Assembly: GCA_964485235.1 (NCBI GenBank)
Contig: CAZAIO010000004.1
Span: 1 to 48,262, forward strand
Direction: 5' to 3'
Length of the DNA stretch: 48,262 bases
DNA from: an uncultured Dehalococcoidales bacterium
Lineage (GTDB): Bacteria; Chloroflexota; Dehalococcoidia; GIF9; UBA5629
The notes beneath the pieces are model-generated. The model worked only from the letters and a program-made list of their open reading frames with translations, ran no database searches and was not told the origin of the DNA. Shown piece by piece: positions 1-48,262 of the stretch (its first letter is position 1; every line of letters begins with the position of its first letter). A program made the translations under genes and the position numbers.

Positions 1-198
1 GACTTTGTCCCACTTCTTGTACCAGTCTAATTGCTCGGCCATCTCACCCCAGAACAGGTCCGGTTGTTCTATTGACTTCTTGTAAATATCGCGGTACATA
101 TCAAAACTGCGGATATAGGCTTTTTCACTAAGTTCGGGAGGAGGATTGAAAATTCTTTTCTCCGTCATCATTGAAGAAATAGATATTTTGTCATTCAT
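1..198 (-). CDS. acs: Acetyl-CoA synthetase (AMP-forming), N-terminal fragment; the gene runs off the window start
   Basis: Reverse-strand translation from the ATG at 198-196 reads MNDKISISSMMTEKRIFNPPPELSEKAYIRSFDMYRDIYKKSIEQPDLFWGEMAEQLDWYKKWDKV and continues past position 1. The IFxP..Y..Y..S...P..FW..A..L.W..W..V pattern is typical of the Acs N-terminus. GGAGG (complement of 205-209) lies 6 nt upstream. It is absent from the ORF track because it has no stop in the window. Confidence 0.75.
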   Translation of the reverse strand, partial: MNDKISISSMMTEKRIFNPPPELSEKAYIRSFDMYRDIYKKSIEQPDLFWGEMAEQLDWYKKWDKV

Positions 199-302
199 AA
201 AACGCCTCCGATGAAATTTTAATCAGGTGTGATAAAAGTCAAAGGTACGATAATTGAAAGTAAAAGCAGGTCCTGGGATATTGCATGATTAAAAATTGAA
301 AA

Positions 303-331
303 TTGATAAAATATCATATAACACATATAGT
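303..331 (+). promoter_or_regulatory. Candidate sigma70-type promoter for the ilv/leu operon
   Basis: TTGATA (303-308), 17 nt, TATAGT (326-331). This would give a roughly 90-nt leader before ilvN. Confidence 0.35.
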
Positions 332-424
332 ATCATGACTTGGTATATTACACAAAGATATGTTCACTTGCTTTTCAACGTAACCCGTTTTAGAATAACA
401 CAATATTATTTAAAGCCAGGAAAG

Positions 425-1012
425 GTGGTGGTTCATTTGCCAAGTTCGCAAAAGCATATACTCGTCGCACTGGTAGAGGATAAACCTGGTGTACTCAATA
501 GAGTGGCTAGTCTTTTCAGGCGGCGTAATTTTAATATAGACAGCATTGCAGTCGGCCATACGGAACAGCCGAAGCTTTCCCGTATGACAATTATTGTCGA
601 AGGCGATGATGCAAAAGTGGAACAGGTACGAAAACAACTGGACAAAGTGATCGAAGTGGTGAAAATCGTCGATATTACGGATGAGGACCCTGTGGCAAGG
701 GAACTCGCTTTGATTAAAGTTAAAGCGAGCCCTGCTTACCGCAGTGAAATAATTCAGCTTGTGGATATTTTCAGAGCAAATATAGTGGACGTTTCCGCAG
801 ATACTCTCATGATTGAGGTTACGGGAGATGACGAGAAGCTCGATTCTCTTCTCAGGTTATTACAGAGTTTCGGCATCAAGGAAGTGTCCCGTACGGGACG
901 TATCGCACTGGCACGCGGCGGGGCAAAACCGCTTAAACTGGAGGACGACAGGACAATTAAAAAATTGAGGAAACCTTCACGTTCGGAGACCGAGACGGCA
1001 CCGGACTGGTAG
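425..1012 (+). CDS. ilvN: Acetolactate synthase small (regulatory) subunit
   Basis: HILVALVEDKPGVLNRVASLFRRRNFNIDSIAVGHTEQPKLSRMTIIV is the ACT-domain signature of IlvN/IlvH. The ORF-track start at 296 adds an implausible AT-rich extension. GTG 425/428 or TTG 437, just after AGGAAAGG (418-425), are the likelier starts. Confidence 0.85.
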   Translation: MVVHLPSSQKHILVALVEDKPGVLNRVASLFRRRNFNIDSIAVGHTEQPKLSRMTIIVEGDDAKVEQVRKQLDKVIEVVKIVDITDEDPVARELALIKVKASPAYRSEIIQLVDIFRANIVDVSADTLMIEVTGDDEKLDSLLRLLQSFGIKEVSRTGRIALARGGAKPLKLEDDRTIKKLRKPSRSETETAPDW

Positions 1013-1071
1013 TCCGGGCGAATGTTTACGGGCGACCTTAAATATATGAATAAGGAAAATAAGGAGTAATT

Positions 1072-2064
1072 ATGGCTAACATGTACTATGAAAAAGATGC
1101 GAATCTGGACTTGCTTAAAGGCAAAGTGGTCGGGATTGTCGGATACGGCAGTCAGGGACATGCCCATGCGCAGAACCTTCGGGACAGCGGTTGTGAAGTC
1201 GTTGTTTCCGAGGCTAAGGGCTCGGAAGGCTGGAATAATGCGGAAGCAGCCGGTTTTCAATTGCTGGACGGCGCGGCATTGGCGAAGAAAGCGGATGTCA
1301 TTTCCATGCTGGTACCCGATACGTTGCAGGCTAAGATTTATCATGCATCTATAGAACAGGAAATGAAGAAGGGCAAGATGCTTATGTTTGCCCATGGATT
1401 TAATATCCATTACGGGCAAATCGTACCGCCGTCATTTGTCGATGTCGCCATGATTGCTCCCAAGTGTCCGGGTCATATGCTTCGACAGCTCTATACGGAG
1501 AAGTCCGGGCCTCCGGCGCTTATTGCGGTGGAACAAAACGCATCGGGCAAAGCACATGATATCGCACTTGCCTATGCAAAGGGCATCGGCTGTGCGCGTG
1601 CCGGTATTCTCGAAACGACATTTGCCGAGGAAACGGAAACCGATCTTTTCGGTGAGCAGGCGGTGCTTTGCGGCGGTGTTACCGCACTGGTGAAAGCAGG
1701 ATTTGAAACGCTTGTAGATGCCGGCTATCAACCGGAGATAGCTTATTTCGAAGTATTCCATGAGCTTAAGCTCATCGTCGACCTTTTCCACAGGGGCGGA
1801 TTCAACTTTATGCGCTATTCGGTGAGCGATACAGCAGAATACGGTGATTATACCAGGGGACCTCGTGTTATAGACGATATGGTTCAGGAAGAAATGGCAA
1901 ATATACTATCCGAGATACAGGACGGCTCATTTGCCAAGGAATGGATACTGGAGAATCAGGCAGGACGGCCGGTCTATAACGCACTGAAACGGCAGGAAGC
2001 CGAGCATGAAATCGAGGTTGTGGGCAAGAGACTCCGTGCTATGATGCCCTGGTTGAAAACATAA
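1072..2064 (+). CDS. ilvC: Ketol-acid reductoisomerase (class I, 330 aa)
   Basis: The N-terminal Rossmann motif [20 protein letters not shown] and the rest of the sequence are typical IlvC. AAGGAG SD lies 6 nt upstream of the ATG. Confidence 0.95.
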
Positions 2065-2225
2065 ACAGCGAAATTACCGATTTAATAAGGTGATATGCAC
2101 CCGGATGTCCGGAAGAGAGCAAGGTTGAATCTGACTTGTTTCCGTTTTTGTATTACAATCTTTATGAGGTTTTGCATATTCACCGAACGGACCGTAAGGT
2201 AACGGTGTAATAGTCACCGGGAGAA

Positions 2226-3758
2226 GTGATTACGATGGACAAAGTGTATATTTTCGATACGACGCTAAGGGATGGCGAGCAGGCAGCAGGTACCAGCCTT
2301 AACAAGCGGGAAAAGCTGGATATTGCAAAGCATCTTGAGAAGCTCGGTGTCGATATTATCGAGGCAGGTTTCCCGATAAGCTCACCGGGTGATTTTGAAG
2401 CGGTGCAATTAATAGCGAATGAGGTGAAGAACTCCTGTATTTGCGCGCTTACACATGCCAACGCTGAGGGTATCGATAGAGCAGCCGAGGCAATTAAGAC
2501 TGCAAAGCATCCGCGGATACATGTTTTTCTGTCGGCTTCCGATATACACCTGTTCAATCAATTGAAAAAGAGCCGGGAAGAGATCCTTGAGATGTCCCGT
2601 TCGATGGTAGCCAGGGCCAAGAAATATGTCGACGATGTCGAATTCTCACCGATGGATGCCAGCCGTACAGAAGCGGGTTTTATATATACCATACTCGAAT
2701 CGGTTATCGAAGCGGGCGCAACGACGGTTAATATACCGGATACAGTAGGATACGCTATACCGGATGAATGGGGGGCTTTTCTCAAAGGGATTTTCGATAA
2801 CGTATCGAATATTCATAAAGCCATTGTCAGCACTCACTGTCATAATGATCTGGGCCTGGCGGTTGCCAATAGCCTTGAAGCGGTGTTGAACGGGGTTAGG
2901 CAGGTGGAATGCACGATTAACGGGATTGGCGAACGGGCAGGCAATGCCTCGCTCGAAGAGATCGTTATGGCGCTGAGAACGCGAAAGGACTTTTTTAACC
3001 TCAAGACTGGCATAGATACCACGCAGTTCTACAGCATCAGCCGGCTGGTGAGCGAGTTGACCGGGTTTGTAGTACAACCTAATAAGGCTATTATCGGTTC
3101 AAATGCGTTCCGCCATATGTCGGGGATCCACCAGGACGGCGTGATAAAGAAGGCGATTACCTACGAAATAATGGACCCAAAGGATATAGGAATACCGGCG
3201 AGCACGCTCGTGCTCGGGAAGTTAAGCGGGCGTCATGCGTTTAAGGAGCGCCTGGCAGAACTTGGCTATGTGCTCGATGATGAAGCGCTGAGCCGTACTT
3301 TCCAGTCGTTCAAGGAACTGGCTGATAAAAAGAGAGAGATCACCGATCGTGATATAGAATCTCTGGTTGCCGAGGAGCTGCGTACAGTTGTTGAAGTGTA
3401 CCATCTGGAACATATTGCAGTATCGTGCGGCGACCACAGTATACCTACGGCAACCGTACGGTTGAAAGCTCCCGACGGGCAGATGGTCGCAGATGCGGCG
3501 CTCGGTACCGGACCGGTGGACGCAGTATATGAAGCTATCAATCGTATCGTACGGGTCCCCAACAAGCTGACCGAATTTTCGGTCAACTCAGTTACTGAGG
3601 GCATCGATGCCATGGGTGAAGTGCTAATAAGGATAGAGAGCGACGGGGTCACCTATACAGGGCGGGGTGCCGATACCGATATTATAGTTGCGAGCGCCAA
3701 GGCGTATATGAACGCGCTTAACCGCCTGCTATCGGTAAAAAAGGCAAGCAAGAAATGA
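2226..3758 (+). CDS. leuA: 2-isopropylmalate synthase
   Basis: [28 protein letters not shown] and a C-terminal LeuA-dimer-like regulatory domain are present (510 aa). The start is either GTG 2226 or, more likely, ATG 2235 downstream of GGGAGAA. Confidence 0.9.
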
Positions 3759-3768
3759 GGGTTCCGCT

Positions 3769-4173
3769 GTGAGCCTTTCTGTTGAAATAGTCTTACGAAT
3801 GTTCCTCGCTACAATCCTCGGTGCCGGTATCGGATTGCAGCGGGAATTGGCGGGAAAACCCGCGGGAGTCCGGACCCATGCATTGATCTGCCTGGGATCA
3901 GCGCTTGTAATGCTTGTCTCCGTCTATGGTTTTGAAGGAGATTTTGATCCTTCTCGTGTCGCAGCAGGAATAATAGCGGGTGTCGGATTTCTCGGTGCCG
4001 GTGTGATACTCAGGGGAATGAGGGGCGATGTAGTGGTTGGATTAACGAGTGCGGCGAGCATATGGATAACCGCGGCTATCGGTATGGCAGCGGGCGCAGG
4101 TATGTATTTGATTTCTATTATTGTGGCCGTTATAACGGTAGTGGTATTGATAATACCGAAAATAAAAGGGTGA
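3769..4173 (+). CDS. MgtC/SapB-family integral membrane protein (membrane domain only)
   Basis: [45 protein letters not shown] matches the conserved MgtC N-terminal membrane domain. The protein is 134 aa, hydrophobic throughout, and has no C-terminal soluble domain. Confidence 0.7.
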
Positions 4174-4198
4174 CATATGGCTGAAAGGAGGGCACAGA

Positions 4199-5455
4199 TT
4201 GACCTTATCTGAAAAAATACTGGCGGCTCATTCCGGTAAAAAGAAAGTGAGCCCGGGAGAGTTTTTAAGCGTCAGGCTCGATGTGGTGCTGTCGAATGAC
4301 ATCACCGCGCCGCTGGCTATAAAAGAGTTCGACCGGTTAGGAATCGGGAAAGTATTCGACCCGAAAAAAATTATCATGGTGCCCGACCATTTTTGCCCTA
4401 ACAAGGATATTCTATCGGCGGAACAGGCGAAGATGTTGCGGGAGTTCGCCAGGAAGTATAACCTGGTCTATTTTGAAGTGGGCAGGATGGGTATAGAGCA
4501 TGTGCTTTTGCCTGAACAGGGACTCGTGCTGCCCGGCGATGTAGTAATAGGTGCTGATTCCCATACCTGCACTTACGGTGCGGTAGGAGCTTTTGCGACC
4601 GGTATGGGGTCTACTGATATTGCAGTAGGCATGGCGACCGGTGAGATATGGATGAAGGTGCCGAACACGATCAAATTTGTATATCACGGAAAGCCTGGCA
4701 AATGGGTAGGAGGGAAAGACCTTATCCTGTATACGATCGGTGATATAGGAGTTGACGGTGCGCTTTATTCTGCGATGGAGTTTACCGGTAGCGCTATCGA
4801 TGCATTGCCGATGGACGGACGTTTCACCATGGCGAATATGGCGATCGAGGCGGGAGGGAAAGCCGGTGTATTCCGCGTAGATGATAAAACTATCGACTAT
4901 GTGAAGGGCAGAGCGAAACGTCCTTATACAGTATATGACTCAGACGACGACGCTGAATATTACAAGGTGATCGAGTACGATATATCGAAACTCGAACCTC
5001 AGGTTGCGTTACCGCATCTGCCGTCAAACAGCAAGCCGGTATCGGAAGTAAGTAATATCACTATCGATCAGGTGGTGATCGGCAGCTGTACTAACGGAAG
5101 GCTGGATGATCTGAGAAATGCCGCATCGATTATTAAAGGGAAAAAGGTACATCCCGACATACGGTGCATTGTAATACCGGGCACGCAGCAGGTCTACTTG
5201 GACGCACTGCACGAAGGGCTTATTGAGACCTTTGTACAGGCCGGTGCTGCGGTTAGCACTCCTACCTGCGGTCCGTGTCTGGGAGGATATATGGGTGTAC
5301 TTGCCGCCGGGGAGCGCTGCATTTCTACAACGAACCGTAACTTCGTGGGGAGAATGGGGAGCACGCAGTCAGAGGTATACCTGGCAAATCCGTTTGTAGC
5401 TGCTGCGAGCGCGCTTCTCGGCCGTATAGCGAGCCCGGCGGAGGTAGTAAATTAA
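4199..5455 (+). CDS. leuC: 3-isopropylmalate / citramalate dehydratase large subunit (short archaeal-type LeuC, 418 aa)
   Basis: An aconitase-family catalytic domain is present, with the Fe-S cysteines GSCTNGR and [11 protein letters not shown] start follows AAAGGAGGG. Confidence 0.9.
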
Positions 5456-5506
5456 ACGGTTCACGTTAACAATCGATAGCATAATTCCTTAAAGGATGGT
5501 GATAGA

Positions 5507-6007
5507 GTGAAGTTAAAGGGAAAAGTCCATAAATACGGTACTAATGTCGATACCGATGCCATCATCCCTGCGCGGTATCTAAATATATCTGATCCGATCG
5601 GGTTAGCCGGACATTGTATGGAGGATATAGATTTAGATTTTATAAAACGGGTGGAAGCAGGCGATATAATCGTTGCCGATACCAATTTCGGCTGCGGCTC
5701 ATCGAGAGAGCATGCTCCTGTGGCAATTAAAGCTGCGGGTATCTCATGTGTGATCGCAAAAAGCTTTGCCCGGATTTTCTTTCGTAATGCAATAAATATA
5801 GGCTTACCGCTCCTTGAGAGCGTGGAAGCTGTCGATTCTACTGAACAGGGCGATGTGCTTGAAGTTGACCTTGCTACGGGGAAGATAACGAATGTCACTA
5901 AAAATAAGACGTTTACTTCCGAACCGTACCCCGATTTTATGATGGGCATTGTAAATGCCGGGGGTCTTGTAGAGTACACCAGGAAAAAACTAGACGGAGG
6001 ATTATAA
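5507..6007 (+). CDS. leuD: 3-isopropylmalate dehydratase small subunit
   Basis: A 166-aa aconitase swivel domain carries [14 protein letters not shown]. It lies directly downstream of leuC. Confidence 0.9.
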
Positions 6008-6008
6008 C

Positions 6009-7109
6009 GTGGAATTCACTATAGCAGCTTTACTCGGCGATGGAGTCGGTCCCGAGGTCGCTACCGAGGCGATTAACGTACTTGAAGCGGTCGGGAAGAA
6101 GTTCTCGCATAAGTTCAATATTAAGCACGGTCTGATAGGCGGTGTGGCAATTGACGCAAGCGGCGTTGCGATTTCCCAGGAAACGATAGAAATGTGTCGT
6201 AAATCCGATGCGGTATTGCTCGGCGCCGTCGGCGACCCGAAATATGACGATCCGCAACTTCCCGTGCGTCCTGAAGACGGGCTGCTGGCGATCCGCAAGG
6301 CACTCGGGCTTTTTGCCAATCTGAGGCCGGTCAAGGTCATCCCGATACTTGCCGATTCCACGAGTTTCAAACCGGAAGTAATTAAAGATGTAGATATGCT
6401 TATCGTCCGTGAGCTCACAGGAGGACTTTATTTCGGACAGCCGAAAAAACACTGGAAGGATGAAAAAGGTAGATGGGCTGTCGATTCAATGCTCTACTCC
6501 GATATGGAAATCGAACGAATTGTAAGAGTAGGGTTTGAGCTGGCGCGTTCGCGCAGGAAAAAATTGACATCAGTGGATAAAGCCAACGTGCTCGAATCGT
6601 CACGGCTATGGCGGCAGGTTACCATGGAGGTTGCTCAGGAATATCCCGATGTTGAGCTGGACCATATGCTCGTTGATGCCTGTACAATGCGCTTTATACA
6701 GAAGCCCTCGTACTTCGATGTAATCGTTACAGAAAATACGTTCGGCGATATCATTACGGATGAAGCCTCGATGCTTTCCGGCTCAATGGGGATGCTTCCT
6801 TCGGCGAGCATTGCCGGGATACCGAAAAGCGGCGGTTCAAAAGCGTTCGGGCTTTACGAGCCCATACACGGGAGTGCGCCGAAACGTGCCGGACTGAACA
6901 TGGCGAACCCTATTGCCACGATATTGAGCGCCGCGATGATGTGCCGGTATTCACTAAACCTGCTTGCTGAGGCGGAAGCGATTGAAAAAGCGGTCGACAC
7001 GGCGCTGGATGAGGGTTGTCGAACGTATGATATAATGGAAACCGGCAAGACGAAGCTGGGAACGAAGGAAATGGGCAAGGCAATAGTTGACATAATAATG
7101 AGGGATTAG
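6009..7109 (+). CDS. leuB: 3-isopropylmalate dehydrogenase
   Basis: IAALLGDGVGPEV, VRELTGGLYFG, NTFGDIITDEASMLSGSMGMLPSAS and YEPIHGSAP are IMDH/ICDH family motifs. GTG start lies 1 nt after the leuD stop, preceded by GGAGGA. Confidence 0.92.
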   Translation: MEFTIAALLGDGVGPEVATEAINVLEAVGKKFSHKFNIKHGLIGGVAIDASGVAISQETIEMCRKSDAVLLGAVGDPKYDDPQLPVRPEDGLLAIRKALGLFANLRPVKVIPILADSTSFKPEVIKDVDMLIVRELTGGLYFGQPKKHWKDEKGRWAVDSMLYSDMEIERIVRVGFELARSRRKKLTSVDKANVLESSRLWRQVTMEVAQEYPDVELDHMLVDACTMRFIQKPSYFDVIVTENTFGDIITDEASMLSGSMGMLPSASIAGIPKSGGSKAFGLYEPIHGSAPKRAGLNMANPIATILSAAMMCRYSLNLLAEAEAIEKAVDTALDEGCRTYDIMETGKTKLGTKEMGKAIVDIIMRD

Positions 7110-7119
7110 AAGCTGAATA

Positions 7120-8709
7120 ATGGGAATAATTAAGATATATGACACTACATTAAGGGACGGAGCCCAGCAGGAGGGTATCTCGTTCGGTGTTGCCGATAAG
7201 CTGAATATAATCGGAAAACTGGATGAGCTTGGCGTGCACTATATTGAAGGAGGATGGCCCGGAGGGAACCCTAAAGATACCGAGGTATTCACGAAGGCGC
7301 AAAGTCTCACCCTGAAGAATTCGGTACTCGTCGCATTCGGAAGCACACGGCGACATGATTCTATTACGGAAGAAGATGCCACGCTCAATGCGCTTGTCGC
7401 CGCGAAGACCAGCACGGTAACGATCGTGGGAAAAAGCTGGGACATGCAGGCGACTAATGTGCTTGAAGTAAGCCTTGACGAAAACCTCAGCATGATAGGC
7501 GATTCGGTGGCGTATTTGAAATCGAAAGGGCTTATTGTATTCTTCGATGCGGAGCACTACTTCGACGGATTTAAAGCGAATCCGGAATATGCCTTAAGAA
7601 CAGTTGAAGTAGCGTATGATGCCGGTGCCGATTGCGTGGTACTGTGTGATACCAACGGCGGATCACTCCCTGCGGAAATCGCGGTTGCCGTTGAGGCGGC
7701 AAAAGAAAAAGTCGATTGTGCGCTTGGGATTCATGTTCATAATGACTCGGATCTGGCGGTAGCGAATACGCTGATGGCAGTGCAGTGCGGTGTAACCCAG
7801 GTACAGGGGACAATTAACGGGTACGGAGAGAGGTGCGGCAATGCGAACCTCTGTTCGATCATTCCGAATATCCAGCTCAAGCTTGGACTTCCCTGTCTTT
7901 CCGATGAACATCTTGCCGAACTCACGAGTGTATCCCGGTATGTGGCAGACCTGGCAAATATCGCTCTTTTCAGCCATCTTCCCTATGTCGGATCGAGCGC
8001 CTTTACACATAAAGCGGGGCTGCATGTTTCAGGAATGATGAAATGGGAAAACAGCTATCAGCATATAAATCCTTTGCTGGTCGGAAACAGTCCGCAGGTA
8101 GTCGTCTCGGAGCTTTCCGGCAAAGGGAATATCTTGTATAAAGCAAAAGAGCTTGGCGTCAATCTCCCGCCCAGGGGGAAAATGGCACGACAGGTGCTCG
8201 AACAGATAAAATCGCTGGAAAGCCACGGGTTCCAGTTCGAGGGGGCCGATGCTTCCTTCGAACTGTTGTTGAGCCGCGCTCAACCGGACTACAAACCTTT
8301 CTTTGAGCTGATCGATTATATGGTGATAATGGAACGTCACCGGCGGCAGCCCACGTCCGGTCTTACCAACCTGCTTTCCGAAGCTACCGTAAAGGTAAAA
8401 GTCGGCGGGAAAGTAATGCATACGGCATCCGAAGGCAACGGTCCTGTCAACGCCCTCGATCAGGCACTCCGGAAGGCATTACTGGAGTTTTATCCTGAAC
8501 TGGCGACGATCAAGCTGGTGGACTATAAAGTTCATATTCTTGAGGAAAGCAGCGGCACTGCCTCACAGGTACGGGTGCTCATCGAATCGCGAGATAACGG
8601 AGTGCAATGGAAGACTGTGGGCAGTTCTACCAATATCATTGAAGCGTCATGGCTGGCGCTGGTTGACAGTCTTGAATACCCGCTATATAAACGAAAAGCC
8701 GGTATTTAG
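7120..8709 (+). CDS. cimA: (R)-citramalate synthase (CimA-type LeuA paralogue)
   Basis: IYDTTLRDGAQQEGISF, HVHNDSDLAVANTL and a C-terminal LeuA-dimer domain are present (529 aa). The DGAQ variant, the length and a position after leuB fit the citramalate route to 2-oxobutyrate. Distinguishing it from a second IPMS needs a phylogeny. Confidence 0.75.
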   Translation: MGIIKIYDTTLRDGAQQEGISFGVADKLNIIGKLDELGVHYIEGGWPGGNPKDTEVFTKAQSLTLKNSVLVAFGSTRRHDSITEEDATLNALVAAKTSTVTIVGKSWDMQATNVLEVSLDENLSMIGDSVAYLKSKGLIVFFDAEHYFDGFKANPEYALRTVEVAYDAGADCVVLCDTNGGSLPAEIAVAVEAAKEKVDCALGIHVHNDSDLAVANTLMAVQCGVTQVQGTINGYGERCGNANLCSIIPNIQLKLGLPCLSDEHLAELTSVSRYVADLANIALFSHLPYVGSSAFTHKAGLHVSGMMKWENSYQHINPLLVGNSPQVVVSELSGKGNILYKAKELGVNLPPRGKMARQVLEQIKSLESHGFQFEGADASFELLLSRAQPDYKPFFELIDYMVIMERHRRQPTSGLTNLLSEATVKVKVGGKVMHTASEGNGPVNALDQALRKALLEFYPELATIKLVDYKVHILEESSGTASQVRVLIESRDNGVQWKTVGSSTNIIEASWLALVDSLEYPLYKRKAGI

Positions 8710-8733
8710 ATATACACTTACAGTTTCTGCAAT

Positions 8734-8773
8734 ACCGGACTGCCGTTGTTTCCGGTCTGTGATTATTGTTTTG
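8734..8773 (+). terminator. Weak hairpin plus T-rich tract after cimA
   Basis: ACCGGA (8734-8739) pairs with TCCGGT (8751-8756) across an 11-nt loop, followed by CTGTGATTATTGTTTTG. The stem is short, so this is tentative. Confidence 0.25.
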
Positions 8774-8783
8774 CTGTCTGCTT

Positions 8784-9458
8784 ATGAAAACTGCAGTTTA
8801 CGGTGAAAATAACTCCTCTGACATACTTTTCCTTTCAGGATGGGGGAACAGGATCGGCGATCCCAATATGGGATGGTTGTTCGACCTGCTCGTAAACGAT
8901 GGCTATAGAGTACACGTGTTTGAGTTTCCCTGCAATATAAAGGACTTCAACCGGGAATACCTGGAACCTGTGAAAGCGTATCAGGAAGCACTTGGTCCGC
9001 ACGTCATATTATCTCATAGCCTCGGTGGACTGGTTGCCGCGTATTGTTCGACTCAAACAAAGTCGGTGTACCTGAGTCCCTGGTGGGGACTGTATGGAGG
9101 TAAGTTAAGAGGCATGACGCTCTCTCTGGCATGCAGCTTAAGGTCCAGCCTCTGTATGTTTCCTATAGATTTCACCAGGGATGAGGTGGGCGACCTTGCT
9201 ACGGACGAATACTGGAAAGCCCTTCCAAAGAAGGTATCGCCGTTATTTGTCCGCGAAATCGCAAAAGCGCAAAAAGCGATGCCTGCTCTACAACAGGACC
9301 ATGTCGTCTTTTGTTCGTTGAAAGATACTATCATAGACTTGAAAGCGATTGGTGAAAGGACGCATAACATCAGGCTTTACAAGGGGCACCATGAGTTTTT
9401 TTCATCTTCTACAAGAGAACATCACGGCGACGAAATATTAAACGCTTTAAAAGAATAA
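8784..9458 (+). CDS. Alpha/beta-fold hydrolase
   Basis: The nucleophile elbow is HSLGG (GxSxG). Later Asp (KDTIID) and His (GHHEFF) candidates complete a possible triad. The start is uncertain (TTG 8766 or ATG 8784) and there is no clear SD. Confidence 0.55.
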   Translation: MKTAVYGENNSSDILFLSGWGNRIGDPNMGWLFDLLVNDGYRVHVFEFPCNIKDFNREYLEPVKAYQEALGPHVILSHSLGGLVAAYCSTQTKSVYLSPWWGLYGGKLRGMTLSLACSLRSSLCMFPIDFTRDEVGDLATDEYWKALPKKVSPLFVREIAKAQKAMPALQQDHVVFCSLKDTIIDLKAIGERTHNIRLYKGHHEFFSSSTREHHGDEILNALKE

Positions 9459-9505
9459 TTGGGAACCACGATTTCTGCTGAGTATAAAATTCCGGGGTTT
9501 ATTAA

Positions 9506-10411
9506 TTGATTAATAATGATGAAAAAAAAGTAGTTATGTTTTCCGGCAAGGGAGGTGTGGGAAAAACGACGTGTGCTGCAGCGACAGCCCTCTATTATGC
9601 TGAGTCGGGCGAACGTACGCTGGCTCTATCGACTGATCCTACTCCTTCTCTGAGACATATTTTTAAGATGGTTGGTCAACCGTGTCCGGTACAGGTTGAA
9701 GGAGACCTGTTCGTAGACGAGATCGGAGTGGAGAGGGTGAAGAAGATGTGGGACGGCAAGTTCGGGCGCGAGGTCTATGAAGTGTTTTCTTCTTTTGTTG
9801 CGGTTGACTACGAGGAGTTTGTGGAGTTCGTGAGCTCTGTTCTGCCGGGACTACGCGACGAGTTTATGGTGGACTATATAAGGGAGCTAACGGCGAATGG
9901 TGATTACAGGAATGTGATATGGGACACTGCTCCGATGGGGCAAACGCTCGGTCTCCTCATGATGCCGGAAATGCTCGGTAAGCATTTAAAAACTGCGCCG
10001 CGCATTTATTCGAAATTGAAGACGGGAAGAGAAAGCCGGAAGCCGGTGCTGGATGTGATCAAGGGGTGGGAAAGGCTTTCCGCAACGGACATGGAATTTC
10101 TGAGAAGTAGTGTCGTTTTTTCGATTGTGACTATTCCGGAGGCACTTGCCGTCGAACAACTCGAATATATTTTTAACGAGTTCGAGGGCCACGGGCTGGC
10201 CGTTCGACAGTTGATCGTGAATAATATCGTACGGGACCTGAGTTCGGACTTCCTGCGGGAAAAAGCAGCGCAGCAGCGTAAGTATATCGATCTCCTCTAT
10301 GACAGGTACGGGCATCTCGATATCGTGGAACTGCCCATGTTTTCTCATGAGATAAAAGGTATCGAGCGTATAAGGGAGATAAAGGCGGAGCTTTTTAAAA
10401 AGCGCGGTTGA
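9506..10411 (+). CDS. ArsA/Get3-family P-loop ATPase, single domain
   Basis: The deviant Walker A FSGKGGVGKTTCAAATA followed by LSTDPTPSL is the ArsA/Get3 family signature. The protein is 301 aa. Confidence 0.75.
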   Translation: MINNDEKKVVMFSGKGGVGKTTCAAATALYYAESGERTLALSTDPTPSLRHIFKMVGQPCPVQVEGDLFVDEIGVERVKKMWDGKFGREVYEVFSSFVAVDYEEFVEFVSSVLPGLRDEFMVDYIRELTANGDYRNVIWDTAPMGQTLGLLMMPEMLGKHLKTAPRIYSKLKTGRESRKPVLDVIKGWERLSATDMEFLRSSVVFSIVTIPEALAVEQLEYIFNEFEGHGLAVRQLIVNNIVRDLSSDFLREKAAQQRKYIDLLYDRYGHLDIVELPMFSHEIKGIERIREIKAELFKKRG

Positions 10412-10424
10412 ACTGAGGATGATA

Positions 10425-11879
10425 TCAGCCTTTGATGATACCGAGCGGGTAAGTCCTGGCTACTTTCCGTGATATTCCGGCACGGTGTGCTACTTCCACA
10501 ACTTCTTTCACGTCTTTATATGCCTGGGGTGCTTCTTCAGCAAGCGATGCCATATCGGCGGTTTTGACGGTGATCCCCTTTCGTTCCAATTCGCGTGCTA
10601 TATCGTTTCCTCTCATGCTGCGCCTGGCTGCACCGCGACTCTGCAATCTCCCCGCGCCGTGGCAAGTCGAGCCGAAGCTCTCTTCCATAGCCTTTTCAGT
10701 ACCTACCGCTATATAGGAATAGCGTCCCATATCGCCCGGTATGAGCACGGGCTGGCCGATACCTTTGTACCGTTGCGGCAACGCGTCGTGTCCCGGCGGA
10801 AATGCCCTGGTAGCGCCTTTCCGGTGTACGCACAGCGATATCTTTTTCCCGTTCACCATGTGGTCTTCTATTTTGGCTATATTGTGGCTTACGTCGTATA
10901 TCTGATGTATTTCCAGTTCGGTATGGCTTTTTCCGAACGTATTGACCAGTGACTCACGGACCCAGTGGGTGATGCATTGACGGTTGGTCCAGGCGAAATT
11001 TGCTGCGCATGCCATTGCCGCAAGGTAGTCTTTTCCCTCCTGCGATGTGGTAGGAGCACAGGCAAGCTGCCGGTCAGGGAGTTCGATGCCGTATTTTTTC
11101 ACAGCTGCACTCATTGTCCGGAGATAATCGTCGCAGATCTGGTGCCCGAAACCGCGTGAACCGGTGTGGATCAGGATCAGTACCTGGTCCTCCTTTTCGA
11201 TGCCCATTGCAGCGGCTGTCCTGTGGTCGTGGATTTCTTTAACCACCTGTACTTCAAGGAAGTGATTGCCGGAGCCGAGTGTTCCTAGCTGGGGCAGTCC
11301 CCTCTGCCTTGCCCTTGGGCTGACCTTATCGGGATTTGCCCCTTTCATGCAGCCTTTTTCTTCGGTCACGTCAATGTCTTCCGTAATTCCCATTCCCCTG
11401 TTGATCGCCCAGCCGGCGCCTTCGACCATTACTTTTTCCAGCTCTTTTTCGGATATCTTGAACTTGCCTTTCGATCCCAGCCCGGACGGTACATTATTGA
11501 ACAGGTTTTCGATCAGTTTACGCATTTTCGGCAGTACTTCACTGTATGTAAGTCCTGTACGGAGCAACCTTACTCCGCAGTTGATATCATAACCGACACC
11601 GCCCGGTGAGATTACTCCATCGGTCATACGTGTAGCAGCTACGCCGCCGATGGGAAAACCGTATCCCCAGTGGATATCAGGCATGGCAAGAGAGCGGCTT
11701 ACAATGCCGGGCAGGAATGTTACATTAGCAACCTGCTCAATCGACTGGTCGCTCTTTATGGTTTCCATCATTGCCTCATCGGCATATATCAAGCCGGGCA
11801 CTCTCATTCCCTGCCTGTAACTTGTCGGGATCTCCCAGCGATAGTCGTCCAGTTTGTTTAACGGTATATCCTGTGACAT
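10425..11879 (-). CDS. rtcB: RNA 3'-phosphate/5'-OH ligase RtcB
   Basis: DIHWGYGFPIGGVAA, GYDINCGVR, GSGNHFLEVQ, HTGSRGFGHQ and STCHGAGR are RtcB metal- and GMP-site motifs (484 aa). Confidence 0.92.
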   Translation of the reverse strand: MSQDIPLNKLDDYRWEIPTSYRQGMRVPGLIYADEAMMETIKSDQSIEQVANVTFLPGIVSRSLAMPDIHWGYGFPIGGVAATRMTDGVISPGGVGYDINCGVRLLRTGLTYSEVLPKMRKLIENLFNNVPSGLGSKGKFKISEKELEKVMVEGAGWAINRGMGITEDIDVTEEKGCMKGANPDKVSPRARQRGLPQLGTLGSGNHFLEVQVVKEIHDHRTAAAMGIEKEDQVLILIHTGSRGFGHQICDDYLRTMSAAVKKYGIELPDRQLACAPTTSQEGKDYLAAMACAANFAWTNRQCITHWVRESLVNTFGKSHTELEIHQIYDVSHNIAKIEDHMVNGKKISLCVHRKGATRAFPPGHDALPQRYKGIGQPVLIPGDMGRYSYIAVGTEKAMEESFGSTCHGAGRLQSRGAARRSMRGNDIARELERKGITVKTADMASLAEEAPQAYKDVKEVVEVAHRAGISRKVARTYPLGIIKG

Positions 11880-11892
11880 AAAACGGTTCTTT

Positions 11893-12312
11893 CTATATAT
11901 CGAAAATTATCTGTGCGCTGTATGTATTTTGCTCTTTACTGAGCGCGAGCATATGGTAAGTGGCTGCCTTGATCTCTCTTTTTACCCTGTGACGCTGAAA
12001 AGCGATCCTGTCGCCGAAACAGGTGGCATTGATTGTTGCGTCGTGCACATTGTTGACTTCTACCTTTTTAAAGAGGATATGCTCTACATCGAAAATATAG
12101 AGCAGTTCGTTCAGCCATTCGACAAGAAGGTTCTCATCGTCGTCGGAGACGATCACGATATCCCGTTTGATATTGTCGCCGATATCATCGAGGTCGACGA
12201 TAAGGCTTGTCATGCCGGCAGCCGCATTGGCGAAAAGGTGCTCGACATCCGGGCCGTAGGCGACAATGCCGATGTCCGCGGTGTGGTCCAGTACCTCGAA
12301 AGCCTTCTCCAC
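11893..12312 (-). CDS. Archease (RtcB activator)
   Basis: FEVLDHTADIGIVAYG ... LLVEWLNELLY ... IKAATYHMLAL ... IIFDI matches the archease family. The ORF track starts at 12375, but AGGGGG followed 6 nt later by GTG (12312) and an extended -10 at 12340-12348 argue for the shorter roughly 140-aa protein. Confidence 0.8.
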   Translation of the reverse strand: MEKAFEVLDHTADIGIVAYGPDVEHLFANAAAGMTSLIVDLDDIGDNIKRDIVIVSDDDENLLVEWLNELLYIFDVEHILFKKVEVNNVHDATINATCFGDRIAFQRHRVKREIKAATYHMLALSKEQNTYSAQIIFDI

Positions 12313-12339
12313 ACTCAACCCCCTGGTCGAGGATGCCTT

Positions 12340-12348
12340 ATTATACCA
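12340..12348 (-). promoter_or_regulatory. Candidate extended -10 promoter element for archease-rtcB
   Basis: The reverse strand reads TGGTATAAT, about 25 nt upstream of the AGGGGG SD and GTG 12312. Confidence 0.35.
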
Positions 12349-12380
12349 TGCACGTATATACCTGAAAATCATCACGTAGC

Positions 12381-12410
12381 TTGACTATAATTCATAGTGA
12401 ATGCTACTAT
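12381..12410 (+). promoter_or_regulatory. Candidate promoter for tRNA-Lys
   Basis: TTGACT (12381-12386), 18 nt, TACTAT (12405-12410). The tRNA 5' end lies 10 nt downstream. Confidence 0.45.
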
Positions 12411-12420
12411 ACATCCACGC

Positions 12421-12493
12421 GAGCCGCTAGCTCAACTGGCAGAGCAGTTGACTCTTAATCAACCGGTTCAGGGTTCGAGTCCCTGGCGGCTCA
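12421..12493 (+). tRNA. tRNA-Lys (anticodon CUU), no encoded CCA
   Basis: It folds by hand into a cloverleaf. Acceptor stem is GAGCCGC/GCGGCTC, D arm GCTC-AACTGGCA-GAGC, anticodon arm GTTGA-CTCTTAA-TCAAC, variable loop CGGTT, T arm CAGGG-TTCGAGT-CCCTG, discriminator A. Confidence 0.9.
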
Positions 12494-12560
12494 TAAATTC
12501 TATTTTTTCCCATCTAAGCTAACCCCGTTTCTTTGTAAGCCATTATACTTGCCTGTATGC

Positions 12561-12603
12561 GTATAAATACCTGTTTTTTTATAAAATTTTAAGGTATTTA
12601 TAC
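12561..12603. repeat. 11-bp inverted repeat GTATAAATACC / GGTATTTATAC with a 21-nt AT loop
   Basis: Read directly from the sequence. It lies in the 310-bp AT-rich spacer between tRNA-Lys and the GNAT gene. Confidence 0.5.
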
Positions 12604-12804
12604 TTGTAATGACAATTGAAATAGTGTAAAGTATTAATAAGTCCTCTAAAGCTGGTTTGCGATGATTAATTACTAAGCCGGAGGAGGACTATATAAAAAA
12701 AAGGATAGTGTGTATCGGCGGTTATGTTATAAATTGAACGCCGGTAAAGTGGTGGGCCTGTATATAAGGACTTGATAAACGATACGAATTGAAAAGAGAG
12801 GTAA

Positions 12805-13338
12805 ATGATTATGAGTAGCGTAGCCGTATTGTTATCAACAAAACGTTATATTGCAAAAGATGGAAGCGAAGTCCGGGTCAGGCCGATAACTTACGATGAT
12901 AAGGAAGCGGTTCTGGCACTGTTTAACAGGCTAAGCAGGGAGACGAGGTTTCTCCGTTACCATTTCGTGAAAACGAAAATGCCGGATAGCGAGCTCTGTT
13001 GCTACTGTACAGTTGATTATGACGATACATTTGTCCTTGTTGCGGAAAGAAACTGCAACGGAAATCCGGAGATCATCGGGCTTGCGCGCTATGACCGGTT
13101 GCCCAGTCGCACTATGGCTGAAGTTTCTTTCCTTGTTGATGATAAAGAACAGGGAAAAGGGATTTGTACCTTTCTGATCAGGGAACTTGCCGATGCAGCA
13201 AGAGAGAGATATATTACGATATTTGTCGCCGAAATGCTCAATGAAAACTACATTATGTTTGATATTATCCGCAAGTTCAGTCCGAACCTGGTGCAGGTGG
13301 TCGACGGCACCAGCAACTGCACCACGTTCCCGATCTAG
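12805..13338 (+). CDS. GNAT-family N-acetyltransferase (resembles the GNAT module of Pat-type protein acetyltransferases)
   Basis: VRVRPITYDDKEAVLALFNRLSRETRFLRYHF and the acetyl-CoA motif QGKGICTFLIRELADAA are present. ATG 12805 or ATG 12811 could be the start; the latter is 9 nt after AGAGAGG. Confidence 0.7.
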   Translation: MIMSSVAVLLSTKRYIAKDGSEVRVRPITYDDKEAVLALFNRLSRETRFLRYHFVKTKMPDSELCCYCTVDYDDTFVLVAERNCNGNPEIIGLARYDRLPSRTMAEVSFLVDDKEQGKGICTFLIRELADAARERYITIFVAEMLNENYIMFDIIRKFSPNLVQVVDGTSNCTTFPI

Positions 13339-13348
13339 TTATCCTCAA

Positions 13349-13879
13349 TCAGTCAATACGCTGCATTCCTTCTTTCAGATATTTCTTTGCGAGATCGATG
13401 TAGACCTGTTTTCCGGCGTCCCAGAAATCCGTGTCTTTTTGAGAGACCTGTCTGGCTGCTCTGGCGGGATTTCCCACGACAACAGTGTTCTCCGGCACCT
13501 TTTGTCCTGCCTTTACTACACAAGCTTCAGCAACAATTGATCCACTGCCTACTTCAGCTCCTATACTTACGACCGATCCCATTCCGATAACCGCGAGGTC
13601 GCCGATCGATTTCGAATGTATTACAGCACCATGACCAACCGTCACTTTTTTACCAATTGAACAGGTACCGTCGGGCGGCGCATGGACGACGGCGCCCTCT
13701 TCAATAGCGCTGCCATCTCCGATTTCAATTCGACCGTAATCGCCGCGTAAAATAGCCCCATGGCCTATATAGCAGTTATTGCCGATTATTACATCTCCGA
13801 TCACTATAGCGGTTTCGCTTACATATGTGTCGGTACCCGCGACCGGCTCGTGCCCGTTGAATCTGTAACGCATTATCAC
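13349..13879 (-). CDS. Gamma-carbonic-anhydrase-like / left-handed beta-helix (hexapeptide repeat) protein, PaaY/CaiE/YrdA-like
   Basis: Consecutive hexapeptide repeats are visible (IVIGDVIIGNNCYIGHGAILRGD..IEIGDGSAIEEGAVVHA..VTVGHGAVIH). GGGAGTGA SD precedes the ATG. Confidence 0.75.
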   Translation of the reverse strand: MIMRYRFNGHEPVAGTDTYVSETAIVIGDVIIGNNCYIGHGAILRGDYGRIEIGDGSAIEEGAVVHAPPDGTCSIGKKVTVGHGAVIHSKSIGDLAVIGMGSVVSIGAEVGSGSIVAEACVVKAGQKVPENTVVVGNPARAARQVSQKDTDFWDAGKQVYIDLAKKYLKEGMQRID

Positions 13880-13979
13880 TCCCGGAATATATATTTATAT
13901 GGTTGTCGAAGTTCAGTTCATTATACGCAATCTACCGTATGCTGTCGATGTGCTTTTTCGTATAGCGCTGCCTCTATGC

Positions 13980-14007
13980 TTGGTGATTGTACAATGACTG
14001 TGATAAT
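13980..14007 (+). promoter_or_regulatory. Candidate promoter for the REC-KaiC/HK cassette
   Basis: TTGGTG (13980-13985), 16 nt, TGtGATAAT extended -10 (13999-14007). It lies about 40 nt upstream of ATG 14049. Confidence 0.35.
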
Positions 14008-14048
14008 ATGACCTTATCCTTTTTTTACGGTAATCGGAAGATATATTT

Positions 14049-15170
14049 ATGAATCAGATATTGATTGTGGATGATGATCCTGATATCCTGCGCTTGCTGA
14101 AGACCGGTCTGAGCAAGGCCGGATTCGAGGTGACCGAAGCGCAGAATGCAGACATTGCGCTTTCAGAGATCGCTAGAAACAAGCCCGACCTGGTCATTAC
14201 AGATGCGATGATGCCGGAGAAGGACGGATATATGCTGTCGAAGGAATTGCGAAGTATGCCCGAAACGGGGGCGCTTCCGATTATTATGCTCACCGCGTTG
14301 CAGGAGGAACAGGACGCACTTAAAGCTTATAAGGACGGGATCGACGATTTTATAACGAAGCCGTTCAGTATGGCAATATTGCGGGCGCGTGTCAATGCCT
14401 TGCTCAACAGGGCATATTCTTGCGGGCAGATACAGACTGCACCGCCTATACAGGTAGAAGAGGTGAAAAAACCGTTACCCGTACAGAGAATAAGCACGGG
14501 GTATTCGAAGCTGGACAGAGCTCTGGGAAATGGCATACCGGTAGGCAGCAATGCCATCGTGATAGGCCCGACCGGAGCGGGCAAGAGCACTATTGCACGA
14601 CAGTTCATTGCAGAGGGAATTACAAATAATGAAAGATGTATGGTAATTACCGTCGATGACGATCCGGCAATGATACGGAGCAGTCTGGATGAGATTATTC
14701 CCGGAACGCTTGAGAGTTATGAGAATAAAGACTATTTCCGGCTGGTGGACTGTTATAGTTGGAGCCGCGGCCTTGTCGGAGGAAAAGAGAGATTCGCCGT
14801 TACCGGCGCTATGGAGTTGAACCAGCTTGCAGGGCTGATATCCGACGCTGGTGTGGAACTGGGACAGACAGTACAGGAAAAATTCGGCGGCAGGAGGATC
14901 GTTGATTCTGTCAGCAGCCTGTTTATCGATTTTGAGCTTGCTTCCGTACAACGTTTTCTGGTGCAACTTGCGCGCACAGCATCCAACTACGGAGGTGTTT
15001 CTACCCTGTTTATACTTGAAGAGGGCTCTGTGAGCGAGCAGGTGCTCAATAATATAAAATACCTTATGGATATAGTGCTTGAGGTAAAATTCGATGGGGC
15101 GCATATGGTGAGAGTGGCGAACATGAAGTGGTCCAGGTTCTCCAGAGATTGGATATCCCTCGAAGACTAG
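14049..15170 (+). CDS. Response-regulator receiver domain fused to a KaiC-like (RecA-superfamily) ATPase domain
   Basis: The N-terminal receiver has ILIVDDDPD, the acceptor DLVITDAMMP, MLTAL and ITKPF. The C-terminal part has RISTGYSKLDRALGNGIPVGSNAIVIGPTGAGKST (Walker A) and RRIVDSVSSL (Walker B), which is the KaiC/RadA-like fold. Confidence 0.75.
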   Translation: MNQILIVDDDPDILRLLKTGLSKAGFEVTEAQNADIALSEIARNKPDLVITDAMMPEKDGYMLSKELRSMPETGALPIIMLTALQEEQDALKAYKDGIDDFITKPFSMAILRARVNALLNRAYSCGQIQTAPPIQVEEVKKPLPVQRISTGYSKLDRALGNGIPVGSNAIVIGPTGAGKSTIARQFIAEGITNNERCMVITVDDDPAMIRSSLDEIIPGTLESYENKDYFRLVDCYSWSRGLVGGKERFAVTGAMELNQLAGLISDAGVELGQTVQEKFGGRRIVDSVSSLFIDFELASVQRFLVQLARTASNYGGVSTLFILEEGSVSEQVLNNIKYLMDIVLEVKFDGAHMVRVANMKWSRFSRDWISLED

Positions 15171-15223
15171 CGCCTGTCGTCTGAACGTTTTTGAAATGAA
15201 AGGTTTGGGAGGAGGTAAAGGCA

Positions 15224-15526
15224 ATGAGTACATTTCTTGAAAAATATCCTGAACTGCTTGATCTGGGGGAGGATGAAGCTAAGGTCTACGGTTTTCTCAA
15301 TGTGGAAGGAGAATCGTCGGCTAAAGTAATCAGCAGCGGTTGTGATATTCCTTATTCCAAAATTCACAGGGTGCTGTACCGGCTGCAACAGCAGGACCTT
15401 TTGGTAAGCAGAGGAGAAGCACCTAAACTTTTCGCAGTACGTTTTAAAGACCCGGATTTGAACAAACGGTATATGCAGGAGCAGCAAAGCAAAGGTAAAA
15501 GTAATGATAAAGGACGGGTGCCGTAA
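15224..15526 (+). CDS. Small winged-helix DNA-binding protein, TrmB-family-like HTH only
   Basis: The 100-aa protein contains LGEDEAKVYGFLNVEGESSAKVISSGCDIPYSKIHRVLYRLQQQDLLVS, which resembles the N-terminal wHTH of TrmB-type regulators. GGAGGAGG SD is present. Its stop overlaps the next start (TAATG). Confidence 0.5.
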   Translation: MSTFLEKYPELLDLGEDEAKVYGFLNVEGESSAKVISSGCDIPYSKIHRVLYRLQQQDLLVSRGEAPKLFAVRFKDPDLNKRYMQEQQSKGKSNDKGRVP

Positions 15527-16230
15527 TGAAACAGATAACGAGAATATCGACCGGTATTCCCGGTCTTGACGAGATCATAGAAGGCGGATTTCCGAGAGGC
15601 AGAACGATACTGGTTACCGGCACTGCCGGTTCGGGGAAAACAACTTTCGGTATGCAATTTCTTTATGAAGGGGCTGTGAAATACAATGAAGCCGGTCTCT
15701 TTGTTACGCTCCAGGAGGAATTGGATGATGTCATTCAGGATATGGACAGATATGGATGGGACCTCGAAAAGCTGGTCGGTGAAAATAAAATCGGGCTTGT
15801 TCAACCTCCAACACCGTTCGAGATAAGTAACGAAGTTATTGATATCGATACAATGCTGGACCTTATTCATAAAAAAGCAATGGCTATCGATGCGAAACGT
15901 ATTGTATTCGACTCATTGGCCCAATTGGGACTTCCATATTCCGATATAGTAGCATTGAGACGCGACATAATGAGACTTGGTGCAATGTTACGTGAGCTCG
16001 GTTGTACTACATTGCTGCTTACGGAAATGCTGGAAAGCGGCGGAAGCATCAGCAGGTATGGCGTCGAGGAATTCGTTACTCAGGGCGTTATTGTGATGCA
16101 TCTTGCTCCTACTTACAGGGCGGTACAGGTTTCAAAATTACGCGGGACCAATCATGATACCGGCCTTCACCGTATGCGTATCACCGGAAAAGGTATCGTC
16201 GTTGTGCCCGGTGAGACGCCGTTCTCATAA
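15526..16230 (+). CDS. Stand-alone single-domain KaiC-like ATPase
   Basis: ISTGIPGLDEIIEGGFPRGRTILVTGTAGSGKTTFGMQFLYEGA (Walker A), LFVTLQEE (catalytic Glu pair position) and KRIVFDSLAQL (Walker B) are present. The protein is 234 aa. Confidence 0.75.
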   Translation: MKQITRISTGIPGLDEIIEGGFPRGRTILVTGTAGSGKTTFGMQFLYEGAVKYNEAGLFVTLQEELDDVIQDMDRYGWDLEKLVGENKIGLVQPPTPFEISNEVIDIDTMLDLIHKKAMAIDAKRIVFDSLAQLGLPYSDIVALRRDIMRLGAMLRELGCTTLLLTEMLESGGSISRYGVEEFVTQGVIVMHLAPTYRAVQVSKLRGTNHDTGLHRMRITGKGIVVVPGETPFS

Positions 16231-16257
16231 TAACTGTCTGAAAGTGGCGAGCGGATT

Positions 16258-18096
16258 ATGAGTACCTTTATTGAACACTGGTCGATTGTCATTATTCCGG
16301 TTTTCGCATTTGCGGTAGTAGTATCGCTCTGGTATATCTTGTGGAGAGTTGGCTGGACTGCCTATAACCGGTGGGTACGCAAGAGTGGTTGGGTACAGAG
16401 TCACGTTATTTCCCGCGCTGCGAAATGGCCGTCTTTTTTCTGGGGTGTGCTCCTCGGTGTTGCGGTTTCGCTGACCGTTTCAAACCTGCCGGCAGGCTGG
16501 AAATCACTTGTATGCGATATTTTATGGAGTGCACTGGTTGTCTATATTACGTGGATTATCGTGCAGGTGAGCAATACGCTGCTGAACTTTTATCTCACGA
16601 GACTGAAAATTGAGGCCAGAATCATTTCCGGAGCAAAGAAAGCCGTTATTATAGTTGCCTGCTTTGTTGCTGCGCTGGTCATTTTGAATTTCTGGGGATA
16701 TACCACCGCAACGCTGCTGTTTGTCGTAGCTGTCTTTGTTTTGTTTGCACTGCTTCCGATACGTGATATGCTTCCCGACGTGTTGGCCGGATTTCACCTT
16801 TCTACCACGTGGCAGATAAAAAAACAGGACTATATCAAACTGGGCACGGGGGAGGAGGGATACGTTAATGAGATCGGCTGGATGAGAACTCAACTCAGGG
16901 CTCCGGATGATACTATTCTCCTTGTAGCCAACAGTAAGATAACCGGTACAACCGTAACCAATCTGGGACCGCACTCGATGAAAATCGAGTATGACAAGTT
17001 AAAAATATATACCGACAGAATTGAAGCGCTTATGCAGGAGATCGCCAACCAGAGAGATGAAATTCAGGCAATTCTCTCCAGCATGGCCGAGGGAATTGTC
17101 GTCCTGGATCCTGCCAACCGTGTGATCTCGTTAAATCCTGCAGCGGAGAAATTGCTCGGCGACGATGCACGTGAAGCTGTTGGAAAGGAGATCCAGTATT
17201 ATTTATCTGTCGACCGGAAAGATTTCACCGATACACTGATCAAGCAAAGTACCGGTGAGATGCCTTTGCTGCGGAAGAGGCTCGGCGACCGCGTATTAAG
17301 CATTGCCGTACAATCAGTGGAAAGCGGTGATACTCAGACCGGGAAAACAGTACTTGCTATTCGTGATATTACCGAGCTCGACCGTGTAGACCAGATGAAA
17401 TCGGAGTTTGTTTCCATGGTCTCTCATGAGCTGCGCACACCCTTGACATCGATAAAAGGTTACGTGGATATGGTATTCGACGGTGAGGCAGGGGCGATTA
17501 ATGAAGAGCAAAAGAGCTATCTCGAAGTGGCAAGAAGCAATACAGACCGTCTTATCGACCTGGTGAACGAGCTTCTCGATATTTCACGAATTGAAGCAGG
17601 AAGAATTGAACTGAAATTAAGAGCTGTTCCAATCCAGGACATTGTGCATTCGGTTGCTGTATCGCTACGTACCCAGATGGACGATAGCAATATCCGCTTG
17701 AAACTCGATATACCCGAAAGCCCTGTGATTGTATTTGCCGATGCGGGACGTATGACCGAAATTCTCACCAATCTGATTATTAATGCGAACCACTATTCAC
17801 CGTCCGGCGCTTCTATAACGGTCTCGATACATGTTTACGACGGAAAGGTACAGGTGGATGTAGCGGATACCGGAATCGGTATTGCACCTGAGGATGTGGA
17901 AAAAATATTCAACAAATTCTACCGTGTCGATAATTCTATTACGAGACAGGTCGGCGGGACAGGTCTGGGGCTGGCGGTAACGAAATCCCTCGTGGAGCTG
18001 CATGGCGGGCAGATCTGGGTAAAAAGCAGTCCCGGCGTAGGGAGTACTTTCAGTTTTACAGTACCGTTAGTGCCGGATGAAAACCCTACCGGCTAA
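16258..18096 (+). CDS. Sensor histidine kinase with an N-terminal MscS-like membrane/beta domain, coiled coil, PAS, HisKA and HATPase
   Basis: About five TM segments are followed by ALLPIRDMLPDVLAGFHL...QDYIKLGTGEEGYVNEIGWMRTQLRAPDDTILLVANSKITGTTVTNLG, the MscS TM3b plus beta-domain pattern. A PAS domain follows (ILSSMAEGIVVLDPANRVISLNPAAEKLLG). Then come the H-box SHELRTPLTSI, N-box NLIINANHYSP, G1 DTGIGI and G2 GGTGLGL. Confidence 0.85.
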   Translation: MSTFIEHWSIVIIPVFAFAVVVSLWYILWRVGWTAYNRWVRKSGWVQSHVISRAAKWPSFFWGVLLGVAVSLTVSNLPAGWKSLVCDILWSALVVYITWIIVQVSNTLLNFYLTRLKIEARIISGAKKAVIIVACFVAALVILNFWGYTTATLLFVVAVFVLFALLPIRDMLPDVLAGFHLSTTWQIKKQDYIKLGTGEEGYVNEIGWMRTQLRAPDDTILLVANSKITGTTVTNLGPHSMKIEYDKLKIYTDRIEALMQEIANQRDEIQAILSSMAEGIVVLDPANRVISLNPAAEKLLGDDAREAVGKEIQYYLSVDRKDFTDTLIKQSTGEMPLLRKRLGDRVLSIAVQSVESGDTQTGKTVLAIRDITELDRVDQMKSEFVSMVSHELRTPLTSIKGYVDMVFDGEAGAINEEQKSYLEVARSNTDRLIDLVNELLDISRIEAGRIELKLRAVPIQDIVHSVAVSLRTQMDDSNIRLKLDIPESPVIVFADAGRMTEILTNLIINANHYSPSGASITVSIHVYDGKVQVDVADTGIGIAPEDVEKIFNKFYRVDNSITRQVGGTGLGLAVTKSLVELHGGQIWVKSSPGVGSTFSFTVPLVPDENPTG

Positions 18097-19622
18097 GGTG
18101 TCCTCCCGTAAAGCATGGTCATTTCTTTCAATCTTTCCTTCATATTGTCTGTAAGCATATCGAATGTAAAGCGCCAGATCCAGTTCCCCGATGTCGTGCC
18201 GGGAAGATTCATCCGCGCTTCGCTTCCTAAACCGAGTATATCCTGCATGGGGAAGATAGCTGTGTCTGCAATAGACATGGATGCGAGTCTAATAAAGTCC
18301 CAGTTTATCTCATGACCGTCTGTGCCGATATAACGCAAAGCAAGCTGGCGCTCCTCATCGCTTTCTTTTTTTTCCAGCGTCGTCCGCCCTATGTCGCCTC
18401 CTGCGAACCATCCGATTGTAGTATTATTATCGTGAGTCCCTGTGTATGCCACACAATTCCTGACATAGTTATGCGGTTTATAATCATCGGCTTTCGGGTC
18501 GTTTCCGAAAGCAAATTGCAGTACTCTCATCCCCGGAATATTAAATTGCTCGCGTAGTGCGTCTACTTCGGGAGTTATTACACCAAGGTCCTCTGCAATT
18601 ATCGGAAAAGATCCCAATGCCTTTCCTATAGCTTTGAATAGTTTGACGCCGGGCGTAGGGACCCATCGGCCGTTCCTGGCTGTCGTATCTTTGCCGGGTA
18701 TTTCCCAGTATTTTTCGAATCCGCGAAAATGGTCGATGCGGATAATATCGACCAGCGAACGTGTTGCCTGCACACGTTCGATCCACCATGTGAACCCGTC
18801 CTGTTCCATAACATCCCATCGATAGATAGGATTTCCCCATAGTTGCCCGTTATCGCAGAAGTAGTCGGGTGGTACTCCTGCAACAACGAGAGGTTTTCCC
18901 TGTTCATCGAGCTGAAACATCTCTGGATTTACCCATACTTCGGCGCTATCGAGCGAAATAAATATAGGGATATCGCCGATAAAGTGGATTCCGTGTATGT
19001 TACAGTACTGTTTTAATTCCGACCATTGTTTGAAAAACTGGTACTGAAGATAGTGATAATACAGGATGTCGTCGGACAATCGGGCGTTCCATATTTTTAT
19101 CGCCTCCGGTTTCCTCCATTTGATATCGTCGTCCCATTCATTCCAGCTAATAAGGCCGTGCGCGTCTTTTATCGCCATATATGATGAATACAATTCAAGC
19201 CATGCGGCGTTTCGACTACAAAAATCATTGAATGCATCCTGTTGTGCTTTTTTCGTTCCCTTTTTAAAACTCTCGAACGATTTCCGGAGTATCCTGTTCT
19301 TGAAATTTATCACGGCGTTATAATTTACACTATCATCGTGAAAGAGCGGCAGGTCATTGAGGTCGCTATGGTTTAAAAGGCCTTCCTCAAACAGCCTTTC
19401 AGGGCTTATAAGCAGGTGGTTACCCGCTCTGCTGGAGAGACACTGGTATGGTGAACTACCGTAACCTGTGGGGCCAAGCGGCAGTACCTGCCACAATCGT
19501 TGTCCTGTTTGTATCAATAAATCTGCAAACCGGTAGGCTTCTTTGCCCAGGTCGCCTATGCCGAAACGTCCGGGAAGTGAGGTAGGATGAAGCAGGATCC
19601 CGCTTTTTCTTATATCTGACAT
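18093..19622 (-). CDS. malQ: 4-alpha-glucanotransferase (amylomaltase, GH77)
   Basis: SGILLHPTSLPGRFGIGDLG, IIRIDHFRGF, IIAEDLGVITPEV and YTGTHDNNT are GH77 catalytic-region motifs (509 aa). Confidence 0.9.
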   Translation of the reverse strand: MSDIRKSGILLHPTSLPGRFGIGDLGKEAYRFADLLIQTGQRLWQVLPLGPTGYGSSPYQCLSSRAGNHLLISPERLFEEGLLNHSDLNDLPLFHDDSVNYNAVINFKNRILRKSFESFKKGTKKAQQDAFNDFCSRNAAWLELYSSYMAIKDAHGLISWNEWDDDIKWRKPEAIKIWNARLSDDILYYHYLQYQFFKQWSELKQYCNIHGIHFIGDIPIFISLDSAEVWVNPEMFQLDEQGKPLVVAGVPPDYFCDNGQLWGNPIYRWDVMEQDGFTWWIERVQATRSLVDIIRIDHFRGFEKYWEIPGKDTTARNGRWVPTPGVKLFKAIGKALGSFPIIAEDLGVITPEVDALREQFNIPGMRVLQFAFGNDPKADDYKPHNYVRNCVAYTGTHDNNTTIGWFAGGDIGRTTLEKKESDEERQLALRYIGTDGHEINWDFIRLASMSIADTAIFPMQDILGLGSEARMNLPGTTSGNWIWRFTFDMLTDNMKERLKEMTMLYGRTP

Positions 19623-19647
19623 TTTCGATTCACACCTTTATTTCATA

Positions 19648-20979
19648 TTATAGAGGACATACCAGTACGGCAATTTCCGCAGGTTTGAGCACTATCATTG
19701 TACCGGCAGGCAGCACCCCTGACGACGATACTTCCTTTCTACAGGGATAATAAAGCCTTTGCACGGTATCCGGTGAGGTAAAATGTGTAATATCGACCGG
19801 CACGGGGTTATCCCATTTTTTATTTATCATAAGAAAAGCTTTCATGTCCGGCTGAAGATCTGATTGTCTTTCCAGTATGGTAATGTCATCGTTGACAACA
19901 GCGAATTTAATTATACCTTCGCCTTGGAACAATGGATGATCGAGTTTAAACCGGTTCGTCTCCTTGATAAAATGTTGAATATCGAAAAGCGGTGTTTCCC
20001 AATCGGACGGGCGCGTGGAGACTACGTCGGTCTTTTTCCTGAAGCCGTATTCATAGCCTATGGGAGCCATTAAACCGGCGGAAAAAAAGGAGGCAAAAGC
20101 ATATCGCTGTTTTTGTACTGCTTCATTACCGTTTGTATCCTGAGCCAGCCTGGTAGTATCGTGCGTTTCCGGAAATGATATGGACGGCGCTATTTTACCG
20201 AACATTTCATGTTGTTCGATACACCACGCTTGTTCAAAGTCCCACCATTTTGAGCTGTTGAAGAAGAAATGCAGCCCTGCAGACTTGAGCGCGAGCGCTT
20301 CATCTTCTGTACATCCGAGCGTCTCGGCAAAGAAAAGGACTTCCGGGTCGATTGCGATTGCTTCTTTGATGAGATAGCTCCAGAGGTCCGAGGGTACTTT
20401 ATACGCAGCGTCACATCGAAATCCCTTGAATCCGAGCCGCTGGTAGAAAACGATTAAATCAGCCCAGTATTTCCACAGGTTCTCTTTTTCGTTTGAATGC
20501 CTGTTATCGATCTCGGCAAGATCGCCCCACACGGTTACTTTACCCGGATCGTCAGGGTCAACCGCGTAAGGACTGGTTATCTTTCCATGGTCATCATGTA
20601 CGTACCACTCGGGATGCTCGACGGTGAGAGGACAATCCCGTGCGGTATGATTTATTACAAGGTCGATCATGGGCAGGATACCAAGTTTCATACACCTGTC
20701 AAGCAATTGTCTCAGGAGATCTATTCCATCTCCAGAATCGGGCGGGAGAAAATCGGGATTGATCCGATAATGATCTTTGATAGCATAGAGGCTCCCTGAG
20801 AAACCTGAATAGAATATCGGATTAATGAAAAGCCAGTTGAAGTTCATATCGATAGCGCGTTCGATATGTGTGTACCAGTCCGGCAGAGGGCCTGCAAGAC
20901 GGGGAAAAAGGTTATAAATAATCGGTACCTGTTTCAAGTTATCCACTATCAGTCCGTTTCCTTTCTCCTGTTTTAACAA
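19648..20979 (-). CDS. GH13 alpha-amylase-family protein, GlgE-like catalytic core without the GlgE N-terminal domains
   Basis: IYNLFPRLAG..MNFNWLFINPI..DLVINHTARD..HPEW..GFRCDAAYKVP..FFAETLG..FPETHDT runs parallel to the motif order of the GlgE encoded at 21926. The true start is probably GTG 20946, which follows AGGAGAAAGGAAA and lies downstream of the predicted promoter, rather than TTG 20979. Confidence 0.7.
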   Translation of the reverse strand: MLKQEKGNGLIVDNLKQVPIIYNLFPRLAGPLPDWYTHIERAIDMNFNWLFINPIFYSGFSGSLYAIKDHYRINPDFLPPDSGDGIDLLRQLLDRCMKLGILPMIDLVINHTARDCPLTVEHPEWYVHDDHGKITSPYAVDPDDPGKVTVWGDLAEIDNRHSNEKENLWKYWADLIVFYQRLGFKGFRCDAAYKVPSDLWSYLIKEAIAIDPEVLFFAETLGCTEDEALALKSAGLHFFFNSSKWWDFEQAWCIEQHEMFGKIAPSISFPETHDTTRLAQDTNGNEAVQKQRYAFASFFSAGLMAPIGYEYGFRKKTDVVSTRPSDWETPLFDIQHFIKETNRFKLDHPLFQGEGIIKFAVVNDDITILERQSDLQPDMKAFLMINKKWDNPVPVDITHFTSPDTVQRLYYPCRKEVSSSGVLPAGTMIVLKPAEIAVLVCPL

Positions 20980-20981
20980 AC

Positions 20982-21009
20982 GCTATAATTGTTCTCTTTT
21001 ACTATACAA
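20982..21009 (-). promoter_or_regulatory. Candidate promoter for the GH13-malQ operon
   Basis: The reverse strand reads TTGTAT (21009-21004), 16 nt, TATAGC (20987-20982). It directly abuts the 21011-21033 palindrome. Confidence 0.3.
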
Positions 21010-21010
21010 T

Positions 21011-21033
21011 ATCATACTCAAGGTGAGTATGAT
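21011..21033. repeat. Perfect 10-bp-arm palindrome ATCATACTCA-agg-TGAGTATGAT
   Basis: Read directly from the sequence. It lies between the gpmA stop (21071) and the GH13 promoter and start. Confidence 0.6.
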
Positions 21034-21070
21034 ATATATGAGGCTCCGAATTAGGCTAATAGTATCTCTT

Positions 21071-21763
21071 TTATTCCGTCAGATAGTAGCTTCGTAACGG
21101 TTTTAAATCACCGTCAAGCTCGTATATCAGCGGGATGCCCGTAGGTATGTTTAAATTCGGGATATCTTTGTCTGATATTGAATCGAGATATTTCACCAGC
21201 GCGCGCAGGCTGTTTCCGTGTGCCGATATTATGACCCGTTTTCCCGCCATTAACTGTGGAGTGATTGTAGAATGCCAGTACGGCAGGAAACGGTTTACAG
21301 TGTCCTTGAGGCTCTCGGTATAGGGGACATTTGATTTGTCTACATCTTTATATCTCGGGTCGTTTCCGGGGTAACGCTTGTCTGTTTTCTTTAGCTCAGG
21401 CGGACGTACATCGTAGCTTCTTCTCCATATGTGTACCTGTTCATCTCCGTACTTCTCTGCCATTTCCGTCTTGTTCAATCCCTGGAGCGCGCCGTAATGC
21501 CGTTCATTTAATCGCCAGGACAGGTTAACCGGAATCCACATCAGGTCCATTTCGTCAAGAACGATCCATAAAGTACGTATCGCTCTTTTCAGGACGGACG
21601 TGAAAGCGAGATCGAAAGTGTACCCGTGTTCTTTAAGCAGCTTGCCAGCCTGATGGGCTTCCGAAATTCCTTTTTCTGAAAGGTCGACATCTGTCCATCC
21701 GGTGAAGAGGTTCTCCTTATTCCAGATACTTTCACCGTGTCGTACTAATACCATTTGTAACAT
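21071..21763 (-). CDS. gpmA: 2,3-bisphosphoglycerate-dependent phosphoglycerate mutase
   Basis: [38 protein letters not shown] and [11 protein letters not shown] are present (230 aa). AAGAGG SD precedes the start. Confidence 0.92.
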
Positions 21764-21850
21764 GTATAGCCTCTTGATAATTGAAATAAATTATATTAAT
21801 TTTATCATAAGCACATCGAAGACAATTTACAGTACAATAAATGTCAGATA

Positions 21851-21879
21851 TTGATGTGATGATAGAACTCTTTTATAAT
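21851..21879 (+). promoter_or_regulatory. Candidate promoter for the glgE-treS-GT4-mak-GH57 operon
   Basis: TTGATG (21851-21856), 17 nt, TATAAT (21874-21879). Confidence 0.45.
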
Positions 21880-21925
21880 AACAAATCCGGTTATAACGGG
21901 TCGAAGCCGAAATGAATGAGAACAG

Positions 21926-23911
21926 GTGGTGATGATGAAGCCGAAGAATAGTGCAATTGTAATTGAAAATATATATCCCGAACTCGATTCGGGACGATAT
22001 CCGGTAAAACGTATTGCCGGAGAGCCGGTTAATGTATCCGCTGATATATTTAAAGAAGGTCATGATATTTTGTCAGCGGTCTTGAAATACCGCAGTAAAA
22101 AGGATACCGCGTGGCAGGAAATTCCGATGAGAGAAGGAGATAACGACCGGTGGTATGCTGAGTTTGTTCCGGTTGAGAATACCCGTTATGTTTACACCAT
22201 AGAAGCATATACCGATGTTTTCAGTTCCTGGAAGCGTAGCTTTATTATTAAAGCTGAAGCAGGAGAGGATATCGCCGGTGAATTGTTGGAGGGACAGCGA
22301 ATAATTGATGAGGCAATTGTGCGAGTGTCCGACAAAGACGGCAGAAAGCTCTCGACTTTTTTACAGGACCTGCGTAGCGCGGGCGATCAAATAGAGGCTG
22401 TCAGAATTGTAAGCAGCGAACAACTCGACCATATCATGGCGGAATGTCCCGATAAAAGCGATGCCATAGTTTATGACAGGGAACTGGATGTGATAGCCAA
22501 CCGGAAGCCGGCAGGATTTGCGGCGTGGTACGAAATGTTTCACCGGTCCCAGGGCAAAGTGCCCGGGAAAAGCGCTACATTCGCCGATTGCGAACAACGA
22601 CTGGCGGAAATCAAAAAAATGGGTTTCGACGTAATTTATTTGCCCCCAATCCATCCGATCGGCATGACTAACAGGAAAGGGCGTAATAATAAGGAAAAAG
22701 CAGGCCCCGGTGATCCGGGAAGCCCGTGGGCTATAGGAAATAGCCTTGGGGGGCATAAGTCTGTCAATCCGGAACTCGGCACGCTGGACGATTTCAAACA
22801 ATTTGTAAGCGCAGCAAATGCGCTGGATATCGAAATAGCACTGGACCTTGCCATCCAGTGTTCTGCCGATCATCCTTACCTGATAGAGCATCCGGAATGG
22901 TTTTTCAAGCGGCCGGACGGCTCGATCCGCTATGCAGAAAATCCTCCGAAGAAGTATCAGGATATCTATCCATTGAACTTTTACTGTGAGCAAAATGAAG
23001 CGCTCTGGGATGAATTAAAAAGCATCGTGCTCTTCTGGATAGAGTGCGGGGTGAAGACATTTCGTGTCGATAATCCCCATACAAAACCGTTTCAATTCTG
23101 GGAGTGGCTTATCGCGGACATACAGGAAACGTATCCTGATGTGATATTTCTGGCTGAGGCATTTACACGGCCAAAGGTGCTTAATTTCCTCGCAAAAGCC
23201 GGTTTCACGCAATCTTATACTTATTTTACGTGGCGTAATTTTAAGGAAGAGCTTATAGAATATATGACCGAACTTACTCAGTCCGGCCTCGCCGAGTATT
23301 TACAGGGAAATCTCTTTACAAACACTCCGGATATTTTACCCCCCATATTACAACGTGGAGGAAAGCCCGCTTTTAAAATGAGGCTTGCGCTTGCGGCAAC
23401 GCTTTCACCGGTATATGGTATTTATAATGGTTTCGAGTTGTGTGAGAATAGGGCCATTCCCGGCACTGAGGAATACCTGAATTCAGAGAAATATGAATAT
23501 AAAATCTGGGACTGGGATCGACCTGGAAATATTAAAGACTATATTGCAAGGATAAATACGATCAGAAAGGAAAATACTGCGCTTCAAGCTAACAGAAATC
23601 TTCGTTTTTATGATTCCGATAACGAAAATATACTGTTTTACGGCAAGGTATCGACAGCCAAAGACAATCTCATTTTTGTTGTGGTCAACCTCGACCCGTT
23701 TCAGATGCATGAGTCGACAATAACGATTCCTGTGGAAGAATTCGGCATCAGCAGTCACGAAAAATATATGGTTGATGAGTTGATAACGGGTACGACATAT
23801 TTATGGACGGGGAATACCCAGAAGATCACGCTCGACCCTGAAGTGGAGCCTGCAATGATCCTTCGCGTATCGCGATGGGCATATAAGGACTATGATACAC
23901 CCTGTTATTAA
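21926..23911 (+). CDS. glgE: Alpha-1,4-glucan:maltose-1-phosphate maltosyltransferase
   Basis: IENIYPELDSGRYPVKR, WYEMFHRS, MGFDVIYLPPIHPIGMTNRKGRNN, ENPPKKYQDIYPLNF, FRVDNPHTKP and FLAEAFT closely follow actinobacterial GlgE as I recall it. The start lies within 21926-21935, and ATG 21935 has the best spacing to AGGTGG. Confidence 0.9.
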   Translation: MVMMKPKNSAIVIENIYPELDSGRYPVKRIAGEPVNVSADIFKEGHDILSAVLKYRSKKDTAWQEIPMREGDNDRWYAEFVPVENTRYVYTIEAYTDVFSSWKRSFIIKAEAGEDIAGELLEGQRIIDEAIVRVSDKDGRKLSTFLQDLRSAGDQIEAVRIVSSEQLDHIMAECPDKSDAIVYDRELDVIANRKPAGFAAWYEMFHRSQGKVPGKSATFADCEQRLAEIKKMGFDVIYLPPIHPIGMTNRKGRNNKEKAGPGDPGSPWAIGNSLGGHKSVNPELGTLDDFKQFVSAANALDIEIALDLAIQCSADHPYLIEHPEWFFKRPDGSIRYAENPPKKYQDIYPLNFYCEQNEALWDELKSIVLFWIECGVKTFRVDNPHTKPFQFWEWLIADIQETYPDVIFLAEAFTRPKVLNFLAKAGFTQSYTYFTWRNFKEELIEYMTELTQSGLAEYLQGNLFTNTPDILPPILQRGGKPAFKMRLALAATLSPVYGIYNGFELCENRAIPGTEEYLNSEKYEYKIWDWDRPGNIKDYIARINTIRKENTALQANRNLRFYDSDNENILFYGKVSTAKDNLIFVVVNLDPFQMHESTITIPVEEFGISSHEKYMVDELITGTTYLWTGNTQKITLDPEVEPAMILRVSRWAYKDYDTPCY

Positions 23912-23937
23912 AAAAGATATAAAGTATAAAAGGCGAT

Positions 23938-25587
23938 ATGGAAACTGAAAATAATTTATGGTTCAAAGATGCCGTGTTCTATGAACTGCACGTTCGAGCA
24001 TTCTATGACGCGAATAACGACGGTAAGGGGGATTTCGAAGGCCTTACTCAGAAGTTGGACTATGTTAGAGATCTGGGTGTCGATTGTATATGGCTGCTGC
24101 CTTTTTATCCTTCGCCACTCAAGGACGACGGATACGATATTGCCGATTATCTCAATATACATCCCGATTATGGCGATATGCGGCATTTCCAGAAATTTCT
24201 CGAAGAGGCGCACAATAGAAATATAAGAGTAATCGCTGACCTTGTGGTTAATCACACTTCAGATCAGCATTACTGGTTTCAGGAAGCGCGAAGATCACCG
24301 GAATCTCCCATGCACAACTACTATGTCTGGAGCGATACTCCTGATAAATATAAGGATGCGCGAATAATATTCATCGATACTGAAAAGTCCAACTGGACAC
24401 TGGACTCGGTTACCAATAAATATTACTGGCATCGCTTTTTCAGCCATCAGCCTGATCTTAACTACGATAATGAAGAAGTTCAGAAAGCCATGTACGATAC
24501 TGCAGTGTACTGGATGGACAAAGGTCTCGACGGGCTACGGTGTGATGCCGTGCCTTATCTGTTCGAGAGGGATGGGACTAACTGTGAAAACCTGCCGGAG
24601 ACCCACGCTTTTTTCAGGGAACTGCGGTCAAAAATAGATAGCAAATATTCCGATAAAATTTTACTTGCAGAAGCCAATCAGATGCCACAGGATGTGTGCA
24701 AGTATTTCGGTTCGGGGGATGAGTTCCATATGTCATTTCATTTTCCCCTGATGCCTCATATGTTCATGGCGCTGGCAAGGGAAAACCGGCAACCTATAGT
24801 AGATGTTATGACACGCACGCCGACGATACCGTACAATTGCCAGTGGGGGCTTTTTCTACGTAACCACGATGAAGTGACTCTGGAAATGGTAACCGAGTTG
24901 CAGCGTCTTTATATGTGGTATACATATGCGAACGAGTCTGCGATGCGTCTTAATCTGGGAATCCGTCGCAGACTGGCGCCGTTGCTGGATAATGACCGTC
25001 GTAAAATAGAGCTTCTTAACAGCATTCTTTTTACCATGCCGGGCAGTCCTGTCCTTTATTACGGAGATGAAATCGGTATGGGTGATAATATTCACCTTGG
25101 CGATCGTAACGGTGTACGTACTCCCATGCAATGGTCTGTCGATAGGAATGCCGGATTTTCGCAGGTAGACCCGGAGCGGCTATATTTGCCGGTAATAAGC
25201 AATCCTATTTACGGATATCAGGCGATCAATGTCGAATCTCAGCAAAGGACACCGAGCTCATTGCTTAATACGATGAAAAAACTTATCGGGATACGAAAGC
25301 AGCATAAAGTTTTCGGCCGGGGAGCTATCGAATTCCTGAAACCAAGAAATAGCCGTGTCCTTGCATATATTCGCAGCTATAACGATGAAACTATACTCGT
25401 GGTGAATAATCTGGCGGACTCGTCTCAACCGGTGGAGCTCGATATGAAAAGGTTTGAAGGAGCGATACCCGTTGAGATGCTTGGAGAAACACGTTTCCCG
25501 CGTATAGGCGAATTGCCTTATATGTTGACGCTGAGCCCGTACGGATTCTACTGGTTTCGACTTGAATACAGGCAGAAACGGGTGTAG
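23938..25587 (+). CDS. treS: Trehalose synthase / maltose alpha-D-glucosyltransferase (GH13), not fused to maltokinase
   Basis: WFKDAVFYELHVRAFYDANNDGKGDFEGLTQKLDYVRDLGVDCIWLLPFYPSPLKDDGYDIADY, DLVVNHTSDQH, GLRCDAVPYL, LLAEANQ and LRNHDE are present (549 aa). Confidence 0.9.
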   Translation: METENNLWFKDAVFYELHVRAFYDANNDGKGDFEGLTQKLDYVRDLGVDCIWLLPFYPSPLKDDGYDIADYLNIHPDYGDMRHFQKFLEEAHNRNIRVIADLVVNHTSDQHYWFQEARRSPESPMHNYYVWSDTPDKYKDARIIFIDTEKSNWTLDSVTNKYYWHRFFSHQPDLNYDNEEVQKAMYDTAVYWMDKGLDGLRCDAVPYLFERDGTNCENLPETHAFFRELRSKIDSKYSDKILLAEANQMPQDVCKYFGSGDEFHMSFHFPLMPHMFMALARENRQPIVDVMTRTPTIPYNCQWGLFLRNHDEVTLEMVTELQRLYMWYTYANESAMRLNLGIRRRLAPLLDNDRRKIELLNSILFTMPGSPVLYYGDEIGMGDNIHLGDRNGVRTPMQWSVDRNAGFSQVDPERLYLPVISNPIYGYQAINVESQQRTPSSLLNTMKKLIGIRKQHKVFGRGAIEFLKPRNSRVLAYIRSYNDETILVVNNLADSSQPVELDMKRFEGAIPVEMLGETRFPRIGELPYMLTLSPYGFYWFRLEYRQKRV

Positions 25588-25647
25588 AGTACTTTTCCCG
25601 TTTGTAATATTATAAAGTGAGGAGAGTGTTGTTCGGACTGTAAAATA

Positions 25648-26886
25648 ATGTTGGAAAGAGTAGACGTTGCCGAAAAAAAAATCGAATCATATCGCACTAT
25701 TGTCGATGAATCTTTATTGACCGAGATTGCCCGGCTGGGCAAGGAATTGAAGGGATTGCGTGTATGTCATATCAGCTCCACTCCATTCGGCAGCGGTATA
25801 CCGGAAACGCTCTACTCAGTGATTCCTCTGGAACGTGATAGCGGTATCGAAGTGGAATGGTTGACGATGAAGACGGACGAGAGGATCGCCCGTATCGGCA
25901 AATCTATACACAACTCATTATTAGGGCTTCCTCTTAATATTACTGATGGCGATCAGTCGTATTACCAGCAGTTTAACCGTGATAATGCACTCAGCCTTGA
26001 TGCACAGAAGTATGATGTGGTGATAATTCATACGCCGCAACTGCTCCCTCTCCCATCTTATATGAAAGAGAACCATGTACGATGGGTCTGGCGCAGCCAT
26101 CTTCAAACATCCGTTGTGCATAATTCAGCGGCTGATTTATTAAGACCGTATATCGCCCCGTATAGTGCGGCTATTTTCAGTTTTAAGGAATTTGAACCGC
26201 CAAATATGAAATTCCCGTTTGCGAGCTTCTTTACACCGGCCATTGATCCGCTGGGACCGAAAAACCGTGACCTTCCGTTGAATGAATGCATGGATTTCGC
26301 GTCAGACCTGGGTGTCGATCCCCGACGTCCGATACTACTCTATTCGTCGCGTATCGATCAATGGAAAGATCCTCTGGGACTTATCCGGTGTTTCTATGAG
26401 GTTAAAGACCAGGTATCCGACCTGCAACTTGTAATCATTCATTCTCTCACCGTCGACGATCCGGAGACATTCTCCATTCTTCATGATGTTGATATCGAAG
26501 CGGCAAAAGACGAAGATATTCATGTATTTACCAATATGGACGGTTTCGGTGACATCGAGACAAATGCGATGGAGCGTATCTGCAGTGTGGGAATATTGAA
26601 CTCTCTGCGTGAAAGTTTCGGACTATTTTTATCGGAAATAATGTGGAAAAAGAAACCGGTGCTGGGAAGCAGGGTGGGTGGTATTATCGGACAGCTTTCA
26701 GGGGAACTGGATTCCTGTATGTTCGAGACCGGTGATGAATGCATTGAAAAGCTCGTTATACTATTGACCGATAAGGACTATGTTGCCGAACTGCAACGTA
26801 TAGGATATGAACGCGTCCGTCGCTTTTCTCTCTGCCCGCGACTGGTAAGGGACGAACTCGCATTTTTTAAGCGCGTATCGGGATAG
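25648..26886 (+). CDS. GT4 glycosyltransferase of the TreT (trehalose glycosyl-transferring synthase) type, divergent
   Basis: The overall layout is IESYRTIVDE...LKGLRVCHISSTPFGSGIPETL...IEVEWL...IHNSLLG...SRIDQWKDPLG...SLRESFGLFLSEIMWKKKPVLGSRVGG. It matches my recollection of archaeal and bacterial TreT enzymes, including the E-x7-E motif. Confidence 0.6.
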   Translation: MLERVDVAEKKIESYRTIVDESLLTEIARLGKELKGLRVCHISSTPFGSGIPETLYSVIPLERDSGIEVEWLTMKTDERIARIGKSIHNSLLGLPLNITDGDQSYYQQFNRDNALSLDAQKYDVVIIHTPQLLPLPSYMKENHVRWVWRSHLQTSVVHNSAADLLRPYIAPYSAAIFSFKEFEPPNMKFPFASFFTPAIDPLGPKNRDLPLNECMDFASDLGVDPRRPILLYSSRIDQWKDPLGLIRCFYEVKDQVSDLQLVIIHSLTVDDPETFSILHDVDIEAAKDEDIHVFTNMDGFGDIETNAMERICSVGILNSLRESFGLFLSEIMWKKKPVLGSRVGGIIGQLSGELDSCMFETGDECIEKLVILLTDKDYVAELQRIGYERVRRFSLCPRLVRDELAFFKRVSG

Positions 26887-26909
26887 TATGTACAGTTAGG
26901 AGGGCGGGT

Positions 26910-28523
26910 ATGGTCTTGTATAATTTCTCGGAAACAATCACCCCGGACAGCTTTTTGCGTGAGCTTCCCTCGATTGTGAATGCAATTCCGGCATCCTATA
27001 TATCACAGCAACGATGGTTCGGCAGTAAGATGAGCACAATCACCGGTGCGGAACTGATCGATGCCGCAGTGATAAAGTCCGAATTTCCAATTTACATAAT
27101 GTTATTAATTGCCCTTCGTTACGAACATGGCGCATCAGAGTTATATTACCTTCCGGTTGTTCTGCGCAGACAGGTTGAACGGCCGGATACCGCTGACGAT
27201 GGTCCGATTATGATGATAAATACACCGGAAGAACAATTTTCGCTGTCGGATGCGCTTGGAGATAACGGCTATCTTGATCTGCTGTTTCAAAAACTGCTCA
27301 TTTCGGCAGAAGTGGCATCTGCAAAGGGACGGTTTATATTCCGTAATACCCCTGTATTACATAATGCTGTGGAAGATATAAATCACTATTCTATTGAAAC
27401 GTTGAGGCGTCTTAAGGTAGAACAGAGCAATACCTCAATTATCTACAACGAATCATGGATCATGAAAAATTTTCGCAGGATCACGAGTGGTGCCAATCCC
27501 GACCTCGAAGTGCCTTTATTTCTCACTACTGTGGCACATTATAAAAATATTCCACAGGTCGCCGGTTATATTGAATATATGATGGGCGACATCACCTGTT
27601 CCGCAATCGCTTCGCTTCAATCATTTATTCCTAATGAGGGGGACGGCTGGAATTATACGCTCGAGCATCTTGCTCAGCTTTACAGACATATGATAGAGAA
27701 ACAGCCGCATGGATCATCACCGGTCACAGACGATGAAAGGATTGAGGGTGTAAAGCAATATTCAGGTTCGTATTTACTTAATATTGAAATCCTGGGAAGT
27801 ATTACGGGGGAGTTGCATAATGCACTTGCTTCGGACTTCTCTGTGCCTGATTTTTCGCCTGAACCGATTACCGGTACAGATATTGGCAGATGGACTCCAT
27901 ATTCTCAATCGTATTGCTCCCGTGTACTGGACAGCCTTTCAGATCAGGTCGTGGCGTTTACTCCGGCTGTTAACAGGAAAATAGATATGGCATTGTCACG
28001 TCGTTCATTTTATATAAAAAAATTCGAAAAGCTTGCTGTACTTGCAGACGAAGGAGTATGGAAGACCCGCTATCACAATGACTATCATCTCGGGCAAGTA
28101 CTGAAGAAAGGCCCTGATTTTATTATCATTGATTTCGAGGGTGAACCGGCGCGTCCTCTTGCAGAAAGGCGGGCGAAACACTCACCATTGAAAGATGTTG
28201 CAGGGATGATGAGGTCTTTCAATTATGCCAGATACGCAGCGTTGTTTTCATTCGCAGAAGTGGCAGATGACCTCAAAATATTACTTGAGTCTACAGGGAA
28301 AACCTGGGAAACTCTGGCACGAGAGAGTTTTTTAAACGGGTATCTCCGTGCGGTTTTGAAAGAAAAAGGAACAGCCGATTTTTTACCGCGTTCTCATGAT
28401 ACCATACAGGATGTAATTTCCGTATTTGAACTCGATAAGGCAATCTATGAGCTGAACTATGAGCTCAATAACAGGCCGTCATGGGTTGAGATTCCTCTGG
28501 AGTATCTGGTATCTTTAAGATAA
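26910..28523 (+). CDS. mak: Maltokinase (maltose 1-phosphate-forming, Pep2/Mak)
   Basis: The C-terminal kinase core is RYHNDYHLGQVLKKGPDFIIIDFEGEPARPLAERRAKHSPLKDVAGMMRSFNYA and LDKAIYELNYELNNRPSW. Its position in a glgE-treS operon and an AGGAGGG SD support the call. Confidence 0.8.
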   Translation: MVLYNFSETITPDSFLRELPSIVNAIPASYISQQRWFGSKMSTITGAELIDAAVIKSEFPIYIMLLIALRYEHGASELYYLPVVLRRQVERPDTADDGPIMMINTPEEQFSLSDALGDNGYLDLLFQKLLISAEVASAKGRFIFRNTPVLHNAVEDINHYSIETLRRLKVEQSNTSIIYNESWIMKNFRRITSGANPDLEVPLFLTTVAHYKNIPQVAGYIEYMMGDITCSAIASLQSFIPNEGDGWNYTLEHLAQLYRHMIEKQPHGSSPVTDDERIEGVKQYSGSYLLNIEILGSITGELHNALASDFSVPDFSPEPITGTDIGRWTPYSQSYCSRVLDSLSDQVVAFTPAVNRKIDMALSRRSFYIKKFEKLAVLADEGVWKTRYHNDYHLGQVLKKGPDFIIIDFEGEPARPLAERRAKHSPLKDVAGMMRSFNYARYAALFSFAEVADDLKILLESTGKTWETLARESFLNGYLRAVLKEKGTADFLPRSHDTIQDVISVFELDKAIYELNYELNNRPSWVEIPLEYLVSLR

Positions 28524-28542
28524 AGATCTAGGAGGCCGGGAT

Positions 28543-30228
28543 ATGAAAAAAGGTTCATTCACATTCGTATTACACAGCCATCTTCCATACTGCCGAAAAG
28601 CCGGACGATGGCCTCACGGGGAGGAATGGATCCATGAAGCAATTGCGGAGACTTATCTGCCTCTCCTTAATGCGCTTTTCGATTTAAAAGAAGAAGGATG
28701 TCCGTTTAAACTGACGATAGGTATTACGCCTGTTCTGGTTGAGCAACTTGCTGACAAACTTATTCTGGAACATTTCAAAATTTATGTCGATGATAAGATC
28801 GACCGTGCAGGGAATGACAGTGCACGGTTTGCCAAGGAAGGCAATGAACAGCTGATCAATCTGGCGGAATTCTATCTGGACTATTACCGTAATTTACGCG
28901 ACAGCCTGAAGAACAGGTTTAAAAATAACCTGATTGCTGCTTTTAAACAACTTCAGGATAGCGGACATGTGGAAATTCTTACCAGTGCGGCGACACATGG
29001 GTATTTACCGTTATTGGAACGCGATTCATCTGTCTCCGGGCAAATCGCAACGGGAGTGGCAGCATATAAACGGCATTTCAAACGGTCGCCCAGGGCAATC
29101 TGGGTGCCGGAATGCGGATATCGTCCGTCATATTACACATCCAGAAGCACGAAGAAATATATCAAGCCCGGCATAGAGTATTTTCTTGCGAAGTTCGGCC
29201 TTGGTCTTTTTTTCTCGGAGACTCATACGATAGAAGGCGGGGAGCCCGTAGGGAAATCGACCGGAGCGGTGGTGGGTCCCTATGGTAATGTGCCGAAGCG
29301 ATATGTCGTTCCCATACCGGACTATGAAGAGCCTACCACGCGGACGACCTTTTTACCTTATTGGGTACAGACGCCGGAGGTTGCGGTACTGGGCAGGAAT
29401 AACCGGACCGGTATGCAGGTGTGGTCGGCGGACTGGGGGTATCCGGGGGATTTCGACTATCGCGAATTTCATAAAAAAGATGGCGTTTCCGGTCTGCAAT
29501 ACTGGCGCGTAACCGCCTCAAAGCTGGACCTGGCATATAAAGACTACTATCACCCGGAATGGGCTTCAAATAAAGTAAAAGATCATGCGGAACATTATGC
29601 GTGGCTGGTCGAGGACCAGATAAACAATTTTGCAACGCAGAATGATAAATATGGAATAATTGCTGCCGCATATGATACGGAGCTTTTCGGACACTGGTGG
29701 TTCGAAGGCGTATCATGGATTAAAGAGGTACTTAAAAAGCTCGCTTATAATGAGACGGTCGAATTGACGACTGCCAGTGAATTCGTTGAAAAACATCCGC
29801 CTGTCGATGTGCTTGCGCTCAAAGAGGGTTCATGGGGGCAGGCAGGAAATCATTTCACGTGGCTGAATGTGGACACCGAATGGATCTGGCCCATAATCCA
29901 CAGAGCGGAACGGAAAATGGAAGAACTTGTTGACCGTTATCCTGATGCTTCGGGAGAAATGGCCGATGTGCTAAACCAGGCGGCGAGGGAACTGCTGTTA
30001 CTGGAATCGAGCGACTGGCCGTTCCTGATTACAACCGGTCAGGCAAATGTATATGCCTCGAACCGTTTCCAGGAGCATGTAGCGAGATTCGACCAGCTCA
30101 CAGCGTTAGCCGATTCCGGTACAATTGATGATAAGGGGCGTGAATTATGCAGTGAGCTTTATGAAATGGATAATGTGTTTCCCTATATTGATTACAGAGA
30201 CTTTAAAAACATCGAGCAGGTAAATTAA
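28543..30228 (+). CDS. GH57-family 1,4-alpha-glucan branching enzyme
   Basis: GH57 conserved regions are present: FVLHSHLPY, GHVEILTSAATHGYLPLL, AIWVPECGYR (nucleophile Glu) and AAAYDTELFGHWW (acid/base Asp). A C-terminal helical DUF1957-like part follows. Size (561 aa) and motifs resemble Thermus/Thermococcus GH57 branching enzymes. Confidence 0.8.
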   Translation: MKKGSFTFVLHSHLPYCRKAGRWPHGEEWIHEAIAETYLPLLNALFDLKEEGCPFKLTIGITPVLVEQLADKLILEHFKIYVDDKIDRAGNDSARFAKEGNEQLINLAEFYLDYYRNLRDSLKNRFKNNLIAAFKQLQDSGHVEILTSAATHGYLPLLERDSSVSGQIATGVAAYKRHFKRSPRAIWVPECGYRPSYYTSRSTKKYIKPGIEYFLAKFGLGLFFSETHTIEGGEPVGKSTGAVVGPYGNVPKRYVVPIPDYEEPTTRTTFLPYWVQTPEVAVLGRNNRTGMQVWSADWGYPGDFDYREFHKKDGVSGLQYWRVTASKLDLAYKDYYHPEWASNKVKDHAEHYAWLVEDQINNFATQNDKYGIIAAAYDTELFGHWWFEGVSWIKEVLKKLAYNETVELTTASEFVEKHPPVDVLALKEGSWGQAGNHFTWLNVDTEWIWPIIHRAERKMEELVDRYPDASGEMADVLNQAARELLLLESSDWPFLITTGQANVYASNRFQEHVARFDQLTALADSGTIDDKGRELCSELYEMDNVFPYIDYRDFKNIEQVN

Positions 30229-30276
30229 TCATCCTGCCGTTATTCTCAATAAAGGAGGCTTTGTTAACGGGAGATC

Positions 30277-30801
30277 ATGACAAGTGAACATGATGATAAC
30301 GAAAAAAAGAGACCGGAGATAACTATTAGGCAAATGGAGATTGATGATATAAGTCCGGTCTATCATCTGGGGGAGCGACTCTTTACCAGCGATAAATATA
30401 CTATCCTGTACCGTACATGGGATCCTTTCGAGGTGACCGATGCGTTCACTTCTGATCCGGATTTCTGTCTGGTTGCCGAAGACAACGAAAGCGAAAAAAT
30501 CGCCGGATTTATACTGGCGACTACTATTGAAAAAGAAGGTACTGCGTGGAAGAAATACGGATATGTGAGCTGGATCGGTGTAGACAGCGGTTTTCAAAGG
30601 CTTAATCTGGGACATCGGCTCTATAGAAGACTGGAGGAACGTTTTAAAAAAGAGGGCGTACGAATGGTTATTGCCGATACGGATGCCGAGAATAAGCACG
30701 CAGTTGCTTTTTTCAATGCAATGGAATTTAATACGAGCAGTGAACATATCTGGCTGACAAAAACGCTTCGCCGTCCCGGGAAGAAGGAAGACAAGGCGTA
30801 G
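30277..30801 (+). CDS. GNAT-family N-acetyltransferase
   Basis: The 174-aa protein has IRQMEIDDISPVYHL at the N-terminus and the acetyl-CoA-binding motif VDSGFQRLNLGHRLYRRLEE. Confidence 0.65.
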   Translation: MTSEHDDNEKKRPEITIRQMEIDDISPVYHLGERLFTSDKYTILYRTWDPFEVTDAFTSDPDFCLVAEDNESEKIAGFILATTIEKEGTAWKKYGYVSWIGVDSGFQRLNLGHRLYRRLEERFKKEGVRMVIADTDAENKHAVAFFNAMEFNTSSEHIWLTKTLRRPGKKEDKA

Positions 30802-30928
30802 TGAGGCGACCGGGTACGCTGATATATAGTATTAATGGTATTGCCTGAAACAGAACGGCCGGGATATAGACCGGCATTGTATGAGCACTTCAACACATTA
30901 AAAGTGCTGTGTGTAAGGAAGAAGCAGA

Positions 30929-32044
30929 ATGAAATCTATTGTTGAAGAAATAGTTGAAATACAGCCCGACAGGTTAAAAAACCTTTTGAGAGAGCTGACT
31001 GATATCTATAGTCCTTCCGGTAAAGAGGAAGAGATACTGGAATATTCGGAAGACTATCTGAAGCGCCATGGTATGAACGTAATAAGGCAGGAGATCGACG
31101 AAAACAGGTTCAATATTGTGGTATTGCCTGAAAATGAAGATGAAGTTGACCTTTGTTTCGTCGGTCATATCGATACTGTTACGGCGTACGAACTGGACGA
31201 TTACGGTTTTCATGAGGAAGGAAATGTTATTTCAGGGCTTGGTACTGCCGATATGAAAGCAGGGTGCGCTGCCATGATGGAAGCATTTACTGTTATGGTA
31301 GAAAGAAAAACAGATTTTCCGTCGGTTGCACTTGCGCTGGTTGTCGGAGAGGAAGAGGACAACTATGGTGCCAAATCACTTATAAGAGAATATAATTTCC
31401 CCTGGGCTATTGTCGGCGAACCTACCAATATGGTTCCCTGCCTGGGACATTATGGATTTCTCGAGGTGTTGTTACGTACCCGGGGGAAGAAAGCACATGC
31501 TTCCATGCCGGAACTGGGGCAGAATGCTATCGAGGCCATGTTAAAACTGATGTTGAAGGTAACGGAATATACCGCATCGGTGAAAAATGAACTGGTCTAT
31601 AATATACGGGAATTGTCCGGATTTCGCGGCGGATTCGTGGTGCCGGATATGTGCGAGGCATGGATTGACCTTCATCTGCCGACAAATTCACGAATCGATA
31701 TCGTCAAGACGGAACTCGAACAACTCGTGGAAGATGCGGGCCAGACTATCCAGGGACTCGATGCGTATATGAGGTTTGAAAGCACGTATTCCGGGTATAA
31801 AATATCTCCCAAGCGTCCCCTGGTAAAAAAGCTGAAAGACCTTTATACAAAGATGAGCTTGAACTGGGACCCTCAGGACTTCAGAAGCCACTCGGACGGA
31901 AATATTTTATGGGCGGGTGGAGTGGACCCGATTATTCTGGGGCCCGGACGGTTGGAGGCAGCTCATACACCGGAAGAGTCGGTGGAGTTCGACCAGGTTG
32001 TACAGGCGGCAAAACTCTATCTCAACTTCGCTATGTCCCTATAA
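30929..32044 (+). CDS. M20-family metallo-deacylase (ArgE/DapE/LysK-like)
   Basis: FVGHIDTV, GTADMKAG, VVGEEEDNYG, IVGEPT and a C-terminal HTPEE are the M20 metal-ligand pattern (371 aa). Confidence 0.75.
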   Translation: MKSIVEEIVEIQPDRLKNLLRELTDIYSPSGKEEEILEYSEDYLKRHGMNVIRQEIDENRFNIVVLPENEDEVDLCFVGHIDTVTAYELDDYGFHEEGNVISGLGTADMKAGCAAMMEAFTVMVERKTDFPSVALALVVGEEEDNYGAKSLIREYNFPWAIVGEPTNMVPCLGHYGFLEVLLRTRGKKAHASMPELGQNAIEAMLKLMLKVTEYTASVKNELVYNIRELSGFRGGFVVPDMCEAWIDLHLPTNSRIDIVKTELEQLVEDAGQTIQGLDAYMRFESTYSGYKISPKRPLVKKLKDLYTKMSLNWDPQDFRSHSDGNILWAGGVDPIILGPGRLEAAHTPEESVEFDQVVQAAKLYLNFAMSL

Positions 32045-32092
32045 GAGGGGCGTAAAAGCACTTGCGCAGCTCTTCATCCCGGTTTCACATGA

Positions 32093-33985
32093 TCAGGAAA
32101 GCTTCGGATTTTGACGTGATTTCCATTCTTCAGGAAAGAGCTCGCGGAACATGGCAGGAAATTCAGGAGGATATATCTCATAAAGGTACTCGTACATGGT
32201 CTCTATCATCGCCGGTATATCGTTCATACAGCCCCAGGCCCGCTGAATATGGTCGGTGGAGAGGAATACCTCTCTGCAATATTCCTTCAGCTCCTGCAGC
32301 AAGCTTCGCAATAAATTCCGCTTACCGTCCGGAGATGTCGCCTGTTCCACTTCAATGCTCGTTTTAAGTGCGCGTTCAATACATTCTGCGGCGATTATTC
32401 TGTGGCTATGCGCCCTTTCAAGTTCCAACAGCGCCGTTTCCTTTTTATCTCCGATAATTGCCGGTTTTTCAATACCTTTCATAAGGTATGCGGCTCTCAT
32501 ATCGATAAGGTATTTCATTATTCGCTCAGCACCTGTATATATCGCATCTCCGGGGTGCTGGTAACGGCTTGCGGCAAAGGCGATATCACGCATCTCGCTC
32601 TTTAAGAGGAGTTCTGCAAGACGGTACCCGTGCATGAAAGGACGTTTCTGCCGCCCTTCTTCAGGTCTCCATCCCCAGTTACAGGCACGTTTCATCAATC
32701 TGAAATGGAGTGTTATCTGGTCTTTGATATCGAACTGTGGAAGAGCATATCGAGTATCATGGAGAGTTGTAGCTGTTACATCACAACGGCGGGGCATCCC
32801 GAATGAGTCCAGAACAGAACCGAAAATAGTGGTGAGGAACCGGCCGGGTTCCCAGAAAACGAATGGTATTGTTTTAAATACGGACTCGGTAAGGTCTGTT
32901 CCTTTATATGTCCCTGCATTAAGCGGAGTGTAATGGCCGTCATATCGCAGAACGAGCCTTATCTCAGGGGCCCATGATACCTGATGAAAACGGACGCGTG
33001 AGAGCGAGCCTGTATCCCCGAGTTTGTCCATATAGTCATCCGGTGTAATAAAGGTTACGCGGACCTTCTTCCTGTCAAGTACTCTTTTCCATGACTCTTC
33101 TATCATTTTAAGAGCAATGTCCCCGAAGTCCATAAGCTCAAGGTCCTGAATATAGAGAATCAGTCCGTTATTGGGCAACTCCGTTAAAGCTTTTTCCAGA
33201 ATAGCGGTATATTCGGTGACCGCTTCGTCCCACGAGATAGGGAAAGAGACGGTACTTTTATTTTGATATTCTTCTTCGAACACTGCGTATTTACCGAGTA
33301 TATATCCCTGGTTTCGCACTTCCTGCGGTTTGTAGCGTGTAATGGGACGCCAGATATATTGTGATACCGGAAAATGGCGCGGGAGAGCCACGATATCAGG
33401 TCCTACCAGGAAGGCGTTATATTTCACATCTGCATTGCCCTCGACAGCGATATGAGCTTGCCTGTTATTGGTATGCGGAAAAATTATGTATTCCATACCG
33501 GCATTTTTGTATGCGGACAGGTGTGATGTGGCTATTGAATCTTCCGTGGGGAAAACTCCGGCATGTCGTGGTTGGGGAACACCCATCAAATCATGCAACA
33601 GCTCCGAGTTAAGGCGCAGTTCATCGTTTATTTCATCCGGCGTAAGCAACGCGGCATGAGTATGATGGGCATGTGTATAAACGGGATAAATAATCCCTTT
33701 TTTATACGCTGCTGAGAGGTTTCGGAACACTTCCGGCACGTACCAGTCGAGCTGTACCAGGAGCTCATTGGTGATATCCAGCACTACCGGTGCGTCCAAT
33801 GATTCCGCCGTTTTTATCAGATGGGCGTAGATATCACGTTCTTCTTTTGCCCTCTTTAAAACGTAGTTATCCCCGCGGACCGAGTGATGAATTTCAGGGT
33901 CGTCGGTCAACGCAACCAGCTCATTGGGCAGGTCCCACAGGGGTTCATGTGCGTGAAATGCGAGGATGACATTCGCTTTTTTCAA
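32093..33985 (-). CDS. Divergent GH57-like protein (630 aa)
   Basis: The N-terminal LAFHAHEPLWD occupies the position of GH57 region I (HQHQP), and GVFPTEDSI resembles region III. Regions II and IV are poorly recognisable, and a long helical C-terminal part follows. TTG start lies 9 nt after AGGAG. It shares an operon with two clear GH57 genes. Confidence 0.45.
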   Translation of the reverse strand: MKKANVILAFHAHEPLWDLPNELVALTDDPEIHHSVRGDNYVLKRAKEERDIYAHLIKTAESLDAPVVLDITNELLVQLDWYVPEVFRNLSAAYKKGIIYPVYTHAHHTHAALLTPDEINDELRLNSELLHDLMGVPQPRHAGVFPTEDSIATSHLSAYKNAGMEYIIFPHTNNRQAHIAVEGNADVKYNAFLVGPDIVALPRHFPVSQYIWRPITRYKPQEVRNQGYILGKYAVFEEEYQNKSTVSFPISWDEAVTEYTAILEKALTELPNNGLILYIQDLELMDFGDIALKMIEESWKRVLDRKKVRVTFITPDDYMDKLGDTGSLSRVRFHQVSWAPEIRLVLRYDGHYTPLNAGTYKGTDLTESVFKTIPFVFWEPGRFLTTIFGSVLDSFGMPRRCDVTATTLHDTRYALPQFDIKDQITLHFRLMKRACNWGWRPEEGRQKRPFMHGYRLAELLLKSEMRDIAFAASRYQHPGDAIYTGAERIMKYLIDMRAAYLMKGIEKPAIIGDKKETALLELERAHSHRIIAAECIERALKTSIEVEQATSPDGKRNLLRSLLQELKEYCREVFLSTDHIQRAWGCMNDIPAMIETMYEYLYEIYPPEFPAMFRELFPEEWKSRQNPKLS

Positions 33986-33997
33986 TATAATAACTCC

Positions 33998-35227
33998 TTA
34001 ATCGCCGAATGTGAGTTCAGTGGAGACTTCAGGGTGTTCTGTTTTATACTTATCTTTCAGCCGTTGGGCTTCGCCTGAAATTTGCCATTCCTTTGCTGTG
34101 TCGATAATTGCCTTGTATAATCTGTTTGCGTTCTCTCTATCTTTACTGTTAACCGCATGACCCATCAACTCCACAGCATGATAAAGCTCTCCGGCACCCC
34201 ATTCGATCATCTCAACGCTCCACCATGGACGGCAGCTTGCCCACCAGTACTGACAGCTGTGCAGCCCCTTGTCGATAAGATTTCTGGCCTCAGAGAAGTT
34301 CGGCACGTCTTTCGCTGCATTTTCAATTATATGCAGGACAACCCCGGTAAGCTGCCATTGCAGGGCGTGGATAGCGTGTCCGGGATACTGCCACTGGGGA
34401 TATGGTATACCCGCTGCCATTTCATCTTCCCAGGTGCTCCATGATGACGAAAGCGGACTTACGGTTTCTCTCGTCGGGAAGATGTCAATAAGTTCGGAGA
34501 CCGTACACGTCACCGGTATTTTTCGTTCGTATACTTCAGAGAGCAGGTTTTCCTGTCCCGGGCGGTGATGTCCGTACACTTCGCCATCGGTCCCGCTTAA
34601 CAGGTAAGTATTTGTGTCGAGCCTGTCGTGCAGCGCTTTTAAAAATGGATCTGCCGCAGGATATGTGCCGTAAGTAATGCCGGCGCTGAACGGACGTTCT
34701 TTAAAAAATACAATAAAGTCATTGAGGCCGTCGACCTTATACATTCGATCGTATGAAACGTTGCCTACCTTTCCGTTAAACGATATTTCATCGACAATGA
34801 TCCATTGGAAACCAAGTCCTGCGACTATCCTGGCGATGTCTTTGCTGTAACACATTTCAGGGGGAAAGAAGCCTTTAGGATTATAAACATCTCCGAAATA
34901 ACGCTTGTTGACCTCGGTGTTAAGCGTTATCTGCCGGACTACTTCGTCTTCGGGAATGAGCGGCAGAATGGGATGGTAAATGGCACTCCCGGTAAACTCT
35001 ATTTGCCCGCGCTCTGCAAGCTTTCGAAGTCCGGTGATCACATCGTTCAGACCGAACGAGGCGAGAAATTCGGTCAGCACTGCATTGATATTGAGCGTTA
35101 TTTTGCTTTCCGGGAAATTATTCAACGTCCGGACAATGGTGCGGTAACTCTCATCGGTTACCTTTCGGACAATGTATTCTGACTGTGTAGGCGGTTGATA
35201 AATATGTAGAAAATTGCTCCAGTACAT
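33998..35227 (-). CDS. GH57-family glycoside hydrolase (409 aa)
   Basis: LHIYQPPTQ (region I), GQIEFTGSAIYHPILPLI (II), GFFPPEMCYS (III, nucleophile Glu), SGTDGEVYGHH (IV, Asp) and HSCQYWWAS (V) are present. GGAAGGTGAGG SD precedes the start. Confidence 0.7.
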   Translation of the reverse strand: MYWSNFLHIYQPPTQSEYIVRKVTDESYRTIVRTLNNFPESKITLNINAVLTEFLASFGLNDVITGLRKLAERGQIEFTGSAIYHPILPLIPEDEVVRQITLNTEVNKRYFGDVYNPKGFFPPEMCYSKDIARIVAGLGFQWIIVDEISFNGKVGNVSYDRMYKVDGLNDFIVFFKERPFSAGITYGTYPAADPFLKALHDRLDTNTYLLSGTDGEVYGHHRPGQENLLSEVYERKIPVTCTVSELIDIFPTRETVSPLSSSWSTWEDEMAAGIPYPQWQYPGHAIHALQWQLTGVVLHIIENAAKDVPNFSEARNLIDKGLHSCQYWWASCRPWWSVEMIEWGAGELYHAVELMGHAVNSKDRENANRLYKAIIDTAKEWQISGEAQRLKDKYKTEHPEVSTELTFGD

Positions 35228-35245
35228 TGGTCTGACCTCACCTTC

Positions 35246-36541
35246 CTATTGCACAAATAGTCTATCAGTCAGTTTGCTTCTTATGTCCCTCGCCGCAACG
35301 GTAAGGTAGTAGTATTCCTGTTTGGTCTTTTCATCCGTACCACTTTTGTTAATAGCGCGGTAAGCGTTGACCACTACACGAAACTGGTCGAGCAGACCCA
35401 TATGGATTAAGTTAATATCCCACATCGGACGTTTGCTTGCCCACCACATCTGGCAACTATGTTCGGCACGGTCAAGGAGCCGCCGGGAAATGGCTGCGAA
35501 ACGCTTGCTCTCCTCATTATCAGCACAATCGAGTGCTTTTTTGACCAGTTCGATACATATTGACAGATGTTCCCATTGCAGCCGGTGGATTTCGTTATTT
35601 TTATCCTGCCATAGCGGATAAGGATTTCCTGTCGCAATGTCTTCCGCAGTGGTGCTCCATGAAGATGGTTTCGGATTGACGACTTTTTTAACCGGAAAAA
35701 GATGGAGCAGTTCACTGATCGTCACCATTTTAATCTGTGTGTTTACATCTGTGCTGTTCAACAACATCGTATGCTGATTTGCCAGTACCTTGGCCTGTTT
35801 CAGGGTATCCTGCGGTGGTAGTGTAGGTTCAAGTTCATTGTAGACCGCTCCGAGGAAAGTCTGCTCCCAGTCCTGGATATGATGGCCGAATGTCTCTGCG
35901 TCCATTGCGGTGACCACGTACATATTTTCCCTGTTACCTTTTTGTTGAATTAGATGTGCGATGAAATCTTTGGGTCCGAGGTCCTGAAAACTGATCTTGT
36001 TGCTGAGGACGTCATCTCTGAAAAAGACTATCAACCGCTTTCCATCCTGTTCAGTCTGGTACAATACATCAACCGGCCATTCGACAGGGCACGCGATACC
36101 GCCGAGAATTATCCACTCGAATCCGGATTGGATAATCGGAAGAACTATATCCTGGCTATAACACATTTCAGGCGGGAAAAAACCTTTGGGATTATAAATA
36201 TCTCCAAACAGCCGGCGGTTAACTGCTGTGTTTATTCTTATCTGTCGGACTCTTTCCTCTTCGGGGATAAGCGGGAGTATGGGATGGTACATTGCGCTTC
36301 CCGTCATTTCAAGCTGGCCTCTGGCAGCCAGACGTTTATACCCGTCGATTATATCCTTATGACCGCAGTCCATGAGCATATCAGTAAGGACTCCGTTGAA
36401 ATTGATCGTTGCATGGGCATGCGGATTATCATTGAAAACTTCGATGAGCGGACGGTATGATTCATCGCAAATCTTTGTGAGCATTGAAGGTATTTGCGTT
36501 GGTGGCTGGTAAAAATGTAATAGTTGAGCCCAATAAATCAT
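35246..36541 (-). CDS. GH57-family glycoside hydrolase (431 aa), paralogue of 33998-35227
   Basis: LHFYQPPTQ, GQLEMTGSAMYHPILPLI, GFFPPEMCYS, TAMDAETFGHH and HSCQMWWAS are present. Long identical blocks are shared with the downstream paralogue, for example YNPKGFFPPEMCYS and YHPILPLIPE. Confidence 0.7.
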   Translation of the reverse strand: MIYWAQLLHFYQPPTQIPSMLTKICDESYRPLIEVFNDNPHAHATINFNGVLTDMLMDCGHKDIIDGYKRLAARGQLEMTGSAMYHPILPLIPEEERVRQIRINTAVNRRLFGDIYNPKGFFPPEMCYSQDIVLPIIQSGFEWIILGGIACPVEWPVDVLYQTEQDGKRLIVFFRDDVLSNKISFQDLGPKDFIAHLIQQKGNRENMYVVTAMDAETFGHHIQDWEQTFLGAVYNELEPTLPPQDTLKQAKVLANQHTMLLNSTDVNTQIKMVTISELLHLFPVKKVVNPKPSSWSTTAEDIATGNPYPLWQDKNNEIHRLQWEHLSICIELVKKALDCADNEESKRFAAISRRLLDRAEHSCQMWWASKRPMWDINLIHMGLLDQFRVVVNAYRAINKSGTDEKTKQEYYYLTVAARDIRSKLTDRLFVQ

Positions 36542-36822
36542 TTTTCTGTACCACGCTTTCTCAAGTTCGACAGCGGACTTTTAAATTCCGATTGAGACCA
36601 TTGTATCATGTTTCCGGAAATATTCCAGATGTAAGGTATTATATGAAATTCGGACATGCTTATTTTATTATCGGTAAGTTTATTTGTATAATAAACCTAA
36701 GAGAATTTTATAAACCACTAAAAATATTTTACTTATCTAAATAGAATTCTCCTGTGAATGCCATCGTACAGAATCGCAACCTGAAAGTGTCTACATAAAT
36801 GATAACCGGTGGGGAGTAGTGT

Positions 36823-38034
36823 ATGCAGGAAAAGACCGAAAACGAAAAGAAGGACAAGAACACCCGGGAATTAGAACTTTTACGCCGGCAGATTGCAGAC
36901 CTGGAAAGGTTCGATAAAGTAACCAAGCTTTATAATAGCCGTATTTATCAGGAGAGGATCCAAGAAGAGCTGGCGCGCAGTGCACGATACGGACAGGATT
37001 TTTCTCTTGTGCTGCTGGGAGTCGACCATTTCGACAGATATGCGGGCAAGTTCGGGAAGAATGCAGAGGAAGAGGTCCTGGCTATGGTCGGTTATGCGGT
37101 ACGCGATTGTATCAGAAATGTGGATATCGGCTGCTATTACGGCGATGGCAGATTTGCCATAATACTACCTCATACGGGATTTGACGGTGCCAGGATTGTT
37201 GCGGGAAGAATGCGGGAGAAAATGGAAAGGGTGCTGATGTTCAAGGGAATATCCGCTGAAGAGAGTCTCTCAGCCAGCATAGGCGTCGCAGTATTCCCGA
37301 TGGATGCGGTAATCGAACAGGAACTCTTCCAGCAAGCGGTGAATGCGCTTAGTACGGCGCAAAAGCAGGGCGGTAATAAATTTTATATGGCGTCCGAACT
37401 TTCCGGTGAAACCTCGGATAAAGATGAAAAAACAGCCCATGTTTCACAAAAGATCGCATGTACCACTATAGACATGGCTTATGCTATTGTAGCGGCGGTT
37501 GACGCAAAAGACCGTTTCACATCGATACATTCACATAACGTTGCTTTGTATAGTGCAGGCACAGCGAGAGTGATGGGCTTATCGACAAGAAAGATAGAGC
37601 AGATCCGGATTGCCGGCATTCTTCATGATATCGGTAAGATCGGAATTCCTGATAATATAATAATAAAATCGGGACCTTTGAATGAAGAAGAATGGCAAAT
37701 TATGCGGAAACATCCGGAAATAGGTGCCGGAATAATCAGCCAAATACATGATATGAAAGAATGTGAGCTGGCTATAAAGCACCATCATGAACGGTATGAC
37801 GGTATGGGATATCCTGACAGGCTTAAAGGAGAACAGATTCCTCTCGATGCACGTATTATTGCGATAGCCGAAACGTACGATAATCTCACAACTCCGCGTC
37901 CCTACAGAAAAACATTATCGCCGAAAGAGGCTTTGGAAGAAATCAAACGAAACAGCAATACTCAGTTCGATCCTGTACCCGTCATGGCTTTTATCAGGTT
38001 CATGGCGACGCATCTCATGGTAAAGGCAAAGTAA
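36823..38034 (+). CDS. Degenerate GGDEF domain fused to an HD-GYP c-di-GMP phosphodiesterase domain
   Basis: After a coiled-coil N-terminus, the GGDEF-fold region carries GDGRF in place of GGDEF but keeps RNVD (RxxD) five residues upstream. The HD-GYP part has ILHDIGKIGIP, HHHERYDGMGYPDRLKG and IIAIAETYDNL. GGGGAG SD precedes the start. Confidence 0.8.
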   Translation: MQEKTENEKKDKNTRELELLRRQIADLERFDKVTKLYNSRIYQERIQEELARSARYGQDFSLVLLGVDHFDRYAGKFGKNAEEEVLAMVGYAVRDCIRNVDIGCYYGDGRFAIILPHTGFDGARIVAGRMREKMERVLMFKGISAEESLSASIGVAVFPMDAVIEQELFQQAVNALSTAQKQGGNKFYMASELSGETSDKDEKTAHVSQKIACTTIDMAYAIVAAVDAKDRFTSIHSHNVALYSAGTARVMGLSTRKIEQIRIAGILHDIGKIGIPDNIIIKSGPLNEEEWQIMRKHPEIGAGIISQIHDMKECELAIKHHHERYDGMGYPDRLKGEQIPLDARIIAIAETYDNLTTPRPYRKTLSPKEALEEIKRNSNTQFDPVPVMAFIRFMATHLMVKAK

Positions 38035-38075
38035 ATATACTGCCGCTTGAGGTAAGCTGAAAAAGCCTTGTACGC

Positions 38076-39050
38076 CTAAAGAGAAAGGACGCTGCAGTCA
38101 TCCAGAAATTTAGTGTCAAGTTCTTTCTTTTTTCCCGCGACTTCTTGAAACGGAGTGTAGACCAGTTCTCCCTTTACTTCACCTACCGCGTTGCCCTCTT
38201 TTCCGTTCAACAGACCTTCGACAGCAGCGATTCCAAACTTGCTGGCAAGTACCCTGTCACGCGCGGTAGGTGAACCGCCCCGTTGAAGGTGACCGAGTAT
38301 ACAAACGCGGGTGTTTGCTTTAAGGCGGTACTGTACGTACTGAGCGATTTGCACCGTATGTCCCACCTCGTTACCCTCGGCAACAATAACAATACTGCTT
38401 GTTTTTCCTCTGCGAAAACTATCTTTCAACGAACGGCATAGCTTTTCCAGGTCTGTTTCTCTTTCGGGAATGATGATTTCTTCGGCACCGCCTGCTATAC
38501 CTACTTCCACCGCGATAAACCCAGACAACGCGCCCATCACTTCCACGAAGAAAATACGCTCAAAAGCATGTGCGGTATCTCGAATACGGTCTATTGCTTC
38601 AAGTCCGGTGTTAATAGCGGTATCAAAGCCGATAGCATAGTCGGTACCGTAAATGTCATTATCGATTGTTGCTGGTACTCCTATGATTTTAATACCGCTT
38701 TCTTGAGACAGAATGGCAGCACCGCGGAAGGAGCCGTCGCCGCCGATCACGACCAGACCATCGATACATTCTTCCTTGATGTTATCGATGATCTTTTGCC
38801 TGCCTTCCTCCGTTTTCATCTCTTCACAACGTGAAGTTTCCAGTACTGTGCCGCCCCGCTGAATTATATTGGCAACCGAACGCCGGTTGAGCTTGATCAT
38901 ATCGTTCATCAAGAGTCCGGTATATCCACGGCGAACGCCGACCACGTCGATGCCCTTGCTGATTGCACTGCGAACAACTGCCCTGATGCAGGCGTTCATC
39001 CCCGGTGCATCCCCTCCGCTTGTTATTACACCTATCTTCTCAATCTTCAT
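38076..39050 (-). CDS. pfkA: ATP-dependent 6-phosphofructokinase
   Basis: IGVITSGGDAPGMNACIRAVVR, VVIGGDGSF, GVPATIDNDI, EVMG and LGHLQRGG are present. The second ATG (39050, MKIEKIGV...) has a GGAG 6 nt upstream and fits the usual PfkA N-terminus better than ATG 39062. Confidence 0.9.
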   Translation of the reverse strand: MKIEKIGVITSGGDAPGMNACIRAVVRSAISKGIDVVGVRRGYTGLLMNDMIKLNRRSVANIIQRGGTVLETSRCEEMKTEEGRQKIIDNIKEECIDGLVVIGGDGSFRGAAILSQESGIKIIGVPATIDNDIYGTDYAIGFDTAINTGLEAIDRIRDTAHAFERIFFVEVMGALSGFIAVEVGIAGGAEEIIIPERETDLEKLCRSLKDSFRRGKTSSIVIVAEGNEVGHTVQIAQYVQYRLKANTRVCILGHLQRGGSPTARDRVLASKFGIAAVEGLLNGKEGNAVGEVKGELVYTPFQEVAGKKKELDTKFLDDCSVLSL

Positions 39051-39111
39051 CGTCTTCTCCATGCTTGTCCTGTTATACAGGTACAGTCTTATTATTTAAG
39101 GCGTATAACTT

Positions 39112-41367
39112 TCATTTCTCGTCTGTTTGCGAGGTTGCAGGTACGTTGGTCGATCCCTGCTTACCCGGTCGGGCCGTGGTGGTTTTTACTTTGCGGGGCC
39201 TATTCGGCGTACCGGAGTGTGACGATAATCCAAGTCGGATGCTCGCCTTTGCTGCCTGTAAATACATATAGTCACCATATTCCTTGGTCATACGCCGTGT
39301 GCTGAATAAAGGCGCATTTGAACGGATGCTTTCTTTTATTGTCCGGATCCAGCCGTGAGGGATACCGTATATATCACGTTCATAATAGAGGGGAATTATT
39401 TTTTCTTCGAGCAGATCGTAAAGCTGCTCTGCATCTGCTTTATCCTGGTTCGGTGAGAACGGTGATTCGGTCTCATTGAAAATAGACCATCCGTTGGAAC
39501 CGTTATACCCTTCATGCCACCATCCGTCGAGCACGCTTAAATGAGGCACTCCATTAAGAGCGGCTTTTTGTCCGCTGGTACCGCTCGCTTCCTGGAGAGG
39601 TCGCGGAGTATTTAACCAGACATCGACACCATGGATAAGGTAGCGTGCCATATGCATGTCGTAGTTTTCCACGAAGGCTATACGCCCCCCGAGTTCGGGG
39701 TTTTTTGCAATATTATATATATTCTGTATGAACTGTTTGCCCTGTATATCGTTCGGGTGAGCTTTCCCGGCAAAGACGATCTGTACCGGCTGCAGCTCAT
39801 TTTGCAGGATTCGCTTTAGACGCTCGAAATCGTTAAAAATGAGTGCGCTCCTTTTATACTCGGTGAAACGCCTTGCAAAGCCTATGGTCAGTATCTCGGC
39901 ATCGATCAATGCCCCCATTGCCAGCGCCTGGACAGGGTCTATGGAGTCATCCCGCCAGCGCATCCGTATCCGGTCCTTCATAGCTCGTGACAACTTGTAT
40001 TTCAACCATCGCCGCACTTCCCATAGTTCCTCGTTGGGGATATCCGTCACACGGTCCCATAAAGCAGGGTCATCATGTTGATCCAGCCAGTCGGCACCGA
40101 GATATTTCTCGAAAAGCCCTGACATCTTGGGAGATATCCATGTGGGAACATGAATGCCGTTTGTGATCGACGTAATCGGCACATCATCTTCCGGGATGTC
40201 AGGCCAGAGTGAATGCCACATCTGGCGGCATACACTCCCGTGGAGCTGGCTGACCCCGTTTCTTTGGTCTGCCATCCTCATGGCAAGCGCGGTCATATTG
40301 AAATAATTATGATCGGGTTCAAGAAAACCGAGGTTAAGAAAAGCATCTCTATCGAGCCCCAGCTTGTTCCAGTAACTGGTAAAATACTTGTCCATCAGGT
40401 CCAGAGAGAACACATCATGACCTGCCGGTACGGGTGTATGTGTAGTGAAAATGGATGTTGCCCGTACCATACCGGCAGCTTCATTGAAATCCATGCCTTT
40501 TTCTACGAATTCCCGTGCTCTTTCCAGCATCATAAATGCGGTATGACCTTCATTGGCATGCCATATTTCGATATCGATGCCGAGCTTGCGAAGAACACGT
40601 ACTCCGCCGATACCGAGAATAATCTCCTGCTGGAGACGTTTTTCACGGTCTGCTACATAGAGACGTGCTGATAGGTCACAGGTCGGTTGTGTGTTTTCCG
40701 GAATGTTCGTGTCGAGGAGATAGAGCTTGACCCGTCCGACATTAACCTGCCACACGCCGACCTGGATGGTGCTCGAATTTAACGGTACTTCGACTGTCAT
40801 TCTTTTTCCGTCACTATCGAAGACCGGATTTATAGGAGCTTCATCGAAGTTAAGCTGCTCGTACGATTCTTCCTGCCACCCGTCGATGGATATATATTGC
40901 TGGAAGTACCCCTGCGGGTACATGAATCCTACGCCGACCATATCGAATCCCAGATCACTCGCTTCTTTACAGTAATCACCGGCAAGGACACCCAGACCGC
41001 CCGCGTAAATCGGAAGAGAATTATGGATGGCAAATTCGAGCGAAAAATAAGCAATTCCTGTATTGAAATAGTGCGGATACTTGACCGCGAGCCATGTGTT
41101 TTCGCCCTGCATATCATTTTTAAAATCTCGCATCACAGTATCGTATTTTTTCAGGAATACACTGTTTTGAGCGGCTGCAACAAGACGATGAAGGGCTATA
41201 TTCTGTAAAAGTTCAACCGGATTATGACCGGTCGCTTTCCATTGTGCCCGGTCCAGGTACTTGAAAAGGTTGCGTGCTTCTTCGTGCCAGCTCCACCAGA
41301 GGTTATTTGCGATCTCGTGGAGGCCGTTAATTCGTTTTGGTAGGTCTCTTTTTTCTTTTATTTCCAT
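39112..41367 (-). CDS. glgP: Alpha-glucan (glycogen/maltodextrin) phosphorylase, GT35, short bacterial/archaeal type
   Basis: IAYFSLEFAIHNSLPIYAGGLGVLAGD, HANEGHTAF, FARRFTEYKR and the PLP-lysine region LQEASGTSGQKAALNGVPHLSVLDGWW are present (751 aa). Confidence 0.88.
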   Translation of the reverse strand: MEIKEKRDLPKRINGLHEIANNLWWSWHEEARNLFKYLDRAQWKATGHNPVELLQNIALHRLVAAAQNSVFLKKYDTVMRDFKNDMQGENTWLAVKYPHYFNTGIAYFSLEFAIHNSLPIYAGGLGVLAGDYCKEASDLGFDMVGVGFMYPQGYFQQYISIDGWQEESYEQLNFDEAPINPVFDSDGKRMTVEVPLNSSTIQVGVWQVNVGRVKLYLLDTNIPENTQPTCDLSARLYVADREKRLQQEIILGIGGVRVLRKLGIDIEIWHANEGHTAFMMLERAREFVEKGMDFNEAAGMVRATSIFTTHTPVPAGHDVFSLDLMDKYFTSYWNKLGLDRDAFLNLGFLEPDHNYFNMTALAMRMADQRNGVSQLHGSVCRQMWHSLWPDIPEDDVPITSITNGIHVPTWISPKMSGLFEKYLGADWLDQHDDPALWDRVTDIPNEELWEVRRWLKYKLSRAMKDRIRMRWRDDSIDPVQALAMGALIDAEILTIGFARRFTEYKRSALIFNDFERLKRILQNELQPVQIVFAGKAHPNDIQGKQFIQNIYNIAKNPELGGRIAFVENYDMHMARYLIHGVDVWLNTPRPLQEASGTSGQKAALNGVPHLSVLDGWWHEGYNGSNGWSIFNETESPFSPNQDKADAEQLYDLLEEKIIPLYYERDIYGIPHGWIRTIKESIRSNAPLFSTRRMTKEYGDYMYLQAAKASIRLGLSSHSGTPNRPRKVKTTTARPGKQGSTNVPATSQTDEK

Positions 41368-41374
41368 TTAAATA

Positions 41375-41458
41375 GCAGCCTTTATCAGGTCGAATCATTT
41401 CTGTTAAAACAGATTAACTTCTTATTCTACATAAAAAATATATAAATATAAAGGCTGC
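41375..41458. repeat. 11-bp inverted repeat GCAGCCTTTAT / ATAAAGGCTGC with a 62-nt spacer, in the glgP leader
   Basis: Read directly from the sequence. On the glgP mRNA strand the 3' arm (41385-41375) contains the only SD-like AAAGG, 11 nt before the ATG. Confidence 0.55.
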
Positions 41459-41479
41459 CTCGTTTTAAATATAGCCACT

Positions 41480-41508
41480 ATAGTAAATATCATCCTGATA
41501 AATGTCAA
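41480..41508 (-). promoter_or_regulatory. Candidate promoter for glgP
   Basis: The reverse strand reads TTGACA (41508-41503), 17 nt, TACTAT (41485-41480). It predicts a roughly 105-nt leader that contains both arms of the 41375-41458 inverted repeat. Confidence 0.45.
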
Positions 41509-41848
41509 TATGATGAAAGTACTAACTTATTATTCGTAATTTACTCTTTTATATGGTAGTACTCCGATTGTCTGTTAAAAGAAAAATACTGCCGGGCTGC
41601 ACTGTGAAAATAATCGAATTTAACGGATAAGGAAATTGCCAGGTTTAAATAAAAATTATTCAGCTAAGTTGTCATGGAGTACTATTGTATTAGGTATTAA
41701 TTTCCGGCGTATAGCGCTTTTTTAAAATACCCGCACGTCCGCTTTCTATAATTATTGCACTTTCAACCGTCTATCCGTTTTGTTATTCATCATATCCGGA
41801 CTGTACTGAAGATCGTTGAAACGATGTGTTTAAACACGGGATGTTGAT

Positions 41849-42466
41849 TTAATTATGCGGCGGGTTAAAGCAACCGGTTGTTTCCATAGCAATAAAGGCA
41901 CTGTTTTCGATAATGCTTTCGGAAGTCTGGTTGCTGGATGAGGCGGCGGGAGTAGCCGGAGCGGATGGAGAACTGTTTCCTGAAAACGTGGTAAGCGTCA
42001 GATATATAGCGATTCCTATACAGATAAGTAGTCCTGTCGCGGCGGCCAGCACGATGATTTGGTTCATTCTTCTCTTCTTTTTCAGCGCTTCTTTTGTTGC
42101 AGGGTCGGCGGGTTTTCGAGGTTGTGACGGAGCCGCGGGGTTTTGTTGTTGAAATGGAGGCTGTTGCGGCGGCTGATGGTATGGCTGTTGTGCCGGTTGT
42201 TGATATTCTTGCTGTGGCTGTTGCGGGTATTGCTGTTGAAAGGGTTGCTGAAACGCCGGTTCCTGCGGCGCAGATGGCGGTTCGGGCTGCTGCTGGAAAC
42301 TCCATGTGAGATATGCTCCGCAACTCGGACAGCTGGTATATGCCGGGTCTACAACAGCGTTGCAATAGGGGCAATTATATTGAAATACCTCGCCGCACGA
42401 CCCGCAAAAGCGCTGGCCGATCATATTTTGCCAGCCGCATCTCGGGCAGTTAAACATCTGCTGCAT
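41849..42466 (-). CDS. Double zinc-ribbon protein with a Pro/Gln-rich linker, one TM helix and a Ser-rich C-terminal tail
   Basis: Four Cys pairs are present: CPRC...CGSC...CPYC...CPSC. They are followed by a QQP/PQQ low-complexity stretch, KKKRR, the TM segment IIVLAAATGLLICIGIAIYLTL and SSPSAPATPAASSS. GAGGTGAG SD precedes the start. Confidence 0.6.
   Translation of the reverse strand: MQQMFNCPRCGWQNMIGQRFCGSCGEVFQYNCPYCNAVVDPAYTSCPSCGAYLTWSFQQQPEPPSAPQEPAFQQPFQQQYPQQPQQEYQQPAQQPYHQPPQQPPFQQQNPAAPSQPRKPADPATKEALKKKRRMNQIIVLAAATGLLICIGIAIYLTLTTFSGNSSPSAPATPAASSSNQTSESIIENSAFIAMETTGCFNPPHN
42115..42298 (-). repeat. Low-complexity CAG/CAA/CCG coding tract (Pro/Gln-rich linker)
   Basis: It translates to FQQQPEPPSAPQEPAFQQPFQQQYPQQPQQEYQQPAQQPYHQPPQQPPFQQQNPAAPSQP. 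Three shadow ORFs are generated on it in other frames. Confidence 0.6.
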
Positions 42467-42658
42467 AGAGCTTTCTCACCTCAATCAATGGGATTCAGTA
42501 GTATCATCATTTTTCGATGACGACCGTCAATATTATACATGGCAAAAGCGAAAATTTGAACCATGACTTTAGTAATTTTATTACTGATTCAGTACCATGA
42601 CTTTCAGGTTATGACCTTTGGTTTCAAATCAGTCTTTTATATAGTAAAATACGTACAT

Positions 42659-44038
42659 ATGATGGAAACCGAACTGCGACATTTACCAAGTGTGGACAGA
42701 ATTATTTCCGATGAAAGGATTTCATCCCTGTTACAAGATTATCCCAGGGAACTGCTTGTTGACCTTGCCCGAAAACGTCTGGAGCAGGACCGCCTGTCGA
42801 TAAATGCCGGAGGCAGGTGTCCGCTTTTTGACGAGATAATCGATTCAGTCATTGCAAAGGCAAAGGAGCTTACCGGTTTAAGCCTCCGGTATCTAGTGAA
42901 CGCATCCGGAGTGATTCTTCATACGAACCTGGGGCGTGCGCCGCTGAGTAAAGAAGCCATTGAAGCTATGGACGCGATATCCGGCGGGTACAGCAATCTT
43001 GAGTACGACCTTGCGACGGGTGTACGGGGTTCCCGTTATGTACACATCGAACAGACCCTGTGCCAGTTGACCGGGGCTGAAGCCGCACTGGTGGTAAACA
43101 ACAATGCAGCCGGAATGCTGCTAGCGCTCAGTACACTGGCGAAAAGAAAAGAGGTAATCGTTTCGCGGGGCCAGGCCGTAGAGATCGGCGGCGGTTTCCG
43201 TATTCCCGATGTCATGAGGCAGAGCGGTGCGAAGCTGGTCGAAGTGGGCACGACCAATTGTACATATACCGCGGACTACGAACAGGCGATAACTCCGCGT
43301 ACTGTTGCCCTGTTGCGCGTTCATCCCAGCAATTTCCTGATAGAGGGCTTTACACATACTGTCGAACTTGAAGAAATAATAGACCTGGGAAATAAATATG
43401 ATATTCCCTTGCTTGACGATGTGGGAAGCGGTTGTTTTCTGGATACGACGGCGTTCGGTTTTGCCAGGGAACCCGTGGTGCAGGAAAGTATTTCTGCGGG
43501 TGCTGCTCTGGTGCTTTTCTCAGGTGACAAGCTTGTAGGCGGACCGCAAGCCGGCATTATCGTGGGCAGGAAACAGCTTATAAACAAAATGAAAAAGAAC
43601 GCCCTCACACGCGCATTGAGGATAGATAAAATAAGGATGGCCGGTCTTGCAGCGACGCTGGTCCATTATTTGAAGGGGGAAGCGGTGGAAAAAGTGCCGA
43701 TATGGCGGATGGCATCTGCGCCTCTGGACGTTCTGAAGCGGAGGGCAACCGCGTGGGCTCATGCTTCTCACGATATGGCTACGGTGGTACATGGAGAGTC
43801 TATGCTCGGTGGCGGCAGCCTTCCCGGAAGTACTATTGCCACATGGCTTGTGTGTATCGAAGGAGAAAGCCGGAACAGGCGGAAAAATACCGCTCAGATC
43901 TTAAGCGACAGGTTCCGGCGTAACAACCCGCCTGTCATAGGCCGTATTGCCGATGATAAGCTATACCTTGACCCAAGGTCGGTGCTTCCGGAAGACGACC
44001 ATGTCGTGTTGAAAGCGCTGGACGATTTGACGGCATAG
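42659..44038 (+). CDS. selA: L-seryl-tRNA(Sec) selenium transferase
   Basis: MMETELRHLPSVDRIISDE parallels the E. coli SelA N-terminus (LPAIDRLL), and FSGDKLVGGPQAGIIVG contains the PLP lysine. The ORF-track start at 42563 adds 32 hydrophobic AT-rich residues and is rejected. There is no obvious SD before ATG 42659. Confidence 0.88.
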   Translation: MMETELRHLPSVDRIISDERISSLLQDYPRELLVDLARKRLEQDRLSINAGGRCPLFDEIIDSVIAKAKELTGLSLRYLVNASGVILHTNLGRAPLSKEAIEAMDAISGGYSNLEYDLATGVRGSRYVHIEQTLCQLTGAEAALVVNNNAAGMLLALSTLAKRKEVIVSRGQAVEIGGGFRIPDVMRQSGAKLVEVGTTNCTYTADYEQAITPRTVALLRVHPSNFLIEGFTHTVELEEIIDLGNKYDIPLLDDVGSGCFLDTTAFGFAREPVVQESISAGAALVLFSGDKLVGGPQAGIIVGRKQLINKMKKNALTRALRIDKIRMAGLAATLVHYLKGEAVEKVPIWRMASAPLDVLKRRATAWAHASHDMATVVHGESMLGGGSLPGSTIATWLVCIEGESRNRRKNTAQILSDRFRRNNPPVIGRIADDKLYLDPRSVLPEDDHVVLKALDDLTA

Positions 44039-44143
44039 ACGGAGTATCCTGTGCCGGACTATTTTACTAAGTTGACATAACATTTTATACGTTTATTTTT
44101 AATTTTCCAGGGTGTTCTACCACTATCGAAACGGAATGACAAC

Positions 44144-45991
44144 ATGTTTGTAATAGGGACTGCGGGACATATAGACCACGGCAAATCGGTGCTCATACAC
44201 AGGTTAACGGGCATTGATCCTGACAGGCTCGTAGAAGAAAAAGAGCGGGGGATGACCATTGACCTGGGTTTTGCGTGGCTTACCTTGCCGAGCGGGCGAG
44301 AAGTAGGGATTATCGACGTGCCCGGACATGAGCGTTTTATTAAAAATATGCTTGCCGGTGTGGGCGGGATCGACCTCGCACTTCTGGTGGTCGCGGCAAA
44401 TGAGGGTGTGATGCCGCAAACGCGGGAGCACCTTGAAATACTTGACCTGCTGGATATTAAGACCGGCATCGTGGTTATTACCAAACTTGATACGGTAGAC
44501 GAAGAGCTGTTGAGCCTTGTAACCATGGAGGTACAGGAGTTGATTGCGCCGACGAGTTTGAAGGATGCCCCGATAGTGCCGGTTTCCGCAATCACCGGCG
44601 AAGGCTTGCCGGAACTGCTCAATGAAATAGACAGGCTGCTTTCCACGGCAGAGCCGAGAAAAGAGACGGGAAGGCCGAGGCTTTTAATCGACCGGATATT
44701 CACTATTGCAGGTTCGGGCACGGTGGTCACCGGTACCCTGATAGACGGTTCGTTATCTCAGGGACAGGATGTCGAGGTATTACCTGCTGGGCTTAAAGCT
44801 AAGATACGCGGACTGCAATCTCATAAGACGCGCGTGGAGAAGGTCGGTCCAGGCAGCCGCACCGCCGCGAATATTACCGGAGTAAGCGTCTCACAGCTAC
44901 AGCGCGGCGATGTGCTCACCAGTCCTGGATGGCTGCGGCCTGCAACCAGGATGGATGTAAGGCTTCGTTTGCTGCCGGGACTGCCAAGGTCATTGAAACA
45001 CGGTACTGTAGTGAGCCTGTTTACGGGAGCCGCCGAGGTGGAAGCCAAAGTACATCTACTGGAGCGCGAAGAGGTCAAGCCGGGCGATACCGCGCTTGTT
45101 CAAATTGCCACGCAACAGCCGGTAGCGGTAGTAAAAGGTGACCATTTCATTATTCGCTCTCCAATGGATACGCTGGGAGGCGGAACTATTATCAGTGTTT
45201 ATGCCCGGCGTCATCGCAGGTTTCGCGAAAATATTATTGAGAACCTTGTAAAGATCGAACATGGTACGGCGGAAGAGATAATAAGCGCAATGCTGGATAT
45301 GAAACAGCCACTCGGAGTAGAATCGCTGGTAATTAATAGTAACCTGTCAGGCGATGAAGTGCGACATGCGCTGGATGCGCTCGTGCAACAGAAGAAGGTG
45401 GAGGTAGCAAGACAGGGGAACGACCTTCTTGTCTACAACAGCGCCGGGTGGGAATCCCTTGTTCAGAAGACCAGGGACATGGTCGGGGACTATTGCCGCC
45501 GCTTCCCTACGCGGACAGGGATGCCGAAAAGTGAATTGAGCAATAAACTGGGTCTTACACCGCACTCGCCGGTGTTACAAAAACTTATTACTGACGGTAT
45601 TATCGTGGAGGAAGGCGCAAGCGTGCGGATGCCCTCGTTCCAGGTAAAGCTTACGGATGAACAACAAAAAAAGATAGACCTATACCTTCGCGTCCTGTCG
45701 GAAAATCCCTATTCCCCTCCGGGGGACGTAAAAATCGAGCAGGACCTGCTCAGCCTGCTGCTACGACAGGAAAAAGTAGTGAAGGTGAGCGAAGGAGTTG
45801 TGTTTTTAAAGGATGCCTATGAGGAGATGGTGAGCAGGATAACAGCGCATGCAAAAGAGCACGGCAGCGTGACCATTGCCGATGTACGCGAGATGTTCGG
45901 GAACAGCCGGAAATATATCACAGCATTGCTTGAATACTTGGATGAAAAAAAGATCACACGAAGGTCCGGTGATGCTCGGGTATTGAAATAG
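44144..45991 (+). CDS. selB: Selenocysteine-specific translation elongation factor
   Basis: The GTPase motifs are IGTAGHIDHGKSVLIHRLTG, DVPGHERF and TKLD. EF-Tu-like domains II/III follow, then a roughly 250-aa winged-helix C-terminal extension typical of bacterial SelB (615 aa). Confidence 0.9.
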   Translation: MFVIGTAGHIDHGKSVLIHRLTGIDPDRLVEEKERGMTIDLGFAWLTLPSGREVGIIDVPGHERFIKNMLAGVGGIDLALLVVAANEGVMPQTREHLEILDLLDIKTGIVVITKLDTVDEELLSLVTMEVQELIAPTSLKDAPIVPVSAITGEGLPELLNEIDRLLSTAEPRKETGRPRLLIDRIFTIAGSGTVVTGTLIDGSLSQGQDVEVLPAGLKAKIRGLQSHKTRVEKVGPGSRTAANITGVSVSQLQRGDVLTSPGWLRPATRMDVRLRLLPGLPRSLKHGTVVSLFTGAAEVEAKVHLLEREEVKPGDTALVQIATQQPVAVVKGDHFIIRSPMDTLGGGTIISVYARRHRRFRENIIENLVKIEHGTAEEIISAMLDMKQPLGVESLVINSNLSGDEVRHALDALVQQKKVEVARQGNDLLVYNSAGWESLVQKTRDMVGDYCRRFPTRTGMPKSELSNKLGLTPHSPVLQKLITDGIIVEEGASVRMPSFQVKLTDEQQKKIDLYLRVLSENPYSPPGDVKIEQDLLSLLLRQEKVVKVSEGVVFLKDAYEEMVSRITAHAKEHGSVTIADVREMFGNSRKYITALLEYLDEKKITRRSGDARVLK

Positions 45992-46062
45992 GCTCTTACG
46001 ATGGAGAAAACCGATCAGTACTACCGGTAAGTATTAATTTCCCGAAATCCGTATTGTATAAA

Positions 46063-46284
46063 TCATTCACGAACAATCGGTTCGAGCTTGATTATCTTTT
46101 TTCCCTTGAACGTTATATTAAAACGGCGTATCTCGTTATTATTGAACACGTACCTGGAACGGGCTTCGAACTTCTTTACTTCTGTCAGGTCATCATCGAA
46201 AATAAGTGACAGTTCCCACAGGTTATTCACTGCATCGACAGTGTTCGCAGATACGAGCGTCGCTTTACGTGTTTTTATAATCAA
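46063..46284 (-). CDS. Hypothetical small protein (73 aa, TTG start)
   Basis: This reading frame has a balanced, charged composition, while the overlapping + strand ORF is Ser/Leu/Arg-rich shadow-like. I recognise no motif, and the start and SD are weak. Confidence 0.35.
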   Translation of the reverse strand: MIIKTRKATLVSANTVDAVNNLWELSLIFDDDLTEVKKFEARSRYVFNNNEIRRFNITFKGKKIIKLEPIVRE

Positions 46285-46466
46285 CCGCCTTTGCCCTGTA
46301 GGGGCGAAGTTATTATCGATATAAATACAGGCAGCTTATTGTTAAACGGCTTTGCCTGAAAAAAAGATTACATGAAAATTATAGCATATCGTCAGGCGAA
46401 CCATAGCTATATACTATGTTGTCATTGTTAGTGCATATTAAGTTCTGAGCAGCTTACGAAATGCTG

Positions 46467-46925
46467 TTATGCTGCCGGTGCCGGTATTTCCGAGGTGCAA
46501 TGAGGGCACTTTACAGCTTTGATGGGAATGCTTGAGAAGCAGTACGGGCAGTCCCTGGTGGTCGGTTCGGCAGGAGGCTGTTCTTTTGTACGCTGCATAC
46601 GGTTCATCATACGGATGACAAGGAACAGCACGAACGCGATAATGATGAAATTGATGAGCGTATTGATAAAAAGTCCGTAGTTGATCGTCGGCGCGCCTGC
46701 CGCCTGTGCATCAGCCAGAGACGCGTAAGTGCTGCCGGACAGGTTTACGAACAGGTTGGAAAAGTCCACTTTGCCCAGCGCCAGGCCTATAGGCGGCATC
46801 AGGATGTCTCCGACGAAAGAAGTAACGATTTTACCGAAGGCGGCACCGATGATAAAGCCCACCGCCAGGTCGACCACGTTTCCCCTCATCACAAACTCCC
46901 TGAACTCCTTCAATAATGAACGCAT
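46467..46925 (-). CDS. mscL: Large-conductance mechanosensitive channel with a C-terminal zinc-ribbon tail
   Basis: [44 protein letters not shown] is the MscL TM1 signature. ATG 46925 lies 9 nt after GGAGG. ATG 46952 in the ORF track is upstream of that SD. Confidence 0.88.
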
Positions 46926-46981
46926 TGCAGTCCACCTCCATAATGTATTCAATAACGACAGACGACCGTAGAATATGCATC

Positions 46982-47010
46982 ACTATAGAATGACATAAAG
47001 TGGTTGTCAA
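46982..47010 (-). promoter_or_regulatory. Candidate promoter for mscL
   Basis: The reverse strand reads TTGACA (47010-47005), 17 nt, TATAGT (46987-46982), about 50 nt upstream of ATG 46925. Confidence 0.5.
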
Positions 47011-47085
47011 TATGGCCTGTAATTGAATTCCTATTTGCGGATAATATCGTTATAATGCCCAAAACTTTAAGAGCGAGGTGAAAGC

Positions 47086-47199
47086 ATGGAAGGATTGAGC
47101 GTTCTTGGCATCTTTTTCGCGGGTCTGGGCGTTTTTTTTATCGGTTGCGGCGTGTTGTGGTGGGTTTCGCTGCAGGATAAAAAGAATAAGGCAAAATAA
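47086..47199 (+). CDS. Unannotated 37-aa hydrophobic small ORF
   Basis: ATG 47086 is preceded by GAGGTGA with 5-nt spacing. The product is MEGLSVLGIFFAGLGVFFIGCGVLWWVSLQDKKNKAK, one TM helix plus a basic tail. It is too short for the ORF track. Confidence 0.4.
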   Translation: MEGLSVLGIFFAGLGVFFIGCGVLWWVSLQDKKNKAK

Positions 47200-47373
47200 A
47201 AAAGAAACAAGTGGTTTCATCACTTACTTTTTATTGTACATCACCTGCACGGTTTGGCTTTAAGCGGTTATTTACCGCGGTGTAGAAGAGGTGACTTGTG
47301 GCGAGTGGCTTTCATACGACATTAATATTAAAATAGCAACAATTTATAAGTTAGTCCTTGCAGGGGGTTATTG

Positions 47374-48180
47374 ATGTCAAAACACACTATAAATGAAATC
47401 ATTATCGGTGTACTGGCGCTTGTATCGATTGTATTGATAGCCGTAGAATCCCTGGCATCCTTGACAAAATCCGAGCTAATAGCGATTTATGTAGCAGATT
47501 TTGCCATATGTATTGTATTTGCTATCGATTTTATACGAAGGCTCCGGTCCAGCGAAGATAAAGGCCGGTACATGAAAAACAACGGCTTTGAGATACTGGC
47601 GATGGTTCCGGCGGTTGCCTTATATGGGCTGGGCACGATCCCTGCAATATCGATTGCGTTTCGCTCTTTACGCATGATACGGGTATTGAGAGTGCTCCTG
47701 ATGCTGGCGAGGCTGCGGCGTGTATTTTACAGGATGGACAGTTTCGTTCGGAGAAGTCATCTGCTCACACTGTTCGTCATCACGGCGATTGTTATCTTCG
47801 CAGGTGCGTATGCGGTAATGGTCTTGGACAGCGGGACGGAGCATGCACAGATCACCAATTTATCGGATGCAATCTGGTGGAGCATCTCGACAGTCACTAC
47901 AGTCGGATATGGGGATATTGTTCCGCACAGCACTGCAGGCAGGATCATGGGAATGGTATTGATGGTTATCGGCATCGGCATAATGACCACCTTTATATCG
48001 GTAGTGAGCGCTACGATCGTGGAAACCAGAATAAAGCGGGAAGTGAAAGATGTTAAAAGTACTCTTTTAACTGAGATCAAAAACAAGCTCGATGATATTG
48101 ACAACCTGAGCGAAAGCGAACTGTCCCTGTTGATTCAGATGATACAGGCATTAAAGCCGAAGGTAGGCGACAACCGGTGA
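47374..48180 (+). CDS. Voltage-gated-type (6TM) potassium channel
   Basis: The S4-like arginine ladder is RSLRMIRVLRVLLMLARLRRV and the K+ selectivity filter is TTVGYGD. ATG 47374 lies 6 nt after GGGGG; TTG 47371 is the ORF-track start. Confidence 0.85.
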   Translation: MSKHTINEIIIGVLALVSIVLIAVESLASLTKSELIAIYVADFAICIVFAIDFIRRLRSSEDKGRYMKNNGFEILAMVPAVALYGLGTIPAISIAFRSLRMIRVLRVLLMLARLRRVFYRMDSFVRRSHLLTLFVITAIVIFAGAYAVMVLDSGTEHAQITNLSDAIWWSISTVTTVGYGDIVPHSTAGRIMGMVLMVIGIGIMTTFISVVSATIVETRIKREVKDVKSTLLTEIKNKLDDIDNLSESELSLLIQMIQALKPKVGDNR

Positions 48181-48213
48181 GGCATCGGGACTGGTATTAA
48201 TGGATATAAGCGC

Positions 48214-48237
48214 AGGGGCGACCGGCCGGTCGCCCCT
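48214..48237 (+). terminator. GC-rich perfect hairpin downstream of the K+ channel gene
   Basis: AGGGGCGACCGGCCGGTCGCCCCT is a 24-nt perfect palindrome (10-bp stem, 4-nt loop) 34 nt after the stop. No U-tract follows, so it may be a factor-dependent or bidirectional terminator, or a protein site. Confidence 0.3.
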
Positions 48238-48262
48238 ACATTTACATGGGAGTTATACGCCC

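Follow-up and report, generated by a model that had tools for sequence, protein, structure and literature searches.

A histidine kinase with a cage-less MscS-like membrane module, encoded beside trehalose and alpha-glucan genes in an uncultured Dehalococcoidales bacterium

The window analyzed here is the whole stretch of 48,262 nucleotides from contig CAZAIO010000004.1 of an uncultured Dehalococcoidales bacterium. The gene at 16258-18096 is a complete ORF encoding an intact histidine kinase of 612 aa, here called the MscS-kinase, in which a cage-less MscS module is joined to PAS, HisKA and HATPase_c domains. An exact look-up of the 612-aa protein found no database record. The gene closes a cassette of regulatory genes and adjoins a set of trehalose and alpha-glucan genes spanning 18093-28523, which were identified by Pfam. 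The genes are as follows.

14049-15170, + strand: REC domain (D52) joined to a KaiC/RecA-like ATPase; this gene opens the cassette (Pfam)
15224-15526, + strand: small TrmB-type winged-helix protein, 100 aa, without a sugar-binding domain (PF01978, E=3.5e-8)
15526-16230, + strand: single-domain KaiC-like ATPase, 234 aa (PF06745, E=1.3e-61)
16258-18096, + strand: MscS-kinase, 612 aa (ORF list, translation, Pfam architecture)
18093-19622, - strand: MalQ, GH77 (Pfam)
19648-20979, - strand: amylase-like protein (Pfam)
21071-21763, - strand: histidine phosphatase (Pfam)
21926-23911, + strand: GlgE (Pfam)
23938-25587, + strand: TreS-like protein (Pfam)
25648-26886, + strand: TreT-like glycosyltransferase (Pfam)
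26910-28523, + strand: putative maltokinase (Pfam)

The REC-KaiC-like gene (Response_reg, E=9e-30; KaiC ATPase, E=2e-18) and the kinase gene belong to one tightly spaced gene string, in which the start of the KaiC-like gene overlaps the stop of the TrmB-type gene and its end lies 27 nt upstream of the kinase. The cassette order REC-KaiC, TrmB, KaiC, kinase was kept in the relatives L078-L082, L084, L085-87 and L088. In all relatives examined the KaiC-like gene immediately preceded the kinase, the TrmB-type gene was present in every cassette examined, and the REC-KaiC-like gene was kept together with the kinase in the seven contigs that include it (L078, L079, L084, L085-87, and L088). From this linkage, the REC-KaiC-like protein is likely the cognate response regulator of the MscS-kinase. 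Trehalose and alpha-glucan genes adjoined the cassette wherever a relative's contig ran beyond it, with a gene order that varied by lineage; TreS and a TreT-like glycosyltransferase lay beside the cassette in L084, L085-87, and L088, and TreS only, before the contig end, in L078. A promoter and terminator scan of the locus gave counts no higher than in shuffled sequence, so that the operon is defined only by gene spacing and by synteny. The gene neighborhood is a correlation only.

Within the MscS-kinase, the following parts were delimited.

16258-16692, + strand: four N-terminal TM helices forming a lipid-facing, YnaI-like 'paddle', aa 1-145 (AF2, Foldseek)
16702-16809, + strand: TM3a, the pore-helix equivalent (TTATLLFVVAVFVLFALL), and TM3b (PIRDMLPDVLAGFHL), aa 149-184 (HMMER alignment, clade comparison)
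16825-16971, + strand: MscS beta-domain, aa 190-238, QDYIKLGTGEEGYV... to ...TNLGP (PF00924, AF2)
16972-17064, + strand: junction and signaling helix with a heptad repeat, in place of the MscS cage, aa 239-269 (AF2)
17059-17376, + strand: cytoplasmic PAS domain, aa 268-373 (Pfam)
17395-17601, + strand: HisKA (DHp) domain, aa 380-448 (PF00512, E=2.5e-21; motif position)
17740-18069, + strand: HATPase_c catalytic domain, aa 495-604 (PF02518, E=6.4e-31; motifs)

Of the Pfam families of MscS (TC 1.A.23; PF00924, PF21088, and PF21082), PF00924 (MS_channel_2nd) matched aa 171-236 with E=1.9e-11 and 44.3 bits, against a gathering cut-off of 20.2, while neither PF21088 (TM2/3) nor PF21082 (the C-terminal cage domain) had a Pfam match in the protein. 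A phmmer search of the PDB with aa 1-245 returned MscS channels only, among them that of T. tengcongensis (3t9n, E=6e-6) and E. coli MscS (E=3.5e-4 to 6e-4). The phmmer alignment placed query residues 87-237 on residues 30-179 of E. coli MscS, covering TM3a, TM3b and the beta-domain, in agreement with the alignment proposed at first pass, and H. pylori MscS aligned with the sensor too (HMMER). In the AF2 monomer model of aa 1-270 (pLDDT 86.8), long helices at aa 2-43, 48-74, 79-115, 120-145, and 151-184, five in all, precede a five-stranded beta-domain (191-238) and a further helix (239-269). The N-terminus is predicted to lie outside because of the positive-inside rule, with 6 K/R in loop 30-58 and 4 K/R in 107-127. 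When the model was compared to the PDB with Foldseek, all 50 matches listed were MscS-family chains at probability 1.00, among them MscS, the five-TM YnaI, MSL1 and T. cruzi MscS; YnaI gave 231-248 aligned columns with TMq 0.51-0.55, and T. cruzi MscS was the best target-normalized fold match among those listed (TMt 0.78). The kinked TM3a/TM3b helix followed by a conserved beta-domain, which marks the MscS family, was thus found by Pfam, HMMER, AF2, and Foldseek alike. The first-pass annotation had read about five TM helices and a TM3b and beta-domain homologous to MscS, and had proposed a PF00924 search and a structural comparison as checks. The AF2 model bears out the helices; Pfam, phmmer and Foldseek bear out the homology; and both checks agreed, the profile match being significant and the predicted fold that of the MscS TM3/beta-domain.

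The alpha/beta domain, barrel and side portals of the MscS cage are missing, and a helix, PAS domain and kinase directly follow the beta-domain, as had been suggested earlier and as Pfam and AF2 confirm. The signaling helix begins two residues past the last beta-strand and ranks with the best-conserved parts of the protein: S240, K242, E244, Y245, D246, L248, K249, Y251, D253, I255, E256, and L258 do not vary among 16 family members. Read directly from the sequence, hydrophobic residues occupy a/d positions 248, 251, 255, 258, 262, 269, 272, and 276, and the invariance of the heptad a/d positions over the 239-276 helix is consistent with a coiled coil, although it is not proof of one. The PAS domain follows the membrane module and precedes the DHp domain (PF00989 at aa 268-337, E=7.9e-8, 32.7 bits, cut-off 22.6; PAS_8, 28.7 bits), and PAS_9 and PAS_4 matches reach aa 373. 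The DHp domain carries the H-box histidine, the putative phospho-acceptor H390, within SHELRTPLTS, the same stretch holding an E/T phosphatase motif, and the Bergerat-fold ATPase has its N (505-513), G1 (537-542), F (551-556), and G2 (566-573) boxes. By similarity, the kinase part came closest to the PnpS, WalK and PhoR types, which are kinases with a cytoplasmic PAS.

A search with the kinase half revealed PF00924, PAS, HisKA and HATPase_c together in at least 16 sequence clusters, the named ones coming from Chloroflexota MAGs. The MscS-kinase is a conserved family in public MAGs, uncharacterized to date. An uninterrupted architecture of 606-620 aa occurred on many independent contigs (NCBI, JGI, ENA, Logan), and one member (P0240) had 578 aa. 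In the distant relative L077, the reading frame is split into three pieces. Family members were 33-79% identical over the sensor and 56-83% over the kinase, yet the junction between beta-domain and helix was invariant, as were W146, G147, R169, D174, and G178 around TM3 and D191, Y192, L195, G198-E-E-G201, N225, N235, and G237 in the beta-domain. Compared with the 80%-identical L078 orthologue, dN/dS was 0.10 for the sensor, 0.11 for linker plus PAS, and 0.08 for the kinase, which shows purifying selection on all three parts. The broken frame of L077 would speak for an artefact, whether by mis-assembly, by a frameshift join or by decay to a pseudogene, but the recurrence of the same architecture on independent contigs, the low dN/dS and the intactness of all catalytic motifs effectively refute an artefact here, and we give it a negligible probability.

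Extreme rarity of the fusion was likewise considered, and was rejected on the basis of the at least 16 clusters. Searches with the sensor only had returned three kinase relatives (word-indexed) or one (exhaustive), because clustering at 50% identity collapses the family. A GTDB genome scan with the pattern [GQ]DYIKL[GE][TA]G found no kinase fusion, but this does not count as absence: in most of the family the residue preceding DYIKL is H, N, R or K, which the pattern does not match. A metagenome scan with linker patterns confirmed no MscS-kinase. Non-exhaustive literature searches found no paper describing an MscS-histidine kinase fusion, and kinases are unmentioned in a 2026 review of MscS-like channels. 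The earlier remark that no characterized fusion of this kind was known stands as to the literature searched, but the fusion is not unique, given the uncharacterized clusters.

The pore-helix equivalent departs from canonical MscS. The E. coli knob and hole residues A98, G101, A102, G104, A106, and G108 correspond to F155, A158, V159, V161, F163, and L165, so that the Gly/Ala-rich TM3a packing around the Leu105/Leu109 seal is lost, while the seal leucines themselves are kept as L162 and L166. In TM3b, R169, D174, and G178 are equivalent to Q112, N117, and G121 of E. coli MscS, and G113 and S116 are replaced by Asp and Pro (P173). The absence of Gly/Ala packing had been noted at first pass, and both the alignment and the clade comparison below agree with it. 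It is no proof of non-conductance, because T. cruzi MscS conducts with a bulky pore residue, and a hydrophobic gate could still exist because the equivalents of L105 and L109 are retained.

The same features define a wider clade, delimited in this analysis as cage-less MscS sensors fused to OrfY/DUF5752, GerE or a PAS-kinase. Its MscS part ends after the beta-domain, has Arg at the position of MscS Q112 and usually Pro at that of S116, has lost the Gly/Ala signature, and carries the motif (G/x)DYIKLxTGEEG; R169, P173 and QDYIKLGTGEEGY place the MscS-kinase within it. The Q112 position was Arg in 44/44 cage-less members, as opposed to Q or K in 41/41 canonical cage-bearing relatives, and in the same samples loss of the Gly/Ala signature coincided exactly with loss of the cage. 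The Gly/Ala fraction at the knob and hole sites was 0.20-0.38 in cage-less members versus 0.75 in canonical ones. For the two larger cage-less groups, TM3a entropy was 1.44-1.56 bits, roughly threefold the canonical 0.52 bits, and 0.96 bits in six GerE fusions, while beta-domain entropy was comparable (0.83-1.05 versus 1.02 bits). In the sequences sampled, the constraint on the pore helix is relaxed clade-wide, and only in cage-less members.

The clade also differs in what it is fused to. Some modules carry a LuxR/GerE HTH, and others carry OrfY/DUF5752 and lie inside otsA-otsB-treT operons. DUF5752 matched T. tenax OrfY (PDB 4cso; Foldseek E=1e-14, phmmer E=1.6e-21), an entry deposited as a 'transcription factor'. 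Trehalose operons house the sensor's closest relatives other than kinases: OtsA, OtsB and a TreT-like glycosyltransferase were found at 24/26, 25/26 and 23/26 of the DUF5752-fusion loci, and OtsA at 20/44 canonical relatives. The T. tenax msc-gt-tpsp operon is a precedent (PMC3634074). Trehalose operons with cage-less MscS modules occurred in Chloroflexota, Omnitrophota, Planctomycetota and others. A trehalose linkage of every cage-less member was rejected, the GerE fusion L083 not being beside trehalose genes.

These comparisons bear on whether the protein still conducts. It could be a bifunctional channel-kinase, a heptameric tension-gated pore releasing solutes, possibly trehalose, whose gating is reported or regulated by the kinase. 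The retained L162 and L166 and a beta-domain as constrained as in canonical channels would suit such a protein, and T. cruzi MscS (PDB 9bgq) is a cage-less yet working heptameric tension-gated channel with a bulky Phe gate (PMC12334622). In addition, the MSC of a T. tenax trehalose operon had an adverse effect on E. coli growth that depended on osmolarity, and the authors proposed trehalose efflux (PMC3634074). On the other hand, TM3a is about threefold less constrained, with F, A, V, V, F, and L at the former packing positions, the helix with invariant heptad positions directly after the beta-domain is easier to reconcile with a coiled coil of two strands than with a ring of seven, and the other outputs, GerE and OrfY, act in regulation and are not accessories of channels. 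A channel-kinase is for these reasons considered rather unlikely.

Another reading makes the MscS-derived part a mere anchor or scaffold, the signal being sensed by the cytoplasmic PAS domain, as a metabolite of trehalose/glucan metabolism or as redox state, or coming from the KaiC-like ATPases. Every family member has the PAS domain, the kinase part most resembles the PnpS, WalK and PhoR types, and KaiC-like proteins are always co-encoded, all of which would agree with it. An anchor would not be expected, however, to keep the beta-domain, R169, D174, G178, and the junction invariant over 33-79% divergence, nor to evolve with a sensor dN/dS of 0.10, and the module recurs with the PAS-less outputs GerE and OrfY. 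This reading is judged improbable.

The preferred explanation, which we hold to be somewhat probable, is that the MscS-kinase senses membrane tension or osmotic change and thereby controls the interconversion of trehalose and alpha-glucan, for which it probably need not conduct. Indirect support for a tension sensor that need not conduct, an idea raised at first pass, comes from the clade-wide Gly/Ala loss coinciding with cage loss, from fusion of the same module to GerE and OrfY/DUF5752, and from the genomic tie to trehalose and alpha-glucan genes. We infer the stimulus (tension or osmolarity), the dispensability of conduction, which phospho-acceptor is used and which targets are regulated. 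A change in lateral membrane tension or lipid packing, as after an osmotic shift, would displace both the TM paddle and TM3a/TM3b with respect to the beta-domain, as happens in MscS gating. The invariant helix after the beta-domain would carry this movement through PAS to the DHp/CA domains, where it may switch the kinase/phosphatase balance toward the co-encoded REC-KaiC-like regulator. That regulator, with the KaiC-like ATPase and the TrmB-type HTH, would adjust the TreS, Mak, GlgE, MalQ and TreT-like genes, which would set the balance of the compatible solute trehalose versus alpha-glucan. Since MscS beta-domains are static during gating (PMC12334622), the beta-domain is a poor lever for such a mechanism. 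The heptamer-versus-dimer (7 versus 2) stoichiometry puzzle of the MscS-kinase is real. Seven subunits form the MscS core, but two are the norm for HisKA kinases and for heptad helices. More tentatively, and on balance doubtful, the cage-less MscS module might serve prokaryotic signaling in general as a mechanosensory input that does not conduct, coupled variously to OrfY, a LuxR-type one-component regulator and a two-component kinase; in the kinase it would convert tension directly to phosphorylation and so set the trehalose/alpha-glucan balance.

How turgor, osmolarity or stretch leads to gene regulation in bacteria is an old and unsettled question. MscS is the best-understood force-from-lipids sensor, and because an MscS-derived input is here joined covalently to a standard kinase via an invariant helix, a link from tension to phosphorylation is directly testable. 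The physical stimulus of EnvZ, KdpD and similar kinases is still debated (PMC8320348). If the more tentative reading of the module as a general input domain is true, the MscS-kinase would be a force-from-lipids receptor kinase, and the MscS fold would work outside its canonical heptameric pore. The conserved linkage to TreS, GlgE, MalQ and TreT-like genes predicts switching between trehalose and alpha-glucan as the output. The occurrence of a cage-less MscS clade in bacterial trehalose operons extends an organization thought unique to Thermoproteales, and gives a context to DUF5752/OrfY, a structure-solved domain lacking an assigned function.

To our knowledge, none of EnvZ, KdpD, MtrB, and DesK has a domain of known force-from-lipids mechanism. 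Unlike the MscS-kinase, they have TM regions of simple helices only, two to five in number, with no relation to MscS. EnvZ, KdpD and MtrB are HisKA-type kinases for which a response to membrane state or osmolarity has been proposed (PMC8320348), as it has for DesK (PMC11237406). Arabidopsis MSL10, with signaling reported to be separable from ion conduction, is a precedent for an MscS-family protein that has bulky non-polar pore-helix residues and a nonconducting function (PMC6261518). MSL10 differs in being eukaryotic, in retaining the cage, in having no fused enzyme, and in signaling via its own soluble N-terminus. The bCNG proteins keep the cage. Their added domain is a ligand-binding input, whereas in the MscS-kinase it is an enzymatic output that replaces the cage. 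The bCNG combination of an MscS core with an extra cytoplasmic signaling domain may mark a departure from the osmotic safety-valve role (PMC13591265).

The MscS-kinase resembles E. coli MscS and YnaI in its TM paddle, kinked TM3a/TM3b, beta-domain, and equivalents of L105/L109 and G121, all five helices aligning with YnaI by Foldseek, but it lacks the alpha/beta cage and C-terminal barrel and has a kinase attached. With T. cruzi MscS it shares the missing cage, an end of the MscS part after the beta-domain and a bulky hydrophobic pore residue; that channel, proven by experiment to be heptameric, has only two TM helices and no output domain, as against five TM helices and a kinase in the MscS-kinase. 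In T. tenax, the msc-gt-tpsp operon encodes a truncated MSC, TTX_1304a, in an organization that the authors considered unique to Thermoproteales (PMC3634074). The likeness, TTX_1304a being compared by description, lies in an MscS-like protein that is truncated and is encoded alongside genes for trehalose synthesis and for a GT4-type glycosyltransferase, and it extends to OrfY, whose DUF5752 domain is the one fused to a cage-less sensor in the bacterial sister group. T. tenax encodes these parts separately and has no kinase among them, whereas in the MscS-kinase the membrane module and the kinase form a single chain.

The window protein was encoded by one uninterrupted reading frame, in which Pfam placed the following domains:

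16258-18096, + strand: MscS-kinase ORF, 612 open codons
aa 171-236: PF00924 (MscS beta-domain), E=1.9e-11, 44.3 bits (curated cut-off, 20.2)
aa 268-337: PAS
aa 380-448: HisKA
aa 495-604: HATPase_c

The first-pass annotation had described an MscS-like sensor on a histidine kinase, and the PF00924 score, above the cut-off, bore this out. When aa 1-245 were compared by phmmer with all PDB sequences, MscS-family channels were the only matches, and the printed alignments placed query residues 87-237 on E. coli MscS residues 30-179, reproducing the register proposed in that annotation. The AlphaFold2 model of aa 1-270, built from 43 homologues (pLDDT 86.8), consisted of five long helices, followed at 191-238 by a beta-domain of five strands and at 239-269 by a further helix. 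All 50 Foldseek PDB matches listed for this model were MscS-family chains (probability 1.00); it aligned with the five-TM channel YnaI over 231-248 columns (TMq 0.51-0.55), with closed forms of E. coli MscS at an rmsd of 3.1-4.3 Å over ~150-165 columns, and with the miniature T. cruzi MscS at a TMt of 0.78. Neither PF21082, the MscS cage domain, nor PF21088 was matched in the window protein (Pfam); as had been supposed, the cage was replaced, its place being taken by the 239-269 helix, PAS, HisKA and HATPase_c. The positive-inside rule predicted an external N-terminus and a cytoplasmic location for beta-domain, PAS and kinase alike.

The kinase half was complete in its motifs: SHELRTPLTS supplied the H-box, with H390, and boxes N, G1, F and G2 were likewise found. 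For aa 250-604, the NCBIfam matches were HisKA kinases with PAS domains (PnpS, WalK and PhoR types), none of which reached its equivalog cut-off. Against the 80%-identical orthologue of a close relative (L078), dN/dS was 0.10 for the sensor, 0.11 for the linker and PAS, and 0.08 for the kinase, with dS ~1.1-1.3; these values and the intact kinase boxes excluded an assembly artefact or pseudogene. The fusion was confirmed as real, far beyond chance.

The rarity of MscS-kinases in sensor-only searches was dismissed as an effect of word indexing and 50% clustering, and searching with aa 241-612 brought up a family. Its proteins P0235 and P0237-P0250 all carried PF00924, PAS, HisKA and HATPase_c and were 606-620 aa long, save P0240 (578 aa); the next-best kinases (<=46% identity) had REC, GAF or HAMP modules in place of the MscS module. 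MscS-kinases are already present, uncharacterised, in public MAG annotations, where two sources name relatives 'mechanosensitive ion channel [Chloroflexi bacterium]' and 'ATP-binding protein [Chloroflexota bacterium]'. The 16 full-length members were 33-79% identical to the window protein in the sensor and 56-83% in the kinase. W146, G147, R169, D174, G178, D191-Y, L195 and G198-E-E-G201 were invariant in all 16, as was the junction S240-x-K-x-E-Y-D-x-L-K-x-Y-x-D-x-I-E-x-L258. The heptad helix starts two residues past the last beta-strand, and its a/d positions are held by the invariant L248, Y251, I255 and L258, then, in the window sequence, by I262, I269, I272 and M276; this pattern (248-276) is characteristic of a signalling helix that forms a coiled coil. 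At locus L077 (219-1974), an MscS-kinase homologue 47-56% identical had its reading frame broken across three frames, reflecting either frameshifts or Logan assembly errors; MalQ still lay downstream, convergent.

The closest non-kinase relatives of the sensor (32-39% identity) were ~460-aa proteins joining PF00924 to DUF5752. Relatives' loci of two kinds were found:

L005-L034, L046, L050: cage-less MscS/DUF5752 fusions, GTDB MAGs, mostly Dehalococcoidia/Chloroflexota
L026, L029, L032-L039, L044, L047-L049, L057: cage-bearing full-length MscS with the GDYIKLETGEEG motif, mostly Omnitrophota and Planctomycetota MAGs

Some MAGs with DUF5752 fusions were labelled Deltaproteobacteria or Thermodesulfovibrio, and the fusions of L011 and L018 had ~150 additional N-terminal residues. 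Across 26 DUF5752-fusion loci in GTDB genomes (tblastn), OtsA was present in 24, OtsB in 25 and a TreT-like glycosyltransferase (GT) in 23, in the order otsA-otsB-[MscS/DUF5752]-GT, with TetR in some cases preceding these genes and TrkH/TrkA in some cases following them. OtsA occurred in the same operon context for 20 of the 44 nearest cage-bearing relatives, and those with the GDYIKLETGEEG motif lay in or beside otsA-otsB-treT-like operons, arranged as otsA-MscS-otsB or as MscS followed by otsA-otsB. One DUF5752 fusion modelled by AF2 (pLDDT 83) matched T. tenax OrfY (PDB 4cso, an entry titled 'OrfY protein, transcription factor') in Foldseek (E=1e-14, TMt 0.77-0.79), and phmmer gave E=1.6e-21; DUF5752 has the OrfY fold. 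A third output was a GerE/LuxR HTH fused to the cage-less module in six clusters (P0025, P0166, P0168-P0171; ~320-363 aa), which looks like a one-component regulator bound to the membrane; one such fusion (L083, 8001-8966) adjoined class I methyltransferase and sugar-nucleotide genes, not trehalose genes.

The pore helix had been said to lack Gly/Ala packing, and the alignment agreed: the six knob/hole sites A98, G101, A102, G104, A106 and G108 of E. coli MscS corresponded to F155, A158, V159, V161, F163 and L165. The seal leucines L105/L109 corresponded to L162/L166, and Q112, G113, S116, N117 and G121 to R169, D170, P173, D174 and G178. The 41 cage-bearing and 44 cage-less relatives (16 kinase, 6 GerE, 22 DUF5752) compared as follows:

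Gly/Ala at the six knob/hole sites: cage-bearing 0.75; cage-less 0.20-0.38
TM3a entropy (bits): cage-bearing 0.52; cage-less 0.96 (GerE), 1.44-1.56 (kinase, DUF5752)
Beta-domain entropy (bits): cage-bearing 1.02; cage-less 0.83-1.05
Residue at MscS Q112: cage-bearing Gln or Lys, 41/41; cage-less Arg, 44/44

The pore-packing constraint was therefore relaxed exactly where the cage was lost, and TM3b and the beta-domain remained conserved. This relaxation is the strongest sequence-level argument that cage-less modules are no longer tightly packed heptameric pores. It falls short of proof because T. cruzi MscS, cage-less and with a Phe gate, is yet a heptameric tension-gated channel, in a paper which also stresses that MscS beta-domains are static while gating (PMC12334622). 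A conducting channel-kinase is one rival reading. HisKA kinases and GerE HTH proteins are normally dimeric, and the MscS-kinase faces a conflict of stoichiometry, seven for MscS versus two for the kinase. Because the outputs are a HisKA kinase, a GerE HTH and OrfY, and the heptad helix follows immediately, an assembly of the cage-less module that is not heptameric, or that at any rate forms no pore, seems to us the likelier one.

The window MscS-kinase was the last of four closely spaced + strand genes, preceded by (Pfam):

14049-15170, + strand: receiver (REC) fused to a KaiC/RecA-like ATPase
15224-15526, + strand: TrmB-type winged helix, 100 aa, without sugar-binding domain
15526-16230, + strand: single-domain KaiC-like ATPase

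The first two genes were 53 nt apart, the second and third overlapped, and 27 nt separated the third from the kinase. These three genes (14049-16230) were strictly co-conserved with the MscS-kinase and would form an unusual two-component output without a classical DNA-binding response regulator. The cassette recurred in close relatives (L078-L082), in L084 (66% identity), in L085-87 (60% identity, at least 24 contigs, several sources) and in L088 (63% identity, Chloroflexi MAG GCA_016190585.1). Past it in the window lay:

18093-41367: alpha-glucan/trehalose island, with GNAT and M20 peptidase interspersed

The island held MalQ, an amylase-like (hDGE-amylase-like) protein, a histidine phosphatase, GlgE, a TreS-like protein, a TreT-like GT and a maltokinase (weak match) and, farther along, a GH57 branching enzyme, two more GH57 proteins, PFK and a glucan phosphorylase; its 630-aa ORF at 32093-33985 (-) had no Pfam match. 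Neighbour gene order varied among these lineages, and trehalose/alpha-glucan genes adjoined the cassette wherever a relative's contig reached past it. TreS and a TreT-like GT were both present in L084, L085-87 and L088, and TreS before the contig end in L078, with GlgE and MalQ as usual companions; the L079 and L080 contigs stop after MalQ and the genes just past it. Near the kinase cassette of the more distant relatives, L085/L086 had a stand-alone short DUF5752-like ORF (19720-20094, -; 124 aa, weak match) and L088 a canonical cage-bearing MscS (14789-16147, -), three protein kinds, with the MscS-kinase, recurring in the same loci.

Also in the window were ilv/leu biosynthesis genes (296-8709); RtcB RNA ligase then its activator archease (10425-12375, -), a pair kept in the syntenic L078 and L082; within the island, a GGDEF fused to HD (HD_5) of c-di-GMP turnover type (36823-38034, +); adjacent SelA and SelB, bacterial selenocysteine machinery (42563-45991, +), with a probably spurious 223-aa ORF on the opposite strand overlapping the selB start (44059-44730); and, at the window end, a 269-aa protein with Ion_trans/Ion_trans_2 matches, a voltage-gated-type cation channel core (47371-48180, +). 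SelA/SelB and the GGDEF protein mark the source as bacterial, and those relatives that carry names suggest Chloroflexota.

We propose that membrane tension or lipid packing would shift the position of the paddle and of TM3a/TM3b with respect to the beta-domain, that the invariant helix would relay this movement via PAS to the DHp, and that the balance of kinase and phosphatase activity acting on the REC-KaiC protein would be altered. REC-KaiC, the KaiC-like ATPase and the TrmB-HTH could then tune the TreS/Mak/GlgE/MalQ/TreT-like genes, the outcome being interconversion of trehalose, a compatible solute, and alpha-glucan. In a second rival explanation, PAS or KaiC would drive the kinase and the MscS part would be an inert anchor; the invariant sensor residues and junction speak against a mere anchor.

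No paper describing the MscS-kinase fusion, DUF5752 or the four-gene cassette was found in the literature searched, and a 2026 review of MscS-like channels named bCNG as the only fusion, kinases being absent. We would class the MscS-kinase as bringing a new class of input domain to two-component kinases and, within the MscS family, as a new branch that is non-canonical. The T. tenax msc-gt-tpsp operon encodes a truncated, MscS-like protein of 197 aa that the authors of its description proposed to act in trehalose efflux, and this organisation was considered unique to Thermoproteales (PMC3634074). The bacterial MscS-module/trehalose operons have a related organisation, and those combining otsA, otsB and full-length, cage-bearing MscS extend the msc-trehalose linkage of T. 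tenax to bacteria.
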